From Naegleria gruberi (taxonomy: Eukaryota): 64,000 bases of DNA. Positions 1 through 64,000 of the stretch are shown here, in pieces (within the stretch, counting starts at the first letter, position 1; each line of letters begins with the position of its first letter). The translations under genes and the position numbers were made by a program. The notes beneath the pieces were generated by a model. It was given only the letters and a program-made list of their open reading frames with translations. It had not been told where the DNA came from and made no database searches. The stretch lies in the NCBI GenBank assembly GCA_000004985.1, contig GG738891.1. One strand, written 5' to 3'.

Positions 1-1250
1 CCTACTAAATTGGTAGAGTTTGGAGCCCGCAATTGAACAACCAGACTATTTTCATTCATTCCATCAATATATTTTCCAATCACAGCAACATGATGTTTAA
101 AGTATTGATCTCCAACACGAGAGGATGCTAGATTCATGGCATCTACAAGTTTTGGATTGGATTCAGAGAGTGGCTTCATTCTACTCTTTGTTAAACTTGA
201 CAATACAATTCCATTAACACAAATCAATGCCACAAATTTTTCCAAATCATTTCCCTTTGTGAACATGTTGGTAATGTCGTTCTTGTATGTTTCATCCTCG
301 AGAAAATGTTGAAGTAAATGTTTGTTTGCAAAAAAGTGAGAAAGTAATGAGAGTGATCTCTTTTCTCTCAAAACAATAGCTCTAGTTTGATTCATGTCAG
401 GAGATTTTTGGAATCTGTCAGCAGTACTGACCTCTCTTGAAGATTTACTAGCAAGAGCGGCCAATTCCTCAAAAGAAATGTGAGCTGATGTACTTTGGAA
501 TGCCTTAATATTATCAATCACAATTCTAATAATATTAAACTCCTTGGTTTGAGTTGAAGCCTTGTAGAAAGTCTCTGCCAAACGGGGAGGAGAGCCAGCC
601 TTGAAAATTAATGACATGAGCTCTAAAGCAGGTTCACTAAGATTATTATTCTTTGAGAGGGATAGCTTGAAAATATTCTTGACAAAGTTCTATATTATTA
701 TTAATTTCACGAAATTTCTCACATTTCAACATACCTGATTGTAAAATTCCTCCATAGCAATTCTTTCCTTCAATAAAGTTTTGATATCAGTGAGGAGAGA
801 AACAATTCTAGCCTCATCTGTTGCAGACAAGTCGTCCTCATTGAAATTTCCTTTCGACATCCATTCAAAGTACTCATTCTCTCTAATTGTTACTTGAGCC
901 TTTTCCAATAGATATTTAATACCATACCAAATACAAGTAAAGACAACACCAGTTACGATAGTGCTTGGTCCTGATGATTCTTGTTGATTTGATTGAGTAT
1001 TATATTCGGAATATTCTTCTTGTTTTTGTTCTTGTTGTTGTTGTTGCTGTTGTCTAAAAAGCCTTTCCTTTTCCCTTTCGTAGGCTTGTTGTTCTTGATC
1101 ATTTTCAAACATTCTAGAAAGTAATTTTGCATTACTAGTTCCCAACATTCTAAAATGTTCCTTTCCGATATTAATCATTGTTTTCCTATTATTCACATTT
1201 CTATTTACAAAATTAACAAGTGAACGACTCGATAAAACACTTCTTTTCAT
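1..1250 (-). CDS. Hypothetical protein, 5'-complete, 3' end runs off the window. Exon 1 is 735..1250, intron 690..734 (45 nt, GTATGT...AG), exon 2 is <1..689.
   Basis: The ATG at 1250 sits in an A-rich context. Exon 1 encodes a Q-rich stretch and ends ...EEFYNQ immediately followed by GTATGT on the minus strand. After the AG at 690 the frame stays open for ~690 nt to the window edge (…NFVKNIFKLSLSKNN…GKYIDGMNENSLVVQLRAPNSTNLV). No family recognised. Confidence 0.5.
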
Positions 1251-1661
1251 TTTTTATAATAATTATTATTTTTAAAAATAGTTTCATTCCTATCTTGATT
1301 TGCTAATGGAATTTTGATAGGTTTTCATTGTAACACTAAGGAGATATTGAAGTCTTAATCTTCCAGGAGCCCCTGAATTCATATAATGAATCCTCGTAGC
1401 TGATCAAAAACATGTTCTGCTATTTTTTTAAGATAATTTAAAAACCTTTTCCCGCCAACAACTACACAAACTTTAAATTTTAAAAAATTAAAAAATATTC
1501 ACAACATCGATCAAGATGTTGTCAAAAGTAAAAGTATCCAATGATTTTAATATTATTTGTAAAGCAAGTAAAGCTATTTAAAGCGAAAATCGAATCCTAA
1601 CTCCACAAAAACTCCAAACAAACCCTTTCGCCCTTTTCTTCTTAAAATATATGGAAAAAAA

Positions 1662-4149
1662 ATGAACGATCAACTACCATCCAAACCATTCACTTCCTCC
1701 ACGACAACTACCACGAGTGCTCTCTCCATTACTTCATCATCATCGGCGGCTACGACCACCACCACCTCTGGATCATCTTCTTCGAATAGCTATAGCAATC
1801 AGTCAATGATGTTCACACCATCGGGTCCAACAAGGACACAATCAGCAGGCAATTTTCAAGAAGGTTTTCATGTTGGTGGTGATTATGGTAGTGGTAACAA
1901 CAATGGAGTCACAAGGGCCACTTTTACATCATCCACTAGTGCTAATAATATGAAAGCACCCTCTCGTTTACCAACAGGAAATATCAATCATCAAAATATA
2001 CCAACACCAAATTTCTTCTCGTCAACCATTCCGACTGGCAGCCAGTTTGTTCCTCACACTCAACAAATGTTTATGACAAATAATGAAAAGATTGAAAGGT
2101 TAATCAAGACTACTTTCCAAACACAACAATTGGGACTTACAAAGACAATATCTTTCCTTCATAATATTTGTGGTATTGAAGAATCATATCAACAGAAAAT
2201 TGCCACTGAATGTGCAAGTAGTAATTTTGAAGTGCATTTTCCTGGTGAAATAGGACAAGTACTTGCTTCTTGTCGTTCCTTCTTTTATAAGAATGCAAAG
2301 AGCTCTGAAAGATTTGCTCAAGATGTGAAAACTTGTCTCTGTGACCCTCTATCACAAATTAACAAGGATATTTCGAAAAAGAAAAAGATGATTACCCAAA
2401 CACACGAAGCCATTTGTAAATCCCATCAAAATTCACTCAGTCAGCTTCAAAGTAAGAAGAAAACAAATGAATCAAAGAGACAAAATTTGGAAAATGCAGA
2501 AAAGAAATGGAAAATGTCTCTTGCTCAATCCCAATCCGAAAAAACATCAGCAAAGGAATCATTTTTCAGTTCTTTAATCGATCGTCAACTCAATCCTGAA
2601 CAGACCAAAGCCAAATGTACGTATATGTTTTCACAATATCATTTACATTGTTTTTAAAGACGAACAAAGCTTGGAAGAATATTCCGAGAGTGAAATCGAA
2701 CTTCAACAAACTAAACAAAAATACGAGACACTGGTAAAGACAACACTTCATCCACAATGTAAAACAATTGCTGAAAAGACAGCTGAACAATATGTTGAAA
2801 CTGGAACAATTCTTCATCTCTATATTCAACATTTAACTAAATTATTAGAAGCAAGAGTTACAGAAGCTCAAAATAATTTGGCAGCTTTTAGAGAAATTGT
2901 TGACGGTATGAATGTCGAGGATATTGAACAAACATTGGTACAATTAGATGCCACACTCGATGAAGAACCAAAAAAGAAACGAGAAACACCTTCCCCTAAC
3001 ACTACCTCCCCACATTCAGAGAGACCAAGACCAAGTAATGCGACTCCAATTTTTTCTGTATATAGCCAAGAACGAGATGAAAATACTGTCTTTTTTGATG
3101 AAATGCTTAGTGAAATTATTACAATGGATGAGAGTGATGAACCAAGTTTCCACAAATCACCAACCACTTCACCTATCTCACCATCCAATGATGCAAGAAC
3201 TTCACTTCCTATTGATGAAGATCAATCATTACCGAATCAAGAAAACCCATCATCTGAAGATCAAGAGCAACCTTCATCTCCAAGTCAAGAACAAGGTACT
3301 CTTGGCTCTCCAATAGAAGAACCAAGCGAGCCAATTATTCCTAAAAAACGACCAACCATACACAAAGAATCAAATGTAGATAACAGCCCACAATTTGTAA
3401 AATATATGAACAGACTTACACAAGCTAAGGAAAAAATCAACACATCAGAAGAGTGCAGAATTGCATTTTGTAAAGTACTCAACCAAAAACGATCCAAAGC
3501 ATGCTTTAAGAAATTCTTCTACTTCCAAGATTTGGCAGAGCTCATTGGAGATTGTTTGAGTTTGGCCCACACACAAAATGATAGAAATGTTGGAAGATTA
3601 TTGCTTAACATGACACAAACATTCTACTATTATGGAATAGACTATCCTCCACTTGAAGAAGAAAAGGACAAACCAAAAGAAAAGAAGAAAATATTTGTCT
3701 ACTCTATTTTGGATGATATGCCATGCTGGCAAGATTTGAGATTTTGGGAATTTTGTTTATATGACGGTCTCAACACTGAGAAACTTAGTAGAGTTTCAAA
3801 TAATAATACCGCTCTGACAGAGGAACAAATGCAAGCAGAGCATGAAAATATAGTCTTTGGATTATTGAGCAGTTTTTGCTTTACAATGAATGAAATGCAC
3901 ATTCCACAGGACATTATCAGAAAGTTTGCAGAAAAGATGTGTGATATTAACTCTCTAAATGAAGATTACAGAACCATGATCATGTCTGTTGTTGCCCCTG
4001 AAAACAATGAATCTTCTGAACCAGAACACCATGTGAAAATGTCTCGATACAGATCCAAACGTCAGGGTGTTCTCATGACTGACGAACAATTATCTCAACT
4101 TCGAAATGATATCCGAAGGGAAAGTATTGTTGACATTAATGATGAATAA
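1662..4149 (+). CDS. Coiled-coil protein with an N-terminal S/T-rich region and a possible BAR/F-BAR-like helical domain. The two listed ORFs are joined by a 43-nt intron (2617..2659, GTACGT...AAAG).
   Basis: ORF 1662..2657 ends ...NPEQTKAK followed by GTACGT. ORF 2671..4149 is in frame +1. A phase-1 splice at 2616/2660 gives ...KAK-Y-EQSLEEYSESEIELQQ..., an uninterrupted coiled coil. The C-terminal ~250 aa is a conserved-looking alpha-helical domain of unknown family. BAR-like assignment is weak. Confidence 0.55.
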
Positions 4150-4232
4150 TTTTCCACTACTCCAATTTTTCACACAATAAATTCGAACATGAAATAGCAC
4201 ATGTCACACCATATGATAAACTTTACAATAAA

Positions 4233-4967
4233 ATGCATCTTGGAATGGTCATTGCCAACTCGAAGTTCCAATCAAATTCCGATAGCAAAAAAATGTCTCA
4301 ACTCATTCTTCGTACTTTTGGTTTTCTCTATGTGATTTTATCCCTCATTACAATGATTACACCAAATATGGTGGCCAATTCGTTTTTCCAACAATATTTC
4401 CACCATCTAGATATTGATAATTATTCTCTGATTATTATGGATTTGTTCCGATTGATTGGAGTTTTTGTTTTTATTAGTGGCGCCTTGATGATTGGAATTT
4501 CGAGAAGCAAGTTGGAATCTTTGACATTTTTCAATGTGGCCTTTATGATTTTCTCAGTGATTGGTTTGCTTTATTCGGTATTTCATGCAGTGTTGAGTAG
4601 GGAATTTCGTTGGAAGTTTACATCATCAGCTTGTTTGGTGATTGTCTTTCTTGCTCAGGTCATTTCAATGGGATATTCAATGTTTGCCTCGTCGAGGAGA
4701 AGAAATCAACACAGCACCTCATTGCCATCTTCGAATAGTTATAGTATGGGTTTTAACAATCAATCATCAACTCCTTACAATCCAAATATTCACACAAATT
4801 ATTATAATGCACAACCACAAATGCATCAACAACAATATCAACAAGCTTCTTGGAATACTAATAGTAGTGCTTTTGGACAAAGTTACAATGGATTTAATAA
4901 TGGTGGAGGATTTGGTCAATCTGGCTTTGACACCTCTTTTGGTTCGGATATGAGAAAGAGAGTTTAA
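4233..4967 (+). CDS. Small polytopic membrane protein (about 4 TM helices) with a Q/N/Y-rich C-terminal tail.
   Basis: ATG in AAAATG context. Hydrophobic segments FGFLYVILSLITMI, LIGVFVFISGALMIGI, FFNVAFMIFSVIGLLYSVF and ACLVIVFLAQVISMGYSMF. The tail is low-complexity NQSSTPYNPN…QQQYQQ. Confidence 0.5.
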   Translation: MHLGMVIANSKFQSNSDSKKMSQLILRTFGFLYVILSLITMITPNMVANSFFQQYFHHLDIDNYSLIIMDLFRLIGVFVFISGALMIGISRSKLESLTFFNVAFMIFSVIGLLYSVFHAVLSREFRWKFTSSACLVIVFLAQVISMGYSMFASSRRRNQHSTSLPSSNSYSMGFNNQSSTPYNPNIHTNYYNAQPQMHQQQYQQASWNTNSSAFGQSYNGFNNGGGFGQSGFDTSFGSDMRKRV

Positions 4968-5167
4968 TCTTCCATGATGGAATAAACAATGGTATAATAA
5001 TAGAAATCATAGTATTTAATTATGAATTAGGTTTATTTAGGATTGCTCTTTCGGAATAATTTCAAAATTGTGTGATAAACATTAGATATTCATCACAACC
5101 AATCATGGATTGGTATTGGACGATTTGTATGTGTGGATCGTCGTACCCTGTACAAACAGACAAGTTA

Positions 5168-6331
5168 TTATTTGTTATGTAGGAGGAGTGATGGATTAGA
5201 TATGGAGCTTTGAAGGTGGCTTTCAAGGAATTGATCAAATTCTCTCGAATCCATAAACCTCACAAAGACATCATGCAAATTACCCATACAATCATCAAGC
5301 ATTGATTTGTGAAGTGCCTTGTAATAGTTAAGTGTTGCTGCTTCGAGTGATATCTTTGGCATTTCTACCTTGTTAGTAGGAATAATGGCAGCATTGGTTG
5401 ATTCAACATTTGAATTTGTTGCTGTTGTTTCTGTTGTTGATGGTGTTTGACTCAATGTTTCTTCCTCTATTGTAATTTGTTCACTTGTTGATTCTGCAGC
5501 TATGGTCGATGGAGCTGTTGAAGAGTCAATTGTTGAAGAGGTTGTTGAAGAGTCAATTGTTGCAGTTGACTTTTCGGTGAGATCTGTTATTGTGGTAATT
5601 GTTGTTGCTGTATCTTGGTTCATTCCTTCAAGTCTTGGTGTTGTTGTGTAGGCAAATTCCTCGATACCTCCTTTCCTTCTCTTGGACAAGACAGCAAAGG
5701 TACAAAAACCAATATTCATCTCATAATCTGACCCAGAACTTAGGTATTCCTCTTCCACTCGTTCCATATCAGTAATGAATTTCTCTGTTTCTGTCATGTT
5801 TCTTTCGTCTGGTTTCTTCTTTAACAGAAGGTGTGAAACAGAATTTGTCTTGGCTTGCATATCATCACAATTGATGGTCAGCAAGACTTTTAACAAATCT
5901 AAATTTTCATGGCTATACTCCTTTTTAGAGAATTTGTATAAGAATTCAAAACCAACTGGATCAAACAAGACATCAGATAAATGATATTGTCCAGCATTGG
6001 CAGGTCTAACAGCAGCACTCGTAGCTCTTCCACTTCTATTGATGATATTTGTTTGTGAACCTGGTGAATCGAGTGCACTTTCCAACAGTGAAGAATTGGA
6101 CGAAAATTGGGTACTGTTTTGTTTGGCAATGCTGCTCTTTCGTGATGACTGCAATTTGGTCATGAGTTTAGTACCTAAAATCCTCTTTGCAAGACTGGCA
6201 TTATGATATGGATTTGGAGCTGATATGGAAGATCCATCAATTGACTGTGAATCTATGGATAATCTCGGTAAATGGCTCTTCTTTTCCAAAGGTTCTTCAT
6301 TAGAACGTTGTTGACTCAGGCAATTTCCCAT
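5168..6331 (-). CDS. RGS (regulator of G-protein signalling) domain protein, probably N-myristoylated/palmitoylated (MGNCLS), with a T/S-rich C-terminus.
   Basis: N-terminus MGNCLSQ matches the Gly2 myristoylation / Cys palmitoylation consensus. The stretch LSDVLFDPVGFEFLYKFSKKEYSHENLDLLKVLL matches the RGS-box core (F..FL..E.S.ENL.FW). The tail carries TIDSSTTSSTIDSSTAPST repeats. Confidence 0.65.
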   Translation of the reverse strand: MGNCLSQQRSNEEPLEKKSHLPRLSIDSQSIDGSSISAPNPYHNASLAKRILGTKLMTKLQSSRKSSIAKQNSTQFSSNSSLLESALDSPGSQTNIINRSGRATSAAVRPANAGQYHLSDVLFDPVGFEFLYKFSKKEYSHENLDLLKVLLTINCDDMQAKTNSVSHLLLKKKPDERNMTETEKFITDMERVEEEYLSSGSDYEMNIGFCTFAVLSKRRKGGIEEFAYTTTPRLEGMNQDTATTITTITDLTEKSTATIDSSTTSSTIDSSTAPSTIAAESTSEQITIEEETLSQTPSTTETTATNSNVESTNAAIIPTNKVEMPKISLEAATLNYYKALHKSMLDDCMGNLHDVFVRFMDSREFDQFLESHLQSSISNPSLLLHNK

Positions 6332-7724
6332 ACTTTCAACAGTTATAAATATTATTGAAACCTTTCAGATAAGTTAGAAGCAGTGGTAGTAGTTAAATAT
6401 ATATCAAACAGCTAGCAACTAGTTGTTGTCAATGTATTTTGTTATTGTTTGTGTGTTTTAGAGAATTTGAAAAAGGTTAACTTTTGCTTCTCACAAATTC
6501 AAGAGAGAGATAGATTGATATATTCGGACAATCAAACAACCCTTCAAAGGATGACTCGAAACAAACACACTCTCTGCAATATTTACTATAGTAGATATGC
6601 AAATAATCTTCTCTTATGCTGAATAGAGATGATGATGACGATTCAAAAAATCGGCCGCGCTTTAATGAACCAACAAACAATTGAGAATGTAATAACATGG
6701 TACGTGGTTTCTGTTGTTGTGAGGGTTTTTGTGCTTTTTTTTTTGTTGTGTTAAGCAACCAAGCCTTTGTGATTGTTTTCGAATCTTTCGGATGTTTGGG
6801 CAATTTCAAAGATGGTAGTGATTTGTGCTTTTGGAAATTTGAAGAGATGTTAAAGAACATGCAAAGCTTTGAAAGGTCTAATATTGAGAATAGTTTAGTT
6901 TCTAATAATTTGAAGATTGCAATGTTATACAACAGAGACAATATTCAATATCATCACTGATGAATAGTCTTTTTCACATTGAGTAGCACAGCAAGTAACA
7001 AAAACAGCGTACCAATCCTTGCCTTTACAAATAAAGGTGAGATTGAGGGCTGCCGAATTAGCAGAAATGATGCAAAAATTTCTGTTTCCAAAGAAAGAAG
7101 CTATTGGAAAATCTGAATTTCCTTTGGCTCGAATTTTCTTCGCTTGTTGTTCGTCAATTCCTTTTCAAATTCATTAGCAAACTTTGTTCGGAAAAGATTG
7201 TTCAATTTTTTTAACTGTCGGAATGATTTGAGAAATCATTGCAATAAATGATTCGAATTTGAGAGGTTTAAGTTGGTCACGAATAGATGATATTTACTAA
7301 AACACACTACCACACGAATACCTTCTTTAAAGAGCAATTTAAATTGCGAATAAGAAATGGATGGTACAGTTTCGAATGGTCAGGAATATACAGTTGCAAT
7401 CTACAGTTTTCAAATGCTCTTCCACTTGTTTCTTCCTTTATAAATTAATATTAATATCGTTGTGATAATAATTTTTGAAATGAATCACTTGAAAATTGTT
7501 TGTCATCCACATTTTTAAAAAGGGTAAAACAACGTCTAATTCACTTCTGAAAGGAAAATTACATAAAAAAAATACAAACAAATTGTTGGGAGGAGGAGAA
7601 TATATCTTTTCTTGTAAAACAGTTGGATTTGAAAAAGGACGAGCAGAAGAAAGAGAGGAATTGTTAACAATTCGGATTAAAGTAATCATCATCATCATAC
7701 TATTGTACTATTATTGTTATAAAA

Positions 7725-8675
7725 ATGTTGAGATGTTGTTGTTATCAGTGTGGTCCTCTGGTGGATCACGCCCTCCAACAGAAAAACAAATTCTTTTATG
7801 GATCAACAACGAGAGAGAGTGAAGCCTTTGAGAAAATGTTCAAATCGAGGAAGGAAAATACATCAAGACATTCCGATGAATATTTTCAAAATGATGATGA
7901 AAGACACGTTTTTGAAATTTATGTACCCATGTTAGATGAAAATATGTTTGGTGGACTGCCAACACTGTTTGATAAGGAGACTTATCCACTTACTTATTTG
8001 GGGTTACCTAAAACAGCTAAGAATAGCAATATGAATGAGGATGGATTTGTAATGAATAATAATAATAATAATAATATGGATGTCGCTCAGCAGCAATCTG
8101 GAGAGGGCAGTGTGAAATTCATTTTCAATCATTCTGCTTTTGAAAATTCATGTACTTTGGGAATCCCCAATAATGTCAATTTGAAAACCATTCTCACATC
8201 TGAGGAAGAACAAGTGGAATTATTGAGACAAATTGTCTTTGAAAATATTAAACAACATGAATGGAGATATTGCATAACGAATATTAATGCTGGTATCAGT
8301 CACTCATTTCCATGTCCTGGAAAGGTCGGTTCTGCTCTTACATTTGCTCCATTTACTTGTGGGTTGAGTATCCTGCCTATTTTCTTATTGAGCAATTATT
8401 ACATTTCTGAAGCAATGAGAAGAATCAACATGTACCTTGGCAAGGTCAATAAGAGCCTCTTGGATAGAGCTAAGGAAAAGAATCTGGACTTTTATTTACA
8501 TTTCCAAGTGGTAAGACAAGAGAAATCAGGGATCAGCTGGGTGCAGGTCAATGCATTGGCAACAAGAGGAAGTGAGGCTGAGAGTCGTCTTTCCTTCTCA
8601 AATGAGCACGTTATTGCACAAAGACAATTAATTGATGAGGATGAAGAGGATATGCAATCAATAGAATTAAAGTAA
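7725..8675 (+). CDS. Hypothetical protein with a Cys-rich N-terminus (MLRCCCYQCGP).
   Basis: ATG in AAAAATG context, 316 aa, poly-N tract, no recognisable domain. Sits in a divergent intergenic region relative to the RGS gene at 6331. Confidence 0.4.
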   Translation: MLRCCCYQCGPLVDHALQQKNKFFYGSTTRESEAFEKMFKSRKENTSRHSDEYFQNDDERHVFEIYVPMLDENMFGGLPTLFDKETYPLTYLGLPKTAKNSNMNEDGFVMNNNNNNNMDVAQQQSGEGSVKFIFNHSAFENSCTLGIPNNVNLKTILTSEEEQVELLRQIVFENIKQHEWRYCITNINAGISHSFPCPGKVGSALTFAPFTCGLSILPIFLLSNYYISEAMRRINMYLGKVNKSLLDRAKEKNLDFYLHFQVVRQEKSGISWVQVNALATRGSEAESRLSFSNEHVIAQRQLIDEDEEDMQSIELK

Positions 8676-8781
8676 ATGTATTATTTCAGAATTAAAAAGA
8701 TTACCTCTGCATGATGATACTGAATATTCACTTTGATCATTGTTTTTGGATGAAAAATTTTACGGAGGGAATTTATTCACG

Positions 8782-10914
8782 ATGTATGAGCTGAAGAACT
8801 TGAATGAGACTCAAAGCACCATCACATCTACTCAACTGAGCTCAACTGTTTCCAGTATTTCATCTGTTAGCTCTACTATTGGATACCTAGATTCTTCTAC
8901 TCGATCAACTGTTGTAGAATATTTTCTGGTTACATTACAAAAAGCCGATTTGAATAATGTTCAATTATCAACTGAAGATTTTCAAACAAGTTTATCTTCA
9001 CTTTCCTCCATTGAAAATCAATTTATTTCATCTGTAGAGAGGAGATTAACTGTCACCAGAAAATTTACTAAAATCATTAATATTTACAATGTGTTAACTC
9101 AAATGAAATCTAAAAACTTGATAGAAGATTCATCACCAATTAAGATAATTGGAAAGGTCTATAAATCGTATTCCAATTATATCAAGAGTTCAACAGTACA
9201 AGATTTAATATTTGATGATGAAACAATTATGCAGTCAAATGGATTGCCATCATCCAGCATTGTAACAGTTAAAAGTTATTACAATGAATTAGTTTCAAGT
9301 GATTTCAAGTATTCAAAAGTTTTAGAGTTTACCCTCTACGATGTGAATACCAACCATGCAATTGAGAATCTAAATGTAAATTCACAATTTTTTATTCCAT
9401 TCACTTTAAAAAGATCATATGTTTCAAGCAATTGTAAATTTCAAAGCTACTCAGGAGAATTCATACAAAACTATTGTACGACATTTACAGACAATTCTGG
9501 TTTCCTATCACTTAATGTGTCCAGAACTGGTGTTTATCTATTGGAATATCAACAAGTTGCAGAGATTACACCTCTTCCACCAACAGCAAGTACAAGTCAA
9601 CAAACTGTCAAATTGTCCACAACCAGCAGTGACCCTTTAATTATTGGATTATCTGTAGGATTACCTGTCGCTTCCTTGTTTGTCGTTAGTATTGTTATAA
9701 TCATAGGTTTAATTATTATTTTGAGGAAGAATAGAAATTCCAAATCATTAGTTGAAGAAAGTCAAAATGAAAGAAATTACTTTGATAAATTGAAATCTCA
9801 AAAGGAAATGGAAATACCCACCATAGATATTGAATTGAAAGATAATGCCGATTTTATTGAAATTGAGGAATCTTGGTCACATAATGAAGGTCCATTATTG
9901 ATTCCATCAGATGAGATCTCAATTGTTTCAAAGCTAGGAAGTGGAGGGTTTGGAAAGGTGTACAAAAGTGAATATACACCAAGAGGAAAGGAAAAGAGAT
10001 TTGTTGCAATTAAGAGTATAAACGATGAAGACTCGATATTGTCTAACTCTACTTCAAATCCTTCCTCTTCATCAAGTCAAACCATTTCAACTGAAGCTCT
10101 GCTGATGTGTTCACTAGATCATGAAAATATTGTGAAATGTTTTGGAGTTTCTATAAAGGATGGCATTCAATTTATTGTAATGGAATATGTGGATGGTGGA
10201 AGCTTACAAGATTTGATACATGAATTGAAAAATGGAAGAAAAGTAATGGATTTGGATGAAAAAATCAAAATATTGTTACATATTTGTCATGGAATTAATT
10301 ATTTACATAATTTACCAAGACCAATAGTTCACAGAGATTTGAAACCTGGAAATTGTTTATTAACCAGATCGACAATGTGTTGTAAATTATGTGATTTTGG
10401 CTTATCAAAAGCATTTTCAAATTCATCAATTAACTCAATGACAAACAACATTGGGACTTTATTCTATATGAGTAACGAAATTATTGAAGGAATGGTCAAG
10501 AAGGAATTCGCCAAAGCCATTGATTGTTACAGCTTCTCAATTTTGATGTGGGAACTGCTGTTTGAAGAGAATCCTTACATTTACAAGAATATAGGAAAGT
10601 TATTCTTTGAAAGAGATTTTGAGGGTTCAGGATATTCTGGCTTGGTTGGTTTTAATATATTGCCAAGAGTTATGAGTGGGTTGAGGCCAGTGATTCCCTT
10701 CCAAAACGATAGACAATTATGTAAATTGTGGACCCAAAAGTTTATTCATTCCAAATTTACAAATGAGAGTATTGTTGAATGTTTATTGAAGATGAAGGAC
10801 TTGATGGAATCTTGTTGGCAACCAACTCCAGAAAAAAGACCAAGCTTTGCATCTGTGATTAAAACACTGAACGACATTAGAAATACGTTGCGTTTGAACA
10901 AACAGTGTGTTTAA
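8782..10914 (+). CDS. Single-pass transmembrane protein kinase (TKL-like). It has an S/T-rich N-terminal region, one TM helix and a C-terminal kinase domain.
   Basis: First in-frame ATG is at 8782; the ORF-track start at 8740 is TTG. TM helix LIIGLSVGLPVASLFVVSIVIIIGLIIIL followed by basic RKNRNSK. Kinase motifs GSGGFGKVYK, VAIKS, HRDLKPGNCLL, DFGLS, MWELL. No signal peptide detected, so an upstream exon is possible. Confidence 0.75.
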   Translation: MYELKNLNETQSTITSTQLSSTVSSISSVSSTIGYLDSSTRSTVVEYFLVTLQKADLNNVQLSTEDFQTSLSSLSSIENQFISSVERRLTVTRKFTKIINIYNVLTQMKSKNLIEDSSPIKIIGKVYKSYSNYIKSSTVQDLIFDDETIMQSNGLPSSSIVTVKSYYNELVSSDFKYSKVLEFTLYDVNTNHAIENLNVNSQFFIPFTLKRSYVSSNCKFQSYSGEFIQNYCTTFTDNSGFLSLNVSRTGVYLLEYQQVAEITPLPPTASTSQQTVKLSTTSSDPLIIGLSVGLPVASLFVVSIVIIIGLIIILRKNRNSKSLVEESQNERNYFDKLKSQKEMEIPTIDIELKDNADFIEIEESWSHNEGPLLIPSDEISIVSKLGSGGFGKVYKSEYTPRGKEKRFVAIKSINDEDSILSNSTSNPSSSSSQTISTEALLMCSLDHENIVKCFGVSIKDGIQFIVMEYVDGGSLQDLIHELKNGRKVMDLDEKIKILLHICHGINYLHNLPRPIVHRDLKPGNCLLTRSTMCCKLCDFGLSKAFSNSSINSMTNNIGTLFYMSNEIIEGMVKKEFAKAIDCYSFSILMWELLFEENPYIYKNIGKLFFERDFEGSGYSGLVGFNILPRVMSGLRPVIPFQNDRQLCKLWTQKFIHSKFTNESIVECLLKMKDLMESCWQPTPEKRPSFASVIKTLNDIRNTLRLNKQCV

Positions 10915-11111
10915 TAGTTTAAGCATCTTGAAGTGGACCCTTGTAACAAATCAATACAATGTTTATATTTAATAATATTCAATGCTAGCTGTTTAACATA
11001 ATTTATTCAATATTGCAATGGTTGAACTTTGAAATCCGAGTTCAGTTTCATTGTAATCATTTTTCTTCTCTTTAAATATTGTAAACAGTTCAACAAAAAG
11101 AACCAAAAAAA

Positions 11112-11894
11112 ATGTCTCAACACCTCTCCACAAACATTGACGAATTCATAAAGAAAGGCTACAAGGGATGGTATTATAGCAAAATCCCATCATTCCGTCC
11201 TGGACGTTCCATCCTCTCCACCTATGAATTATTTTCATTCCGAGAATTGCCTTTTATTCATTTCCTTGATGAGGATTATAAAGCCTTTGTTGAAAGATAT
11301 AATTTGGAGGAGAATGAGACACAAGATGATGATGAAATAGTTCTTTCTTATAGTAGTAATAGTAGAACAAACACTTCTTTGGAATTAATACCTCCAAAGA
11401 TTGTTCATCTTTATGAAAATAGCAATATAATTGCAAAATATTTAAAATCGGAAATTACTACGTTTTATGTATCGGAAGGAAGTGTTGTTCGTTTGAAACG
11501 ATATGAGGATTTGGATTTGTATATTCTTCCCTTTTTTAAAGATGCTATTGGTGTGATGAATTGGTATGCCCTGTATGATTTGAAGAAGAGTAGTGGAGTG
11601 GGAAGTTTTATGCATCCCGTGGTTGTTTCTGGTTTTCCAGAGGATTTATCAATGCTGGATTTGAATGATTTAGATTTGGTTTCAATGAATGTTCATGAAT
11701 TTATTGGAAGAATGCTTTTGGAAGGTCATTTGGCAAGAGAAATGAAACGTGTTAATGGAGATGTTCAAGCTCTTGTGAATCCATTGTGTCGTGAATATGT
11801 AGAACATTATTTGAGAATTCAGAAAAGAAGGAGTGAAACCATATTTATTGGAAATGAGCATGTTGGCAATTTTAGTGATGTGAGCTTTGCTTAA
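11112..11894 (+). CDS. Hypothetical protein.
   Basis: ATG in AAAAAATG context, 260 aa, no recognised motif. Its 3' end overlaps the convergent dioxygenase gene by 23 nt. Confidence 0.45.
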   Translation: MSQHLSTNIDEFIKKGYKGWYYSKIPSFRPGRSILSTYELFSFRELPFIHFLDEDYKAFVERYNLEENETQDDDEIVLSYSSNSRTNTSLELIPPKIVHLYENSNIIAKYLKSEITTFYVSEGSVVRLKRYEDLDLYILPFFKDAIGVMNWYALYDLKKSSGVGSFMHPVVVSGFPEDLSMLDLNDLDLVSMNVHEFIGRMLLEGHLAREMKRVNGDVQALVNPLCREYVEHYLRIQKRRSETIFIGNEHVGNFSDVSFA

Positions 11895-12669
11895 TTTTGA
11901 ACATGGTATCAGTTCTGAGGATGTACTTGACGCCATCTGTTACTTTTTCTCCACAATGTAACATATCCATATCTTCCTGTGGAAAAACAATACAAGTTCC
12001 AGATCTCTCAATAACTCTGGCAGTCTCCTTTCTATGATATTGCTCAAAGAAAATTGTCGATCCACCCTTAAAATCACCCTCCAATTGTGAATTCAAATAG
12101 ATCATAAATGTCAATGCACTCTTGGTTCTATTACTTCTATTGGAATAGGTACCATCAGTGTGAGTTCCAAAATAGTGACCTGGCTTATATTTACACAATC
12201 TCCAACGATTATTCAATGAATGCAATGTCATATCCATTCCATGATGATTCAATTCTTGTGGCAAGTGATCCTTCACTCTATTCCATATCACTTGTGTCAA
12301 CGCATCATCATCAACCATCAATCTATCATTGAATCTATCATTATAAGCATAACAATACGAATCAGCATCTTCATATCCAAGTTTTTCACTCAATTCAATC
12401 AATAATTTACATTCCTCCTTCAACAAGACATTTTCTAAAATCAAAACTGGTTTTCCATTCTTTTCAACCTTCTCCAAATGTCTCACATTGATCTTTTCCC
12501 TAACAATCTCATCATTCTTTGCCAACAAATCACCAATTGACAATTTTATACTTTTCATTGAATCGGCAATTTTTTCATCAAAGCCATCAGCAACCACCTC
12601 CGAGGAGAGAACTTGCTGTGAGAGAAGAGGTGTATACTGAGAGGATTGCCACTTTTGAGACATGAACAT
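11872..12669 (-). CDS. 2-oxoglutarate/Fe(II)-dependent dioxygenase, prolyl 4-hydroxylase (P4Hc)-like.
   Basis: HxD…H…R arrangement: YFGTHTDGTY, then …GGSTIFF…, then DMLHCGEKVTDGVKYILRTD. ATG in AAAAAATG context on the minus strand. Confidence 0.7.
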   Translation of the reverse strand: MFMSQKWQSSQYTPLLSQQVLSSEVVADGFDEKIADSMKSIKLSIGDLLAKNDEIVREKINVRHLEKVEKNGKPVLILENVLLKEECKLLIELSEKLGYEDADSYCYAYNDRFNDRLMVDDDALTQVIWNRVKDHLPQELNHHGMDMTLHSLNNRWRLCKYKPGHYFGTHTDGTYSNRSNRTKSALTFMIYLNSQLEGDFKGGSTIFFEQYHRKETARVIERSGTCIVFPQEDMDMLHCGEKVTDGVKYILRTDTMFKIKQSSHH

Positions 12670-12956
12670 TTTTTTTAATTATTAGATATTAATAATTTTC
12701 ATTTTCAATTTGGAAGTGTTCGCAGTTCTCTCTATTTTTTTTACAATGGAAAGAAAAGTTTTGAACTGGAAATAGATTTTTCAAATAGAATGTATGTTTA
12801 CAATGAAAATGGTGAAATTTCAATTCTGTTCACCATTTTCATTTTGTAAAGAATATTAAACATTAAAACATAACATTAATTTTCCAAAAGGGATGAATTC
12901 AATTGGGTTCGTAAATAACCAAAAAAAAAAGCGCCAAAATCCAATTCTTCAAGTCA

Positions 12957-15194
12957 ATGATGATGAACAGAAATAATTCAATTCTTTCCTACAGTTCGGA
13001 ATTTCATCATTATTTCGAATCAAGAGTGGGGAGTCTGCTCACTCTCGATCAAACCTTCCCAGCCAAATATTTAGCAAGTGATCAATATTTCGATGATAAG
13101 CCAACTCATTCCTTGATTACTTTACAAATAATTCCGAATTTAATTAATAATAGTAATGATGATGACGATGATCTGGTTGGTGATCAAAGAGGAGATGAAT
13201 TTACCATCATGATGAAGAATCGAGTGGAAAAGTACATTCAAGCAAGTAGGAAATTTAAGAATAACATTCCCTTGATGAAGTGCTTTGAAGAGGTGACTGA
13301 TGGTGGATCTACATTGACTTTACATTTGTGTTCCTTTCCATTCAATTTGAAAATTCAATCGGAAATGAATAACATGAGGATGATTAAGGAAGTGTTTCAT
13401 AGGAGAGAAGATTTGATAACTTTGGAAAAGTATTTGGAAAGTAACTATTCACTGGAGAATGATTATGGAATGTTGATTGGAATTTTACAGGGTTTGGCAA
13501 AATCTCTATTTGAGTTGCACTTCATTGGTAAATTGAGCCATAATAGTATTATACCAAGGAATGTGGTAATTTCAAGGAAGAATTCAACAGCTCTGATTGG
13601 ATTGCCATCGTTTGGATTGGATGATGTGGTTGGAACGTTGAATGATGAGCATTTGACCTATTTTTCACCTCAAGTTTTGGAAAGATTTGAAAATGGAGAG
13701 AAAACAGTCTTTTCCAATAGTAATGATGTATACATGTTTGGTACATTGATTATTAGGATATTATTGGGCGAGGAGTTTGATGCCAAGTATTTGGACACTG
13801 AACGAATGGATGGGGAATTGAAGGATTTGAAATCAAGAATATTGAAACAGCTCACTAATAATATGCCAATGAGGGAAATCTATGAAAATATAGCAGATAT
13901 GGCATTCAGATGTATTGACAGAAATGAATCTAAACGACCTTCAATAGCTGAAGCGTTTCAACTATTGGAGAAACAAGAACCAATAATCATCCTGCCATCT
14001 TCCGAGTCTGCACTTATCTCAAATTCCAGTTCTGAAACCCCAACTTTTACCGTATCCTCACGTTCATTCAATACCTCAAAATTTTCGCTATTTTCTAACC
14101 TTTTTGGAGTCAAGAAAAAGGACCGAGTGCCATCTTTAAGAAATGATGTGGTAAATGATGTATGTGATGACATATCAACAATTGAAAGTTTACCAATTAT
14201 TGTTCAGTGTGAAGAAAAGAAACTAGATGAAGAAGAAACAAAACCAGTGGAGAATCCAGAAGATTTGGATGAGGAAAAGAAGAAACTCTACATTATTGAT
14301 AAGAGAATTAGTGAGGGAGCTTCTGCTGTTGTGTTCACTCTCAAGAGACCTTCCGAATGTGTCATGAAGAGATACAAGAAAGGTCACGAATCGGATTACA
14401 AGAGAGAAATTAGATGCCTACAAAAACGTCATCAGAATATTGTTACCTTAATAGACAATTATTCATTTAAGGAAGGAGAAAATTTTAATCATGTAATTAT
14501 TATGGAATATTGTGGATATGGAGATTTGTATCGATTGGTATCAAGTAGTGTACAGAAAAGTGCAATCAAACCAATTGTAAGTTTTGTAATGGAAAGTTGT
14601 TTAAATGGAAAACAACAACATTTTAAAATAGAAATTCCTAACAATGGGTATTCAATTATTTGAGGCATTGTGTCACCTCCACTCTAACCAATATGTACAT
14701 TGTGACGTTGTAAGTTTCTTAAACCTTCTTAAACATTCTAATATTCTTTTAAGAAACCTGTAAAGCTTGGCGACTTTGCATTTAGTGTGAGAAATGGAGA
14801 AAGTTCACCAGGATTGACGTTCCACTATGCACCTCCTGAGCTTCATGAAGGAAAACCAGCCATCATTGAATGTGATGTTTACAGTGCTGCTTGTTCTCTA
14901 TTCGAAGTACTTGTAAAGAAGAAGGTTAGTTTGAAAGATAAGGATTTCACACAGGTTTGGGATCAACACAATGCCAATACTAGATTCTATTCCAGGACCA
15001 TGTCTAATCCTCATGCCATTAGATTGTTCAATCTGATGAAAGAATGCTTGGAGCCTGATGCGAAAAATCGATGCTCTTCAAAGAAGGTCCTTTCTGAAAT
15101 GATAGATATTCGAAACAATTTTTGTGCAACCCTTATTCAAAAGATATTTAGAGGATTTAGAGTAAGAAAGAGCCTTAAAAGAAGAATGAATTAA
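12957..15194 (+). CDS. Tandem pseudokinase + atypical kinase domain protein with a C-terminal IQ motif. Three exons: 12957..14576, 14632..14709, 14754..15194. Introns 14577..14631 (55 nt) and 14710..14753 (44 nt).
   Basis: Exon 1 ends ...SAIKPI followed by GTAAGT. The 78-nt middle exon encodes KFLTMGIQLFEALCHLHSNQYVHCDV (kinase subdomain VIb with HCD instead of HRD). Exon 3 begins KPVKLGDFAFS (DFA instead of DFG) and ends with the IQ motif LIQKIFRGFRVRK. The N-terminal domain is kinase-like but lacks catalytic residues (HNSIIPRNVVIS, LPSFGL). All junctions are phase 0 and in frame. Confidence 0.65.
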
Positions 15195-15463
15195 CCTTCC
15201 TCTGTAAATATGCCAACGATTAAAAATTAATTGTAAAACTACAGCTAAAAAGTTTTTTTGATAGAGTATTTTGTGTGACCATTTTTATTAATTTTTTAAT
15301 ACTAGAAAGTGGAATCCCAAAACAGACGAATTACCATTATTTTGGTGGATGAATCCCAAATCAAGTTCTGGACCAAAAACAAGAATTTCACACCACTTAA
15401 GGTCCATCTTTTCACGATTACTAATTTAGAAAGCCAACCATATTTCAAAAACTTGCATATTTA

Positions 15464-16669
15464 TTATGAAAGAGAAACAATACTTTGTGAAGTGATAATG
15501 TCACGAGTGGAGGGCACGTTATCGTAGCTCTTTGAAACCATTCGTAATATTAACTCAACCAAATCCCTTCTGTGTTGAATGCATTTAGATAGACGTGAGT
15601 ATAGAGCTTCGTTAATGAGAGTTTCCTCTTCGTTTTGTTCGTAAAGTTGGGAAAGAATCAATTCCTTGTCCCTGCTGCAAATTTGATAGAGTGTAACACC
15701 CAAATGATAAACATCCATTATTAATTTCTTGTCATTGAATGAGTTGTATGCCTTTGGTAAGGTGAATCTCTTCTCAGAGTTGGATGCGAAGGATTGTTCT
15801 TTCCATCCAAAGTCAGACAATACTACTTCAATCAAGTCGTAATCATCATTGAATGTCTTGATAAAGATATTGTGTGGTCTGATATTACCGTGATGGAGAC
15901 CCTTATTATCATTCAGGAATTGTATAGCTTGTGTAATTTGTGAAATGACTTGAGCAATCATTTCGTCTGAGAGTTGAACATCTTCTTCGTCCATGAGTGA
16001 TTGTAAATTACCCATTTCAATGTATTCCATCTCCACGGCAACTGTTTTTTCACCAACAATAGAAGAATCATAAATATGTACAAAAAAGTCTTGATAATTT
16101 GGCAGGTGCATAATTCGCTCGAAATGGACATTCAATAATTGTGCTTCTTTAACCGTAGAGCACTGAATTAGTCTCAACACTTTGTATTGGGATTCGTGTG
16201 GGTGTTTGATAAGATAGAGGCATGAATTGCCCTTTCTGCTCAGCAATTCAACACTTTCGAATTTTGCAAAGTAATGTTCTTGCACTTCCCAGCATGATTC
16301 AAATTCAAGTTTAGACACAAATCTTGGGGATGCAACTCGTGGTTGTTCAGATATCGACTTGGTAAGCAGTGAAGAACCTCTTCTTCTCCTTCCTCCTGCC
16401 ATTGACATTCTATTCGAAACCATTCTTGCCTCCTCTTCATGTTGCATAATAGTAGCAAAGTTACAATCGAATAATGGATTAAACTGAGTAGTCCATTCCA
16501 AATTATTCTCATCATAAATTTCCTCATTGCTACAATAACATGTCGACGACGATAAACTCGACGACGAAGCAACATCTGGTGATAATTCCTTATTGATTAT
16601 TGGATTGGCTCTCACCGAGTGATGATTAGCAGCAATCTTGACCATCAACTTTTTCATCAAGTTAGTCAT
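15464..16669 (-). CDS. Pseudokinase (protein-kinase-like domain lacking the catalytic Asp).
   Basis: Kinase-fold pattern …YKVLRLIQ…VAVEMEYIEMGNL…LHHGNIRPHNIFIK (HGN instead of HRD)…LSDFGW… ATG in AAAATG context on the minus strand. Confidence 0.6.
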   Translation of the reverse strand: MTNLMKKLMVKIAANHHSVRANPIINKELSPDVASSSSLSSSTCYCSNEEIYDENNLEWTTQFNPLFDCNFATIMQHEEEARMVSNRMSMAGGRRRRGSSLLTKSISEQPRVASPRFVSKLEFESCWEVQEHYFAKFESVELLSRKGNSCLYLIKHPHESQYKVLRLIQCSTVKEAQLLNVHFERIMHLPNYQDFFVHIYDSSIVGEKTVAVEMEYIEMGNLQSLMDEEDVQLSDEMIAQVISQITQAIQFLNDNKGLHHGNIRPHNIFIKTFNDDYDLIEVVLSDFGWKEQSFASNSEKRFTLPKAYNSFNDKKLIMDVYHLGVTLYQICSRDKELILSQLYEQNEEETLINEALYSRLSKCIQHRRDLVELILRMVSKSYDNVPSTRDIITSQSIVSLS

Positions 16670-17713
16670 TTTCTCTTACTAGTTATTTGTTGTTTATCTA
16701 CAATATTAATCTTTCAAAGCCTTTTTCTTATATGAACTCCGATGTAGTGTAAGTATCAATACAAAAAATATGAAACTCTAAAAGGTCGTTTTGTTGTGTG
16801 TTGTTTTTTTTTCTTCAAATTCTAAGAATGCTAAGCATTTTTCGCTCCTTAAACAGCAAAAGAGCGGCAATGTTGCTGAATGGAAGGATACTCGTCCAGG
16901 GCTTGTAGCCGTTCGTGGAGGTTTGCCATCTCACGAGAGAAATCGAGAGCAGGAAAAAATAAAAATATCGAAAGAGTTGGGAAAATGTCAAATGTTTGAA
17001 AAGTTTTGTTGCTATTTATAAAGATTGAATGACACATACCTTTGGTGGAGTTGGGGTGAACATTTGAGGAACAGAGTGCATTTGCAGAATTTTTGCTCAA
17101 GTAAATAATTGAAGTCAAATGACAAGTGACTGTTATTAATGTTGTAGGTCAATCAATTACGCACATTAAATTATGTATTGAATACTTCAATAATTGATGA
17201 GTAAGGATTGTTGTATGCAATTTTCAAGTCTTTTCATTGAGGTTGCAAATTGTTGAATAAACTCCTAAACTATTCGAAACTTTCCAGATTTAAATTTAGA
17301 TATGCGGTATTACATGCTTTATGTCCTTCTTCCAATAAACAGCTCCGGTGTCTTGGAATCAGAGCTGATATTTTGTGGAGTTAATTCCTGAATGTTTCTA
17401 AACAATTCGAACCTGTAGTCGAATTTGATTTATACACAACATGAATTCGAATAACTTTTAAGGTACACAAATTAGTTGAGCCAAAGGAAGGATGAACATG
17501 GGTACCCACTTGAACAATGTAACAGAGTTCCATCAAAATTTCCGAAGAAGAGCGAATCAACTAATGTAACCATACTTGGATGATTCAATTATTTGTTTCA
17601 TTCAATTCGTGTACTAATGAATATTTTTTCAATGTATTGAGGTAGAAAAATAGAGAACTCAATGGCAGATAGAAATTGAATACAAAATGTATTAACAGGA
17701 TTAATGAGGAATT

Positions 17714-18975
17714 CTATTCACAATTCATATCAAAGAATATATCTGAAAATGCACTTCTCCTTTCCCTCAAATTGCCAAAGAAATAGTCAAAATCTTTTGT
17801 AGAATTAATACGTCTTACGGCCATAAAATATAACTCATCAGAACCAAGCAACACAATAGTGTCATCATTTAGCTCATAAACTACCTTGCCATGAAATGTC
17901 GTGTATTGACGTTCTAATTCTTCTGGAATTGTGTAATTGATGAGCATTCTCTCATTCTTATCATATTCATATATCTTGAAGACATCGTTATCACCGTAAA
18001 GAATGAGAAAACTTTCACTTGTTAGATAAGGTTTGTTGGCTCCTCTCAAACAAATGCTCCTTGAGTATGAAGAATAACCATTTGTTTTAAGTAATTCAGA
18101 AACGGGTGTGCTCCACTCTCTAGTATTGAAATTAAAATCATGTAGGGCTGTTATATAACCAGTTGAATCATATCCACCAAATATTGTAATTCCATTTTCA
18201 GATATATAGGTATTAGGAGTAATAACTGTTAAGGTTGGGACTTTATGTGAGTATTTCGGCTGTGTCCATTCTCTAGTTTCCAAATCCAACTCATGGAAAT
18301 CATTCAAGTACGTTCCACAATACCCTCCATATACATAAAACTTTCCTCTACTCGAATATACAGCCGAACATCCACATCTTTTGCAAGGGTTTCCCTTTGT
18401 TACAATATTGGTCCATACTTTAGTTTGCAAATCAAAAGTCCACAAGTCATCCAAATGACCAATCGTATTAACATGTCCTCCATATAAATATATCAATTGA
18501 TGTTGTTTATCATATGAAATACATGGATATTCTCTAGCACATGGTTGGTCAGCTCCATTCGGAATAATTTCCTTCCAGACCAATCCTTCCTCTACTTTAA
18601 ATCTTGGATTTGATGGCAATTCCAAAATTACAATCTTATTATTGTGCGATCTTGAATTTGTCTCAGTTCCTTATCAAAATCAAATAGTAAATTATTCAAT
18701 CACGTGAATGATTTCCAAATCAACATATTAAATATATATTAATATAATCATCGCGATCAAAATTATTACACAATATTATAATTATTATTATTATTACTAA
18801 TATTAAAATACAAACCTCCAAACATGAACAAGATCGGAGAATGTGTCAATACATTCTCTGATCCCAATAACAATGAATGAAAATTTTCGGTCGGTTGCAA
18901 ATTGTGTTTATAATGGTGATACCAACGAATGGGTTCTTCGGTGGTGTGAATGTTTGTATTGTTTTCCTTCTTCAT
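17714..18975 (-). CDS. Kelch-repeat protein with 2 exons. Exon 1 is 18806..18975 (ATG at 18975), intron 18586..18805 (220 nt, GTTTGT…AG), exon 2 is 17714..18585.
   Basis: The Kelch ORF (17714..18625) has no in-frame ATG; TAA lies 18 codons upstream of its TTG. Upstream ORF 18766..18975 starts with ATG and ends …HSLLLGSENVLTHSPILFMFGG, a Kelch-blade ending, immediately followed by GTTTGT. A phase-1 acceptor at 18586/18585 restores FMFGG-LVWKEIIPNG…, with following blades LIYLYGGH…DLWTFDL and KFYVYGGY…FHELDL. Exon 2 boundary ±3 nt uncertain. Confidence 0.55.
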
Positions 18976-19065
18976 TTTTTTTTGATTTTGTAAATTCGGT
19001 AATCAATGAACTTGAAACTCTAAATTTGAAGTGAAATTTGGAATTTTGCAATGATGAAGGTATTA

Positions 19066-19122
19066 ATTGTGTTGTGAAAAATGTCTTCCAGAGGGTTAGA
19101 AAGACATTTTTCACAACACAAT
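19066..19122. repeat. Perfect 22-bp inverted repeat (hairpin) with a 13-nt loop, in the divergent intergenic region between the Kelch gene and the 19495 gene. It is associated with a direct repeat GAGGGTTAGAAA (19091 and 19130).
   Basis: 19066..19087 attgtgttgtgaaaaatgtctt is the exact reverse complement of 19101..19122. The loop is ccagagggttaga. The 12-mer gagggttagaaa recurs 39 nt downstream. Confidence 0.6.
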
Positions 19123-19494
19123 CATTCTGAGGGTTAGAAATTTGTGATACAATGAATGTTGTTCTTCTAATTGACCTCAATATAGAAAAATTCACAGAGA
19201 TGTCATCATTGATTGAGATTGAGTTACAAGTTCTGAAATTGAATAAAACTCTATAATTCTCAATAAATTATTATTCACAAGAATATTCAAATAGTTCCTT
19301 ATTCGTATTTTCAACTATCAAGAATTTCCATTTCAGTATTTTCAGCGTTAGGGGAGATAGCAAATGAATCCTCACTTTTTTATATTTTGGCCATGAACAT
19401 ATTTTCAAATTCCAATTAAGGATTCCATCCCGCCAAATTTGAAATTATCAGATGATCTACGAATCCCTTAAATTGGCGCCTCTTTTGGATCACA

Positions 19495-20067
19495 ATGAAA
19501 AAAGCAAAACAAAAAAAAACAAGCCAACAACACTGCCCTTTAACAAACTCAATCTTACGTAGTTTTAAGAAACCAAAAACACACACACCAATAATGGTTC
19601 TCCACTATTGTTCCCTCAATGAACGAACTCATGAAATTAGTGAGCAACAACAATCGTTTTCACTCCATCCCGAATCATACTTCTCCATGAATGAATATTA
19701 TTCGGAACGATCCAAGATTAGACACACACTCCACTTTAAACACAATAATCAAGTGCCCTTACCAATAAATTTCATCGACTCGGCAGGAATTGAACACCAG
19801 ATTACCATAAATTCGAGAGGGGAGAGTTATACGGCCCTATTTCCATGTCATAAGGAAATGGAATGGTACAGTGAGGATAGGCAGGTGACGAAATTGTACT
19901 CATCCAATAATTTTGTAATAGTTTCGTTTATTCACATCCCTGGCGGGTTGTATAGAAATCAATGTTTGGGAGTCGAGCTCAGACAATTCCATTGTACAAA
20001 TGATCAAGTGTATAGTAATGATTTGAAAAGATGGAAAAGTCTTTTTAATAATAAATTCGAGTTGTAA
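19495..20067 (+). CDS. Hypothetical basic protein.
   Basis: ATG, 190 aa, no recognised domain. Confidence 0.35.
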   Translation: MKKAKQKKTSQQHCPLTNSILRSFKKPKTHTPIMVLHYCSLNERTHEISEQQQSFSLHPESYFSMNEYYSERSKIRHTLHFKHNNQVPLPINFIDSAGIEHQITINSRGESYTALFPCHKEMEWYSEDRQVTKLYSSNNFVIVSFIHIPGGLYRNQCLGVELRQFHCTNDQVYSNDLKRWKSLFNNKFEL

Positions 20068-20125
20068 ATATCAAGTTGACCAGAACAATGTTAAATGTAA
20101 ATTTCTAAATTGATTCAAAAAAAAA

Positions 20126-22353
20126 ATGAATGAAAGTAAATCCAAGCCAGTTTCAAAGCTCGGAGATTTCTTGAAGAAACAATTAGAAACTGATCAATTA
20201 CAATTACAATTGATGAAAATTCTCTATTCGAATTGTTATAAAATTCACATGGAGAAGAAACTCCAGAAGAAAGCTCCACAAAAAAGCAATATAATAATTA
20301 AAATGACTGAACAGGAGAGAGGACTAAAAGATTTCTTGGAGATTGTGGACGAATGTACAGAGAATCAAGCTTGGTTTCCGCAACAAACGGTGAGCAAATA
20401 TTTGGATATTGGTGAGGAAGGTTGGACGATAATGTCTCACTGGATGTTGCCAATATTTAAAGTTTCTAATAGCGGATTGGAACTGGGATGTGAAACTTGT
20501 GGGAAATTACAATGTATTTCACAAGCTTTCGAACAATTTTTGACGAAACGAAACGAATTCGAAATGGACAATCAGACAGCTTTGCATCCATTCGAAAAAT
20601 TCGTGGATATTTGGTCTCAACCTAAATTACGTTCCATGCACAATACAATTTACAAATTGGCAGATCATCCATCTGCAAATGCATTTACGAAAGGTTTCTC
20701 CAACTGTACAATGACCTATTTCGTATTTTCTCGTGAATTACAAGGAGCAGATCCAAAGAAACATCAAACTTTGGTTGCTGTTCTAGAAGCTCTCACATTG
20801 AATAGTTCAATTTATTCGATTGATGTTTCAAACTTACTTCTCATTCACGATGCTGCAGTTAAGGCACTTTGTAACATGATTAGAAAGAAGAAGAATCTGA
20901 AACGAATTGTAATTTCTGATTTGAGTTTGGGGAAATCTTCATATAGTTTGGATATTATTAATGCTGTTTTGGAAGCTCCACTCCTACAAGAAATTTCCAT
21001 TTATATTTATGAAGAATTGGATAGTAATTTCAGATTTTTGGAAGGGGCTCCTGCAAGTTTAGTTTACAAATTGGGAAATCATCCTTTCAAAAATTTTACA
21101 TTTTCATTGCTTAATTTCAATTTTCCAATTCAGTCCTTGTCAATTTTAGAAGGAATGCTCAAAAATAGAAATTTGAAATATATAGAATTTAAAGTAGAGA
21201 ATAATGATGAATATAAGAAATATCAATATATTGACTATGTAAACAAGATGGGTAATTTGATTGGATCAATTGACGAATTTCACTTTCAAACATGTCACAT
21301 TCCAAATATTTCCCTCAATCAAAATCTGCACTTGCTGAAAAAATGTACAAATCCAAAGAAAAGACAGTATTTTATAGAAAATGACTTGTTGAAGGCCATC
21401 ATTAATGATGAATTGTATTCAAGTGTTGGTTCAGAATTCAATTTGAACTCTGATTTAATGCGAGAGTTTGGATTTTCACATGTTTCACATTTCTGTAAAT
21501 TTATAACCAAACTAGAACTTGATTTGAAAACTGATTTGAATGAAAATGAGTGGGAATTGATTTGTAGCGCAGTAATAGAATCTGAAACTTTGGAAGAATT
21601 GAGAGTGCGTAATGTGAATGTTTTACAAAAGAATAATCATTCAATTTTTCAAAATTGAAACACAATAATTCAAAACTAACTTGTTTGATTTTACAAAATG
21701 CTTACCAACCTGAAATAATTTCAGGCCCAGAATTGATTGCAGATGCAGCCAGAACTTTCCTTAATCATAACCACTTCCCAGAATTTAAAAAGTTTATCAT
21801 ACGAGGAACGGAATTTGAAATCAATTTCAAATGTATGGAAATAATTGTTGAATGTATCAACAAACATCCTTATGGATTGACTAGTTTGGAGCTTGGAGAG
21901 AGTTCGATCAAAGATCCAAATTGTACTGACCTATTACTGAAAGCCCTTTCACACAATATGACAATTGAAACAGTGGCTTTGTATGGTGCTGCGTTGAACA
22001 ATGTTGATATGTTTTCTGATTTTCTTATCACCAACAAGAGTGTGAAAACACTCAAACTTGATTATTCAGGACTCGACGAATATATTCCACAAGATTTGAG
22101 CATTGAGGATGATTTTGGAGCAAGCTTATTGAAATTCTTTGGATCTTTACAGTTGAATTGGAGAATTACAGCCATCGATTGGTTTTTAGAATATTATTAC
22201 AACACTTTCATTTTTGGAAGTGGAAATTATGTGGGTGAAAGATTTCTCGCCCAAAGAATAATGAAAAGGAATAAGAAACAAGTAGAAATTAACAAGTTAA
22301 TGGATCCAATTAGAAAAAAGATGCAATTCTCGGATGTGAAAATAATTCAGTAA
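20126..22353 (+). CDS. Leucine-rich-repeat (RNI-like) protein. ORFs 20126..21658 and 21655..22353 are probably one gene joined by an intron (candidate 21609..21724, 116 nt, GTAATG…TTTCAG, phase 1) or split by a frameshift.
   Basis: Both ORFs carry RNI-type LRR signatures (…LEALTLNSSIYSIDVSNLLLIHDAAVKALCNMIRKKKNLKRIVISDLSLG… and …LTSLELGESSIKDPNCTDLLLKALSHNMTIETVALYGAALNNVD…). Frames differ by +2. The candidate splice gives …ETLEELRV-R-PELIADAARTFLNHNHF…. Confidence 0.5.
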
Positions 22354-22386
22354 TATTTCAAATTAAATTACAATAAATTACAAAGT

Positions 22387-23871
22387 TTAATGGGAAATGT
22401 AAGCAGCAGCTTCAAGGAATTGATCAAAAGAGAAGGTTGCTTGTCCAGTACTTTGCTTATCAAATAATTGGAATGAGTTTCTACAAATTCCAATAAAGAT
22501 AGTGAAATCAATATATTCAGCAAAGGAGAATGTACCTTGTTTGTCCTTATCAAAATTCTTGAACAATCTGTCAAGAGCAGATGGAGAAACTTGAACTCCT
22601 GAATATTGAATTGCTGTCTTGACTTCGTTCAAATCCAAAGTTCCACTTCTATTAGTATCAGTCTTTTCAAAAGCATTCTTCATGTTCATTAAATAATAGT
22701 GCAATTGTTCAAATTCATGGAAACCAATTTGACCAGAATTATCACGATCGAACATTTTGATCATCTTTTGAGTAACACTCTTATCAAAGACCATACCACC
22801 CTTTGACAAAACAGTTGATAATTCTTCAGCTGAGACTTGTCCGGACTTGTCAAGATCAACAGCATCGAACCAAGCCTTGAGTTGAGGATTTGGTTGAGTT
22901 TGTTGAATTGGCATGAATTGATTTTGACCTGGTTGTGGTTGTTGTCCAGTTTGACCTGGTTGTCCATATTGTGGTGGAACTTGACCTGGTTGTCCCACTG
23001 GTTGTTGACCAAATTGTGGTGGTTGTTGGCCAAATTGTGGTGGAACTTGACCTGGTTGTCCGAGTTGTGGATTTTGAGGTGGAACAGATGGTTGGCCATA
23101 TTGTGGGTTTTGACCTGGTTGTGGTTGTTGACCATATTGTGGTGGAACTTGACCTGGTTGTCCGAGCTGTGGATTTTGTGGTGGAACAGATGGTTGTCCA
23201 AATTGAGGATTAGTTGATGGAGGAACTTGTCCCATTGGTGGTTGTTGACCTGTTGGTGGAACTTGACCTGGTTGACCATATTGTGGATTTTGTGAAGGAA
23301 CAGATGGTTGACCATATTGTGGTGGTTGTTGTCCAGTTTGACCAGGTTGAGGTGGTTGTTGACCAAATTGTGGGGAAACTTGACCAGTTTGACCATATTG
23401 AGGTGGAACTTGTCCTGGTTGTCCCATTGGTGGTTGTTGTCCGTATTGAGATTGATTCATTGGAGGAACAGATGGTTGACCATATTGTGGATTTTGAGAT
23501 GGTGGAATTGGTGAGCTACTAACTGGTGGAGTAGTTTGACGAGGAACTTGTCCCATAGGTGGTTGTTGACCATATTGTTGAGGAACAGATGGCTGACCAT
23601 ATTGTGATTGTCCCATTGGAGGTTGTTGGCCGTATGGTGATTGTCCCATCGGTGGTTGTTGTCCATATTGACCATATTGTGATTGTCCCATTGGTGGTTG
23701 TTGACCGTATGGATGTTGTGGTTGGCCGTATGGAAGTTGTTGACCATATTGACCTCCGTATGGCGGTTGTTGTTGTTGACCATATTGACCGTATGGTTGT
23801 TGTGAAGAAGGAGGTTGTTGACCGTAGCCTTGAACTTGTGGTGGATGTTGACCGTATGGAGGTTGACTCAT
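22387..23871 (-). CDS. Penta-EF-hand (PEF; ALG-2/peflin-like) calcium-binding protein with a ~320-aa N-terminal P/Q/G/Y-rich repeat domain.
   Basis: C-terminal EF-hand loops DLDKSGQVSAEEL, DRDNSGQIGFHEF, DTNRSGTLDLNEV, DKDKQGTFSFAEY, followed by the PEF dimerisation tail. The N-terminus is (Q)YGQQPPMGQ… / QYGQPSVPPQNPQ repeats. ATG in AAAAATG context. Confidence 0.8.
   Translation of the reverse strand: MSQPPYGQHPPQVQGYGQQPPSSQQPYGQYGQQQQPPYGGQYGQQLPYGQPQHPYGQQPPMGQSQYGQYGQQPPMGQSPYGQQPPMGQSQYGQPSVPQQYGQQPPMGQVPRQTTPPVSSSPIPPSQNPQYGQPSVPPMNQSQYGQQPPMGQPGQVPPQYGQTGQVSPQFGQQPPQPGQTGQQPPQYGQPSVPSQNPQYGQPGQVPPTGQQPPMGQVPPSTNPQFGQPSVPPQNPQLGQPGQVPPQYGQQPQPGQNPQYGQPSVPPQNPQLGQPGQVPPQFGQQPPQFGQQPVGQPGQVPPQYGQPGQTGQQPQPGQNQFMPIQQTQPNPQLKAWFDAVDLDKSGQVSAEELSTVLSKGGMVFDKSVTQKMIKMFDRDNSGQIGFHEFEQLHYYLMNMKNAFEKTDTNRSGTLDLNEVKTAIQYSGVQVSPSALDRLFKNFDKDKQGTFSFAEYIDFTIFIGICRNSFQLFDKQSTGQATFSFDQFLEAAAYISH
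22900..23870 (-). repeat. Imperfect in-frame tandem DNA repeat encoding the PQY-rich domain of the PEF protein. It creates spurious overlapping ORFs on both strands.
   Basis: Recurring units such as ggtggaacttgacctggttgtcc and ccatattgtgg at roughly 60-100 nt periodicity. The six-frame track shows ORFs 22761..23396(-), 22837..23217(+), 22935..23213(+), 23214..23522(+), 23308..23514(+), 23457..23783(-) and 23559..23906(+) all inside it. Confidence 0.7.
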
Positions 23872-24028
23872 TTTTTATTATTTTTATATTTGATGATCAA
23901 AAATGAACGCTCCCACACAACATTTTGTAAATGGGTTACACCACCAACTTGGTGACAAATCAAAATATTGACATCCAATAGAGAGATGAATACCTCACGT
24001 TGTCAACAATCGTGTGTTTAAATATTTA

Positions 24029-25199
24029 TTAGATTTCTTTTGAGGAGTAATAATTGTGGAGGAGAGGTTGTAACATTTTTCGAGAGGAGGCCATGTTGTG
24101 CTGTACAAAGTATTTGGTGTTTTCGGAATCTTGTTCTGCTTTCCAGTGGGTGAGGTTCAATTCTGATGAACATTGATGAACCAGATGATTCACAGAATTG
24201 CTCAATAACTTTTGATTAGGTGTGTATATTACAAGTTGTCTCTTGAATTGATTTTCCTCATCACTGTAGGCACACATCACATAGAGNNNNNNNNNNNNNN
24301 NNNNNNNNNNNNNNNNNNNNNNNNNNNNNNNNNNNNAGTCTTGTGATTCAACTTGGAAACTTAAATCTCTCAAAGAATAACTTTTCGAATAATTCCTCTC
24401 TTTGTTTCTGTTCAAAGCTGAGAAGGGCTAAGAGTCGGAGAGCTTGTTTCTCATCTCTTGGTGTTACTTTCTTGAATTTTGGCTCTAAATTCATAGTGTC
24501 GAGAAGGATGGTTCCAAGCAAGGCTTCACAACATTCTCTATCTTCTCTGAGCATGTCGTCACTCAACAATTCAGCTACCAAAGTACATGAAGATCCAATC
24601 AGATCGATAATTCTTCTCTCCGAAGGAATGTCATAACACTTCTCATCAACGTGATGATCAATAATTTGATAGACAAAGTTGCCCAATAGTGGTTCTTGTT
24701 CTGGAGTTAACTTGTTGTGATCTGTGAGAATGACTTGCAGATTATTCTCCTTTCCTAAGCTTTCTAAAACATCAATAAGAGTTGGATTTTGATGATAAAA
24801 GATTAAATCCTCTCCACTAATACCAAACTTTTCCAAGAACCAAGTAGCATCCGTTCTCAAATTGTATTCATCGGCTGGAATATTAATAATAGGAATGGAG
24901 GTAATCTTGTCTCTCTTATATTGAGCATAGGAAAAGACAATTGATGAAACTATAGAATCCAAATCACTAGCTAAGAAAGAATTCGATGATAATTTAATCC
25001 AATTTTTACACAATATTCACATTTGATGATTAATATTAAATTAACAATTAAAAATTATTAAAATTCTTCTCAACAACAACAAACCTTGATTTCCGAGACA
25101 GATTGCCAAGGTGCCACCATTAAAGGTCTTGTTTGTTACAAGATCTTTACAGGATCGCAAAAAAGACTTCATCAGTATTTTTTTAGTGAAGTTTTCCAT
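24029..25199 (-). CDS. DHH-family phosphoesterase (exopolyphosphatase PPX1 / prune-like), interrupted by assembly gap 24287..24336. Exon 1 is 25085..25199 (ATG 25199), intron 24971..25084 (114 nt, GTTTGT…TTCTTAG), exon 2 runs from 24970 downward.
   Basis: DHH motif ILTDHNK…IIDHHVDE. Reconstructed exon 1 (MENFTKKILMKSFLRSCKDLVTNKTFNGGTLAICLGNQ) plus the phase-1 splice gives …ICLGNQ-A-SDLDSIVSSIVFSYAQY…, matching the PPX1 N-terminal pattern (…[24 protein letters not shown]) as recalled from memory. ORF 24029..24415 downstream of the gap looks like the DHHA2 C-terminal region. Confidence 0.7.
24287..24336. other. Assembly gap (50 N) inside the PPX1/prune-like gene.
   Basis: Run of n characters. 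Confidence 1.
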
Positions 25200-25933
25200 T
25201 CTGTATTGTACAGTATTGGCGGTTGGTTATCAGTGAAGGACATTAGGAATTGTCTTTCTCTTAATAACGCGTATTGAGCGTATCAAGTCAACTTGACTCC
25301 CAACAGTTGGTAACGATATTACCAGTTGCTCTATTAAGGGAGAATCTTTTTGAAGGAATGAACGGTTAAATAAGTTTAACACAGCACTACAGATCCTGAT
25401 TAATGGATAATTCTTGAAATTGTAATGAAGTAAATATCTTTCATAATAAGTATGTTCAATTCGAAAAGTGCATTTAATTGTCATTCTTGAAACAAAATCA
25501 ATTCATCAGAAGACATTAAATATCTCTTAATAATTTATATTGATGTTGTTTTCAAGGCGCCAATATAACTGCTTCAAAACTGATGCTCATCATTGGTCAT
25601 CATTATTAATACTCTCATAACTATATCATTTATTGGTCCGATCAATCTTCAGTGTAGTTGCTGCTCCTTGCTTTTTTACATCAGCAATCATCTGGTGTTA
25701 TTCCTTAATGAATCGTGATGTGTTTTGTTGCGTTGTGTTTTCGTTGCAGCTGTTGAGGTTTATTGTTGTTGTGGTAGCTGTTGAGTGAAGCAAGTTTGGT
25801 GATGGGACAGGAAAAGCCTTGAGATGAAACAACTACAAAAAAAAATTCAAGTCTGAACAACCTTTGAAAATCATCTATTTTGAATTGCAATATACATCTT
25901 ACTTTGAAGGAAGAAAGAGTACCTATTAAGAGA

Positions 25934-26944
25934 ATGATGATGGACGAAAACAATTTTGAACAAGATGGACCTACAACAAAACCCTTATCTAATCAATTTT
26001 CCTCAGGACTAGATGAGCAGCATCATAATAATACAATGAATGGTAATCATGATGATATGAAGACCCATAATGATTCGAAAGCAAAACATGGAAAGATAAG
26101 CACACCAGGCACACCAGTGAGAAGTAAAAGTCCAACCCTTCCAAAGGAGAAGGGAACTAAGAGTTCGGAAAGAATGAGAGAATCATGGAAAACACCAGAG
26201 GAATATAAATCAAAAGCATGGACCAAGCCATCAGCTTGGGGTGCATCTAAAATGGATAGATTTAAGGATTCTAAACAAGAGGCTCCTCCAGCAACCAAGT
26301 ACAATCTCAACTTGTCATCACTTGAAATTAAGGAATTCAATTCCATGTTCAAGTCTCAAAGCCCAAGATTTAAAGATGCTCGAGTAGAAACACCTCCTGC
26401 CACAAAGTACTCTGTCTTTGATCCTAATCTTTCAAAGAAAGGAGATTTAACTTCAACTTGCTTTAAAACAACAACTAAAAGAGAATATGAAACAGAAATC
26501 AAACCTAAATCTCCAGGTCCTCTGGTATATGAGCCAGTCATTCAAGCAATAGATGCCAAGAAGGCTGTAGTTTCTTCTTTTAGATCCTCCTTTGATCGAT
26601 TCAGGGAGAAAACCCCATCATCCCCACCTTCAACAAAATACAATACAGCAACTTCATCTTTTAGCACTGTAAAAAAGGAAGCAACTTCATTCGGATCAAC
26701 TTCTCCAAGATTTGATAAGGTTAGAACACAAGCTCCACCAGCCACAAAGTATGATACAAGCAAGTATTCCGATTTCAACAAAACAAATTCTCCTAACAAT
26801 GCTGGATCTGCTCAATTCCGTTCGTCTACTGATAGATTCTTCAGAGCATCTGAGAAAGCAGCAAAATTAACACCACCAGCAACAAAATACACCATTCCAA
26901 GCAATTTAGATGAAATTATTTCGAGACCACCAACAAGGAAGTAA
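25934..26944 (+). CDS. SHIPPO/STPGR-repeat protein (ODF3-like, flagellum/cilium-associated family).
   Basis: Five PPATKY-type repeats (EAPPATKYNLNLSS, ETPPATKYSVFDPN, SSPPSTKYNTATSS, QAPPATKYDTSKYS, LTPPATKYTIPSNL) plus SPGPLVYEP. These resemble the P-x-P-x-x-Y SHIPPO/STPGR repeat. The first ATG is at 25934 (MMMDENNFEQ); the ORF-track start at 25880 is not ATG. Confidence 0.5.
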   Translation: MMMDENNFEQDGPTTKPLSNQFSSGLDEQHHNNTMNGNHDDMKTHNDSKAKHGKISTPGTPVRSKSPTLPKEKGTKSSERMRESWKTPEEYKSKAWTKPSAWGASKMDRFKDSKQEAPPATKYNLNLSSLEIKEFNSMFKSQSPRFKDARVETPPATKYSVFDPNLSKKGDLTSTCFKTTTKREYETEIKPKSPGPLVYEPVIQAIDAKKAVVSSFRSSFDRFREKTPSSPPSTKYNTATSSFSTVKKEATSFGSTSPRFDKVRTQAPPATKYDTSKYSDFNKTNSPNNAGSAQFRSSTDRFFRASEKAAKLTPPATKYTIPSNLDEIISRPPTRK

Positions 26945-27105
26945 ACTGTAAATCATAATAAATCAATATTTTGTACATTTTATCCAAATAAAACAACTTT
27001 AGTGAAAGCTATCATTTCCTCTTGAACTGGTCTAGTTTTTGGATGAAATATTTTTCAAATTAGAATAAAGCAATGCTAATATTATGTAAATATTTACAAA
27101 TCGAT

Positions 27106-30100
27106 TTATTGAATGTTACAAATTTGAGATTGGTTCTTTTCTCCCTTTGATTTCTTTCCACTCTTTGGAGGAGGAACACTATCGTCCAAAGCATTAGAAA
27201 CTTCCTTAACAGCAGTCTTTGTCAAAGATCTAGCCTTTCTCATCATGGCATCGAAATCATTGTCAGAATCAGAATCACTGCTGCTTCCTGAATCACTGTC
27301 TCCAACAAGATCATCAAATTCGGAGAGAATTTCCCTAGCTTTTTGCTTAGAACTGATAGCAGCAATATCTTGTTCAAGTTTCTTGATATTCTTCTTGAGT
27401 TTTCTGTAATACTTTGAACCGACATTGGCCTTACCAGTCTTCTTAACTCTTGAACGCAAAGATTCATTTTCAGCCAAAGCAATGTTAAGATCAACAATCA
27501 AGTTTGTCTTTTCGCTGGTTAATTGTTGATTAACTTGCTCCAAAGTTGTAATCTTTTCCTTCAAAACTGATGGATCAACTACAGCAGCTTCAACATTAGC
27601 TTCAACAGTCTTCAATGAAAGGAATGGATCAGCAGAGTTATCAACATAATTTCCATTCATTATAGCCAAGTGGAAGCTTCTCAATTGATTCAATCTGGTT
27701 TCAAACATATCACGAGTCCATGTTTCAGAGTGACCAGTTTCAAGATCAGTAACTTCAACTTCAATTTGAGAACCGACAAGTTTAAGATCAATAGCAATAC
27801 TTCTCTTAAGTTCAGCTACCATGATAGAAGCTTCTTGAATCCAAGGAACTAATTGAGAAACTGAATCGGTACTAGCAGAGGAGGCAATAACAGTTGTCTT
27901 TACAGCTTTTTCTATGATTATTTGGGACTTTTCAGCCATTTCTTGTTGAAGTCTATTTTCCATATCGAACAACTTCATAGACATTTCCAATTCCTTTCTT
28001 TGGAAGTCTCTTTCCTTTTCTTCCTTTTCTAATTCAATCAATCTCATTTGTTCTAACATTGCCTTAGTGTCCTTTTCGGCATTAAGAAGAAGTTCACTTT
28101 GCTTAAGAGCTAAGGATCTTGCCATTTCTTGTTGTTGTCTTTCCATTTCAACCTTTTGTCTTTCGATTTCTTCTTGTTGTGCCATCTTTTCTTCCAAATA
28201 TTGTTGCTGGAGGAGAGTAAACTTTTCTTCTGCCTTTGTGGATGCTGAAGCAGCAACTGTATTTGATTTTTGGATTTGAGTCTTGAAAATAGCTCTTACA
28301 GCTGTCATCTTGAGTCTGTTGTCACTTAACTTTCTTTCATAATCTTCTCTTTCCTTTTCCAATTGCTTTTGATTTTCTTGCTTGGCAGAAACGAGTTGAT
28401 TTCTGAGTTGATTGACTTCTTCTTCACTAGCTCCAGATTCAATCTTAGCAAGGAGCTCTCTTTCCTTAGCTTGGAAAGAACCAACCAATTCCTTTTCTCT
28501 CAACATGAACTTTTCCTTTTCTCTTTGCATGATGTCTTCATGTTCCTTATTCTTTTTTGTCATTTCTTCTTCAACCTTTGAGAGTTGTTCTTTATACTTT
28601 CTAGCTTCTTCTTCAGCTTGTTTTGATTTTTCTAACTTTTCCTTGAGAACAGAAACTTCAGAGTTGATTTGGACTCTGATTCTTTCTTCAGATTGAGCAA
28701 ACATTTCATTTTGAGCCTTGATAACACCGTCAATTCTTTCCTTTTCCTTCTTCAATTCTTCTTCATATTTGGAAACGAGAGCACCATTGTGTTGGTTCTC
28801 AGAAATCAACTTTTGAATTTCAAGTTCTCTTTGTAATTTTTCATCAACTAAAAGTTGCTCCTTCTTTTGCAAAAAGTCCTTTTCTTCGTTGATCTTTTTT
28901 TGATATTCAGCTTCCTTTTCCAAGATCTTTTGTTGCAAAGCTTGATTTTCCTTTTCTAAATCTTCCTTATGCTTCTTTCCAATGTTAATTTCAGCCATAA
29001 GCTTGGATTCAAGTTCCATGATTTGCTTTTGGTATGATGAAGAAATATTCATCTTGGAAGCTTCCAACTCTCTTTGGTACTGCAAAACTTGTTCTTCATT
29101 CTTTTTCTTTTCAGATTCCAACATTTGTTCAATTTGCTTTCTTCTTTGTTCGTCATTCTTGTTTTGCAACAATTCAGCTTGCAACAATTTTTCCTTAGTA
29201 GCATATTCAGCTCTGAGTAAATCTTCTCTCTTCTTGGCATTTTCCATTTCTTGTTGAATGAGATCCTTTTGGGCTTGTCTTTGCTTTTCAATTTCAGACT
29301 TGACACTGTTGATGGTTTCTTGCATTTCTGTTTCTCTCTTCTTATGTTCTTGAACAAGTTGGTTAGTCTTTTCATCAATCAAATTCTTACTGAATTCATC
29401 CCATGCAAGTTTCCAATCAGAGTTGTTAACAGCGCCTTCACTAGGGTTATTGTATTGATAGATCAATCTGGAACCGATAACAAGTCTGTCTCCATTCTTG
29501 ATCTTTGTCTTTTCCTTAATTTCTACACCGTTAACATAAACTTTGGCATTTTCAGATGGAGTGATAAAACCGGCAGAAATTGTGGCATGTGAGTCTAAAA
29601 TACCAGCACCTTGAATTCTGACAGTGTTTCCTTCAGCAGCACCAATATTTGTTGGTTCTTGAACATAATAGTTAAGTTTTCCACTCAACAATGGATCTTC
29701 ATTAAGGTTACTAATATGCAACTTGTTCTTATCGAAATCAAGTTCAACATTCATTTCCTTGAAAAATTCTTCTCTCTCCTTTGCCATTTCTTCAGTTCTT
29801 TTAATCTTTTCTTCGGTGGTCATTTGCATTTCAGTGATAAGCTTTTGGGAGGCATCTAATTGCTCCTTCAACTTGTCATACTCTGCTTGGGCAATTCCTC
29901 CAGGAACTCCAGTAGAACCCTCAGTATTTTCTCCAGCAGGAACAATACCCTTACCAGCAAGTTGATTCTTCAATCTTTCAACTTCAGCTCTCAATTGACT
30001 GATAATCTTGGCAGAAGGATCTTCGTTAACAATAGCCTTGTTGACAATTTGTTTAGCTCTGTCAGCATATCTGAGGGTTGAGAGAGATTCATCATAGTTG

Positions 30101-31246
30101 ACATCAGCAGGAGAAATAGCAGCAATCATAATAGTTCTAGAGTTACCACCCAAAGATTCCTTAAGAAGGTGAGTTAACTTGGAATCTCTGTATGGAATGA
30201 AGGCAGTAGAGTTTTTTCCTGTGCACTTATCAGCAAGAGCCTTAATAACATTACCCAAAGAGGTCAATGAAAGGTTAATGTTAATACCTTCTTGAGCTCT
30301 AGCACCAGTAGCACCAGTTCTGGCCATTCTTTCGGAACCTGCCAAGTCGACAAGATTGATGGAGGAAACCTTTTGAACTTTTTGCTTTGTTTCAGGATGT
30401 TGAACGGTTTGCTTTACATATAAAATAAAAACGGTGTGAGCTCTAGATGATGTCTTATTCATGGCAGTAGCACCAGTAGTTCTAGCATCTTCACCTTGCT
30501 TCAACAACTTTAAAATTTGATCCTCTCCTTGAGCAACGTGCTTTGACAAACCCTCTATGATTTTTTAAATATTCCTCAATAAGATCCAACAATAAATTCT
30601 TCACTTACCAATATAGACACCTGTTTGTGGATTTTCTCTGATTTTTAGACCACCTGTTGGATTGTTCTTTGGATTGAAAAGATCCTTAATTTCTTCGTTA
30701 TAAATTTCCAACATGGAGGCTTCAACACCATATTCAATAGGAACTGTGTTTTGAGACTTTGATTCTTCAATCTTTTGGAAAATACGCTTAGAAGCCATAG
30801 TGACTAAACCTTCATCCTTTCCTGGATAACCAATCATACTGTATGATTTACCAGAACCAGTTTGACCACTATTATTATTGTTGTTTAAATACAAATTATT
30901 CTCAACAATTTAACACTTACTAGGCAAACATGGAGGTGTTGTATCCTTGCCAACAGTTAGCAAGCATAGATTCTCCCATATCATTCCACAGAACTTTGTT
31001 ATCAGCAAAGTTGGCATCAGCGCTATTAAAGCTCCAATAAGAATAGTCAAAAGTAAATTTGTTTTCCTTTCCTGAGGCAGGATCGCTTTTCCCAAGTCAA
31101 TACAACCACAATTTCCTAAAAATTACTTACACCAAGATGGTCTGTGGACCATTCATTTGTACAATACATTTTGATTTACCTTCAATTTCGTAATCCTTGA
31201 ATGGTCTTACTCTCACAGCAACCTTAACTGAATCAGCTGATGACAT
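27106..31246 (-). CDS. Kinesin-3 family motor (Unc104/KIF1-like) with FHA domain and long coiled-coil tail. Four exons: 31131..31246, 30921..31085, 30609..30868, 27106..30554. Introns 31086..31130 (45 nt), 30869..30920 (52 nt), 30555..30608 (54 nt).
   Basis: Exon 1 [39 protein letters not shown] followed by GTAAGT. Exon 2 [54 protein letters not shown](Y). Exon 3 [11 protein letters not shown]…[34 protein letters not shown](E). Exon 4 [11 protein letters not shown]…SSRAHTVF…[10 protein letters not shown]…[23 protein letters not shown]…[10 protein letters not shown], then FHA (…[33 protein letters not shown]), then coiled coil. Junction phases are all consistent (2, 2, 1). No PH domain at the C-terminus. 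Confidence 0.9.
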
Positions 31247-31590
31247 TTTTTAATGAGGGTGTGTAGAAAAGGGAGAGAAGTTGTTGAATTTTTTTTGGTT
31301 GAACTTGCCCTGATGTTGTATAATTAAAAGAGCCAGCCGAATAATTCTTTCAGTTATTTTACCTTGATGTTCGTGAATGAGTTGTAGTTGATGGTTGGCG
31401 GGAATATTTGTTCATCATAAAAAGTTCATTGTAGGGGATCGATTGAGAACATGTTCCCATTGTGTATCTCTTTTGATATTGTGTGATGGAATCAATCGAT
31501 AGGCTGATCCTAATCATCTACCTCCGAATTGGATTTTCCTTCTTAAATTAATAAACATTAATTTATAGTGAATTTCCTTTTCAAAAAGAA

Positions 31591-32079
31591 ATGAATAGAA
31601 AACTCGTTAAGCAATTTGCAAAATTAAATGGAAATTATCATCATCAACATTCATTGATGATGAAGAATTCGAGACAGTCCTTCTGTTTGTGTGTTCTTTG
31701 CATGAAAGAAAACCCGAAACTCTCCTCAAAAGATCAACCTATTAAGCAAACTCTCAAAGATCCTCTCCAAATGGCCATGCAACAACAAAGGGAAGTATTA
31801 GAAGAGAAATCGGACGAAATTGCTCAATCAGTCATGAAAAACTTTCAACCCATAACTACCAATGAAAGCGAGAATCAAAGAGGACCATCCAACAATGAAT
31901 ACAGTCCTGAGAGTAAATATAAATTGGATGATGATGGAATTGATAGAAATTTGGATGGAATGGGAAGAATTCTCAATTCTCAACAAGGAAAAGTTGCAGA
32001 AAAGACAATACCACTCAAAGTTGACAAAAGCCGTGAAGATTTTCCTCCAACTCAAAATCCTCCAACTCCAGAACCTTAG
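31591..32079 (+). CDS. Hypothetical protein.
   Basis: ATG, 162 aa, no domain recognised. Confidence 0.35.
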   Translation: MNRKLVKQFAKLNGNYHHQHSLMMKNSRQSFCLCVLCMKENPKLSSKDQPIKQTLKDPLQMAMQQQREVLEEKSDEIAQSVMKNFQPITTNESENQRGPSNNEYSPESKYKLDDDGIDRNLDGMGRILNSQQGKVAEKTIPLKVDKSREDFPPTQNPPTPEP

Positions 32080-32088
32080 ACATTTGGG

Positions 32089-32796
32089 TTAAAAGTGTTT
32101 TTTTGATGTTTTATTGGAAACTTGATGAAATACCCAAAGTGGAAAGTAAAATTGCATTGTTGATTGTTCATCGTAGGCAAATGAAGCTCTCCTTCTGAGA
32201 ACACTTCTTCTCTTTACTGTTTTCTTAGTTTTGTGAATAGCAGTTGGTTGGTTAGGTGTCGAATTGTCATTCAGTGAGGTGGTTCTAGTTTCAGATATCG
32301 AATTGGAATCAACCACCTTACTTATTGAAAAAGAGGTCTGTACATTCTCTTCAATGATCTGTTGGTGCTTTCTTTCATCAAGGTGATGATTTGAATTTTC
32401 TTCTGGCATTTCTCTCTCATTTGTCATGATTATTGAAATATCTTGATAATAACTTCTTATCAAATCTTCGTAATCTAAAGATAACATAAGCTGTGTATCT
32501 TCATACTTGTCAATGATTGGTTCCCTGCTCACTGGATCCAACAGTGAAGATCTTGTGGTATTGGTGGACAATGGTGGAGAAAAGGAAGGAGATGGAAGGG
32601 AAGAGCTAGCTGATGAAGTTCTTGTTGGGGCCAATTCATCACGAGAATAGTATTGACTGTTAAAAGAACAAGATAACATTTGGTCGCTATTGACATTTCT
32701 TGGCAAATTTCTCTTATTAGTTTCCTCTCGAGACGAATCAATGACGGAAACAAGAAATTTCAGCATCAGGTCTTCAACAGAAGTAATTTTCGACAT
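32089..32796 (-). CDS. Hypothetical S/T-rich protein.
   Basis: ATG at 32796, 235 aa, low complexity. Convergent with the 31591 gene; stops are 10 nt apart. Confidence 0.35.
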   Translation of the reverse strand: MSKITSVEDLMLKFLVSVIDSSREETNKRNLPRNVNSDQMLSCSFNSQYYSRDELAPTRTSSASSSLPSPSFSPPLSTNTTRSSLLDPVSREPIIDKYEDTQLMLSLDYEDLIRSYYQDISIIMTNEREMPEENSNHHLDERKHQQIIEENVQTSFSISKVVDSNSISETRTTSLNDNSTPNQPTAIHKTKKTVKRRSVLRRRASFAYDEQSTMQFYFPLWVFHQVSNKTSKKHF

Positions 32797-33803
32797 CTCT
32801 GTTGGGATTGTTGTATTAGAAGTGTATCAATTTTGTTTGTTTTTGAAAATTGCTATTGAGCCAAACGAATTTCATCGAAACCAAGCGAAACAATATGGTG
32901 GGAAATTTTTACTTTTCTTGTCACACACCTTCCCTTTGTGAATTGTCAAACTGTGACAGCGCTAAATCCAAATCCATAAGCTAGAACAGAAAAAGGCTGA
33001 TAATACACCATTGTTGACACTAGTAGCATCTTTCGTCCACTTTAAGCTAAATTTCTCCACCAATTTCACTATTGTTTTGGATTTAAGCAACTGTATTGTG
33101 TAACCAACAACTTTTTAGAATCGTATGTCCACGTCTTTGATGCTTGTAATACCTTGAAAATTAGCATGAAACCAATTATGCATTTCGAATAACAAAAAAG
33201 AATAAAACTGACCATATAAAAGGAATTTTGAATGTCCATAACAACAGAATCAAACCATATTGTTAAATAAATCACACTGTCCTCTAATACCGAATTACTC
33301 CGTTTTCTTATGCATCCTTAACTAATACTAAAAAACAATTCTATTTAGTAATGTGCCATTTTGACAAGTTTGCATTTGTCTTGAGATTTCACTCAGATTT
33401 TTTCATCCCACTTAAACATCCAATAAATCATGAAGTGATTCTTGAAAATATTTCCAATTTGTAAAACGTGTCATTTAATCACAAATCTTCAGAATCCTGC
33501 AAAATTTCACTCTTTGCAATATTTTGAAGAAATTTCTTCTTTTTCTTAATATTTAGAGGTAAATTTTTATAAAAGATGGAGTGGTTCAATAGTATTTTCT
33601 AATTCTCAGTTTTACTGTAAATTTCAAAAGGAATGTTTCGTCAGCAGTTTAGTTTATAAAACTAAATGAAAAATGTTAATTGATTTTAAATTTTTGGAAA
33701 GTGGACGAATATGAGGAAAATCCAAAATTAAATTGAATGAGATTGATTTTCAAAGGTAAATAAGGGAGCGGTAAAAATAGATTTCAAACACATCCTTAAA
33801 AAA

Positions 33804-35306
33804 ATGAAACCGAAATGTTGTATTGGAAATGTTTCGAATACTACAACTTGGACGTTTAGTTCAATAATGAAGAGCATTCCGATAGAAGTTATACAACACA
33901 ATATTTTCCCCTATATGGAACATGCTGATTTGAAATATTGTAGATTGGTTTGTAAACTGTGGGACGAATTTTGCCGAAACACATCAACATTTATTCTATT
34001 GAATGTTCAATTAAAATTTGATGAAGAACTGTTTCATTTAAACAGAAAAGGATTCGGTTTCCACGATTGGACAATCAACAAATTGAAAATTGTAAATAAT
34101 AATATTGACTATGAATATATTTATCAGATTTTAAGAGAAATTAAACGAAAGAGCGATTTGGAACATTTAATTTTGGATAAAAGAATTGATTTCAATCAGC
34201 CAATGAGTCAACTGGTATTAAATTTCCCAAATTTGAAACATTTTTCTATGAACAGCACAAATCTCACCAATCATGCTGGTTTGATTCGAATAGTTTCCAA
34301 TCTAGAAAGTTTAAAACTAAGAGTAATGAATTTGGAAAAGGACTTTCTTCTAAACTTGACCAATAATTTTGGATCCAATTTGGTAAAACTCAAAATTGGA
34401 GCAAGTTTTATTGGAAATGAACATTTATCATGTTTGACAAGCTGTAAACAAGCAAGAAATTTGAAATGTTTAGAAATTGTTTCAAGGAGACATGAAAAAT
34501 TTAACATTGAGGCTAATTTTAGTAATTTTAAGGAAGTGGAAGAGCTGAGTTTGGAATTTGGTGATGCCAATGGCGAAGCTTGTTTGAATGAAATTGTAAA
34601 GATTGAGAATTTGAGAGTTTTATCCTTATCGAGGATGAATCTGGGTGATATTTCTAAACATTTTGAAAAACTGAAGAGATTAGAAAGTCTTTCACTTCAT
34701 AATTGTAATTTTAAAGGATTGAATCAAGTTTACAAATTGCAGAGATTGAAATGTTTGAGTATTAAGGGAGGCACACTGGATGAGCAGGATGTTGTGGGAA
34801 TTTCACAATTGGAGTTGACTAAATTGGCTTTGGATCGTTGTGGAATCTCTGCAGATTTGATTTGTAAACATTCAAGAATGAATTCTTTGAGGGAACTTTC
34901 TCTAACAGGAATTCCGCTCACTGAGGAAGCAATTTCAATAATAGGCAGAGAATTTACCCAATTGAGAACACTCTCCATTAGTTCAATATCAATGGAAAAG
35001 GAAAAACTTCAAAGATTGTTAAGAAATGATTTGTTTAGCTCTCTAAGAAATCTCTCCCTCATATCTTGCAATCTCAATGATGATCATTTGGAAACAATCT
35101 TGGACACAACAAGTATTCTTTCCAGATTATCCAATCTCAATATTGATTTGAATGATTTTTCAGAGAATTCCCTCAAATCTTTGCAAAATCAAAATGCTGC
35201 CTCAATGACAACCATTTCTACCCGATCTAGAAAGTCCAGTTTCAGCAATTCTGATCGACCTACCTCTCCCAAAAGAAGAGAAAAACAAGGATGTCTATTC
35301 CAATAA
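33804..35306 (+). CDS. F-box / leucine-rich-repeat protein.
   Basis: N-terminal F-box-like IPIEVIQHNIFPYMEHADLKYCRLVCKLWDEF, followed by LRRs (LKHFSMNSTNLTN…, LESLKLRVMNLEKDFLLNL…, LRVLSLSRMNLGD…). ATG in AAAAAAATG context. Confidence 0.6.
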   Translation: MKPKCCIGNVSNTTTWTFSSIMKSIPIEVIQHNIFPYMEHADLKYCRLVCKLWDEFCRNTSTFILLNVQLKFDEELFHLNRKGFGFHDWTINKLKIVNNNIDYEYIYQILREIKRKSDLEHLILDKRIDFNQPMSQLVLNFPNLKHFSMNSTNLTNHAGLIRIVSNLESLKLRVMNLEKDFLLNLTNNFGSNLVKLKIGASFIGNEHLSCLTSCKQARNLKCLEIVSRRHEKFNIEANFSNFKEVEELSLEFGDANGEACLNEIVKIENLRVLSLSRMNLGDISKHFEKLKRLESLSLHNCNFKGLNQVYKLQRLKCLSIKGGTLDEQDVVGISQLELTKLALDRCGISADLICKHSRMNSLRELSLTGIPLTEEAISIIGREFTQLRTLSISSISMEKEKLQRLLRNDLFSSLRNLSLISCNLNDDHLETILDTTSILSRLSNLNIDLNDFSENSLKSLQNQNAASMTTISTRSRKSSFSNSDRPTSPKRREKQGCLFQ

Positions 35307-35370
35307 ATCAACCAACTCGAAATCCAATTTTAATTCTCATCCAACTCAATTAAAGTACATTTATTTACAA

Positions 35371-37029
35371 TTATTCCTCTTCCTCATCCACTACACATGC
35401 ATCATCGCTTTCATATCCACTTGTTGATTTTCTTGGCATACGATTACCAATAGTGCTCTGGAAACGAGGAGCATTTGGATTTGGGAGTGGTCTCCTAGAA
35501 TCACGAACAACAGCTCTCTTTCTAACTGGTATTTTGATTTTCCTCACTGTTTGTCCTTCATTGTCAACTTCTGCTGTTTGTTGTTGATTCACTCCTTCTA
35601 CTGTATTTGCTGTTGGTTGTTGACTCATTTCCTCATCACTATTCGATTTTACATCTTCCGTAGTATCGTATTGTTGTGGAGATTCTTGACGTTGATCAAC
35701 AACTGCTTGTCTTTGTTTTGGTGAAATATCCATAACTTCCATCACTGGAGGTTCTGTTAGATAAGTTTGTTTCGAATTATTCATCTCCAAAGGATTCAAC
35801 AAAACAGGTGGTTGATTAAACGAGGTTTGTGGAGAAGTAGGAGTTGGCAATGCTTTCAAATACCCACTATGTGTCTTTATGCCATTGTGTGGTGTTGTAC
35901 TAATTTGTGGAGGTGGTGCCTGTTTCTTCACTGGTTTATCCCAAGTTGTCGTGCCAGATTGTGCATGATGATAATAGTACTGATTGCTTCCGTAATCGTA
36001 GTAAGCTACCCAACCCTCTTCCAATTGTTCTTCCTGTTGTTGTTGTTGTGTTGTACTAGTAGTTGTTGTTGTAGTTGTTTGTGTGTTGGAAACAGTTGCA
36101 GTTGTTGAGGCAGTTGTTGAAGAAGAAGACGAATTATTGGAAGTGTTTGATGAGGATATTGAGGATGCTGATACTGATGATGATGATGATGTACTGCTGC
36201 TATTATTTGATGATTCATCATCTCCGAATATAGAATGTGCTTCAGCAATCAGGGTTGTCATTAAATTACTAGAATATTTGGAATCCTGGAGAATTTCCAT
36301 GTGACTTTGAGGAAGATCTGATTTTAACAAGTTAGGAGCAAAAACAATGGCCAAATTACTTGGCGACATTTTGTTAATACTTGAATTTGCAGCAACTTTC
36401 TTCAAGAATAAACATAAATTCTTTAAAATTGTAAAGTTTGTGGGTGGAAGAAACTTGATTACTTTTTGAATCATGACCAATCTTTGTTCTTCATCAGGAA
36501 TTCTCTGAATATTTGTGAATTTCATGAATAATTTTCATTTGAATTATATTTTCGAAAGTCAAATGATTCGAATAAGATCTAAAAACAAGTCTAAATAACA
36601 TACCTCAGCTGCCAAAAACATTCCATACTGTTCATATGTCAATAAAGGATCCATCAATTCTCTCAAATACAATTTCAGTAAACTACTCGCCAAGTGAATT
36701 TCATATTTCTCATACGGAACATCAAATTTAATATTTTGCTCTAATTGTTGAATGACTTCATCTTCATCTGATTTTTTAGGTGAAATTCTAAAGATACCTT
36801 CAATCTTTAGTCCATTTTCGTCTAGATAGGACATGGCTTTTAATACGAAAGGAGGTAAATCATTTGGATCGAGTGGAAGTTTCTTTGCAAAAACTTTGGA
36901 ATTTGCAAACTTTTCATTGGTTGGGAATTTTTGTGAACCTGGTGAGTTAGCAGCAACTGGTGATGATGGTGAGTTGGAATTGGTTGGTGGAGATGTCGAT
37001 TTCTTGTTATTCTTTTTAAAGATTTTCAT
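35371..37029 (-). CDS. RhoGAP-domain protein with a C-terminal WW domain. Exon 1 is 36604..37029, intron 36505..36603 (99 nt, GTATGT…TATTCAG), exon 2 is 35371..36504.
   Basis: ORF 36559..37092 carries the RhoGAP N-half (…GIFRISPKKSDEDEVIQQLEQNIKFD…HLASSLLKLYLRELMDPLLTYEQYGMFLAAE) followed by GTATGT. ORF 35371..36525 continues at phase 0 with RIPDEEQRLVMIQKVIKFLPPTNFTILKNLCLFLKKVA…MSPSNLAIVFAPNLL (RhoGAP C-half). WW domain EEGWVAYYDYGSNQYYYHHAQSGTTTWDKP. The start was re-anchored to the first ATG (37029) because the ORF-track start is GTG with TGA just upstream. Confidence 0.7.
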
Positions 37030-37672
37030 CCCTTCTTCTTTGTTTTTATACGAAAGTAAACTAATGCTATTAGAAATATGATGAACACACACTATTGTAT
37101 GGTCAATATGAAGATGTTGAATGGAAGATGATGACGAAGGCTTTGTTGCTAATCCGAAAGTCCCAAATGATACTGTTGTGTTTTTGTGCTATTTTTTTTT
37201 ATGCTTGTCTGAACATTCATTGGACATTTGACGTGTGAGCGGGTCAGCCAACAGAAACTTGATTCCTAAAAACCCGTAAGTCTGAGGATTCGTGAGACTC
37301 GAGATTAATATTGGCAAAACGAATCCACATATTTCATTGTAATCAAATGCCAAATGCCAAACTGTCGAGACAATAAAGAATATAATCAAGCAAAAACAAG
37401 AGAAGATGTAAAAAGAGACAAGATATAAATTTCTTCATTGTGAAAAACATCAAATATTGCAAACGAACATGAAAACAGCAAGTAACACTATTTTCTAAAT
37501 TTATTCTTATTGAGGCAAGCTTTGATAGCATGAATTTTATTTCCTTTTGGGGATTGTTGTAAAATTAAAAGGAACAGGAAGTTTGGTAGAATGTCATGAA
37601 ATGCTTGCCGAATCTATTCGAATCAATTTTATTATTAATAATTCGAAATTAGGATCTTTTTTGTCGTGTCTG

Positions 37673-38350
37673 TTAAAACAACTTTCGCACAGATTTAATA
37701 ACCCAAAACGAAACTACACTTCCCACCAATACATTAATCAATGAGTTTACAATTATTGTAAAGGCATTCATCAAGACAATTTCAATTTTTTCAATGAAAA
37801 TTGGAATTATAATTTGAGAGATTGAATCTCCTAAAACTTCACTAATTGTTTTTCCCAATAATTTGCTCGCAATTTTCAGCTCAAAATCTTGTAACAATTT
37901 TAAAGAGCTAACGTTTACAAATTGTAATGGAAGTGAAGAGTTTGATAAATGTGGAATTGTAAAATAATCAAATTTCATAGAGATGGAAACATGTTCGAGT
38001 GATATTTTACCTTGATCCCAAATAAAATTCTTTCCTTTTTGGTTAATTCTTTGAATTTTGTAATCAAATTCCAAATTTGTTAATTTAAAGTGATTTAAAT
38101 TTTTCAAATCCAAAATAATAGTTGTATTTTCCACAGAGAAGAGTAAATTAGAATTGGAAAGTACTTGATTCAATAGTGAATATTTCAATTCGATGGATTT
38201 TTCAAATTTAATTGAAGAGAGAAAGTAAGATGAGAAACTTTCCGAAATGGCAGTTGAAGTTTTTGAGAGGAAGGTTGTATGTTCCAAGCCTGATGAATTT
38301 TCCAATAGAAAAAAACAAGCAAGCAACATTAGCAAAAACACGTGTTTCAT
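37673..38350 (-). CDS. Predicted secreted protein (N-terminal signal peptide), unknown family.
   Basis: MKHVFLLMLLACFFLLENSSG is a hydrophobic signal peptide. The remaining ~200 aa are N/S/L-rich. ATG in AAAAAAAATG context. Confidence 0.45.
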   Translation of the reverse strand: MKHVFLLMLLACFFLLENSSGLEHTTFLSKTSTAISESFSSYFLSSIKFEKSIELKYSLLNQVLSNSNLLFSVENTTIILDLKNLNHFKLTNLEFDYKIQRINQKGKNFIWDQGKISLEHVSISMKFDYFTIPHLSNSSLPLQFVNVSSLKLLQDFELKIASKLLGKTISEVLGDSISQIIIPIFIEKIEIVLMNAFTIIVNSLINVLVGSVVSFWVIKSVRKLF

Positions 38351-38793
38351 TTTTTTTTGAAATTAGAAACTTAAGTTTATGTAGTTTACAATGAAGAATG
38401 GTCCCTGCCATGAAAAATTGGATAGTAATTGCAATTGTTAGTTTTTGGAGTCATCTTAATTTTATTTTAACAAAGAAACAAAAAGACTACAGCACCACAG
38501 GTTCCCAAGTTGTCTCCAACCTCAGTACTGATGTGGCTCGACGATGCTTAACTTCTCAAATCGGACGGGATGAGGTGCATTCATCGTGATATGGCCGTAG
38601 CCATTCAATTACTAGATTTCTGAGTTATAAATCAAAGTTGCAATCAATTTATTTTCGCAACTAAGCTTACCATGCAATTACAAAATAAAGTTGATAGACA
38701 ATTGGTGAAACAGACCTGCCTTTGAAGGATGTAAATCTTTATTGATCATTCCATCAGGTCTCAAAATAATCCTACCCTGGAAAATTAAAAATA

Positions 38794-38866
38794 TGCCGAC
38801 ACCAGGGATCGAACCAGGGACCTTAAGATCTTCAGTCTTACGCTCTCCCAACTGAGCTATGTCGGC
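38794..38866 (-). tRNA. tRNA-Phe (anticodon GAA).
   Basis: Minus-strand sequence GCCGACA-TA-GCTC-AGTTGGGA-GAGC-G-TAAGA-CTGAAGA-TCTTA-AGGTC-CCTGG-TTCGATC-CCTGG-TGTCGGC-A forms a canonical cloverleaf. 7-bp acceptor, D-arm with A14/GG, anticodon loop with U33-GAA-A37, T-loop TTCGATC. It resembles canonical eukaryotic tRNA-Phe. One U·U mismatch in the T-stem (51:63). No encoded CCA. Confidence 0.9.
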
Positions 38867-38978
38867 TTCTTAATTCATATGTGTAAGTATTAAGGTTCCT
38901 TATATAAGAAAATGGAACTTTAGCAAAGTTGCCTCTAAATTGGTTAAATAAAAAAACCTTTAAACTGTTAGAAAATGT

Positions 38979-41272
38979 TTAATAAAATGGTTCCCCTCCA
39001 TTATAAACGTCCAAATATTCGATTCCCTCGAACTGTCTAAATCTGAAGTAATGAGCACCTGCAACTGATTGAATTAGGGCAGGATCCATCTCACTTGAAA
39101 CTATTGAGGCATCAGGAATCATTTCTGATGTTACCCTTTCAACAATCTCTTTCAGTTTTGGAATGTTAAAAGTACCTCCGGAAAGGATAACATGCTTAAT
39201 CTTTGGTACTCTTCCATATGGCGAAGGAATCATTCCCTCTGTGATGGATTCTCTTAGTAACTTCTCAAAGTTTGCAAATTCGTTTTCACATAGAGTGTAA
39301 AATTCATCCCTTGTAACTGTAACAGAAGATCCATTTGAAAGTTCTACGATTGTGGAATTATTGATAGAAAGGGAACCCTTTACCTTTTCACATTGCTTAA
39401 GATCGATTGAGGAGCTGTGCTTTTCTTCCAAATGCTTCAATAAAATGAAACTGAAATCCTTTCCATTACAGCATTCCAAAAACTTTTCAAATATAAGATG
39501 ACTGTAGTAGTATTGAGAAACCTCACTGATATTGACTACTGGCTTACTACTTGACCAATTAACCACTAGACAATCACTGCCCATAATTGATTGGATGAAT
39601 GCATAAGGTATAATTTCTCTTCCATCCTCACAACATTGCAAGACTGACAATCCACAAGCTTTAGCAGATTCTACAACTAGATATTTATCCTCTGTTGGGA
39701 CTAGTAATTGTACAATTTTGGTTGAGAAGTATTTCACATTACCATCAAGATTGATCCGATCACTTGCATAGCTTGTCTCCATGTGTTGTTTGAATTCTCT
39801 GAATAATTCCTTCATTCTTTCACTGTTCGAATAAATATTTTCATCATTCGTTTGAATAACTTTTGCTGTTACTCCAACTGAATTACTAATTGAAATTGAA
39901 GCTTTCCATCGAGTTCTTCCACAATCAATTGACCAAGGAGCATGATTAAATTTACATCTGGAAATGATATTGTCTCTAATAGCTTGATCTCTTAAAGTAG
40001 TAATTGCCCATGAAATAACAGGTTGAATTCCATCCAATTCAGGATTGTAATCAACTCCCATAAATCCAGAAATGTAATGAAACTCTTTCCACTTTTGATG
40101 ATTCAACACCTCGACACTTGTTGCCGTAATTGGATTAGGGAAGCATCCAATTTCAAAAGCCTCTCTCCATCTGAAAACTTTTGCAAGTTTCTCAACTTCA
40201 GACTCTCCAGTTTCTTCAAACAAGTAGCCCTGAGAGAAATCATCAGTATATGGTTCATTTTCAGCAAATTTAGAATCCATCTCGATAAATTTCTGTAAAT
40301 GGTATGAAACTCTGTTCTCTTTATCATATGGGAAGAAGTAATTGATCCATCCAGAAATGAAATCAAAGCCACTGCTAGAATCAAAGAGAGCAATACCATT
40401 CCAAAATGTTTTCAACTCTTCAGTGAGAGTTTCTTCTTGGGCTGTTTTGATAATCCTATCAAGAATGAGTGTCAAAACCTTTCTCCACCAAGCCATATCA
40501 TATTCGTCAAGGAGTTTGAGCTTCTCTCTCATTCCCAACCAGTCATCCATAGTTCCCAAAATTGTAACACTTGGAAGACCACATAAGAAATCATTCTTAT
40601 ACGAATAAAAATCCTTAAAAGCTTCCATCAACAACATTTTCGAGGCAACTTTCTCAACTTGGGTAGAAGTTGAAAAGTTGTGATCTATAAAGTCCATCAA
40701 TTTGATTTTTCTCTCATCTCCCTTATGGGATGAAACATCATTTACAATTGCCTGATGAATTTCATTCACAACTCCCTCCCAATTAATCTCAGCACTCACT
40801 GGATCAATATATTGAGGCATAGCAACAACAATATCCATCTTGTTTTGCTTTTCTTCAGCATTGCCAATCAATTCAGGTCTCAAAGCCAAATGCTTTACCA
40901 ATCCCTGTGTAATCATCATCCAAATGTGATCAGGACTCACAATCAATGGATAATGTTCACTGTAAGCAGTACAATAACAAGCAACAACAGGATGAGGTCT
41001 CACCAATAGATTCTTCAATGCATAGACATTATCGGGTGAGTGTATGACACTGTAACGGGATCGAATTAAATCCTGATCAACTTTATCTCCCTTCTCAATG
41101 GTATTAGTAAATAATTGATTTAATAAAACTCTTTCAGAAGGCTGACTGTAGAGTTTGCCAATTTCATAGGGTTTGGCTTCTTCTTGTTCATCCTCATCAA
41201 TCGGATGCTTCTTCTTTGGAGTCCATGATGAAGCATAGAAGGGAGTAAAATCCCTCTTACAAAGAACCTTCA
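38979..41272 (-). CDS. Two-domain protein: N-terminal ~460-aa DUF4419-like domain fused to a C-terminal Hsp70/actin-fold (sugar-kinase/Hsp70/actin superfamily) ATPase-like domain.
   Basis: C-terminal half: WSIDCGRTRWKASI (phosphate-1-like, cf. GIDLGTT), LVVESAKACGLSVLQCC…IPYAF (cf. the Hsp70 'AATKDAG…AGL.VLRIINEPTAAA' segment), HVILSGGTFNIPKLKEIVERV (cf. VLVGGSTRIP.VQ), DPALIQSVAGAHYF. The N-terminal half resembles the DUF4419 family from memory (…DHIWMMITQGL…WWRKVL…), unverified. The start was set to the first ATG (41272) because the ORF-track start at 41342 is TTG. Confidence 0.55.
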
Positions 41273-41442
41273 TGTTGCGCAATTTTTTTGGAATTGTTCC
41301 ATCTTGTTCCTTAACAACAATATCTTTGATATCTGCTTCCAAAATATTTGTGCTTTCCCTTGTAAGGTGTTTTGTACAGTCCGCAGAGCAAAGATTGAGA
41401 AATTACAAAGGATTTGAAAATCATAAAATATATCTTACACGT

Positions 41443-43299
41443 TTATAACTTAGGGGTAGTGCTATTCTTTCTTACAGTAATTTCCTCATTTAGGTTTTCT
41501 TGTATGCATGCTAAAATCTTAGATTTGTTTTCAATGGCATAAAATTGTGACATTAAGTGAATTTGTTGAATTGGAGAATAGATTCTTATATTAATTCTTG
41601 CTTGAACTAGATCAAACCAATTAATGGAAGGGGGTGGAGCTAGAATTCCTGTAGTATATTCAGCAAGTGATTTCTCATCAATACTCCAATTATGTCTATA
41701 AATTTCTTTCCATATAACATCAGACTTGGCAGATTCGTACCAATGTCTACAAACAGAGAAACATGTCAATAAATCAGGTATATCCAAAAAGAGGAATATA
41801 TACACTAGGGAATCTGTAGTAATACGTCTATTGAGTTCACCATTATTCTTCTTTGATCCTTGCTTAATTGTAAGTTTAAATCCTTCAATGCATTGCATTA
41901 AATAGTCAGATGAAATATATATACAATTATCAGAATTATTTGAGAAGGTTTTCTGAATATTTTGTAAACTTAATACTTGAGTGTCTGATCCTACTGGAAG
42001 TGTGACAATCTTTCTATGTTTGGGTTTGCTTTGAATGACAACAGGTTTTTCTTCTTCTGGCACATACTCATCATCGTCAGCTTTTCTCTTTCTTTTACCT
42101 TTTCCAGTTCCAACAATTGTTAGTTCAGATTCCTCATCCATCATCTGATCTGCATCATCTGTACTTGATTGAGGTGCACTTGGAAGTGGTTTAGTTCTTG
42201 GTCTACCTCTTCCTCTCTTCTTTTCCACTTGTGGTGGTGATGGAGGTGGTAGTTCAACACTTGATGAGGCAGAAGCTACAATTGTTTGTACAGTTGCTTC
42301 CAAAGGAGGTGCTGGTTTTTTCTTGTTGGAAGAACCTTTTGGACGACCTCTACTCCTCTTTCCTTGTTTTTCAGGTGTTGAAACATTAGTAGATGTTGTT
42401 GTGGCAGCTGCTTCCAATGATGTTTGTGTGTTTGTCAATTGTGAAGAGGTTGCAGATTCCTCAGTGCCAGTAGTACTACTACTAGAAGATGATGGTTTGC
42501 TTTCATCAGTTGCTTTAAGAGATTCGGAAACAAGATGGCCTGCATCATTGTACTTGATAAAAGGTCTCACTCCCTGTTGGGCTCCTGTACCAGGATCTAA
42601 AAAGCCTACATTAGTGGAATATTTAATACCACAAGCATTACATAATGTTCCTGTTCCAAGAGGTCCCTTTCTCCAAGTAGGAGTATCCATACATCCACAA
42701 TTAGAGCAAACAGCCTTCGCTTGAATTCTCTTCACTTTCAATGAAGAAACAATAGAATCTCTTTCACCTTCTGCCAATTGTACAATTTCACCCTTCTTGC
42801 CAGGCTTCTTTTTCTTTTGGTGTTCTTCTGTGGTTGCTGTTGGTACTGTTGTGGATGCATCCTTGTCCCAAATTAATTGTAGTGTGGTTGGTGCCTCTGT
42901 ATTGATTGTTGTTGGTGGTAAATTGTTACAAGGAAGGGAGGAAGAGGCTGGATCTTGTCTGCCAACTTGTCCTCCTGAGGCTGAAAATACATTGGGAATA
43001 ACAGATGATCCATTCACAACACTACTAATAGAACCCTTCTCGGCACTAGAGGTTAATTGATCCAGAATACTACCGAGTGTTATTTCATTGGTGTTATCTG
43101 AGGTCATCCCGACAATCCCTGGCGTGTTAGTATCAACAGATGAAGCAGTTAGGGGTGTACTAGACTCTTGAACCTCTAGTTTGACTGTAGAAGATGACAA
43201 CACGTCTACAGCTGCTGGACTAACAGTGTTAGCCTCCTGAGTTGTTGAAGGAGGATGATTCAGCTGTGTTTCTTCTTGGTTTTCGGAGGCGAGGCTCAT
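41443..43299 (-). CDS. GATA-type zinc-finger protein with AT-hook motifs and a C-terminal F-box-like domain.
   Basis: GATA finger CSNCGCMDTPTWRKGPLGTGTLCNACGIKY (C-x2-C-x18-C-x2-C with the TPxWR and CNACG hallmarks). AT-hooks KRSRGRPKGS and KKRGRGRPRTKP. C-terminal F-box-like IFLFLDIPDLLTCFSVCRHWYESAKSDVIWKEI. ATG at 43299 in AAAAAAATG context; upstream 'M' codons in the ORF track are non-ATG. Confidence 0.7.
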   Translation of the reverse strand: MSLASENQEETQLNHPPSTTQEANTVSPAAVDVLSSSTVKLEVQESSTPLTASSVDTNTPGIVGMTSDNTNEITLGSILDQLTSSAEKGSISSVVNGSSVIPNVFSASGGQVGRQDPASSSLPCNNLPPTTINTEAPTTLQLIWDKDASTTVPTATTEEHQKKKKPGKKGEIVQLAEGERDSIVSSLKVKRIQAKAVCSNCGCMDTPTWRKGPLGTGTLCNACGIKYSTNVGFLDPGTGAQQGVRPFIKYNDAGHLVSESLKATDESKPSSSSSSTTGTEESATSSQLTNTQTSLEAAATTTSTNVSTPEKQGKRSRGRPKGSSNKKKPAPPLEATVQTIVASASSSVELPPPSPPQVEKKRGRGRPRTKPLPSAPQSSTDDADQMMDEESELTIVGTGKGKRKRKADDDEYVPEEEKPVVIQSKPKHRKIVTLPVGSDTQVLSLQNIQKTFSNNSDNCIYISSDYLMQCIEGFKLTIKQGSKKNNGELNRRITTDSLVYIFLFLDIPDLLTCFSVCRHWYESAKSDVIWKEIYRHNWSIDEKSLAEYTTGILAPPPSINWFDLVQARINIRIYSPIQQIHLMSQFYAIENKSKILACIQENLNEEITVRKNSTTPKL

Positions 43300-43562
43300 T
43301 TTTTTAATTAAAAATAATAAAATATTTGTGATGATGATAGAAAATTGTTCATCAAAGGACAACCTGTTGTGATCTTTGTTGTAACTTGAATGGAACACAA
43401 TTTTAGATTAATGGATTGTGTTTATTTTGTGGTGGTTGTACTGTGTCGGATGATCGTATTGCAAGACTTTCATTATCTAACTTTTGTCATTTTCAAATAT
43501 GTTGATTATTATTGCAATGTTGAACACAATTTGGATGAGAACAAGGATTAGATTCTTTCTTG

Positions 43563-44831
43563 ATGATGGAAAGAGAAAGAAGTGAACTTGCTATTACAAT
43601 AAAGTTTAAAAAAATGACTTCGGCTCTGCAGCCAGGGAAAATGCTCAGCAACAATAACCAAACATCAAGTTGTTGCCCACCATCTTCTCAGTTGCAGCAT
43701 CAGCAAGGAGGTACAATGACTATCGGAAGAATGTCTTCAGTGGCCAATCATCATAAACGTGGTGGAGCTAATAGCAATGGAAAGAGAGGACTGAACATGA
43801 CTACAACAAGAATAAATCAACAGAAAGAAATTAATGATGGAGAGGGTATGAGAGATGATTCATCTCTCATTAATCAGAAGCTTCAAAATAGTAGTAATGA
43901 TAATAATAATTCGGAAAGGGAGAAGGAAACAATTGTTAATTCAGATCGTTTGAGATTATTGCTTTTTAATCATAAAAGCAGAAATACAATTTATAATAAT
44001 TCTCTAAATAAGCAACAAGTAACTGTTAAGAACTTGGTCCATGTCGGTGTTGAACAACAGCCAGCAAAAAAATATAATCATTCTCAATCAGAAAAATCAG
44101 ACAATTGTTTTGATGAAGGAAATCAAGAGAAAATTAATAGTACTGTGGAAGAAATGAATTCTATTATAAAACCGAAATGGTTAAAATCTATTGTGGATAA
44201 TCAGTGCGATTTGGGTTTTGTGAAGGAAAATGGAAATTGTACAAATATGAATCATTACCCAAAGATAAGGGAAAATAATTCTTTTATGGATACCAAATCA
44301 AAGAAAGTTTCAAAAGAGTCAATTAATGTGAAAAAGAAGAATGGTTCCAATAGGAAAATTGAAAGGACAGAAAAATCCTTTAATAATGTAATGTTGGAGT
44401 TATTCAAAGAAAGGTCAACCGAAATACAACCTCCACAAGATATTCAAAGTAATGACACAATGTTTACAAAGCTAACCAAGTCGTGGAATAGATTCTTATT
44501 CTGGTGGATTAAATGGAAGAGGGATTTCACCACCAACACCATTCACCAATTTTTGAGTTCATATGATCCAGTGATGAGGACATTTGAGTGTGTTTTCATA
44601 TTTTTCGAAACTTTTAGAATACCCTATCCTATTCGATATGCTGTTCATCGAATCAGACACTTTTTATATTTGATATTTCAATTTGTGTGGACATCCACAT
44701 TTCTCTTTGAGGAAAATTCAGAATTTGAACGTGAGCTTTTATCTCACAACAATAGAAGAAACGACTCTCAAATCTACAATGCCGATCCAAGATATTATTA
44801 CGATGATGTAAATTACTATTCACAAAATTAA
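43563..44831 (+). CDS. Hypothetical N/S/K-rich protein.
   Basis: ATG at 43563, 422 aa, mostly low complexity. The C-terminal ~120 aa are more complex (…FTTNTIHQFLSSYDPVMRTFECVFIFFETFRIPYPIRYAVHRIRHF…). Confidence 0.35.
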   Translation: MMERERSELAITIKFKKMTSALQPGKMLSNNNQTSSCCPPSSQLQHQQGGTMTIGRMSSVANHHKRGGANSNGKRGLNMTTTRINQQKEINDGEGMRDDSSLINQKLQNSSNDNNNSEREKETIVNSDRLRLLLFNHKSRNTIYNNSLNKQQVTVKNLVHVGVEQQPAKKYNHSQSEKSDNCFDEGNQEKINSTVEEMNSIIKPKWLKSIVDNQCDLGFVKENGNCTNMNHYPKIRENNSFMDTKSKKVSKESINVKKKNGSNRKIERTEKSFNNVMLELFKERSTEIQPPQDIQSNDTMFTKLTKSWNRFLFWWIKWKRDFTTNTIHQFLSSYDPVMRTFECVFIFFETFRIPYPIRYAVHRIRHFLYLIFQFVWTSTFLFEENSEFERELLSHNNRRNDSQIYNADPRYYYDDVNYYSQN

Positions 44832-45144
44832 TTTAAGATTATAAGATATAATAAGAAAATTGGTAGTATTAATATGAATTAGTTTATGCTCAACGTTAAT
44901 AGCTAAAGTAATAGAAAATATATTGAGAATAGGGAAGAACGCCTTTTATTAACGTTAAATATTTAAAAAAAATATTTTAAGGAAACTCAAAGCCTTAGAA
45001 AATTTCTAACCGACGAAAATTTTCATCCCTCAATCAAGCGTTCTATCATTGTGATTATTATATATATTGCGTGTATATTTATACTGTTGGAAATTGTAGG
45101 ACCAATCCGTTGATGATCTAATATTCACTCACAATTCGAGGAAA

Positions 45145-46173
45145 ATGATAAGCAACAACAAGTTACCATCATCCATATTATTATCATCATCTTCAAATTC
45201 TAATAACAATAACATTTCAACAACACCACGAGGGGAAATGCTTACCATCAATGATTTGCAATCACCTTCTCCGAATAGATCTGGAAGAGTAGCCTCTTCG
45301 GGTTTATTATTGGCAACATCAACTCCTCCTCCCCTCAATATTTCAAAGAAGCTGAATAATTCAACGATGGGTTTAGCAAATAGTAATAATAATAGCAACA
45401 ACAATAGTAGCAACAATAGTGCTCGTGTGAGTCCCCTCGTTGAAAGATTGAATGCAGTTAAGAACACAGCCCAATCATTTAATGGAGGATTAATGGAAGA
45501 TTTAAATTCTAGGAAGGAAGTAGAACAAACCAAAGTGTACGAACTAAGAGATACTGTATCTAGATTGGAGAAGGATTTGACTATGGAAATGAGGAAGAGA
45601 GCAGATGGAGACAAGGTCTTACAAACAATGTGTGATAACAAGATAAATACTATACAGGATTTGATAGAGAAGAAAATGTCTGAAAAGTTTTCTCAAATGC
45701 AACAAACTGTTGATACTCTCACTAAACGTGTTCTAAGTCTGGAAAAGTGTTTGGCTGAGGAGAAGGATTATTCATCCAAGTTTTCAACCTCTATGAAATC
45801 TGGTGTTTTGGGACAATTGGAAGAACTCAGAAATCTAGTTGAGGACGAAAGATTGAATCGATTGGATAGAGAATCTCAAATGATGAGAAAGTTCAATGAT
45901 GAATATTACAAACTCTCTCAAAAGTTAGACACTGAAAAGAAATCTAGGGAAATATTTATGAATTCCACACGTGAGGAAATTGAAAGAATTGAACAAGCTA
46001 AGGCCAAAATTGATCAGGACTTTAGAGCTCAACTCTTTGAAGAAATTGATTCGATTCGTGATGAAATCAAAGTTGAAAAGGAACAACGAGAAATTGTCGA
46101 TGAGCAAATAGTTTCTTCCTTAGATACGATTATCAAGGAAGTCCACGACTCTCTCAGATTAGTTACTAAATAA
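45145..46173 (+). CDS. Coiled-coil protein with an S/N-rich N-terminus.
   Basis: ATG in GAAAATG context. Residues ~120-340 form a continuous heptad-like coiled coil (…LEKDLTMEMRKRADGDKVLQTMCDNKINTIQDLIEKKMSEKFSQMQQTVDTLTKRVLSLEKCL…). Confidence 0.45.
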   Translation: MISNNKLPSSILLSSSSNSNNNNISTTPRGEMLTINDLQSPSPNRSGRVASSGLLLATSTPPPLNISKKLNNSTMGLANSNNNSNNNSSNNSARVSPLVERLNAVKNTAQSFNGGLMEDLNSRKEVEQTKVYELRDTVSRLEKDLTMEMRKRADGDKVLQTMCDNKINTIQDLIEKKMSEKFSQMQQTVDTLTKRVLSLEKCLAEEKDYSSKFSTSMKSGVLGQLEELRNLVEDERLNRLDRESQMMRKFNDEYYKLSQKLDTEKKSREIFMNSTREEIERIEQAKAKIDQDFRAQLFEEIDSIRDEIKVEKEQREIVDEQIVSSLDTIIKEVHDSLRLVTK

Positions 46174-46283
46174 AAGAAACAAACCTGTACTTCATTGATA
46201 CAGTATTTTACTAATGATATTTTTGATATCTAAGCTTTTCAATATTTCAACAAGATTCGATTACATTGCAATGGCATTTCCAG

Positions 46284-47531
46284 ATGGCGACAATGGCGAC
46301 TTTTTTATCAAAATTAGAAAACCTTCCATACCAGTTTGTATTTAAATTTACTAATCTCTCCAAGCAAAGATATCCAAAAAGTTCTTCAAAAAAAATGTCA
46401 TCAATACTCCACCTAGTTTTTAGATCAATTTTTAGAGTCTCTGTTTGGTGTTATGGTTGTTATCGATTTGTCACTGGTGCCTCGTCATCATCAAATAGTG
46501 ATGTCTCCTCGGAAACCTTGCTATGGAATAAATTTATATCTGCTGGAATGGATATCAAGTTTGAAGAGGTTGAAAAGTTCAGACAACAGTCCAGAACACT
46601 CATTCCTATCATGTTTGCTCCAATGGATAATTCTCTATTCGGATGTGCTGATAAAATTGAAAAAATTGAAGAATTGAGAGGTTCCTATTGGATTTCATTG
46701 GAAAAGAAACAGGGAGCAGTTATGGTATTTATGCATGGAGGTGGATTCATCTCTGGTCATCCAATTGGAATGGATTGTCAATCGATAGTGTATGCTTTAA
46801 AGGATTTCAATAAGAAGAATTCGACAACTCAAAAATGTAGTCACGTCTTGTCAGTTGAATATAGATTATGTGATGATCCAAATAATAAGGATAGAATGGA
46901 TAGAAATTTGTGTACAGATAATTTGAATGATCAATTGGAGGATTGTTATGAAGCTTTCAGATGGTTGATAGAGGAGAAGGGAATTAAGGCAAGTAATATT
47001 GTGCTTGCTGGTTATTCTGCTGGTGCTACACATGCTGCAATGCTAGTTTTGAAAAAGTTGATGAATAGTGAAAATCCAGAAATGTGGCCAATTCGATCAG
47101 TTGCCATGTGTTCAGCTTCATGTGATCTCTCCAATCGAATTGTTAACTCTGATGAGAAAAAAGCTGGTGGAGTAACAATTATTCATCAAGGTTTGAGAAA
47201 TCTCATTACCAAGTGCGTTCCACAAGAAGAAAAGGACAAGTACTCTTTGATAGGAACAATGAATGAAATGGAAAAACAAGATTCTTCCTTCTTTTCTAAA
47301 GTATTAAGCACCAAATGGATTGTCAATTATAGTAGTGATGAAGAATTGGCAGCTTCCAATTTATATCTTGTGGATAAATTGCAAATGAAAGCTCAGGAGT
47401 TGAATCTACCAGATCATCAAGTTGTAGAAATTGCTGAACCAAACCAAATGCATTGCTATTTAGTTGGTTATTCTGTTCTTCAAGTTGCCAAACAATCAAT
47501 GAGCAGATTCCTTGAAAATGCCTTCAATTAA
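46284..47531 (+). CDS. Alpha/beta-hydrolase fold esterase/lipase (HSL / arylacetamide-deacetylase-like, Abhydrolase_3).
   Basis: Oxyanion-hole HGGGF (VMVFMHGGGFISGHP). Nucleophile elbow G-Y-S-A-G (LAGYSAGATHAA). First ATG at 46284; the ORF-track start at 46266 is TTG. Confidence 0.75.
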   Translation: MATMATFLSKLENLPYQFVFKFTNLSKQRYPKSSSKKMSSILHLVFRSIFRVSVWCYGCYRFVTGASSSSNSDVSSETLLWNKFISAGMDIKFEEVEKFRQQSRTLIPIMFAPMDNSLFGCADKIEKIEELRGSYWISLEKKQGAVMVFMHGGGFISGHPIGMDCQSIVYALKDFNKKNSTTQKCSHVLSVEYRLCDDPNNKDRMDRNLCTDNLNDQLEDCYEAFRWLIEEKGIKASNIVLAGYSAGATHAAMLVLKKLMNSENPEMWPIRSVAMCSASCDLSNRIVNSDEKKAGGVTIIHQGLRNLITKCVPQEEKDKYSLIGTMNEMEKQDSSFFSKVLSTKWIVNYSSDEELAASNLYLVDKLQMKAQELNLPDHQVVEIAEPNQMHCYLVGYSVLQVAKQSMSRFLENAFN

Positions 47532-47657
47532 TAAACCTGTACATACTCCTTTTTATTCTAATAAGATATTAAGAAAAGTTTGTTGGACCATTTTTAGCTA
47601 CCTTAGCACCTTAACAAGGATAATCATTATTTATAATTTTGATGTTGATGTATGTAA

Positions 47658-47728
47658 TCGGGTGTGGTATAGTGGTAGCATTCCAGACTGTCACTCTGGC
47701 GACCCGGGTTCAATTCCCGGCACTCGAG
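47658..47728 (+). tRNA. tRNA-Asp (anticodon GTC).
   Basis: TCGGGTG-TG-GTAT-AGTGGTA-GCAT-T-CCAGA-CTGTCAC-TCTGG-CGAC-CCGGG-TTCAATT-CCCGG-CACTCGA-G. 7-bp acceptor stem including one G·U, anticodon stem CCAGA/TCTGG, loop CTGTCAC (GTC anticodon), perfect T-stem, discriminator G as expected for tRNA-Asp. D-stem is weak, as is typical of the GUAU-type tRNA-Asp D-stem. High similarity to eukaryotic tRNA-Asp. Confidence 0.8.
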
Positions 47729-48358
47729 TAACAATTTTATTTTATCCAGTTTATTTCTTTTTTTTTGTTTACGATTTTTATGTGTAATGTACTCCAGATA
47801 TCTTACTTCTTAAGTACGTTTTTATTTTTTAAAATTCTTTTTATTTCCATTTTTGGAAACCTCGGCTTGAAGGTCATTTTTTTTACATCCAAACTAGCTG
47901 AGTATTTTGGTAAATTCAAATTATTTTTTTAAACTACTTGATTTGTGTTTGAAAGAGTATGAAAAATGTCTCTTCTGTTACTTTCACCAACACTAGTAAT
48001 CGAGTTAAATCCTATCACCTTCCTCTAATCTCTGATATAAAAGCAGAGAAATTCAAAACATCCTTTTCCAAATAACAAGCTTCATCGAATTCATTAAACC
48101 ACTTTGGTTGCATTTCTCTTTTTTATTAGATTGATGAATTTTCAATCAAAAATCCTTGATAATTAGTTATGGCTTGGTCACATCCAGGGATTTGGATTTT
48201 ACTATTCATCATTTAATAATGATTAATTAAAAAGTAACCCAATAAACACAAAATTATAAGTTGACCCACTTGTTTTTGTACTATTTCCTCTTTTGTCAAT
48301 TAACATTTTGAGAAAATCATTAAAAAATAAAAATTCAAAATAACCAATTTTAAACAAA

Positions 48359-48753
48359 ATGAAAAAACTATCAATAACAAGCAAACTATTTACAAAGAAG
48401 TGGAAATTTTCCCAAAATCAAGTTCGATTTGTTCAAGTAAGTTTCAAACCCCAAATTAATTCACACAATAATCTCTGTTTTTGACAATGAAACTCACACA
48501 GACCGCATTGGTCACTGAGGAGGGAGATCGATTTGAACAGGAGGTTCAAAAAACACTCAAGGGAGATGTTGCCAAAACCATAATTGACTATCAAGGATGG
48601 AATGAAACTTTAGGATCATCCAGTGAGGCAATCGTTAAAGCAGAACGTTCAGAACAATTGAATGGACCAACGATGGAAGACCTTCAAAAACAAACCATTG
48701 AATTTCTTCATGAGAGAGAGGATAAGAAACAATATCCATTCGATAAAGAATAA
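48359..48753 (+). CDS. Small (~109 aa) protein with a predicted N-terminal mitochondrial-type presequence. Two exons: 48359..48436 and 48502..48753. Intron 48437..48501 (65 nt, GTAAGT…CACACAG).
   Basis: An ATG at 48359 (AAAATG), missed by the ORF track, encodes MKKLSITSKLFTKKWKFSQNQVRFVQ. This stretch is basic, lacks acidic residues and is amphipathic-looking. It is followed by GTAAGT. The acceptor at 48501 joins in frame to TALVTEEGDRFEQEVQKTLKGDVAKTIIDYQGWNETLGSS…PFDKE (ORF 48481..48753). Confidence 0.5.
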
Positions 48754-49641
48754 TCAATATGGAGATGAAATAAATTATTGTTCTACCTATTTCAAGCTCG
48801 AGAAAGGGATTTTTATTGAACATGAAAAGAACACGAATTGAGTATGAGAGATTATGAAGATATTCTGGTTAGGGATGATACAATACTTTAAATATCAAAG
48901 TTTATCCTCTTCAAATAGTAGTGCTGAGCTACTTAGTTGATTTTGTGACCATTAACTGAAATGTTACCATACTTGTAAATAATGACAAACAGAATAATGA
49001 AAGTAACGATACTACATGCAAGGAAACAGAAAAACAATCCCAAACCAATAGCTCCAAACTATTACAATTTCAAATTCTGATCTACTTACTTTTCTTCCTC
49101 TACTGCTATACTTGGTACGATTTCTTGTAATGAAAAAGAGAACAATCCAAATGATTGGCAAACAAAATCCACCCAAGAATAACAAAAAGGCCATGTCATC
49201 ATTCTTGTTCATTTCAGAATTTTCATTTGGCATGAGTATTTCATTTGGTCTATTTTCTGTGAGTGAATGCTGAGTTTTCAATTGCTTACTTACTGGTAAT
49301 TGGTTTGAGAAGGGTAACCATTATTGTGAACGAGTTGATCTTGCATTCGATAAATATATTTGTTTTCTATTCAAATTTGAGTTTCTACCAGTGATTAGTT
49401 TTTTTCTGATAATTGTTTCTCAAACAGAGTGAATCAAACACTTGTAGTCAATTTTGGCCATAAAACAAGTAACCCTTACAGTCAACATATTGGCATTAGA
49501 TTTCAATGTGCTGCTCTTTCTTCCTTTTTACCTTGTGTAATCGTGATACATAATTATTGGAATGTTATTGGAAGGTTACATGAATTCACAGTATTCAAAC
49601 TCTAATTCTGAAGAGATTTGAAGTTGGCGATTTCACAAATA

Positions 49642-49783
49642 GAGACCAATCGAGAGAGTAACACCAATTCTTATACTGATGAGAGTACATGAATCTTGGA
49701 ATAATATCACTCTTAATCATATGAAGAATGATCGAGTGAGCCTCATCGAACACGTCCATTGTTAAAACCGACAAGATATTAGA
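49642..49783 (-). pseudogene. Inverted 142-bp duplicate fragment of the RGS-domain exon of the C2-RGS gene (parent 53791..53932, + strand), ~96.5% identical. It lies in an otherwise non-coding, repeat-containing region.
   Basis: The reverse complement of 53791..53932 aligns gap-free to 49642..49783 with 5 mismatches over 142 nt. It encodes …RFMYSHQYKNWSYSLDWS / …DEAHSIILHMIKSDII (RGS-box C-terminal part). Similarity decays within ~20 nt on both flanks. Confidence 0.6.
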
Positions 49784-50424
49784 GGTCGCATGTCACGCTT
49801 CATAGTATTGTTGTGAACTTTGAAAATTCCCAAACCAATAGCTCCACACTATATCAATAATTCATTAATTAATCATATTCAACATCTTTAACAACTTACC
49901 TCTATCACCAGTCAATAAGGCATTTTGTCTTAACATTTGTTATAGTTTCGAAATTGCAGCAATCATCTGATACGTTTCCATAATGAGCATGTTAATATAT
50001 AGATCAGTACTTAAATGCTGACACTTGGTTAGGATAACAAATAGATTCCTTTTCAATTTTACAAATAAGGGATTGTAAAAATTATGTCATAACACCTATA
50101 GTCTATTATAGCACAGATTTGCTTTCTGACTAGAATGTTTTTGGAAGGTTACATACTTCTCCAGTGCTTTGAACCCTTGCTCTCAGTGTATTCATAATAT
50201 TCTTGTTATTAATTTCAACATTTAGTGAGCTGGTTAAACTTTTCATCAAAGAGGGGTAGAGCAGTACTTATTAATGAATATAGGTCAATACTATTTGTTA
50301 ATATTGAATCAAGAAAAGCATTGAAAATATTGTGGACTAAACCAAACTTTTGTTTACAAAAAATCAATCTGATCCTCTTTACTTATACAAATTGAATTAT
50401 TTGTACTTGTATATTATACATCAA

Positions 50425-51051
50425 TTATTCCTTAGTAAATTTACCATAAATAACTTTGGCATCATTGAAATCATCAACAACAACCTTTGAAGTAACATGC
50501 TTAACACCATCCTTTTCAACTTCTCTATATTTCAATGAACCTCTAATAGAGACAATGACACCCTTCTTGAAGAATTTAGTGGCAACCTTTGCCAAAACTG
50601 GATTGAAGGAAACTACACTGTGGAATGTAGATTGTTCTTCAATATTTTCACCCTTCTTAATTCTCTCCGAGGTAACAACAGTCAAACCAGTAAAAGTTCC
50701 ACCATTTGCAATTTCCTTTATAACAGCATCAGAAGCAAGAGTACCAATAAGATGAACAGAATTGACTGATCCTCTAATTTGGAAAGTTTGTCCTTCTTCT
50801 TGAGAAGGTGCTGGCTTTGAAGATACATTTGTCTTTTTGTATGAAGAATTTGATGATGATGAATAAGAAGGAGTATCACTATTTGATGATGAAGAGGATG
50901 AAGTTGTTGTTGTTGGTTTAACGCTCACTCTTCTGGTAACATCGGAGAGGGTTTGGCTTGTGTGATAGGAACAAGCAGAAGAAGCGAATTGATGGTGGTG
51001 GTGATACAAGGCTGAAGATCTGTTGCCAATAATTGAAATTCTCTTTAACAT
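50425..51051 (-). CDS. Single-stranded DNA-binding protein, mitochondrial type (OB-fold SSB) with an N-terminal presequence.
   Basis: …NSVHLIGTLASDAVIKEIANGGTFTGLTVVTSERIKKGENIEEQSTFHSVVSFNPVLAKVATKFFKKGVIVSIRGSLKYREVEKDGVKHVTSKVVVDDF… matches the SSB pattern (N.V.L.G.L…, H.V..F…LA…LKKG..V.V.G.L). The N-terminal ~80 aa are R/S/T-rich and lack acidic residues. ATG in AAAAAAATG context. Confidence 0.7.
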   Translation of the reverse strand: MLKRISIIGNRSSALYHHHHQFASSACSYHTSQTLSDVTRRVSVKPTTTTSSSSSSNSDTPSYSSSSNSSYKKTNVSSKPAPSQEEGQTFQIRGSVNSVHLIGTLASDAVIKEIANGGTFTGLTVVTSERIKKGENIEEQSTFHSVVSFNPVLAKVATKFFKKGVIVSIRGSLKYREVEKDGVKHVTSKVVVDDFNDAKVIYGKFTKE

Positions 51052-51599
51052 TTTTTTAATTTTTTAAATTTTCCAAAGTTGAGCGGGAGAGTTTCATATC
51101 CTCGGAATTGATGAAATGATGATGATATTGATGATGGAATGAATAGGATGAGATTATTCATAGGAATGTATCAATAAGGTCTCATTCCGATTAAATTAAT
51201 TTTTCATCAAATCAATTATTAAAATTTCAGAGATGATGAAGAACAAAGTAATCTTTCCTTTCATCAAACATCTTTTCAACTGCAAGCAAATATCATTCTC
51301 TTTGCATATAAACTAATAGAAAATGAAAAGATCAAGATAGCCGTTGCCAACTGCAGTTGTTGTTTCCAAATAGAAAAAAATGGGCAACGTGAACAAGCAA
51401 TTGGATCGTCATCAATTGTTTGATATTCAAAAGAGAACAACCTGTAGGTAGAAGAATTATTGTTACTTTAAATGTATCTAATTTATTGTTGCTCCTATCA
51501 TGATCTTTTGGATTTTTAAATTCCGATACTTGTTCATGAATTATAATAATATTAATTTTAATAATGGGAATTTAATCATGATAATTTAATTTGGATAAT

Positions 51600-52463
51600 A
51601 TGATAATAGTATCGGCAAAGGAAATTAAGGAATGGTACTCGTTGTTTATGAAACAATTTCAAGATACCAAAGTTTCAAAGGATAAATACTTGCCAAGCCT
51701 AAAGATTCATAGTTTACCATCGAGTTATGAAAATACGACAACAATAATCACAACAACATCTCCATCTTTGAATAATAGTAATACTAATGGAAATAATTCA
51801 TCTTTAAATAATCAACAATTGGATTCTAATGAAATTAGTGATAAACAAGTAGAAATTGAAATTGTTGATAAGAAGGAAATGACAACGTCGACAGCACCAA
51901 ATCATGAAAAACAAGAACCAAAGAAATTGACAGATCTTACCTATCCAGAATTAATTTATGATACAACCCACTTGTCATTTCTCAAATATTTCTATTCGGA
52001 AGATTATCCAGGATCAAATTATAGGAAGAGTCAGTTACAGTTCGTACATTTCATACCATCGTATGAAATTTATTTGAAAGGTAATAGAGTATCACAAGCA
52101 GATTGGACCTATACAGCCATAACAAGCCAGAAGAGGATGGAAGATACAGAACCAGAAAAGAAGAAGAAGCATACACCATTTTCCATCTCCTTTCATGACT
52201 TGTCTGTATTCTTTGAAGTTATCTATGGATATCTTCAACTGAGGCCTTTCGAAATTGGAAAGCTGCCCAAACACCTGCACAGTCCAGAAGCATGTACAAG
52301 ATATGTTTTTCAAAATGTATTGAATTTTGTTGGAATTGATACTGATAATTTGGAAAACAAAGCAATCTCCAAACAACAATTTATGGATTATTGTTTTCAT
52401 AAATTGAGTCAAGAAAGTACTCAAGTATTGGAACAGTCGTCTCAAACCAACCTTGTCAATTAA
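51600..52463 (+). CDS. Hypothetical protein.
   Basis: First ATG at 51600 (the ORF-track start at 51591 is TTG), ~287 aa, no recognised domain. Confidence 0.4.
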   Translation: MIIVSAKEIKEWYSLFMKQFQDTKVSKDKYLPSLKIHSLPSSYENTTTIITTTSPSLNNSNTNGNNSSLNNQQLDSNEISDKQVEIEIVDKKEMTTSTAPNHEKQEPKKLTDLTYPELIYDTTHLSFLKYFYSEDYPGSNYRKSQLQFVHFIPSYEIYLKGNRVSQADWTYTAITSQKRMEDTEPEKKKKHTPFSISFHDLSVFFEVIYGYLQLRPFEIGKLPKHLHSPEACTRYVFQNVLNFVGIDTDNLENKAISKQQFMDYCFHKLSQESTQVLEQSSQTNLVN

Positions 52464-52656
52464 TTGTAAATTTTGTAAATATTTCAAAAACTCCCAAATT
52501 AAATTACATTTCAAATCAAATATTAATGAGCTTGGCAAGTTTATCTTTCCAAGAATTACTGAATCAGTGAATTGTAAATTATTCAAAGAATATTGCAACT
52601 AGTTCTTGCATGTCAACGTCAGAAATTCATCAGTGATTATTTCAATTTTAAAAAAA

Positions 52657-54236
52657 ATGGTGAATGGAATCTTTAATAGTGGCAGAGCATCTGTCGATTT
52701 TAATTACCGTCCTGGTATGCATCGGTTTGCAGATCCTTCAATGACCAGTGACAGAATAATGCTAGGAAGAAGTCCAGGAGCTGGTTTCGGAGGCATGTAT
52801 TTAATGTCAGGTACATCAGAAATTTCTGCTTTAACAACACCTTCACAATCCACAAAAACATCTTTTGATTCGATTGGAAAAATTTGGATTAATTTAATTG
52901 AAGCAAGAAAACTTTTGGCAGCTGACGTGAATGGAACCTCAGATCCTGTAAGTTTTTGTGTATTTCATATTTAATTTTACAAATTTGATATAGTATGCTG
53001 TTATATTGTGTAGGTGTTATGAATTTTAAATTGAGTTTAATAATAATGAAAGTTGGTGATATTCAAAAAAAGTCACGTGTCATGTACCATAATTTAGATC
53101 CAATTTGGAAGGAAGAATTTTATTTTGATATTTGTGAAACGAATGAAAGTTTAAAGATTTATATTATGGATAGTGATACAATTGGTTCAGATGATTTTTT
53201 AGGATTGGTTGAAGTGCCAATCAAGTCAATTGTTGAATCAAAAAATGATTTAATAGACAAGTGGTATAAATTGAAATCTACTTCAGTAAGTTTACAATTT
53301 TTCAAATCAAATGAAAATTAACTTTCTCAGTTGACTACTCGAGTAACAGGTGAACTTCATTTGCAACTCAAATTTTTACCAAACAATGCACGTCAAGCCA
53401 TAATGTCACCAATCACGCCAATTCCAACTTATTCGGATACTGATTTATCCAGTGAACGATCCACCGATTATATGGAACAAGTAGATGATCTGGGAGCCAA
53501 TTTTTCAATGAATACTGAAAAAATGTTGAGTGACATTCATTCAGCTCGTTATTTACATTCATTTATGAAGGAGCAATTTTGTGAGGAATGTTTGGAATTC
53601 ATTTATGCAGTGGAACAATTTAGGAAAATTTATAAAAATCGACAAGTGGATCCAAAAGAATTGAAGAAGGTTGCATTTGTAGTTTATGAGAGATTTTTAC
53701 AATTTGGAAGTCCACAGGAGGTTGCAATTCCGTTCATGATTAGAGTAGAGCTACAGGACTTTTTTGAGAACAAATTGGAAGATGAGACGTCTAATATATT
53801 GTCGGTTTTAACAATTGACGTGTTCGATGAGGCTCACTCGATCATTCTTCACATGATTAAGAGTGACATTATTCCAAGATTCATGTACTCTCATCAGTAT
53901 AAGAATTGGAGTTACTCTCTCGATTGGTCTCTCCAATTCCGAATGATGGAAGAAAAGAGGAGAAAGCAAAGTTTGACCTATCTCATTGAAATGATGGATG
54001 AGAAGAGTTTGCAATTTTTAAAGAAGAGAATTATTGAGAGACAAAAGAAAAAGAATTCCTCCAATAGTACTTCTTGTAATTCTGCATTTGATGATTGTGA
54101 TTCGGATGAGGAAGGAATTTTGGAAGAATTGAATTTGAGTGATTTCAAATCAACTAAATTTTCCTCAACCCAACAAGCTCAACAGGGCCAACAACAACCA
54201 ACAATTGATATGGGAGAGTTTGTTTTAACCTTGTAA
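52657..54236 (+). CDS. C2-domain + RGS-domain protein, multi-exon. Last intron 53286..53330 (45 nt, GTAAGT…CTCAG). An upstream junction within 52950..53040 is unresolved.
   Basis: C2 N-part IWINLIEARKLLAADVNGTSDP, immediately followed by GTAAGT (52950). C2 continuation …KLSLIIMKVGDIQKKSRVMYHNLDPIWKEEFYFDI…IYIMDSDTIGSDDFLG…WYKLKSTS, then GTAAGT. Next exon LTTRVTGELHLQLKFLPNN…, then RGS box …RYLHSFMKEQFCEECLEFIYAVEQFRKI…VAFVVYERFLQFGSPQEV…DEAHSIILHMIKSDIIPRFMYS. ATG at 52657 (AAAAAAATG). Confidence 0.65.
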
Positions 54237-54382
54237 ATAATAAATAAGCTCACAGAATTTGATTTATTTCCCTTTTTTCACTTTTTTCATTAATAATCAG
54301 GATGTTGGTTGCGTGCTGGTATCGTTTGGGTTAACGGAATGGTCAAATGTCTGGTCAAGGTAAAGAGCATTTATACTCAGGT

Positions 54383-55482
54383 TTAACAGTATCTAATGTC
54401 ATCCTCATCTTTTTCATAGACAAGTACTTCATAAATCAACGTTTTCAACTTGGGAGCTAGTGCTAATTTAATTTTCTCAATGTGATCTTCTTTAAAAATT
54501 GTTCCATCCAAGTCCAATGTTGTCAAGCTCTTCATGAGACATATAACTTGTAAATCCAATTCTGGATCACTGCCAATCTGTGAACATCCCCTCAATGACA
54601 AACAGCTTAATTGACTCAATTTGGCGAGTTGTACTAAAGAATCATGAGTTATTGATCCATTACATCCCAGGTTTAGTGAGGTCAATTTTGGCAGCTTTTC
54701 ACAAATTACTTTAACTTCCGAATCTCCAATCCAGGTACTTCCAAGGTCAAGGCTTGTGAGATTTCTCAATTTTGAGCAGACAAATGAAAGCAAATCCTTG
54801 TTCATATTTGATAGTCCAATATCAAGAGATTGTAAATCTGTTAAAGCGCAAATATTTCTTATATCACCATGGTTGATTTCAGTACGACACAATCCAAGAG
54901 ATTTCAGTTGTTTCATTGAGCTGATTATTGTTGTGCCAACATTTCCAACTTTGGTATGTCTCATGTTTAATTCAGTTAAATTTTCCAAGTTTTGTATGTA
55001 TTTCAAGTTCCTTGGATTTATACTACAAACTTCCAATGTTAAGGAGTGTAAAAGTTTCATATTTTGGCAGAAACTCATTCCCTTTTCATCTATTGAAGCT
55101 CCATACAGAGACAAACTTGTTAATTTATCCTTCAAACAATCACTCAATATCTTAAAATAACTACTATCAACAGTAACAAGCCAATTACTTCCAATTCCAT
55201 CATAATGATAGGCAAATGATGTGATATTTGCATGTTGCTGCAATCAAGAGAAAGAATTTCTTGAAATGGTTCAAAATAGAACGATTTCACCTTCAAATGA
55301 ATAGGAAATTGTCTAATTGCCACCAAATACCACTGTTTTGATACGAGAGAATACCTCTCCATCACTTCTTTTCTATCCAAAAATTTTAATATTTCATAAC
55401 AAATATCATCGGGTATGATCGGTGCCTCACTACTTTCAAACTTCTTTACAGGAGGAGAGGCAGATAACCCTTGCTTGTCCAT
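54383..55482 (-). CDS. F-box / LRR protein with 2 exons: 55291..55482 and 54383..55237. Intron 55238..55290 (53 nt, GTGAAA…ATTGCAG).
   Basis: Exon 1 has the F-box PIIPDDICYEILKFLDRKEVMERYSLVSKQWYLVAIRQ and ends …FPIHLK followed by GTGAAA. A phase-0 acceptor joins QHANITSFAYHYDGIGSNWL…, followed by LRRs (…LTSLSLYGASIDEKG…, LHSLTLEVCSINPRNL…, LTELNMRHTKVGN…, LTSLDLGSTWIGDSEV…). ATG at 55482 (ACAAAACATG). Confidence 0.65.
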
Positions 55483-56419
55483 GTTTTGTATTGGATTTTG
55501 CTGCTTTTGGGGGTTTTGATGGTTTACTCATTTTTTTATTGAGTGAACTTGAACCTCCTTAATAGAATTTAGAGATTTAATGAGAGATAATTGTTGATTA
55601 CAATAATCCATGGTCATTTAGTAAGGCAACGCCTCTCTCTTATTAATTTACTTAATTAGTGTAGGGCAGAGTGTGATTTTAACCTGTCCCTTCAATCAAG
55701 GTACTTATCATTGTTCTGATACACGTATTCAATGAAACAAAAATATTGTGAAGATTTCTTGTTTTTGGATTCTTATTAAGTTGGTAGATTGAAGTGTATC
55801 AAGATTAGAGAATAAATTGGAATCAAACTTTTATACAATGTTCTTGAAAAGAAAAGTCGATATTCCTGTATGAATCTATCAAGTGCAGGTTTAGACTCAG
55901 AAAACACCATTTCAATTAAAATAAACAAAAATACAAACACCACATAAATGACTCATTAATCCAAATTGTAATCAATTTTTGTAAACTTTCCAAAAAGATC
56001 TTTAATTGTACAGTTTTCAAAAACAACTCCTAAAATCACCATATTTGAAATTGTAAATCCAAAAGGCGCCAAACAAATGAGTTCCATCGAGCAAATCCAC
56101 GAAAAATCATCAAATCTCAATATTTATTTTTAGAAGCAACATTTGAGTCATTATTGCTTTCTCTGAAAAGTGCGCCAAAAAAACCTTCCAATTTGAACCT
56201 CAATCTTCATCCCTTCAAATATGACACGTTCTCTTCACCACATCATAATAAGCAGCACTTGCTGAGTTTTATTAATAACCAAGGAATAAAACTACTAGTA
56301 GCTGTTGGGCAAGGGCATTTGAATAAAACGGTTAGCAAGGGAGTGGTGACTCGAACAATTTTCCATAATAAAAAAAGATAACAACTTGAATCAACATTGA
56401 TTGTAATATAATAATAGAT

Positions 56420-56692
56420 ATGGCTCAAAGATCTTCATTGCCACTTCATAGTCAAGAAGAGGAACAAGCTTCCTTAACTGCTAATGCTGCTCCTCATCAT
56501 CATCCTCATCATAGAATTAAACAACAGGATGAGTCACATTTTGTGATATTAGAGAATGGATCTTCTGTTCCATTGTCAGATGTGATGGATAAGGAGGAAA
56601 GAGAAAATCCGAGTGATTTGTTGTTGAGAATGATGAAGAAGAGAGCTGTTGCATCACTACTCGATTCACGAAGGAATACTTTGAAGCAATAA
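56420..56692 (+). CDS. Small hypothetical protein (90 aa).
   Basis: ATG start, His-rich stretch (PHHHPHHR), no domain recognised. Could be non-coding. Confidence 0.3.
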   Translation: MAQRSSLPLHSQEEEQASLTANAAPHHHPHHRIKQQDESHFVILENGSSVPLSDVMDKEERENPSDLLLRMMKKRAVASLLDSRRNTLKQ

Positions 56693-56943
56693 TTGAGTAT
56701 TCTTTCGAATGTATTTGTATGGTATTCTTCATAGTATTGGAATACATTGGATAACAATCAACATGCATAATGTTGATTTTGTATAATATAGCACATCGAG
56801 TATAGCAACACCTCTAACTTATCTAACTAAATAAAAACGTTTTAATTATTTCAATCATTCTCTATTCGAAATGTTTCTTTTGAAATTTCAGGCTTTGATT
56901 CCTTGTTCCTCGTTTCGAATGAAAAGAAAATAAAATTCAAGTT

Positions 56944-59763
56944 CTAAAAGCTTTCAAAACTTGCCTTCTGATTTGACTTTCTAATTCTTCTTCCCAAATC
57001 CTTGTCTAATGGAACGTTACTGGCACGAATATTCTTAAGATTGGGTGATCTTGCAACAAGTGTCTTGATACTCTTTTCATTAAGACTAGTTCCTCTAATG
57101 TCAACAATTGCCAGATAGGGAAGTGTTGATTTTTTGGATTGGAATTTGAGTTGTGTCAGTTGAGTACATGAAGATACATTCATCTTGATGAGAGAATTAG
57201 ATCCTTCAGGTATTATTATTGATTTGACATTTCCACTATTCATGCTTAATACCCTCATCGATGGAAGAATATTAATTGAAGGAATTTCTCCATCAAATGT
57301 TAAACTTTCCAAATTTGATAACTCACTCAAAACCTCTTGAAATTTCGGTCCAACCTTTCCCTCATGAATTGCAATCCTTTTCAGATTTTTAAAGAGTGGA
57401 ATACTTTGTCTAAAATTCACAATGTTACAACTCCTTAATGTTAGAGAGTGGACGCTAGAGAAGGCGTTTTCCTTTGCCTCATTTTGTACGACCAATTCCT
57501 TAATTTCACAATTGGTTGCATTGATATCTTTCAATAAATTAGATTTCAGATAAACGTAGGAGGTATAGGTAATGTTCAAGCTTTCAAGAAGTGGTGCAAA
57601 TATTGAGAATTTCACATCGGTTGCCTGCTTTAGTAAAATCTCCAATCTTCTCAAATTCTTGTGGTCTATATTGAAAACGAATGAGTCATTGGAAAATCTA
57701 GATGACAAACCAAACTCCTCTAAATTATTGATATTCATCAATAAACGTGACATTCTCACCGATGAAATGTGTTTCATATTGCTTTCAATGTGAAAGTGTA
57801 GCTTCTTCAATGCCTTCATGTTTTCATATTGATTTGACAGATAGGTCCACAGAGGTGACTCAAAATCTCCATAATAGAACAGTGATTCGAATGTATGCAT
57901 CATTGGTTCTGGTGTCATACTTCTCAATCCATTACAATTGGAAAGTTTGATGTGGCGAATTTGTGGATAAATCTCACGATCTCCCAATTCAAAACTGAAT
58001 TCTCTTAGACTTTTTACATGTTTCAGGGAGAGTTTCTCGAGAACTATTCCATTATTTTCAATTAAATGAAGTCCCACACAAGCAATTGATACCTTTTCGA
58101 GTTGAGGCATGGAAGAGATTTTCAAAGTTCTCAGCTGTACAAAATTATTCACGTATGGATCTTTGAGAATATGAATCGATCGAATATTAAAGCAATCTCT
58201 AATTCTAAACTCAGTCAAAGAGTCAGAACATTTTCCAAGCAGTGCATTCAAGTGTCCATTGAACATGAAAGAATTTGCAATTCGTAAATTTTGTAATTTT
58301 TTCAATTCACTCAGCACCATGAGCTCTCCAAAATTTTGAAGTATTAACTTTTCTATATTTGGTAAATCCAACTGTACAAGACTCTCTCTACAGCAAACTG
58401 GATAGTTAATGAAACGTAGCTGTTTCAGAGAGTTGCTTTTGAGAATTACTTTCCCATCTACTTCAGTGTTAGAATCTGGTCGAATTATGGAAACATTGAG
58501 GTATTGTAAATTTGGAAGATTATTGAGAATTTTCTGAATATCTCTTGCTTCCTTTGTGCGAAATGCTTCAATAACCATCTTGGTTAAATTATTTCTTGGA
58601 ATGGTTGGTAAATTGAATGGCTGTATGCAATTCAAACCCCCAATCAAAATTTCTTCCATTTGTGGCAAAACTTCTTCTCTTTCAATTTGGAAAAATGTAT
58701 TCACAAAATCTTCTATTGTAATATTTTGACATCCAAAACTCTTCAATGATGTCCCTAGTTGATTACTGATCGCCAATAATTCATTCTTACTAAACTCATA
58801 ACATGTTATGTTTCCCCTCTTGTTAAATCCAAAATGTAAAGATTCCAAACTATTTAAACTCGATATAAACTCATTAAACCCCTGATTGGCAATAAATGAT
58901 AAATTTTGATTGGCATCATTTGTGAAAAATGAAATTTTCAATCTTTTAACATTGGTCTGAGCTAGAAATTCCTTAATAATCCTCAATTCATTCGAAACAT
59001 CCTTAAATTTAATATTCAATAATTGTAAATCACACAACTCGGTAAAAGACTCTGCCAAATATTGAATATCATTCCTTTCCAATGAAATATACATGTACTT
59101 TTCAAAATCCAAAACCAATCTCGTCACATTCACTAAAAATGGGAAATGTTCCAAATAAATTGAAAAGAAAGACCTCAAGGTTGTGAAATTACTAATAGGA
59201 AGAGAAATATTTGACAAGATTGCCATTCCCAATGTTGAACTCGTCGAAGAATCAAACACCAAAGCATTTGAAATTGTTGGAAGGAAATTCATTTCATCCA
59301 ATCCTTGCCAAAACTCCTTTCTCATCAAGTATTCACTCCTCAAATAGGAACACGTTTGAGAGAATTTCAAAATTGAATTTAAATCCAAATAACTGACAAT
59401 AATTCTCATCTGATAGAGGGGAATATATTGGAAAAAGTACTTTTCGGAATTGTTAACAAGATTGGGTCTTCTTCTTTTGGCTTCAATTTCTGTAATGTCC
59501 ACTTCTTCAACCTCGTAGTCATCATCATCTCCTACTACTACTAGTTGATGATTAATTTCATTATTTTCCTCTTGATGATTATTGGTTTTACTATTTTCTT
59601 GGAATTTTCGTTTTAGTGGATTTTCATTATTTTCATCATCATCATCGGAAATGACCACTACATCATCATCACTACTACTTTCCGAAGAGGAAGATGAATC
59701 TTCATCCTCCTCCTCATCACTAAAATCCAAGTCAATTTCGTTGCTTACTTGACTTTTAGTCAT
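56944..59763 (-). CDS. Large F-box-like / leucine-rich-repeat protein with an acidic N-terminus.
   Basis: ATG at 59763 (AATTGAAATG). Acidic DFSDEEEDEDSSSSSESSSDDD. F-box-like YIPLYQMRIIVSYLDLNSILKFSQTCSYLRSEYL. More than 20 irregular LRRs through the rest of the protein. Confidence 0.6.
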   Translation of the reverse strand: MTKSQVSNEIDLDFSDEEEDEDSSSSSESSSDDDVVVISDDDDENNENPLKRKFQENSKTNNHQEENNEINHQLVVVGDDDDYEVEEVDITEIEAKRRRPNLVNNSEKYFFQYIPLYQMRIIVSYLDLNSILKFSQTCSYLRSEYLMRKEFWQGLDEMNFLPTISNALVFDSSTSSTLGMAILSNISLPISNFTTLRSFFSIYLEHFPFLVNVTRLVLDFEKYMYISLERNDIQYLAESFTELCDLQLLNIKFKDVSNELRIIKEFLAQTNVKRLKISFFTNDANQNLSFIANQGFNEFISSLNSLESLHFGFNKRGNITCYEFSKNELLAISNQLGTSLKSFGCQNITIEDFVNTFFQIEREEVLPQMEEILIGGLNCIQPFNLPTIPRNNLTKMVIEAFRTKEARDIQKILNNLPNLQYLNVSIIRPDSNTEVDGKVILKSNSLKQLRFINYPVCCRESLVQLDLPNIEKLILQNFGELMVLSELKKLQNLRIANSFMFNGHLNALLGKCSDSLTEFRIRDCFNIRSIHILKDPYVNNFVQLRTLKISSMPQLEKVSIACVGLHLIENNGIVLEKLSLKHVKSLREFSFELGDREIYPQIRHIKLSNCNGLRSMTPEPMMHTFESLFYYGDFESPLWTYLSNQYENMKALKKLHFHIESNMKHISSVRMSRLLMNINNLEEFGLSSRFSNDSFVFNIDHKNLRRLEILLKQATDVKFSIFAPLLESLNITYTSYVYLKSNLLKDINATNCEIKELVVQNEAKENAFSSVHSLTLRSCNIVNFRQSIPLFKNLKRIAIHEGKVGPKFQEVLSELSNLESLTFDGEIPSINILPSMRVLSMNSGNVKSIIIPEGSNSLIKMNVSSCTQLTQLKFQSKKSTLPYLAIVDIRGTSLNEKSIKTLVARSPNLKNIRASNVPLDKDLGRRIRKSNQKASFESF

Positions 59764-59826
59764 TTCAATTTTTTTTTTGTTTCAGATTTTAAATTGAAGA
59801 TAGAAAGTAAATTTTATGAAACAAGT

Positions 59827-61600
59827 TTAAAGAACAGTGACAGTCTTGGCCAAATTTCTTGGTTTGTCTGGATCGTGACCACGGAGAAGAGCCAATTCGT
59901 AAGCAACCAATTGGAGTGGAATATTGGCCAACAAGGCACTGAAAATACCATTAGATGGAACATCAATAACATAGTCAGCTTCATGGGATGGAATCTTATC
60001 TGGAATATCAGTAATAGCTACAGTATAAGCACCTCTTGATTTGATTTCAGCAGCAGCTGTCATATTCATCTTAAAGTACTTGTCATCAAGAATGAAAACA
60101 AAAATAACAGTTCCTGGTTCAATAAGGGCGAATGGACCATGTTTCAAGGCACCAGATGAGTAACCTTCGGCGTGAGTGTAAGTAACTTCCTTAACCTTCA
60201 AAGATCCTTCATAAGCAACAGCTTCACCATAACCCTTACCCAACATGAAAAGAGTATTGCCCTTCATGTTATAAATATGTCTGGCAATATGTCTACACTT
60301 CTCTCTAACTCTGCTCAAAACCATACCTGCACTAGTTGGCAAACGATGGAGGTATTGAATAATGGCTTGACGATGTTGAAGTTGGAATTTTGGTGATCTG
60401 TTTTGAGCAAACCACAAACCAATCAATGCCAAAACAGTAACTTGGCAAGAGAATGCCTTGGTTGAGGCAACAGCAGTTTCACGACCAGCATTAATATACA
60501 CACCACACTTTGTAGTTCTAGCAATAGTTGAACCGACACGATTAACGCAGGAGAAGCTTGGAACGCTCAATTGTTCTGCAATATAAATACATCTCAAAAC
60601 ATCAGCTGTTTCACCACTTTGTGATAAAACCAAAAGGCCAGAATTTTCAGGGCAAAAATGTGATTCCTCAAGTTCAGCACCATCAATAACTTGGATAGTC
60701 TTGAAGCATCTCAAATCTCTGAAAATTTGAGCACCATAGAGACCAGCATAGTAACTAGTACCACAACCAGCAATAACCAAATGTTCAATACCAGATAACC
60801 ATTCCTTATTATCATCCAAACCACCCAATTTAACATGACTATCATCACTAATTCTACCACCAAAATTCAAAGATCTTGAAATTGATTCAGGTTGCTCCAA
60901 AATTTCACGAATAGTCCAGTGAGCATGTGGATGAGGAGTCTTTTCAATCTTTTCTTCTTCAACAACAATCTTTCTTTCATAAGGAAGAGTAACACCTTCA
61001 GAGGTAATGACAGCAATTTCATTATTTTCCAAACTGATCATTTCTCTAGTGTACAATCCGAATGCAGAACTTTCGGAAGCAACAAACATCTTACCTTGTG
61101 AAACACCGACCAAGAGAGGAGAACCATTTCTGGCTACAACCAAACGATCTGGTTCAACTGTAGACATAATAACCAAACCCCAAGTACCTTCCAAATGTTT
61201 AGTAGTCTTGAGAACGGCCTTTTCAACAACATCTTGCTTCATTCCATCCTTTAACATTTGGTCCAAATAGACACCAATCATTTGAACAATAACTTCAGTA
61301 TCTGTTTCACTCTTGAATTTAATTCCGTGCTTTTCTATCAATTCCTTTTTCAATTCACCAGAATTTTCAATGACACCATTGTGAACAAGAATCACACGAC
61401 CAGATTGATCCATGTGAGGGTGAGCATTCATATCAGTTTTAGCTCCGTGAGTAGCCCATCTAGTGTGAGCAATACCAATACTATCATTTCCGTGTGTATG
61501 TAAAGTTTCTCTCAATCTCTTAAGAGCATCACTTGTTGTTTGAGAACTGGCATATTTAGTTGTGTGGAAGCAAGGTTCTCCCTTATCGTTTTGTCTTAAG
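59827..61600 (-). CDS. Glutamine—fructose-6-phosphate aminotransferase (isomerising; GFAT/GlmS-type), 5'-truncated by assembly gap.
   Basis: GATase-2 region …GIAHTRWATHG…ILVHNGVIENSGELKKELIEKHGIKFKSETDTEVI…, two SIS domains (…VIAGCGTSYYAGL…, …LVLSQSGETADVL…), and C-terminus …GHDPDKPRNLAKTVTVL. The catalytic N-terminal Cys (MCGIF…) and ~60-80 residues are missing. The frame runs into the N-run at 61601/61614. Confidence 0.9.
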
Positions 61601-61613
61601 NGTTGCAATACCT

Positions 61614-61663
61614 NNNNNNNNNNNNNNNNNNNNNNNNNNNNNNNNNNNNNNNNNNNNNNNNNN
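61614..61663. other. Assembly gap (50 N; an additional single N at 61601). It hides the divergent 5' ends and shared promoter of GFAT(-) and IDH(+).
   Basis: Run of n characters flanked on the left by minus-strand GFAT codons and on the right by plus-strand IDH codons. Confidence 1.
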
Positions 61664-62737
61664 GAAGATGTGGAAGTCACCAAATGGTACTATTAGAAAC
61701 ATTTTGGGTGGTACTGTCTTCAGAGAACCTATTGTTATTGAAAACATTCCAAGATTAGTTCCTGGATGGACTCAACCAATTGTTATTGGTCGTCACGCTC
61801 ATGGTGATCAATACAAGGCTACTGACTTGGTTATTGGCGAACCAGGAAAGATGGAACTTGTTTTCACTCCAAAGAATGGTGGTGAAACTCAAAGATACAC
61901 TGTCTTCAACTTTGAAGGTTCTGGTGTTGCTATGGGAATGTACAATACTGATGAATCTATCAGAGATTTTGCTTACTCATGCTTCCAATTGGCTGTTGAC
62001 AAGAAATGGCCATTGTACTTGTCCACCAAGAATACCATCTTGAAGGCTTATGATGGTAGATTCAAGGATATCTTCCAAGAAATCTATGAAAAGGAATTCA
62101 AGACTAAATTCACTGAATTGGGTATCTGGTACGAACACAGACTTATTGATGACATGGTTGCTCAAACTTTGAAGAGTTCTGGTGGTTTCATCTGGGCTTG
62201 TAAGAATTATGATGGTGATGTCCAATCCGATATTGTTGCTCAAGGTTATGGTTCTTTGGGTTTGATGACTTCTGTCTTGTTGTGTCCTGATGGTAAGACT
62301 GTTGAAGCTGAAGCTGCTCACGGTACTGTTACTAGACACTACAGAGAACACCAAAAGGGTAAGGAAACCTCCACCAACCCTGTTGCCTCCATCTTTGCTT
62401 GGTCTCGTGGTTTGGCTCATCGTGCTAAGCTCGATGGTAATGCTGAATTGGCCAAGTTCTGTGATGCTTTGGAAGCTGCCACTATTGAAACTATCAGAGC
62501 TGGTAAGATGACCAAGGATTTGGCTATCTGTGTTCACGGAAACAAGTAAGTTTTTTCACACACGACAGATTTTCTAATTATTATTTTATTATTAATTATT
62601 TGATATTGTGATGATATTAATATTGAAAATTTGCATGATTATTATGGATAAACAGTGTTGATCGTTCTCAATACCTCAACACCAATGATTTCATGGCTGC
62701 TATTGATGAAACTTTGAAGAGTAAGCTCGGATTGTAA
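61664..62737 (+). CDS. NADP-dependent isocitrate dehydrogenase (IDH1/2 type), 5'-truncated by gap. Exons 61664..62545 and 62656..62737. Intron 62546..62655 (110 nt, GTAAGT…AAACAG).
   Basis: [23 protein letters not shown]…[13 protein letters not shown]…[25 protein letters not shown]…[13 protein letters not shown]…[20 protein letters not shown] matches eukaryotic NADP-IDH almost residue for residue. The last exon, joined at phase 2, gives …[33 protein letters not shown], the typical IDH C-terminus. The first ~100 aa are missing. Confidence 0.9.
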
Positions 62738-63049
62738 GCATTTAATTCTTGATCACATTCTTTAATTCAAAAAGATTAAATTTACCAAAACAACGAGCAT
62801 CCAAACTGTAATAAAAAAGTTTAAAAATCCCTCCGAATCATGGACAATTGAGATGATCATCCTTCCCTTGTAATTTAAATTTATTTATTCTCCACCATTA
62901 TTTGTAAATTGTTAATCCTAGAATTTAGTCAATTAGTATTAAATAGTATTATTGAAATTTGTTCTTAGTTCTTTTTCAAAGGAATATCAAATTATTAATT
63001 ACAACCAATTAAAATCTAAATAATTAAAAACAGTTAAAAAAATCGAAAC

Positions 63050-64000
63050 ATGACAACTGAATTGGCTGATGAAGTAGAAACCATCAGAAAGACCTTTCCA
63101 ATTCTATTACACGATGAGGAATTTTCAGATGGAGCCATGCACGTCTCTCTTCGTTATTCGGAACGTGGTAATATCGTAGAGGCTAATCTGTGTTGGGATT
63201 GTAACATGTCATTAGAGGATTTTGTAAATAATACTTGTTGTAATGAATATCATTTGCCAATTTATTTAAAAGATAGTATTACTCATCAATTGTATGAATT
63301 AGTTAGAGAGAGACAATTAGTGAGAAATGATCAAATTACTTGTGATTTTTTCCAATCAACTTTTAGACATCAAGATGATGATGATGAGGAATTGAAACAA
63401 CAAGAAGAACAACAGGCACATGTACAATTTGGACAAGCAATTGATGATTATCGGGATGATGATGATGATGAAGAAGGAGAAGGATGTGATGATGATGATG
63501 ATGATGATGATTATTATTACGATTCGGAAGATAATGAAGATGATGTGGAACAAGACAATGATGAAGAAAATAATGATGAAGATTATTCGGAGGAGGAAAT
63601 TACAGAAGAAGAGGCAACAACTGAATCTGATATTGGAACTTATACAACAACTGAATCGACAATAATAGAAACTGAACAGCATCCAATGAACTTTTCACAA
63701 TTTTACAAGGTTTTTCATTCAAGTGCTACTAGTCAAATTACCTTGACCAAAGTAGCAAATGATTTAAAGTGTGTATATCAGGATAAATATCAAGAAAGAG
63801 ATAGAGGCATTAATCAAATTCAAAAAGAGTATGTTTTATTGAATTTTGAACTCTGAGTCATTTATCACAATTTTATCTAAATTTCACAATAATTATTATA
63901 GACATAGAGATGGAGTTGAACAAAATAATGAAAGAATTGATCAGGTTCAACAAATGGTTCTTGATCACATGAAAGAATTGGAAGAATTTGAGGAAAGATG
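63050..64000 (+). CDS. Acidic (D/E-rich) protein. It continues beyond the window through a probable intron 63829..63901 (73 nt, GTATGT…TTATAG).
   Basis: ATG at 63050 (AAACATG), long DDDDDEEGEGCDDDDDDDDYYYDSEDNEDD tract. After …IQKE the sequence GTATGT starts, and after the AG at 63901 the frame (phase 2) stays open to the window end (HRDGVEQNNERIDQVQQMVLDHMKELEEFEER…). Confidence 0.45.

Follow-up and report, generated by a model that had tools for sequence, protein, structure and literature searches.

The region from 12957 to 15194 of the window (the whole 64-kb stretch of Naegleria gruberi DNA that was analysed) appears as two ORFs, 12957-14663 (568 aa) and 14787-15194 (135 aa), with ~120 nt between them. 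This raises two questions: whether the locus holds one intact gene, and whether the second of the two kinase-fold domains that it encodes, which lacks a part of its catalytic loop, still transfers phosphate.

Exon structure of the locus

We observed that three exons across this region join into a CDS of 2139 nt, which is in frame and encodes 712 aa plus a stop codon with no frameshift or internal stop. All the features described here are on the + strand. Exon 1 (12957..14576, 540 codons) encodes the pseudokinase domain at the N-terminus, then a Ser-rich linker, and also the N-lobe of the second kinase domain. Exon 2 (14632..14709, 78 nt or 26 codons) encodes KFLTMGIQLFEALCHLHSNQYVHCDV and ends with the HCDV codons (14698-14709), and exon 3 (14754..15194, 146 codons plus stop) starts with KPVKLGDFA (14754-14780), which contains the DFA motif (14772-14780). 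Intron 1 (14577..14631, 55 nt) has the ends GTAAGT and AATAG. Intron 2 (14710..14753, 44 nt) has the ends GTAAGT and TTAAG; a TCTAAT in it resembles a branch point and precedes a pyrimidine tract. The spliced product is 100% identical to the GenBank/JGI protein XP_002673323.1 (NAEGRDRAFT_71527, Naegleria gruberi). The annotated model has 710 aa because its start was placed at the third Met, at 12963, two codons downstream of the start of the 712-codon CDS.

The position of intron 1 and the 5' position of intron 2 are kept in three orthologs. Both intron positions, together with a 78-nt exon 2, were found in N. lovaniensis (introns of 59 and 59 nt), in an N. fowleri-type contig (67 and 76 nt) and in a metagenomic relative (37 and 35 nt). 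The sizes of 55 and 44 nt are normal here, since the other likely introns in the window are of 45 and 54 nt. When all the GT/GC-AG pairs were listed, the pair GTAAGT (14710) and AG (14753) was the sole one that leaves the frame open and keeps both the HCDV and the DFA segments. Both introns thus have GT-AG ends, preserve the frame and share their positions with orthologs, as predicted for spliceosomal introns. On these signals we conclude that the two micro-introns are real and that the locus is an intact three-exon gene, NAEGRDRAFT_71527. The first-pass annotation had proposed the same two introns and the same 26-codon exon from the split ORFs, in agreement with the GenBank model and the orthologs. 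It had also assigned exon 2 to kinase subdomain VIb; this holds for the first four VIb residues, HCDV, while most of the exon encodes helix E (subdomain VIa). As a gene the locus is ordinary, and its exon structure is already present in GenBank under the name "predicted protein".

This splicing model rests on sequence signals and conservation. No transcript-derived sequence of NAEGRDRAFT_71527 was found in the sequence collections searched, neither the annotated protein nor the 568-aa ORF of exon 1 had an exact match in such collections, and two word-indexed protein searches gave no N. gruberi-like fragments. Absences in the word-indexed searches are weak evidence, because these searches also missed strong family members, which were recovered by an exhaustive HMM search alone.

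A tandem-kinase family of the Heterolobosea

The core of the N-terminal domain (13362..13961, aa 136-335) has a catalytic loop that is degenerate, SHNSIIPRN (13536-13562), and reads PSFG (13605-13616) where DFG is expected. Its Pfam matches are marginal, with 30.2 bits for Pkinase, just below the GA of 31.7, and 23.7 bits for PK_Tyr_Ser-Thr (GA 23.1). A profile of this domain, built from seven family members, matched IRAK4, TYK2, NEK7 and BRAF in the PDB with E values from 2.5e-11 to 1e-9. The Naegleria and Willaertia members share HNS for HRD and Gln at the position of the β3 Lys, and both genera have Ile or Leu where the catalytic-loop Lys would be. The motifs HN[S]ILP[KR]N, PSFG and NDEH.TYFSP are kept across the family. 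This domain, as judged from its residues, is a pseudokinase, having a kinase fold in which the β3 Lys and the Asp residues of HRD and DFG are missing. The first-pass annotation had called it so; the profile now connects it to solved kinases, and the catalytic losses extend over the family.

At the other end of the protein, the IQ motif IQKIFRGFRVRKSL (15135..15176) lies, in the AF2 model, on a long terminal helix that runs on from where the kinase domain ends. The motif fits the full consensus [FILV]Qxxx[RK]Gxxx[RK]xx[FILVWY], which is matched only twice when the window is translated in all six frames, and an IQ core is found at the same C-terminal place in nine family members. Its score against Pfam PF00612 is 18.5 bits (E 0.0015), under the gathering score of 20.3, and that of the N. 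lovaniensis ortholog is 16.2 bits. The IQ motif reported earlier is thus borne out by consensus and position, with a Pfam score just below threshold. The candidate calmodulin-binding peptide is NFCATLIQKIFRGFRVRKSLKRRMN. Located on the helix leaving the kinase C-lobe, the motif is most likely a tether for calmodulin or for a light chain resembling it. The Ca2+/calmodulin regulation proposed from the first reading is an inference that goes beyond the predicted motif; calmodulin in its Ca2+-free form is the usual ligand of IQ motifs.

A profile search of 1.84 billion representatives at E <= 1e-98 returned only proteins of Naegleria and Willaertia and one Logan-assembled sequence, which clusters with the N. 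fowleri proteins, and all of these matches have the pseudokinase, the kinase and the IQ motif. The family includes NAEGRDRAFT_45977 (the N. gruberi paralog), C9374_009231 (N. lovaniensis), FDP41_001997 and FDP41_009127 (N. fowleri), and ABK040_003774, ABK040_006833 and ABK040_012245 (Willaertia magna), so that NAEGRDRAFT_71527 is one of two N. gruberi copies. For all of these members, the annotation says no more than hypothetical or predicted protein. In metagenomes, the search for closer relatives gave distant kinases only (<=39% identity, mostly bacterial-type), which are useless for dating the deletion described below. Literature searches on the gene identifiers, the Naegleria kinome, Naegleria pseudokinases and Naegleria intron lengths found nothing on this family. 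We conclude from these sequence comparisons that it is a previously undescribed, Heterolobosea-restricted family, present in Naegleria, Willaertia and environmental relatives, in which a pseudokinase at the N-terminus is followed by a C-terminal non-RD Ser/Thr kinase, most like the NEKs, and by a conserved C-terminal IQ motif.

The paralog and the orthologs have the architecture, the first-domain motifs and the second-domain blocks in common with NAEGRDRAFT_71527; unlike it, they retain a full catalytic loop and D[FY]G. The linker of the orthologs is much longer than that of NAEGRDRAFT_71527, bringing them to ~1060 aa in total, and in one environmental ortholog it contains a ubiquitin domain. 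The gene of paralog B (NAEGRDRAFT_45977 type) is intronless in a close relative. In these other members the second domain lacks none of the catalytic residues; it is presumably active as a kinase and controlled by the adjoining pseudokinase and by bound calmodulin.

Among solved structures, the second domain of NAEGRDRAFT_71527 has its best sequence matches in NEK1 (4apc, E 2e-9) and NEK7 (range 2e-9 to 4e-8), with twitchin, Aurora and MAP3K12 close behind and PKR also among the top matches. Its closest, though distant, matches are the NEKs, with an identity of only ~25-30%, and it is at most a candidate member of that family. In the relatives, the catalytic loop H.D.KPQNIFL…DG..KL.DFG is very similar to that of NEKs. 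Flagellated protists have large NEK families in which dead members are frequent; many catalytically dead NEKs are known in Giardia. However, in NEKs the kinase is usually N-terminal, whereas in the Heterolobosea family it is C-terminal, after the pseudokinase, and it is also non-RD (HCD/HSD) and IQ-bearing, unlike NEKs.

A degenerate kinase-fold domain directly N-terminal to a second kinase is likewise found in JAK (JH2-JH1), GCN2 and the plant tandem-kinase resistance proteins, and such a layout in one polypeptide suggests intramolecular regulation. The first-pass annotation described the architecture as JAK-like. That the protein is a JAK-type tandem kinase, homologous to the JH2-JH1 module, would agree with the pseudokinase-then-kinase order and with the presence of TYK2 JH2-JH1 among the many PDB matches of the first-domain profile. 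However, the TYK2 match is no better than those of IRAK4, NEK7 or BRAF, and Pfam found only kinase and IQ matches, with no FERM or SH2 domain. The HCDVKP loop (KPQN in the relatives) is of the Ser/Thr type (DxKP), where tyrosine kinases have HRDLAARN. By sequence the second domain is closest to NEK1, NEK7 and Aurora, and the family is confined to the Heterolobosea. We therefore regard homology to JAK as hardly credible and reject membership of that family; the domain order stands as an analogy. The RWD and HisRS-like domains of GCN2 are absent from the Heterolobosea family as well. In NAEGRDRAFT_71527 the second domain is degenerate too, unlike that of JAK, GCN2 and the plant tandem kinases.

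Kinases that bear IQ motifs or are regulated by calmodulin include the CaMK family, CASK, myosin III and obscurin. In CaMKs the calmodulin-binding helix comes right after the kinase C-lobe, as is predicted here for the Heterolobosea family. However, the motif in the latter is an IQ (IQxxxRGxxxR) and not the 1-5-10 or 1-14 regulatory segment of CaMKs, and the affinity to the CaMK group does not go past the general kinase fold.

The catalytic loop of the second kinase domain

The second kinase domain spans 14295..15095 across both introns (aa 447-680), and over these residues it scores 114.1 bits against PF00069 (Pkinase; GA 31.7). The AF2 model of the domain has a kinase fold, with pLDDT 80 and pTM 0.79, and pLDDT stays at 78-83 around the shortened loop. 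This confident fold gives no hint of collapse and is uninformative on activity. In a Foldseek search with the model all the matches were kinases, generic and with no subfamily signal.

In alignments with the relatives and with NEK1/NEK7, four of the five classical catalytic residues are kept, namely the β3 Lys (CVMKRY, 14358-14375), the αC Glu (YKREIRCL, 14397-14420) and the Asp residues of HCD and DFA. HYAPPE follows at 14823-14840. The catalytic-loop Asn (of HxDxKxxN), strand β7 and the Gly of DFG are absent. Ten codons after KP are missing in comparison with all eight relatives, and the NEK1/NEK7 alignments have a 10-residue gap exactly at KP^VKLGDF. The pattern H[CS]D[VI]KPQNI…[KR]L[AG]D[FY]G is present in 8/8 other members, and among the nine family members both the gap and DFA are confined to NAEGRDRAFT_71527, which also has GLT in the activation segment where the family has GGT. 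At columns invariant in the other eight members it deviates in 10 of 54, against 0-6 for the other members; its changes lie in the catalytic loop, at DFG+2 and in the activation-segment GGT. A relative-rate test gave a modest excess on its branch (41:21 and 40:19 with two outgroups), significant with 2/5 outgroups only, and the paralog clade was balanced. This lesion is seen in the single N. gruberi assembly available and could belong to one allele or to the assembly.

HCD, the shortened HCDVKP-VKLGDFA and DFA had all been pointed out in the first-pass annotation as signs that the domain is atypical or possibly inactive. The family comparison strengthens this suspicion, the gap and DFA being found in one of nine members. 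HCD itself is not a degeneration, because HCD or HSD is the norm of this family of non-RD kinases.

The account that we favour, and hold to be probable, is that of an intact family gene with a deletion in its catalytic loop, encoding a probable calmodulin-binding double pseudokinase. A 30-nt in-frame deletion directly after the first two codons of exon 3 would have taken out QNI(F/L)LxxDGx, a segment with the catalytic-loop Asn that binds Mg, with strand β7 and with the turn between β7 and β8; the Gly of DFG and an invariant Gly of the activation segment are altered as well. The loop gap, DFA and GLT together argue that the second domain is most likely dead or crippled catalytically. Phosphate transfer has most likely been lost in this protein, and the paralog NAEGRDRAFT_45977 would retain the catalytic version. 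With a dead second domain, the protein would be a calmodulin-tethered double pseudokinase, probably persisting as a scaffold or regulator.

It is also conceivable, though in our view unlikely, that the shortened domain is still an active atypical kinase, either Mg-independent or with a substitute for the loop Asn, so that the protein would be a true pseudokinase-kinase pair, as the first reading had assumed. Active kinases without canonical residues exist, such as CASK (no catalytic-loop Asn) and WNK, and in the lack of canonical Mg-binding residues NAEGRDRAFT_71527 is like CASK. Since four of the five classical residues remain and some kinases need no loop Asn, a residual or atypical activity is possible, and the intact ORF, the good conservation of the rest of the domain and the AF2 fold around the shortened loop agree with it. 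However, the loss is no substitution: the Asn, all of β7 and the β7-β8 turn are gone, and two further family-invariant glycines are changed (DFG to DFA and GGT to GLT). The canonical loop is kept in 8/8 relatives, which argues that it was needed for the ancestral function.

We considered it quite improbable that the locus is an early pseudogene, or that an artefact of the assembly or of an allele produced the 30-nt gap, with the gene model bent around it. Such a reading would fit with the single N. gruberi sequence of the locus in the collections searched, with the empty transcript searches and with the branch of NAEGRDRAFT_71527 having the most radical changes at invariant positions. However, 712 codons run without a frameshift or stop in a genome of 33% GC, the splice signals are canonical and at conserved positions, and the length of the gap is divisible by three. 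The sequence is strongly conserved outside the lesion; the blocks DVYSAACSLFEVL.KKKVSLK and GTLI.RILLGEEFDAK are nearly the same in N. lovaniensis. Moreover, an assembly error would not also yield DFA and GLT.

To a kinase specialist nothing here is surprising, both dead kinases and kinase domains in tandem being common; what is added is the family context around an already annotated gene, the identifiers of which are absent from the literature found. The intact paralog and orthologs and the loop-deleted NAEGRDRAFT_71527 form a natural "before and after" pair, which could serve to ask what role is left to a kinase scaffold that has lost catalysis. Since the pathogen N. fowleri has members of the family too, this lineage-specific kinase, unusual in its regulatory layout, could be a target of some interest.

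Intron 2 and the origin of the gap

Intron 2 contains a 10-nt tandem repeat, TTCTTAAACA (14716..14739, 2.4 copies), and a stretch, AAACATTCTAATATTCTTTTA (14731..14751), that reads KHSNILL in the frame of exon 2 and resembles the missing catalytic-loop peptide. The loop may then have been swallowed by the intron and not deleted, with the same mRNA as in the favoured account. With the loss of the ancestral 3' splice site, splicing would have moved to a cryptic AG that lies ~24 nt into exon 3, and the old exon start, KP[S/Q]NILL, would have become the 3' half of intron 2, where it drifted and gained the 10-nt duplication. Removal of one 10-nt copy gives AAACCTTCTAATATTCTTTTA, which reads KPSNILL, and MAFFT pairs the stretch with the KPQNIFL codons of N. 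lovaniensis. The pattern K..N[ILVMF]3 occurs 12 times in the six frames of the window (~9e-5 per position per strand), and ~0.003 occurrences are expected in a 44-nt intron.

We nevertheless think such a shift of the splice site rather doubtful. Exon 3 opens with AAACCT (KP) directly after the AG, as the orthologs do with AAACCT or AAACCA, and this KP match would need a coincidence of similar or smaller probability. The invariant Gln codon would have had to change from CAA to TCT with the flanking codons still readable. TCTAAT, a T-rich tract and AG have the branch point and pyrimidine tract look of the other introns here, and a single 30-nt deletion is simpler. KHSNILL and the repeat are thus probably due to chance. 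If true, the shift would be a clean natural case of the birth of a pseudoenzyme by splice-site migration.

Three minor observations concern the same intron. No RNA structure was found in or around it (z-score -0.39). Gene conversion from paralog B was rejected as the source of KHSNILL, the paralog codons AAA CCA CAA AAC ATT TTA ATA being no closer. Alternative splicing that would restore the catalytic loop was likewise rejected: retention of intron 2 gives HCDVVSFLNLLKHSNILLRNL and then a stop, and a GTAAAG donor at 14760 keeps KHSNILL and removes DFA.

Gene structure and splicing

The Naegleria gruberi window is AT-rich (about 33% GC), and its introns are short and of the form GTAAGT…AG. On the plus strand, a gap of ~120 nt lies between the ORFs 12957-14663 and 14787-15194; the first-pass annotation had bridged it with two micro-introns. 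Upon excision of intron 1 (14577-14631, 55 nt) and intron 2 (14710-14753, 44 nt), three exons were fused into a 2139-nt CDS without an internal stop. The 712-aa product was 100% identical to the GenBank/JGI entry XP_002673323.1 (EFC40579.1, D2VRB5, NAEGRDRAFT_71527; labelled "predicted protein"), whose GenBank start lies two codons downstream of that of our model. The proposed splicing is thus a correct re-derivation of the existing annotation; the exon structure was already known in GenBank. As a whole, the initial observation was confirmed, and its interpretation was borne out in part.

The intron positions are kept in the orthologs. In N. lovaniensis C9374_009231, both introns are 59 nt long and lie at identical codon positions, whereas those of an N. 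fowleri-type contig (assigned by its exon-1 ORF product, which clusters with FDP41_001997 at 90% identity) measure 67 and 76 nt and those of a metagenomic relative, L004, 37 and 35 nt. Exon 2 is 78 nt in all three, ending in HCD[VI] in the latter two. When all frame-open GT/GC-AG pairs were enumerated, only 14710/14753 retained both the HCDV and the DFA segments. Sizes of 55 and 44 nt are normal here, since lengths of 45 and 54 nt were found for other probable introns of the window. No transcript-derived sequence of the gene was found in the sequence collections searched. Exon 2 had been thought to encode subdomain VIb; it does carry HCDV, but its remainder codes for helix E, so that only part of VIb lies in this exon.

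Two kinase-fold domains and an IQ motif

The first domain alone (aa 136-335) scored marginally in Pfam (Pkinase 30.2 bits, GA 31.7; PK_Tyr_Ser-Thr 23.7 bits, GA 23.1). A profile of this domain from seven family members matched the solved kinases IRAK4, TYK2, NEK7, BRAF and KSR with E-values between 2.5e-11 and 1e-9; for NEK7, the alignment reached into the N-lobe. Throughout the Naegleria and Willaertia members, Gln stands at the β3 Lys, Asn at the HRD Asp and Ser at the DFG Asp. The earlier assignment of a pseudokinase is sound.

The second domain scored 114 bits with Pfam Pkinase. By sequence, its nearest solved kinases were NEK1 (E 2e-9) and NEK7, but twitchin, Aurora A and MAP3K12 followed so closely that the NEK affinity is weak. 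The description "JAK-like" holds only for the order of pseudokinase and kinase; homology to JAK was rejected because FERM and SH2 are absent, the catalytic loop is that of a Ser/Thr kinase and the closest relatives resemble NEKs. Modelled with AF2 from 14 aligned sequences, the domain took a kinase fold (pLDDT 80, pTM 0.79), for which Foldseek retrieved generic kinases only, and the IQ motif lay on a C-terminal helix (residues 234-270 of the modelled fragment).

HCD had been counted as a degenerate motif. It is, however, the family norm (HSD in the clade of the paralog, NAEGRDRAFT_45977), so these are non-RD kinases and HCD is no mark of decay. The shortened spacer and the DFA are both present. 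The catalytic loop reads H[CS]D[VI]KPQNI[FL][LIV]xxxxG(x)[ILV][KR]L[AG]D[FY]G in eight of the eight other members compared, and the loop of the focal protein, HCDVKP-VKLGDFA, is 10 residues shorter, with an identical gap in the NEK1 and NEK7 alignments. The missing segment comprises the catalytic-loop Asn, strand β7 and the β7-β8 turn, and its loss is unique to NAEGRDRAFT_71527 among the nine. In a leave-one-out comparison, the focal protein deviated at 10 of the 54 columns invariant in the other eight, including DFG to DFA and, in the activation segment, GGT to GLT; the other members deviated at 0-6, mostly conservatively. A catalytic loop could not be regained through any splice variant. The β3 Lys, αC Glu, HCD Asp and DFA Asp are retained, and some residual atypical activity of this domain is conceivable, though improbable.

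The C-terminal IQ motif IQKIFRGFRVRKSL (15135-15176, plus strand) matches the complete consensus, for which a six-frame translation of the window gave just two matches. Nine family members keep the core of the motif at the equivalent C-terminal position, and its Pfam IQ score (18.5 bits) falls just below the 20.3 threshold. The motif is predicted to bind calmodulin. Since the usual partner of IQ motifs is Ca2+-free calmodulin, the proposed "Ca2+/calmodulin regulation" is not the sole possible reading.

In Tajima relative-rate tests of the focal protein against N. lovaniensis, five outgroups gave 34:23, 36:24, 30:33, 41:21 and 40:19, significant for two of the five; the paralog clade is balanced. 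None of the 712 codons is disrupted, and extended blocks are nearly identical to N. lovaniensis. The sequence thus points to a real gene under selection; that the lesion reflects a decaying gene, or is allelic or an assembly lesion, is quite unlikely. Most likely, the product is tethered to calmodulin and neither of its kinase-fold domains is catalytic; the paralog NAEGRDRAFT_45977 retains the catalytic version.

Origin of the shortened loop

Exon 3 opens with AAACCT (KP), followed by GTAAAGCTTGG. The orthologs open with AAACCT or AAACCA, and those of N. lovaniensis and the N. fowleri type have 30 extra bases ahead of T[TC]AAAGCTTGG. A single in-frame 30-nt deletion near the exon 3 start would account for the shortened loop, and we consider this simple origin probable.

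Alternatively, though with a rather small probability, a splice-site shift could have let intron 2 swallow the former exon 3 start with its catalytic-loop codons. In the exon 2 frame, the intron reads VSFLNLL-KHSNILL-RNL and then a stop, and KHSNILL, which MAFFT places on the ortholog's exon start, resembles the missing KPQNIFL. Removal of one copy of the 10-nt tandem repeat TTCTTAAACA (14716-14739, 2.4 copies) yields AAACCTTCTAATATTCTTTTA, i.e. KPSNILL, and the pattern K..N[ILVMF]3, with 12 matches across all six frames of the window, is expected only ~0.003 times per 44-nt intron. Yet the KP at the present exon 3 start would then be an equally improbable coincidence, the non-matching codon is the family-invariant Gln, and TCTAAT, a T-rich tract and AG form the branch point/pyrimidine tract pattern of neighbouring and orthologous introns. 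Deletion and splice-site shift yield an identical mRNA. The open reading of intron 2 in the exon 2 frame, VSFLNLLKHSNILL, resembles the deleted peptide in its latter half.

Relatives and neighbouring genes

An exhaustive search of 1.84 billion representatives, using a profile of the aligned N. gruberi and N. lovaniensis sequences, returned a compact group at E 1e-98 or better: the 715-aa paralog NAEGRDRAFT_45977, its N. fowleri counterparts (clustering with FDP41_009127 under a Logan/ENA representative) and three Willaertia magna proteins. Weaker matches were environmental sequences of like layout, and beyond them unrelated oomycete, plant and bird kinases. In all members, the N-terminal domain is kinase-like and contains HN[S]ILP[KR]N and PSF[GY], and a C-terminal kinase domain is followed by [IL]Qxxx RGxxxR within the last ~25 residues. 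Neither the gene identifiers nor the family was mentioned in the literature library searched; the family is undescribed, yet of known kinds (tandem pseudokinase-kinase, dead kinases and IQ-bearing kinases).

Both micro-introns were observed solely in those orthologs of the focal gene that were examined. On a contig of the ENA metagenome ERZ929261, one uninterrupted 720-codon ORF (424-2586) encodes a relative that shares 90% identity or more with NAEGRDRAFT_45977; the contig shows that an N. gruberi-like amoeba was present there. The inter-domain linker (13960-14290) has ~100 aa in N. gruberi versus ~450 Ser/Pro/Gln-rich residues in N. lovaniensis and N. fowleri, hence protein lengths of 712 versus about 1060-1073 aa. 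In L004 (JGI metagenome 3300002220), the linker between pseudokinase and kinase includes a complete ubiquitin domain (Pfam ubiquitin, E 1e-29); at this position the linker of the Naegleria orthologs consists of low-complexity sequence only.

At 270 nt from the focal stop codon lies a convergent minus-strand gene (15464-16669), whose 401-aa product is kinase-like, with 43 bits for Pfam Pkinase. In its catalytic loop, LHHGNIRPHN, HGN replaces HRD, while the DFG is intact (SDFGWK); it is a candidate further pseudokinase. A 724-aa plus-strand ORF at 8740-10914 bears a strong TKL-type kinase domain (PK_Tyr_Ser-Thr 166 bits) and brings the number of kinase-fold genes inside 8 kb to three; between them are a 2OG-Fe(II) oxygenase gene (11872-12669, minus strand) and a 260-aa ORF without a Pfam match (11112-11894, plus strand). 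Composition outliers in the window were 28001-30000 (AT skew -0.31), overlapping part of a 1147-aa minus-strand ORF (27106-30549), and 22001-24000 (GC 0.39, GC skew +0.24).

Follow-up and report, generated by a model that had tools for sequence, protein, structure and literature searches.

An intron with a GTTTGT donor near the 5' end of a predicted PPX1-type phosphoesterase gene of Naegleria gruberi

Where does translation of a gene begin if the open reading frame that carries its catalytic motifs has no start codon, and does an unusual splice donor at its upstream border point to an unusual way of splicing? These questions are raised by a locus of Naegleria gruberi that lies within a 64,000-nucleotide stretch of contig GG738891.1 (assembly GCA_000004985.1), which is referred to below as the window and has a G+C content of 34% and two small runs of N. 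On the minus strand of the window, an open reading frame for a DHH-family phosphoesterase offers only a TTG at position 25013, just 5' of which stands TGA-ATA, and lacks an ATG 5' of the catalytic motifs, as the initial annotation of this DNA had pointed out. It was proposed there that the start codon is provided by a hidden upstream exon joined through the non-standard donor GTTTGT, that a Kelch gene in the same window uses the same donor, and that gene finders trained on GTAAGT and GTATGT would miss both introns. The observation is partly confirmed here, the DHH part in full and the Kelch part only after its coordinates and acceptor were corrected; the interpretation of the DHH gene is correct, and the interpretation as a whole is partly supported. 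What we describe is, with high probability judging from sequence, an ordinary U2-type GT-AG intron near the 5' end of NAEGRDRAFT_71532, a gene for a DHH/DHHA2 phosphoesterase of the yeast PPX1 type.

Exon 1 and the splice junction of the DHH gene

The 5' part of the gene consists of the following features:

25085..25199, minus strand: coding part of exon 1 of the DHH/PPX1-like gene, 115 nt, with the ATG at 25199; contained in XP_002673388.1
25079..25084, minus strand: 5' splice site hexamer GTTTGT in the exon context CAAG/GTTTGTTG
24971..25084, minus strand: DHH intron, 114 nt, GT-AG, phase 1; appears as one gap when aligned with the Willaertia coding sequence, which has no intron at this site
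24971..24981, minus strand: 3' splice site with the pyrimidine-rich tract TTCTTTCTTAG, from the window sequence
24348..24970, minus strand: exon 2 as annotated, with the DHH motifs DLD, DHN, DHH and LLDT and a stop at 24350..24348

The ATG-containing exon located 114 nt upstream and ending in CAAG/GTTTGT was confirmed base for base from 25199 to 25085; it comprises 38 codons and the first base of an alanine codon, and its last bases, CAAG, end at 25085. The intron that follows reads GTTTGT...CTTAG overall, has the 3' end TTTCTTAG at 24971 and contains 19% G+C, compared to 36% in each of the flanking exons. Exon 2 opens with CT AGT GAT TTG GAT at 24970, the junction codon is G/CT (Ala), and the spliced product reads ...TLAICLGNQASDLDSIVSSIVFSYAQY, i.e., ...ICLGNQ-A-SDLDS..., across the junction, with the frame open from the ATG once the intron is removed. 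An alternative AG located 4 nt past the acceptor would, as read by eye, shift the frame into a stop. The donor GTTTGTTG does not conform to the U12-type consensus /(A or G)TATCCTT. No branch-point motif common to the five orthologous introns described below was seen by eye; the 3' end does contain the T-rich TTCTTTCTTAG.

The proposed exon cannot be called hidden, because XP_002673388.1 / EFC40644.1 / UniProt D2VRC0 matches the spliced product with 100% identity over 245/245 residues. This public protein is the product of NAEGRDRAFT_71532 and is recorded as 'predicted protein [Naegleria gruberi]' from a 339-kb scaffold of Naegleria gruberi NEG-M, and the public model and the proposed one have the same ATG, donor, acceptor and stop, with no difference between them. 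Exon 1 and the 114-nt intron are thus already known, having been part of the public model since 2010. As the N. gruberi model already includes all three elements (exon, intron and GTTTGT donor) and the N. lovaniensis annotation includes the GTTTGT intron of the ortholog, the significance of the finding extends little beyond annotation hygiene. Identity with a predicted public model is not transcript evidence and does not prove splicing.

The match of exon 1 is beyond chance: its 38-residue peptide alone aligns both with the Willaertia ortholog and with residues 9-38 of yeast PPX1. When compared with the intronless Willaertia protein in a single comparison, this peptide gives an E value of 4e-6, with exon-1 residues 10-38 being aligned; the same residues align with yeast PPX1. 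The resemblance to the N-terminus of PPX1, which the initial annotation had pointed out, is borne out by a computed alignment of yeast PPX1 (PDB 2QB6) with the spliced N. gruberi protein (E 3.3e-22), which covers query residues 11-210, runs through the exon-1 residues and pairs the query stretch laiclgnqasdldsi with N-terminal residues of PPX1. In terms of domain scores, membership in the Pfam DHH family (PF01368; gathering score 28.1 bits) is reached only when exon 1 is added: the score is 29.6 bits with it and 26.6 bits without it. DHH motifs I-IV (DxD, D, DHH, D) are present as SDLDS, TDHN, IDHH and LLDT and align with those of PPX1 and the orthologs, and in an N-terminal alignment of eight homologs the junction restores a sequence that is contiguous in the homologs. 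The gene product is predicted to be a PPX1 (exopolyphosphatase)-type enzyme. Yeast PPX1 (2QB6/2QB7/2QB8; DHH + DHHA2) is the best match of solved structure, with the N-terminal pattern and the DHN, DHH and LIDT motifs aligned, although the sequence identity is low and the DHHA2 part of the N. gruberi gene is split off by a gap.

The same intron is found in relatives of N. gruberi. In N. lovaniensis (GCA_003324165.2, PYSW02000039.1), the gene for the 384-aa ortholog (P0003) spans 1325 nt, and its reconstruction needs one 170-nt intron, CAAG/GTTTGTTG...AAATTATTAG/CA, i.e., GTTTGT...TTATTAG, in the same codon phase as in N. gruberi. Three metagenome/SRA contigs, L003, L004 and L005, encode relatives at 88%, 69% and 61% identity, respectively, and are interrupted by an intron at the identical phase-1 position (187 nt with GTTTGT in L003, 140 nt with GTATGT in L004 and 37 nt with GTAGGT in L005). 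The intron position is thus shared by five Naegleria-lineage loci, with lengths of 37-187 nt in the loci other than that of N. gruberi; the 3' ends are TAG in N. gruberi, N. lovaniensis and L003 and CAG in L004 and L005. Splicing of each of the three contigs yields ASDLDSI, and C(I/L)GNQASDLDSI is obtained in all four loci that hold exon 1, L003 beginning only 3 nt 5' of the donor. In Willaertia magna, the closest outgroup that was found, this site is intronless and the DNA contiguous (GGAAATCAAGCAAGCGATTTAGAT, encoding GNQASDLD), and in a three-way DNA alignment with Willaertia the Naegleria introns form one clean gap; the Willaertia gene does contain a GTAAGT intron, but elsewhere. The identity with the public model, the four other Naegleria-lineage loci and the intronless Willaertia gene all agree with the proposed phase-1 splice. 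Together, these comparisons support the assignment of the upstream ATG exon to the DHH (PPX1-like) gene through the splice 25085^24970, and we infer from them that this junction is used in vivo.

Start codon and 3' part of the DHH gene

Four further features bear on the two ends of the coding sequence:

25172..25174, minus strand: second in-frame ATG (MKSFLRSC...), a possible true start, aligned with the ortholog starts
24360..24361, minus strand: probable 1-nt assembly indel, from three-frame translation against the orthologs' FERFNVSKLSSHD
24287..24336, no strand: assembly gap of 50 N inside the DHH gene
24029..24286, minus strand: remaining C-terminal coding part with the DHHA2 tail ...QHNMASSRKMLQPLL..., an open reading frame outside the public 245-aa model

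It is possible, and we give it somewhat less than even weight, that splicing occurs as described while translation starts from the second ATG (25172) rather than from 25199; this would require either a transcript start that lies 3' of the first ATG and 5' of the second, or a skipping of the first ATG. The N. lovaniensis protein begins at a methionine aligned with Met10 of N. gruberi, as would be expected in this case, the Willaertia protein begins a few residues upstream of Met10, and N. lovaniensis, L004 and L005 all start with MKAFL... at the position of the second ATG. In addition, none of the orthologs has a counterpart of the nine extra N-terminal residues, MENFTKKIL, and residue 11 is the first one included in the PPX1 alignment. 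The public model, however, starts at 25199, and the stops TGA TAA shut the frame four codons 5' of this ATG, so that no earlier AUG exists in the open frame. Given the ortholog starts, the initial nine codons of exon 1 may be left untranslated. A much more radical reading, that exon 1 is spurious and that the protein starts inside the second open reading frame at a non-ATG codon or in some other upstream exon, has a vanishing probability. Models of this kind were indeed produced by prokaryote-style callers on related contigs: the intron-naive call on L003 has a TTG start (MDSIVSS...; P0002), and that on L004 starts at an ATG within the intron (MTPASDLDS...; P0004). But such models lose the ...C-I/L-G-N-Q... 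strand, which all full-length homologs have, those of Willaertia and yeast included, and the peptide encoded by exon 1 has significant similarity of its own to the intronless ortholog, so that the comparative data already contradict a spurious exon.

On L005, the intron-naive call read through the 37-nt intron, and prokaryote-style calling on environmental Naegleria contigs systematically drops exon 1 of the DHH gene, which brings the domain score under the Pfam threshold. The expectation that gene finders overlook GTTTGT introns therefore holds for intron-naive callers, which missed DHH exon 1, but not for the pipelines of the public records: that for N. gruberi found both the DHH and the Kelch introns, and that for N. 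lovaniensis found the intron of the DHH ortholog.

At the other end of the gene, the frame slips by one base 24 nt before the 50-N gap, with VSKLNHKT... standing in the frame next to that of ...FFERF. Behind the gap, the open frame runs to a proper stop at 24029, and the 85-aa fragment that it encodes has no Pfam hit; it resembles the C-termini of the orthologs P0003 and P0006 and, among orthologs with a PF02833 domain, their DHHA2 tails; the central part of the domain falls into the gap and is lost. With 245 aa and no DHHA2 domain, the public protein is shorter than the orthologs, which have 380-390 aa and include DHHA2. The frame shift at about 24360, the premature TGA at 24350..24348 and the short public protein could be taken as signs that the locus is a decaying pseudogene whose exon/intron structure is a relic. 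We consider this highly improbable: the frame shift lies 24 nt from the gap, in a type of region where the consensus tends to be of poor quality, none of the catalytic motifs is damaged, the DHHA2 tail behind the gap is open to its proper stop, no further DHH-family copy is seen in the window, and each of the related genomes examined has an intact ortholog. It is most economical to read the slip near 24360 as a gap-adjacent assembly indel and not as a mark of a pseudogene, and the TGA that ends the annotated exon 2 is probably an artefact. The public model is truncated by the gap and this probable indel, and the protein should be about 380 aa long with a DHHA2 domain. With the downstream frame shift and the gap, the intactness of the N. 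gruberi copy is not demonstrable from this assembly alone.

GTTTGT among the donors of the window

The second GTTTGT donor of the window belongs to the Kelch gene, the structure of which is as follows:

18816..18975, minus strand: Kelch exon 1, with the ATG at 18975, ending in ...FMFG plus G; contained in XP_002673386.1 and aligned with P0152
18670..18815, minus strand: Kelch intron, 146 nt, GTTTGT...TTGATAAG, phase 1; exact match of the spliced model
17714..18669, minus strand: Kelch exon 2, starting with GA ACT GAG..., stop included

The use of GTTTGT by this gene had been recognized correctly, but the donor is located at 18815..18810 on the minus strand, 10 nt away from the position 18805..18800 first given for it, which reads TAATAT. 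The junction proposed initially, 18806/18585, does not stand either, as exon 1 ends at 18816 and the supported acceptor is at 18670/18669 (XP_002673386.1). In-frame acceptors are possible at 18670, 18595, 18592 and 18586, the last being the one chosen in the initial annotation, and an exact look-up showed that only the model with 18670 (371 aa) is on record, as XP_002673386.1 / EFC40642.1, a kelch repeat-containing protein. The 146-nt intron that extends to 18670 has a G+C content of 17%, and the 84 nt that follow it are exon-like with 32%. A 435-aa homolog of the Kelch protein (P0152, E 3e-66) shows no break across the junction in the alignment of SLLLGSENVLTHSPILFMFGG/TETNSRSHNNKIVILELP with SLLLGSENVMTHSTILFTYGGEHIPSRIENENIYILKLS, and since this homolog is continuous there, the 28 residues that the acceptor at 18586 would delete belong to the Kelch protein. 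The choice against the acceptor at 18586, with exon 2 starting from 18585, is based on the exact public match, on composition and on the homolog P0152. Pfam PF24681 does not discriminate between the models, the shorter one scoring 166 bits versus 153.

Donors were screened site by site, using the ends of open reading frames and the drop in G+C content together with tests of domain continuity, and 11 introns were placed in the window at a reasonable level of confidence, with 7 GTAAGT, 2 GTATGT and 2 GTTTGT donors; intron samples of this kind are small, and introns that have no match to a public model carry a modelling risk. Three of the 11 (DHH, Kelch and RhoGAP) match public models exactly, and seven, all of them with GTAAGT, rest on domain continuity. 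Besides the DHH and Kelch introns, those placed are:

36603..36505: RhoGAP intron, GTATGT; exact match to XP_002673390.1
Three kinesin introns, GTAAGT; after splicing, the motor domain gives one uninterrupted match to Pfam Kinesin (1-327/327, E 3.6e-103)
Two protein kinase introns, GTAAGT, flanking a 78-nt exon; this exon joins two Pkinase fragments, raising the score from 63.8 to one match of 90 bits
Isocitrate dehydrogenase intron, GTAAGT, near the 3' end; the Iso_dh match extends from profile position 333 to 345 of 348
C2-RGS gene intron, GTAAGT; placed by domain continuity
734..690: intron with GTATGT; placed by the joining of open reading frames only

An exact public look-up of the kinesin, C2-RGS (seven variants), kinase (two variants) and single-exon PEF models returned no match, and for the introns of the kinesin, C2-RGS and kinase models domain continuity is therefore the sole basis. 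The adjacent open reading frames at 4124..4197 were considered as the borders of another intron; this candidate was dropped, as the downstream frame has a plausible start of its own. A scan of the window for GT...AG pairs that join open reading frames was noisy, with 400 donor positions and no hexamer enriched above about 2.4-fold.

The hexamer GTTTGT by itself is uninformative. It occurs 66 times on both strands of the window, compared to 21 occurrences of GTAAGT and 18 of GTATGT, and only 2 of the 66 sites behave as donors. In the 21-kb locus of N. lovaniensis, the seven annotated introns have 3 GTAAGT, 1 GTATGT, 1 GTATGA, 1 GTACAA and 1 GTTTGT donors, the last being that of the DHH gene, and none of the introns of the Willaertia locus has a GTTTGT donor. 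A search of the literature for a published 5' splice-site consensus of Naegleria yielded nothing usable. From these counts, GTTTGT is a used but minority donor of the canonical GT-AG type with unusual +3 and +4 positions, and not a new class.

How a GTTTGT donor may be read

The proposed course of events requires no special machinery for the DHH gene. The primary transcript would consist of the 115-nt coding exon 1, the 114-nt AT-rich intron 25084..24971 and exon 2; removal of the intron would join G and CT into an alanine codon and rebuild the N-terminal strand together with metal-binding motif I (...C-L-G-N-Q-A-S-D-L-D-S...), and all catalytic motifs would then come after a proper start codon. 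In the standard model, U1 pairs with CAG/GUAAGU. If this general model of the 5' splice site is applied, AAG/GUUUGU would be a weak-looking canonical site that pairs with U1 at positions -2, -1, +1, +2, +5 and +6 and is mismatched only at +3 and +4. An AG precedes both GTTTGT donors of the window (CAAG/ in the DHH gene and GGAG/ in the Kelch gene), which would fit a compensation of the mismatches by exonic pairing. The DHH donor departs from GTAAGT and GTATGT, which dominate with 9 of the 11 placed introns, and this speaks against an ordinary intron.

It could be supposed instead that GTTTGT introns form a functionally distinct subclass that is selectively kept in Naegleria, either as weak sites for regulated intron retention or as sites whose recognition relies, as in Entamoeba, on stronger pairing with U6 or on a variant U1. 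In the DHH gene, N. gruberi, N. lovaniensis and L003 do share this donor, and Entamoeba provides a precedent for a GUUUGU system whose U1 has co-evolved, in that 88-90% of its introns start with GUUUGU and U1 carries the complementary ACAAAC (bioRxiv 10.1101/2022.06.08.495308; for the GUUUGU sites, Davis et al. 2007, as cited therein). The two systems are alike in that short, AT-rich introns with a terminal UAG have this hexamer as their donor, and they differ in that GUUUGU is predominant in Entamoeba, whereas in Naegleria it is a minority among donors that are mostly GTAAGT or GTATGT. A predominance of the Entamoeba kind is not seen here, GTTTGT being the donor of 2/11 introns of the window and 1/7 of the N. 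lovaniensis locus, and no match to a U1 snRNA was found within the window. Moreover, the hexamer is exchangeable, as the same intron has GTATGT in L004 and GTAGGT in L005, and two of the three loci with GTTTGT belong to close relatives, so that shared ancestry explains its retention. We therefore regard a selectively kept subclass as quite unlikely, and slightly less probable still is that Naegleria would keep, at particular introns such as that of the DHH gene, a small retained set of GUUUGU (+3U/+4U) donors that are read differently from the GUAAGU majority, via a variant U1, or are deliberately weak for regulated retention.

The ordinary U2-type intron remains the preferred explanation. The DHH intron starts with GTATGT or GTAGGT in further Naegleria lineages, which suggests that positions +3 and +4 simply drift, and an orthologous intron that begins with GTTTGT, GTATGT or GTAGGT, depending on the locus, provides a small illustration of how freely these two positions can change in Naegleria.

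Position and donor of the DHH intron across lineages

The intron of the PPX1-like DHH phosphoesterase gene has an orthologous counterpart in N. lovaniensis and in three environmental contigs of the Naegleria lineage.

L001:10080-10249, intron at the N. lovaniensis locus, donor GTTTGT
L003:4-190, intron on an environmental contig, donor GTTTGT
L004:2871-3010, intron on an environmental contig, donor GTATGT
L005:913-949, intron on an environmental contig, donor GTAGGT

Across these Naegleria lineages the intron ranges from 37 to 187 nt in size, and three donors (GTTTGT, GTATGT and GTAGGT) occur at the same position. The Willaertia magna ortholog (L002:10001-11238) has no intron at this position; instead, it carries a 62-nt intron with a GTAAGT donor, located approximately 590 nt into the gene.

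The 3' part of the DHH gene and its neighbour

24287-24361, minus strand, indel and assembly gap region of the DHH gene
24029-24286, minus strand, DHHA2 tail beyond the gap
22387-23871, minus strand, Gln/Pro/Gly/Tyr-rich repeat and EF-hand-like gene, single open frame

The public DHH model is 245 aa long and ends at a TGA. This stop probably results from an indel of 1 nt, located 24 nt ahead of a gap of 50 N. Past this gap the coding sequence of the DHHA2 tail persists, and therefore the real, full DHH protein should be about 380 aa long.

The DHH gene is adjoined by the open frame 22387-23871, in which a Gln/Pro/Gly/Tyr-rich repeat region is followed by an EF-hand-like C-terminus. N. lovaniensis likewise has this neighbour beside its DHH gene, and there it has EF-hand Pfam matches. 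The plain 494-aa product of this frame is absent from the protein collection, and thus the public model must differ from it.

Other protein-coding genes of the window

14577-14753, plus strand, protein-kinase gene, exon and flanking introns
27109-31246, minus strand, kinesin gene
52948-53072, plus strand, C2-RGS gene, first-intron region
61560-62740, plus strand, NADP-type isocitrate dehydrogenase gene

A 78-nt exon of the protein-kinase gene (14632-14709) encodes the catalytic-loop region (...LHSNQYVHCDV) and lies between a 55-nt and a 44-nt intron, both short and both with a GTAAGT donor. Once this exon is included, two Pkinase fragments become a single 90-bit match; no public protein identical to our full model was found. 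Three short introns (45, 52 and 54 nt) interrupt the kinesin gene, each beginning with GTAAGT. Once they are spliced out, its motor domain covers the Pfam Kinesin profile over the full length. The protein collection holds no exact match for the 1329-aa model, so at some point the public kinesin model differs from it.

In the C2-RGS gene, no position could be assigned to the first intron. GTAAGT directly follows ...GTSDP, but no in-frame acceptor suits it well, and the C2 scores obtained with four alternative GT...AG pairs range from 66.8 to 73.3 bits. Seven full models were compared with public proteins, and all were without a match. The isocitrate dehydrogenase gene is broken up by N runs at 61601 and 61614-61663; its 110-nt intron (62546-62655, GTAAGT...AACAG) is followed by a short last exon.

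RNA genes

38484-38602, minus strand, 5S rRNA gene (105 bits)
38794-38866, minus strand, tRNA gene
47658-47728, plus strand, second tRNA gene, at 47.7 kb

The 5S rRNA gene and the first of these tRNA genes are separated by about 190 nt.

Follow-up and report, generated by a model that had tools for sequence, protein, structure and literature searches.

A small annotated gene, a candidate box C/D snoRNA and a probable scar of templated repair downstream of the mtSSB gene of Naegleria gruberi

The interval of ~1.65 kb (48754-50424) that adjoins the mtSSB gene in the nuclear genome of Naegleria gruberi raises the question of whether it is a decaying, largely empty piece of chromosome or an ordinary locus. 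A sequence-only reading had described it as a gene-poor island with no convincing ORF, with dispersed short repeats and pseudogene debris, and had proposed a decayed duplicated segment, or an uncharacterised repeat or non-coding locus. What we find there is an annotated small gene, a snoRNA candidate and a copied patchwork of ~300 bp. As the gene, the probable guide RNA and the patchwork lie in the interval, we favour, with a probability of about 0.6, the reading that this is an ordinary locus with two small genes (one of them the candidate snoRNA) and the scar of a locally templated repair. All copy searches covered the window, by which we mean the whole 64-kb stretch of DNA that was analysed, out of a genome of ~41 Mb.

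The annotated gene and its protein family

The term "gene-poor" is wrong because an annotated gene of four exons covers 48933-49936, and a coding sequence is present as well: the spliced minus-strand exons (49936-49900, 49339-49294, 49249-49090 and 49058-48933) translate exactly to NAEGRDRAFT_71542 (XP_002673392.1, EFC40648.1; "predicted protein [Naegleria gruberi]"), which is 97% identical to a model that was spliced by hand. Its accession is consecutive with that of the mtSSB protein (EFC40649.1), and the naming of that neighbour was borne out (Pfam SSB, 5.6e-18). The elements of the two genes are as follows.

50425-51051, minus strand: mtSSB gene, 100% identical to N. gruberi NAEGRDRAFT_51649; upstream same-strand neighbour of NAEGRDRAFT_71542
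49900-49936, minus strand: annotated exon 1 (MLRQNALLTGDR), with a GTAAGT donor after it; taken from the model
49340-49899, minus strand: intron 1 as annotated, 560 nt; holds D1b, the RGS fragment and D2a (see below)
49294-49339, minus strand: annotated exon 2 (DQLVHNNGYPSQTNYQ); tentative
49250-49293, minus strand: intron 2, 44 nt; taken from the annotation
49090-49249, minus strand: exon 3, with an NKNDD motif and the first transmembrane helix (TM1, MAFLLFLGGFCLPIIWIVLFFITRNRTKYSSRGRK); homologues and alignment
49059-49089, minus strand: intron 3, 31 nt, GTAAGT...TAG, phase 0; frame conservation and shared position
48933-49058, minus strand: exon 4 with the stop codon and the second helix (TM2, FGAIGLGLFFCFLACSIVTFIILFVIIYKYGNISVNGHKIN); model equals the database protein, TM2 conserved in homologues

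The product has two hydrophobic helices, with a hydropathy of TM2 above 2, and belongs to an uncharacterised family of about 14 proteins (query included, E ≤ 1e-3), as judged by significant similarity over both helices and the linker between them. Homologues were found in N. gruberi itself (3.3e-41), in N. lovaniensis (3.3e-13) and among environmental eukaryotes; beyond these two Naegleria proteins, a further 10 lie at E < 1e-3. Most members have a P/Q/Y-rich N-terminus, which is followed by a "KKNDD" motif and the two helices; G55 and W62 do not vary across the alignment, and conservation crosses the junction of exons 3 and 4. The N. gruberi paralogue contains two tandem modules of this kind. 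When family members were scanned against Pfam, none reached the threshold for any family, and two gave faint matches to NEDD4_Bsd2 (E 0.013 and 0.079). The layout, though in architecture only, recalls the PY-motif adaptors of the NDFIP/Bsd2 type, where a P/Q/Y-rich N-terminus is likewise followed by closely spaced helices; however, the KKNDD family has two helices rather than three, and the NAEGRDRAFT_71542 product does not have the long P/Q/Y-rich N-terminus.

Based on these comparisons, exons 3 and 4 are well supported; the evidence for exons 1 and 2 and for the 560-nt intron 1 is the annotation. Intron 3 is supported because its removal is needed to hold the family-conserved TM2 in frame, and the N. 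lovaniensis paralogue has an intron at the same position; with 31 nt it is shorter than all other confident introns in the window (45-177 nt). An early idea that the DNA came from an organism with a ciliate genetic code or with tiny introns was given up when N. gruberi was recognised as the source. Intron 1 far exceeds the other introns of the window in length, and the HMMER alignment of the product to the N. gruberi paralogue begins at residue 21, in low-complexity sequence. Intron 2 could alternatively have 37 nt and end in CACAG, which also keeps the frame open; the resulting exon 2 (MVTLLKPIT...) was not preferred to the annotated one, the data favouring neither. The ATG at 49233, within exon 3, is a possible true start codon, and the stretch annotated as intron 1 could then be 5' flank instead.

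A snoRNA candidate between the two genes

The proposal of a non-coding locus may hold on a basis that had been overlooked, namely a box C/D snoRNA candidate that lies ~170 nt past the stop codon of mtSSB.

50173-50257, minus strand: box C/D snoRNA candidate of the U29/SNORD29/snR71 type (Rfam, boxes, stem, guide)

Read on the minus strand, 50257-50173 is probably an unannotated box C/D snoRNA that guides rRNA methylation. It has a C box UGAUGA at 50248-50243 (preceded by U, not by the R of RUGAUGA) and a D box CUGA at 50186-50183, and both are enclosed by a terminal stem, ACCCCUCUU with GAGCAAGGGU, that has 4+5 bp and a 3-nt bulge in the MFE fold. The flank duplex, at -7.2 kcal/mol, ranks third among 57 C..D pairs in the window, which contains three C/D-plus-stem candidates this good versus 0.35 expected from shuffles. 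The Rfam model SNORD29 (RF00070) matches over its full length with 25.5 bits (E 0.0087-0.048, a value that would be about 1 if scaled to the whole window), short of the gathering score of 48, and a second family of the same clan (CL00051) also matches. Nothing in the interval passes an Rfam gathering threshold; the only match to other families, Plastid-clpP at E 0.6, was ignored. A search of the interval for further C/D candidates with a relaxed C box gave one weak plus-strand match, which was dropped, so that 50257-50173 stands alone in the interval at this quality.

The antisense element of a C/D snoRNA pairs with rRNA over ~10 nt or more and places the nucleotide to be modified opposite the fifth position upstream of box D or D'. 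In the candidate, the guide core CCAGCUCAC (50233-50225) forms nine contiguous Watson-Crick pairs with GUGAGCUGG, found at positions 31-39 of the LSU fragment that served as target, a genuinely eukaryotic sequence (Rfam LSU_rRNA_eukarya, 3.1e-31) other than N. gruberi's own rRNA. The guide/LSU duplex reaches -21 kcal/mol with a 2-nt bulge and is equalled by one in 1000 shuffled guides; its register agrees with the Rfam consensus, with a degenerate D' box and nine contiguous pairs only. GUGAGCUGG is a universally conserved LSU sequence; human U29 and yeast snR71 direct the methylation of its A, and yeast snR69 that of the C two nucleotides further on. The paired A, position 34 of the LSU fragment and 24 nt after the A-loop G, corresponds to yeast Am2946.

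The candidate thus resembles SNORD29/snR71 in its C box followed by ...UAAC(C/U)AGCUCACU..., its D box and terminal stem, and in a guide that would bring the U29/snR71-methylated A opposite the fifth nucleotide before the family's D' position. It differs in that it scores about half of the gathering threshold, exceeds the 65-nt model in length (77-85 nt, including a 13-nt insertion) and has a degenerate D' box, AAAU or CUAA; reading CUAA as D' would shift the target by two nucleotides, to the C at the snR69 site of yeast.

A chance match, with 49937-50424 being only the 3' region of mtSSB and the promoter of NAEGRDRAFT_71542, is a serious alternative, although less likely than not. Most sub-threshold Rfam matches are due to chance, the fold as a whole does not exceed those of shuffled sequences in stability (z = +1.18), the D' and C' boxes are poor, and a scan of the JGI metagenomes for the snoRNA core returned 0 matches. 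Against this stands a combination of features: boxes C and D are both exact, a terminal stem is present, and the guide has a conserved site of known methylation in register. The rate of 0.35 C/D-plus-stem candidates per window by chance scales to ~0.01 for the 1.65-kb interval, and the figure of 1 in 1000 for the guide duplex points in the same direction, these tests not being fully independent of the Rfam match. A literature search found no N. gruberi snoRNA catalogue.

Repeats and the RGS fragment

Both short repeats were reproduced by alignment, far above chance, and so was the inverted RGS fragment. The copies and their sources are the following.

49033-49068, minus strand: D1a, spanning the junction of intron 3 and exon 4 (10 nt of intron, 26 nt of exon; ATTGTAATAG/TTTGGAGCTATTGGTTTGGGATTGTT); source copy
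49823-49858, minus strand: D1b, 36-nt copy of D1a within intron 1; 31/36 identical
50133-50176, minus strand: D2b, starting in the last 4 nt of the 3' terminal stem of the snoRNA candidate and containing AAG/GTATGT (alignment); presumed source copy
49560-49604, minus strand: D2a, ~45-nt copy of D2b within intron 1, with an extra 11-nt tandem slip (TTATTGGAAKG, 49554-49578)
53782-53932, plus strand: RGS source segment, inside the intact RGS-domain ORF 53331-54236, 4 kb away
49641-49791, minus strand: RGS fragment, sense orientation, with sharp ends and 7 substitutions (4 synonymous, 3 non-synonymous)

D1 is the repeat that had been reported as a 30-nt direct repeat at 49036 and 49824. The copies are 790 bp apart, and their 24-nt cores (49039-49062 and 49829-49852) are the same except for one degenerate position; the core occurs twice in the window, where 100 shuffles give an expectation of 0.00. 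The second pair, reported at 49562 and 50143, is real as well, with 21 of 22 bases identical between 49560-49581 and 50133-50154, the coordinate 50143 having been 10 nt off; it too occurs twice in the window, the expectation from shuffles being 0.00, with the copies 573 bp apart. Its continuation, described as ~70% similar, was recovered: with two 1-nt gaps the alignment extends to ~45 nt and scores 43, versus a shuffle mean of 19.7 and maximum of 35. Upstream, an extension of D2 aligns at the shuffle level (8.0 against 8.03), and a second snoRNA copy upstream of D2a was dropped, its alignment being no better than shuffles.

The repeats are not dispersed within the 64 kb, where D1 and D2 each have exactly two copies, both of them local, which would simply represent a source and its copy. 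No coding similarity indicative of a dispersed repeat or transposable element was found in the window. The interval holds no strong inverted repeat (the best has 30 nt at 70%) and, as its only tandem repeat, the 11-nt slip of 2.3 copies inside D2a.

The RGS fragment is an ungapped, inverted copy of 151 bp with 95.4% identity to its source (7 mismatches, E 2.7e-65), and the source ORF carries an RGS domain (PF00615, 2.4e-14). For this piece "pseudogene debris" is apt: it covers only the last 34 of the 117 positions of the Pfam RGS model (83-116), falls short of a complete domain (E 0.0089; 16.8 bits where the cut-off is 23.9) and is bounded by stop codons. At the protein level, the region has no similarity to the window besides RGS. 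A homology search with the fragment's peptide, limited by its word index, gave no candidates, and a scan of the JGI metagenomes for the RGS core gave 0 matches. Pseudo-ORFs on the minus strand of 50130-50367 have neither a Pfam match nor similarity to anything within the window, and were dropped as possible RGS or other debris.

In its nature as an internal piece of an ORF, copied nearby without the start codon or the rest of the domain and followed by stops, the RGS fragment is like known gene-fragment pseudogenes and segmental micro-duplications. It is unlike them in being much shorter than typical duplicated pseudogenes, and in its location inside the annotated intron of another gene, beside two other micro-copies.

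Origin and possible effects of the patchwork

D1b, the RGS fragment and D2a are packed within 299 bp (49560-49858), with spacers of 31 nt (49792-49822) and 36 nt (49605-49640) for which no template was identified. The three copies derive from a functional exon junction, an intact ORF and the flank of the snoRNA candidate, at distances of 0.79, 4 and 0.57 kb, respectively. Several short copies from the neighbourhood, clustered at one site, fit locally templated insertions rather than a dispersed family or a tandem duplication in decay. We suggest that one or a few events of break repair or replication restart occurred in intron 1, or the 5' flank, of the small gene, in which an extending DNA end would have used several local templates, copying a short piece of each until it was rejoined: 36 nt of the intron-3/exon-4 junction, 151 bp of RGS coding sequence (inverted) and ~45 nt of the snoRNA-candidate flank. 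Such a process belongs to the class of templated insertions or "filler DNA", as produced by MMBIR/FoSTeS or polymerase-theta end joining. The patches share with the products of these pathways, and of template-switching SDSA, their shortness (36-151 nt), templates within a few kb and in either orientation, packing at one site, sharp edges and unrelated short spacers; unlike those products, the patchwork is known from sequence alone, without demonstrable microhomologies at its junctions. A single origin is what we infer, but divergence is unequal among the patches (RGS 4.6%, D1 14%, D2 core 4.5%, extended D2 ~20%), so that more than one event is possible. We know of no description of a templated-insertion patchwork in Naegleria.

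The proposed decayed duplicated segment survives as three sharp-edged patches (36, 151 and ~45 nt, 86-95% identical), not as the tandem duplication of a whole unit. The latter would be a head-to-tail duplication of a D2-to-D1 unit containing the two-helix gene, whose upstream copy (50176-49823) has decayed to the islands D2b and D1b, and we regard it as unlikely. A tandem duplication would account for the minus-strand order D2b-D1b-(RGS)-D2a-D1a, and the two tandem modules of the N. gruberi paralogue indicate that such duplications do occur in the KKNDD family. Yet a whole duplicated unit should show comparable identity throughout, and the 263 and 480 nt between the islands show similarity not beyond chance (local score 23.0 versus a shuffle mean of 23.7 ± 3.7), a pattern that uniform decay cannot produce. 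The region 49940-50420 contains no remnant of a TM1 exon nor any sequence of the gene product or its two Naegleria homologues, the distances between repeat starts are unequal (296 versus 513 nt), and D1b stops abruptly 26 nt into the exon. With the DNA between the patches unalignable and a second TM1 exon missing, a decayed duplication of the whole unit is not supported.

It is extremely unlikely that the RGS piece and the short repeats are assembly artefacts from chimeric reads or mis-joins. Chimeric clones can yield short inverted copies near their source, and nothing direct speaks for such an origin here; 7 differences in 151 bp without gaps indicate a diverged paralogous sequence rather than a misplaced read, and the annotated protein, reproduced exactly, spans the region. 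In addition, an independent metagenome contig (L003, found via P0017) is collinear with the adjacent ~1.9 kb (52342-50407) at 96.9% identity, ending 18 nt beyond the mtSSB stop. A strain of roughly 97% identity is represented in ENA run ERR1078381 (assembly ERZ929261). A second contig (L002, via P0016) showed no synteny, and the N. lovaniensis contig (L001) holds a paralogue of the small gene, the orthologous locus being absent from that contig.

The copies might also have a function, for which we see little chance. D1b could act as a decoy or alternative 3' splice site in regulated unproductive splicing, the RGS fragment could yield RNA antisense to the RGS gene if transcription of the plus-strand neighbour ran through it, and D2 could be a shared cis-element. 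The AG of D1b (49850-49849) lies 51 nt past the exon-1 donor and so creates a canonical-looking short intron, GTAAGT...TAG, nearer to the usual 45-177 nt than the annotated 560 nt; D1 and D2 have stayed more alike in their cores (19 nt exact and 21/22, respectively) than at their edges, and four of the seven RGS substitutions are synonymous. However, seven substitutions, of which half fell on the parental lineage under constraint, are too few for a synonymous excess to mean anything; splicing of exon 1 to the D1b acceptor gives a product of 30 aa, then a stop, that has no homologue; and D2 is shared with nothing else in the window. Still less probable is a wider scheme, in which one complex template-switching event would have given intron 1 both a decoy 3' splice site and the RGS fragment in sense orientation, and these would now affect expression (by unproductive splicing, or by antisense or dsRNA with the RGS gene 4 kb off), while the U29/snR71 guide would survive alongside in Heterolobosea as an independently placed gene, its 3' flank being one of the templates. 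The patches are most likely neutral.

Under the reading that we favour, an ordinary locus with a repair scar, most of the supposed island is unremarkable, consisting of an already annotated small gene and ordinary non-coding DNA. The clustered micro-copies would represent a clear case, found in nature, of insertion from local templates, and they suggest how a repair scar can leave a gene with a canonical-looking splice acceptor in its interior; the presence of such a patchwork, with its acceptor, within NAEGRDRAFT_71542 flags exons 1 and 2 of the current model as doubtful. The candidate, if it proves to be a genuine snoRNA, would be one that the annotation of N. gruberi lacks, and would imply that a guide for a conserved LSU methylation beside the peptidyl-transferase centre has been kept in Heterolobosea.

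Layout of the interval 48754-50424

The window is AT-rich (~33% GC) and crowded with long ORFs connected by short GTAAGT...AG introns, a setting in which the interval had been read as an unusual, gene-poor island. It is neither empty nor out of the ordinary, as the reference annotation places one gene (NAEGRDRAFT_71542) there, and the 3' region, the annotated gene and the 488-nt spacer with a snoRNA candidate that make it up are each unremarkable.

Components of the interval
48754-48932: convergent 3' region between two genes (179 nt)
48933-49936 (-): annotated gene NAEGRDRAFT_71542
49936-49900 (-): exon 1 of NAEGRDRAFT_71542
49339-49294 (-): exon 2 of NAEGRDRAFT_71542
49249-49090 (-): exon 3 of NAEGRDRAFT_71542
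49058-48933 (-): exon 4 of NAEGRDRAFT_71542
49937-50424: stretch from NAEGRDRAFT_71542 to the mtSSB stop codon (488 nt), holding the snoRNA candidate and D2b, one copy of the second short repeat

The adjoining mtSSB ORF (50425-51051) is 100% identical to the N. gruberi protein NAEGRDRAFT_51649, and the accession numbers of the two neighbours, EFC40648.1 (NAEGRDRAFT_71542) and EFC40649.1 (NAEGRDRAFT_51649), are consecutive, which identifies the window as N. gruberi nuclear DNA. A 1,961-bp metagenome contig (L003; ENA ERZ929261, run ERR1078381) matches window positions 52342-50407, spanning mtSSB and its upstream region, at 96.9% identity, so that a close Naegleria strain is present in sample ERR1078381. 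Two tRNA genes and one 5S rRNA gene were found in the window at Rfam gathering thresholds (47658-47728 (+), 38794-38866 (-) and 38484-38602 (-)); the small spliced gene flanking the interval has the one at 47658-47728, a tRNA gene, immediately upstream. An SF-assemblin/beta-giardin gene at 45145-46173 (+) (Pfam, 4e-33) is consistent with a flagellate-capable organism.

NAEGRDRAFT_71542 and its family

Translation of the four minus-strand exons gives exactly the annotated protein (P0001), which has two strongly hydrophobic helices; a protein spliced by hand from the interval had a single database match (97% identity), 'predicted protein [Naegleria gruberi]'. Introns 1, 2 and 3 measure 560, 44 and 31 nt, and the last (49059-49089, minus strand) is below all other confident introns of the window (45-177 nt).

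An exhaustive HMMER search identified 12 relatives of P0001 in all at E < 1e-3: the two-module N. gruberi paralogue NAEGRDRAFT_82289 (P0002; 3.3e-41), N. lovaniensis P0003 (3.3e-13) and ten more, at least three of which are environmental-assembly entries. Pfam returned an above-threshold family for none of the family members. In the family alignment G55 and W62 are invariant, and conservation runs unbroken across the exon-3/exon-4 junction (...TRNRTKYSSRGRK/FGAIGLGLFF..., slash at the junction), a homology that requires the 31-nt intron. Because the junction is conserved and the intron position is common to the N. lovaniensis paralogue P0003 (where the intron is ~75 nt), exons 3 and 4 and the intron between them are predictions we consider well supported. 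Exons 1 and 2, comprising 28 residues without clear homology and reliant on the 560-nt intron, are regarded as model-only, and the true start could be the ATG at 49233.

The paralogue P0002 (323 aa) carries two complete tandem modules, both of them having a P/Q/Y-rich region, the sequence KKKNDD and a pair of TM helices. Its module 1 is like P0003 and its module 2 like P0001, and it may represent two neighbouring genes merged by the gene model.

A patchwork of short copies and its proposed origin

Both short repeats described in the sequence-only reading are real, although one coordinate of the second (D2) had been placed 10 nt off. The first (D1) occupies 49033-49068 (D1a) and 49823-49858 (D1b), with 31/36 positions identical; D2 occupies 49560-49581 (D2a) and 50133-50154 (D2b), with 21/22 identical, and reaches ~45 nt if two single-base gaps are allowed (score 43 vs 19.7 +/- 3.0 for shuffles, maximum 35). 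The inverted RGS fragment was likewise recovered, as an ungapped 151-bp match of 49641-49791 to 53932-53782 (95.4% identity, E 2.7e-65) that spans just the last 34 of 117 RGS model positions. Its seven differences from the source are four synonymous and three non-synonymous, a split that is uninformative because one of the two lineages is a constrained gene. A 45-nt GTAAGT...CAG intron (53286-53330 (+)) links the ORF of the RGS gene to an upstream exon.

D1a consists of the final 10 nt of intron 3 and the initial 26 nt of exon 4, thus containing the 3' splice site and the FGAIGLGL codons; D1b is a copy of it within annotated intron 1. The AG of D1b sits 51 nt past the exon-1 donor, giving a canonical-looking intron, and splicing to it would yield a product that terminates after 30 residues. 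The sole result of Tandem Repeats Finder on the interval was an 11-nt, 2.3-copy slip in D2a, where the unit TTATTGGAAKG is duplicated in tandem at 49554-49578; the duplication is absent from D2b and is a small replication slip, after or during copying of D2a.

On the minus strand 31 nt separate D1b from the RGS fragment downstream of it, and a further 36 nt separate the fragment from D2a, so that three derived pieces are grouped within 49560-49858.

Sources of the three pieces
D1b: functional exon junction, 790 bp distant
RGS fragment: intact RGS ORF (Pfam RGS, 2.4e-14), opposite strand, 4 kb distant
D2a: presumably D2b, 573 bp distant

The proposal of a decayed duplicated segment holds in that duplicated pieces (D1, D2 and the RGS fragment) are present, but not as the decay of one duplicated unit. 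Had a D2-to-D1 unit been duplicated in tandem, the two inter-island segments (263 and 480 nt) should match about as well as the islands do (86-95%), yet their alignment is no better than that of shuffles (23.0 vs 23.7 +/- 3.7). Further evidence against such a duplication is the lack of an upstream extension of D2 (8.0 vs 8.03), the edge of D1b, which breaks off abruptly 26 nt into the exon, and the missing second TM1 exon, of which no trace was found in the interval. Nor is there evidence of a dispersed repeat family within the window, as the 24-nt core of D1 occurs exactly twice in 64 kb, as does D2 (0.00 expected in either case), and the rest of the interval gave no DNA- or protein-level matches to the window.

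We favour templated-insertion repair as the best explanation of the patchwork, a mechanism inferred from short, sharp-edged copies of several nearby templates at one site; known products of such repair are likewise clusters of this kind. Short stretches would have been copied from several nearby templates and gathered at one site. A search of the window found no template for the spacers between the pieces. Apparent divergence is unequal among the three patches, so more than one insertion event may have taken place.

A box C/D snoRNA candidate

The suggestion of a non-coding locus survives as a possible, predicted box C/D snoRNA at 50257-50173 (-), the last 4 nt of whose 3' stem are overlapped by the start of D2b. 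When the interval was scanned with Rfam under permissive settings, sub-threshold matches included, one match below threshold stood out: a full-length SNORD29 (U29) at 50254-50178 (-), scoring 25.5 bits where the gathering score is 48 (E 0.048 with 2.9 kb searched, 0.0087 with 0.5 kb); a second family of the SNORD29 clan also matches. The C (UGAUGA) and D (CUGA) boxes are exact, the D' box is degenerate, and the post-C-box stretch UUUAACCAGCUCACU agrees with the family consensus UAACUAGCUCACU. The flanks pair as a 4+5-bp terminal stem; only three C..D pairs with so stable a flank duplex occur in the whole window, whereas Markov shuffles predict 0.35. The remaining two, UGAUGA...CUGA pairs with even stronger flanking stems (-11.8 and -7.7 kcal/mol), fall within long ORFs: 43676-43765 (-) in ORF 43560-44831 and 13198-13312 (+) in ORF 12957-14663.

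The guide was tested on a genuine eukaryotic LSU fragment from another source than N. gruberi (contig L004, 1-125; Rfam LSU_rRNA_eukarya, 3.1e-31). It forms nine contiguous Watson-Crick pairs, no more, with GUGAGCUGG (L004 31-39), and the duplex with a 2-nt bulge (-21 kcal/mol) was matched by 1 of 1000 shuffled guides. The paired A, 24 nt past the A-loop G, corresponds to yeast 25S Am2946, whose guide is snR71 (U29 in human), and the C two positions further on corresponds to Cm2948 (guide snR69). L004 (IMGVR_UViG_3300009564_000091) is filed as viral, its ~120 nt of eukaryotic LSU rRNA being followed by unrelated AT-rich, apparently coding DNA; contig chimerism or insertion of an element into rDNA may account for this. 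No relative of the candidate was found in JGI metagenomes, and no catalogue of Naegleria snoRNAs turned up in the literature searched. Judged from its sequence features, we put the odds that the candidate is a real snoRNA at somewhat better than even.

Overall the locus is an ordinary one with two minor new items: this U29/snR71-like snoRNA candidate and the patchwork of probable locally templated insertions, which makes the 5' end of the NAEGRDRAFT_71542 gene model, as it now stands, doubtful.

Follow-up and report, generated by a model that had tools for sequence, protein, structure and literature searches.

A Short Inverted Copy of Part of an RGS Exon in Non-Coding DNA of a Neighbouring Naegleria gruberi Gene, Probably a Relic of a Duplicative Insertion

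Introduction

A piece of the coding exon of a Naegleria gruberi gene for a protein with C2 and RGS domains (C2-RGS) recurs, in inverted orientation, a few kilobases away on the same scaffold. Both loci lie in a 64,000-nucleotide stretch of DNA of strain NEG-M, which was analysed as a whole and is called the window below. The original prediction offered two explanations for the second locus. It could be a source of antisense RNA that pairs with the transcript of the parent gene, or it could be a relic of a duplication. Here, we asked which of these explanations the locus supports, and how the copy may have reached its present position.

Results and Discussion

Extent and Uniqueness of the Match

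The two arms were compared by blastn. The plus strand at 49641-49791 proved to be the reverse complement of 53782-53932, with an ungapped identity of 95.4% (144 of 151 nucleotides, E=2.6e-65). A repeat search returned the same pair as inverted arms of 151 nt that are 95% complementary and separated by 3,990 nt of the same scaffold. When the region 49500-49900 was aligned by MAFFT with the reverse complement of 53650-54050, a single unbroken and near-identical block was obtained, and the flanks could not be aligned. Both ends of the match are abrupt, and no DNA similarity was detected beyond the 151 nt by either MAFFT or blastn, which bears out the sharp boundaries claimed earlier.

The match reported originally, 137 of 142 nt without indels between 49642-49783 and 53791-53932, was reproduced exactly. 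Its five mismatches are located at 49663, 49706, 49721, 49757, and 49775. Outside this core, the match continues for 1 nt on one side and for 8 nt, six of them identical, on the other. An identity of at least 95% over at least 130 nt was thus found, and it extends over the full 151-nt alignment. The copy had also been described as lying 4 kb upstream of the parent gene. This distance is right for the parent segment, which is 4.0 kb away, but the start of the gene is only 2.9 kb away. The features discussed in this work are collected in Table 1.

Table 1. Positions of the RGS-exon copy, its parent, and the surrounding features in the window
Feature	Position	Strand	Basis or remark
C2-RGS gene NAEGRDRAFT_51651, XP_002673332.1	52657..54236	+	100% to the cluster holding XP_002673332.1; Pfam C2 and RGS
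Parent segment, last exon of C2-RGS	53782..53932	+	Codons 331-381 of the 481-aa model
RGS-exon copy, 151 nt	49641..49791	- (RGS-sense)	144/151 identity, E 2.6e-65
Host gene NAEGRDRAFT_71542, XP_002673392.1, 122-aa predicted two-TM protein	48933..49936	-	Annotated protein mapped to the window
Intron 1 of annotated NAEGRDRAFT_71542, 560 nt, holds the RGS copy	49340..49899	-	GT-AG mapping
36-nt patch, 31/36 identical, with a 25-nt core of 24/25	49823..49858	-	Resembles the host intron 3/exon 4 junction (49033-49068)
22-nt patch, 21/22 identical to 50133-50154	49560..49581	-	Repeat search, blastn

The region around the copy and the C2-RGS gene were searched against the whole window by self-blast, and no third copy was found in the 64 kb. 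No comparable match between loci was present among the other 1.2-kb tiles of the window. The only other strong tile score, at about 23 kb, was due to internal tandem repeats in coding sequence. These repeats occupy 22951-23803 within the minus-strand ORF 22387-23871, and they are imperfect, with periods of 21-114 nt and 65-95% matches; the ORF probably encodes a low-complexity repeat protein. Outside the window, a 29-mer common to both arms was not found in the viral contigs or the JGI metagenome contigs searched. In a collection of 5.8 billion protein sequences, the RGS segment was found only in the parent cluster and its orthologues. Exact look-ups in other assemblies were blank for the 59-aa and 54-aa ORFs of the copy, for the ORF of the neighbouring SSB gene, and for three annotated N. 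gruberi proteins including XP_002673392.1.

These searches bear on the idea that the fragment was captured by a mobile element of Pack-MULE-like or Helitron-like type, or that it is a member of a dispersed repeat. Gene-fragment capture does yield intra-exonic pieces with sharp borders, and short repeats (the 22-nt pair in Table 1) are present around the copy. Against this stand the two copies in 64 kb, the restriction of the protein segment to the parent cluster and its orthologues, and the blank searches of viral and JGI metagenome contigs. Furthermore, neither terminal inverted repeats nor target-site duplications were found around the fragment. The best inverted pair was 27 nt long at 70% identity and did not bracket the copy, so it was not considered credible, and a poly(A) tract is missing as well. 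Capture by a transposon was rejected for the lack of terminal inverted repeats, and an origin from a mobile element or repeat of any of these kinds is very unlikely.

We also considered that the copy might be an error of assembly, due for instance to a chimeric clone or a wrongly joined read. Cloning chimeras can produce short inverted insertions. However, if a read of one and the same locus had been mis-assembled, far fewer differences between the arms would be expected than the 7 observed, and the sequence is continuous and free of gaps. We regard this explanation as extremely unlikely.

The Parent Gene

The deposited model of the parent gene NAEGRDRAFT_51651 (398 aa) joins 52947 to 53331, and the core of the C2 domain is skipped as a result. 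We obtained a revised model of 481 aa with four exons (52657-52947, 52994-53009, 53053-53285, and 53331-54236), the second of which is a micro-exon of 16 nt. The introns are 46, 43, and 45 nt long. The predicted 481-aa protein matches Pfam C2 with an E-value of 1e-22 and Pfam RGS with an E-value of 2.4e-14, and it aligns end to end with a 478-aa protein of N. lovaniensis. Judged by these alignments, the predicted four-exon model fits better than the deposited one, which needs correcting. The nearest named relatives, which are 47-48% identical, are C2 and RGS proteins from N. lovaniensis and N. fowleri.

In the product of the last exon, Pfam RGS corresponds to residues 63-192, and the duplicated fragment to residues 151-201. 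The fragment encodes the final ~42 residues of the RGS box, which is its C-terminal third, and 9 more residues. Its borders lie inside the 906-nt last exon, away from the splice sites. Downstream, the C2-RGS gene (plus strand, stop codon at 54236) is convergent with an LRR gene (minus strand, stop codon at 54383). The two stop codons are separated by 147 nt, and the 3′ UTRs of these genes may overlap.

The Copy Lies in Non-Coding DNA of a Minus-Strand Gene

The surroundings of the copy had been described as an ORF-poor island without any other similarity to the C2-RGS gene. The second part of this description holds: in a tblastn search of 48.8-50.45 kb with the 481-aa protein, nothing collinear was found beyond the fragment, and the next best match had an E-value of about 1. 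The first part has to be amended, since an annotated minus-strand gene, NAEGRDRAFT_71542, occupies the region. Its protein could be mapped in a unique way with GT-AG introns, which gave the exons 49936-49900, 49339-49294, 49249-49090, and 49058-48933, and introns of 560, 44, and 31 nt. No Pfam family scored above threshold for this 122-aa two-TM protein, and no homologue outside N. gruberi was found in the protein collection.

The copy is located in intron 1, 108 nt past the donor and 301 nt ahead of the acceptor. With its 560 nt, this intron is more than ten times as long as each of the five other introns in NAEGRDRAFT_71542 and C2-RGS (44, 31, 46, 43, and 45 nt). The 31-nt intron of the host gene is, for its part, very short. 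The two tiny 5′ exons of the host gene (37 and 46 nt) may be mispredicted. In that case, the copy would belong to the 5′ flank, and the ATG at 49232 would follow about 400 nt downstream of it. Whether intron or 5′ flank, the copy is in non-coding DNA of a minus-strand gene either way.

The other flank of the copy faces the 3′ end of the SSB gene, which is also on the minus strand. The SSB ORF (50425-51051) is a single exon and is 100% identical to the N. gruberi protein XP_002673393.1 (NAEGRDRAFT_51649). A literature search on the three locus tags found no papers. In the interval from the SSB stop codon to the TM gene, a sub-threshold Rfam match to a SNORD29-like C/D-box snoRNA was obtained on the minus strand at 50178-50254 (25.5 bits, E=0.12; the gathering score is 48). 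The motifs TGATGA and CTGA occur there, and a terminal-stem scan was unsupportive. Two tRNA genes were also noted in the window, namely tRNA-Asp(GTC) at 47658-47728 on the plus strand, some 1.2 kb beyond the 3′ end of the TM gene, and tRNA-Phe(GAA) at 38794-38866 on the minus strand.

Comparison with N. lovaniensis and with a Sister Strain

Positions 43560-59763 of the window were compared with the corresponding N. lovaniensis locus (PYSW02000039.1, 277857-299586). Within 10 kb on either side of its RGS orthologue, N. lovaniensis was found to have no second copy of its own RGS exon in either orientation. The host TM gene, the SSB gene, the 51591 ORF, and the hydrolase gene are not neighbours of RGS in that species, and the 45145 ORF (SF-assemblin) and the 43560 ORF have orthologues there that lie in inverted orientation with respect to RGS. 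The block that comprises the hydrolase, tRNA-Asp, TM, and SSB genes and the 51591 ORF is replaced by a gene for a 1,243-aa protein and a kinase gene. The orthologue of the 56944 ORF is kept downstream. On the basis of this comparison, the copy is probably lineage-specific. It lies beside a synteny breakpoint, and the host gene itself is not syntenic in N. lovaniensis. The inverted synteny nearby made an inversion breakpoint with duplication at a staggered break a candidate. We rejected it, since the parent gene runs intact through the segment that was duplicated.

A close relative of the NEG-M strain is present in the ENA metagenome ERZ929261 (PRJEB11402), the contigs L001-L003 of which are 97.0-99.3% identical to the window over 50407-55458. 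These contigs span the RGS and SSB genes but do not reach the site of the copy, as they end 18 nt beyond the SSB stop codon. The lineage of the copy has changed by ~4%, compared with 1-3% between the strains. At these rough rates, the insertion probably predates the split of the strains.

Coding Capacity and Substitutions of the Copy

In the RGS frame, the copy is a stand-alone open stretch of 50 codons, and an upstream TGA just outside the fragment closes the frame. The Pfam RGS match of the copy is weak and covers positions 85-116 of the 117-position model, so the domain is incomplete. Read from the nearest upstream acceptor-like site (TATAG/TG at 49849), each of the three frames meets a stop codon within the fragment or ahead of it. 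The copy therefore cannot add an RGS module to any product. There is also no continuity of frame between the copy and the host exons.

The copy and the parent differ at seven positions, of which three are non-synonymous (E>A, I>M, and S>C) and four synonymous. The S>C change arose in the copy, as the motif NWSYSLDW is conserved in N. lovaniensis and N. fowleri. The I>M change probably arose on the copy lineage as well. At the synonymous site 53867, which is polymorphic in the parent, the sister strain (ERZ929261 contig L001, with 98.4% identity to the window) has the same base as the copy, and the change thus belongs to the NEG-M parent. The pN/pS ratio of copy versus parent is 0.17 (Fisher p=0.025), which becomes about p=0.14 when purifying selection on the parent lineage is allowed for. 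Since half of the history took place in the parent under purifying selection, this ratio is no evidence that the copy is constrained. The low divergence had been taken as a possible sign of constraint, and this view was not confirmed: the seven differences include three amino-acid changes, at least one of which arose on the lineage of the copy, and N. lovaniensis is without an equivalent near its orthologue.

The excess of synonymous differences would, on the other hand, fit past coding constraint, and high-identity patches with sharp edges resemble conversion tracts. The copy might accordingly be what is left of a larger inverted RGS paralogue, which decayed until only 151 nt, recently homogenised with the parent by gene conversion, could still be recognised. 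We find this unlikely in view of the tblastn search of 48.8-50.45 kb described above, which gave nothing collinear beyond the fragment and no other match better than an E-value of about 1. The flanks of the copy carry host-gene-like sequence instead, and no RGS paralogue is present nearby in N. lovaniensis. A decayed full RGS paralogue was rejected, as the flanks are without similarity to the RGS protein.

The Antisense Hypothesis

No local hairpin or foldback was detected at the copy. Compared with shuffled sequences, the folding z-scores were -0.48 for the minus strand (the intron) and -0.38 for the plus strand. No Rfam family matched over the copy, and a C/D-box scan was blank too. An intronic snoRNA or other structured RNA was rejected on the grounds that no Rfam match covers the copy and that its folding is no better than that of shuffles.

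A natural antisense or endo-siRNA source would work in a different way. A plus-strand RNA from the 49.6-kb locus would pair over about 150 nt with the C2-RGS mRNA, and Dicer and Argonaute would act on the duplex and so tune RGS expression. The 151 nt at 95% complementarity are ample for the formation of dsRNA. Candidate homologues of Dicer and Argonaute are encoded in Naegleria genomes, although RNAi has not been demonstrated experimentally in this genus (PMC13315211). Small-RNA loci derived from pseudogenes and duplications are known in other organisms (PMC2708354, PMC3237417). At the locus itself, however, the sole annotated unit over the copy is NAEGRDRAFT_71542, and no ORF or gene is found on the plus strand over the copy. 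Because the minus strand of the copy is RGS-sense, transcription of the host gene or read-through from SSB would yield sense rather than antisense RNA. The earlier suggestion that transcripts of both loci could pair is not borne out in the form in which it was made.

The arrangement of the arms points the same way. The copy has no adjacent second arm and no foldback, and three genes of mixed orientation lie between the two arms, which makes a single hairpin transcript implausible. In addition, N. lovaniensis is without a counterpart of the copy near its RGS orthologue. Taken with the orientation of the annotated transcript, this makes regulation of RGS by antisense RNA from the copy decidedly unlikely. 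A dsRNA or antisense role of the copy is thus unsupported, though not refuted, by the sequence, and the architecture of the locus does not favour it.

The young inverted duplications that form plant MIRNA genes (PMC3237417) and the endo-siRNA loci derived from pseudogenes (PMC2708354) resemble the present locus in that an inverted piece of a target gene is, in principle, complementary to the parent mRNA. Those loci possess either two adjacent arms that fold in one transcript or a pseudogene that is demonstrably transcribed in antisense. In contrast, the RGS copy consists of one arm without a foldback, and the annotated transcript over it has the sense orientation.

A further possibility is that the copy belongs to an RNAi circuit of Naegleria, in which it would act in trans as a young trigger or decoy and couple the expression of the two neighbouring genes. 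We consider it highly improbable, whichever of two routes is assumed. By the first, cryptic transcription of the plus strand would produce an antisense RNA against the C2-RGS mRNA. By the second, small RNAs against the RGS mRNA, originating for example from the convergent overlap with the LRR gene, would also hit the host pre-mRNA through the shared 151 nt.

Origin of the Copy

The reading of the locus as a duplication relic describes it best, as the copy is a specific, inverted piece of the RGS-box exon with low divergence. In our opinion, it is probably a lineage-specific and non-functional relic of a small inverted duplicative insertion into non-coding DNA of NAEGRDRAFT_71542. The copied piece is intra-exonic and inverted, it has sharp ends and a template in cis, and it shows no hallmarks of a transposon. 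This combination argues for a templated insertion, template switching, or fragment capture. The event may have begun with a chromosome break or a stalled replication fork at the host locus. Repair would then most likely have proceeded by copying from a template 4 kb away in cis, or by capturing a fragment of it, in the manner of templated insertion, template switching, or 'filler DNA'. Afterwards, the copy would have drifted by about 4%.

Break repair has been shown experimentally to yield templated insertions, among them inverted insertions and insertions derived from distant loci (PMC11724301). The insertions in the yeast Break-Ins data share several properties with the RGS copy: the copied stretch is short, its borders are sharp, the orientation is often inverted, and transposon features are absent (PMC11724301). 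Such insertions sometimes come with additional small templated patches. In the case of the RGS copy, by contrast, the event has to be read from a single evolved allele. With its 151 nt, the copy is longer than typical local inserts produced by polymerase theta or foldback (5-34 nt) and falls within the size range of 'distant' insertions.

The copy can also be compared with pseudogenes that arise as duplicated gene fragments. Like them, it is a partial exon copy of high identity in a non-coding context, in which replacement changes accumulate, and it is without a start codon, splice continuity, or a full domain. It differs from them in being very short (50 codons), inverted, only 4 kb from its parent, and placed in the intron or 5′ region of another gene.

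Two short patches accompany the copy on the minus strand, the 36-nt patch 31 nt upstream of it and the 22-nt patch 59 nt downstream (Table 1). Both are direct repeats, collinear with the host gene's own sequence, and the sequences that they match are 0.6-0.8 kb away. Pairwise blastn of the two sub-regions gave E-values of 6e-7 and 2e-4, and matches of 35-45 bits also occurred in several control tiles. In a Smith-Waterman comparison of these two regions, the best local alignment scored 26, against a maximum of 19 in 200 shuffles. The significance of the patches is marginal relative to window-wide controls in this AT-rich window, and their flanks do not align. We treat them as a lead only. A multi-template insertion could have left such patches, and so could a partial tandem duplication of the host gene at an earlier time. 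We do not assert a duplication of this second kind, in which the RGS piece would sit near the junction, as the collinear matches are too short and near background.

Conclusions

The RGS copy adds one more case to a familiar category, that of short duplicated gene fragments or repair scars. For annotation, it would explain the oddly long intron of NAEGRDRAFT_71542, and the neighbouring C2-RGS model is to be corrected. If RNA data tied the copy to an endogenous small-RNA pathway, it would be the first concrete endo-siRNA locus in Naegleria. If the plain reading as a duplicative insertion is true, error-prone break repair or micro-duplication has left a small footprint at this locus of a free-living amoeboflagellate, and such footprints, gathered genome-wide, could mark repair pathways in Heterolobosea.
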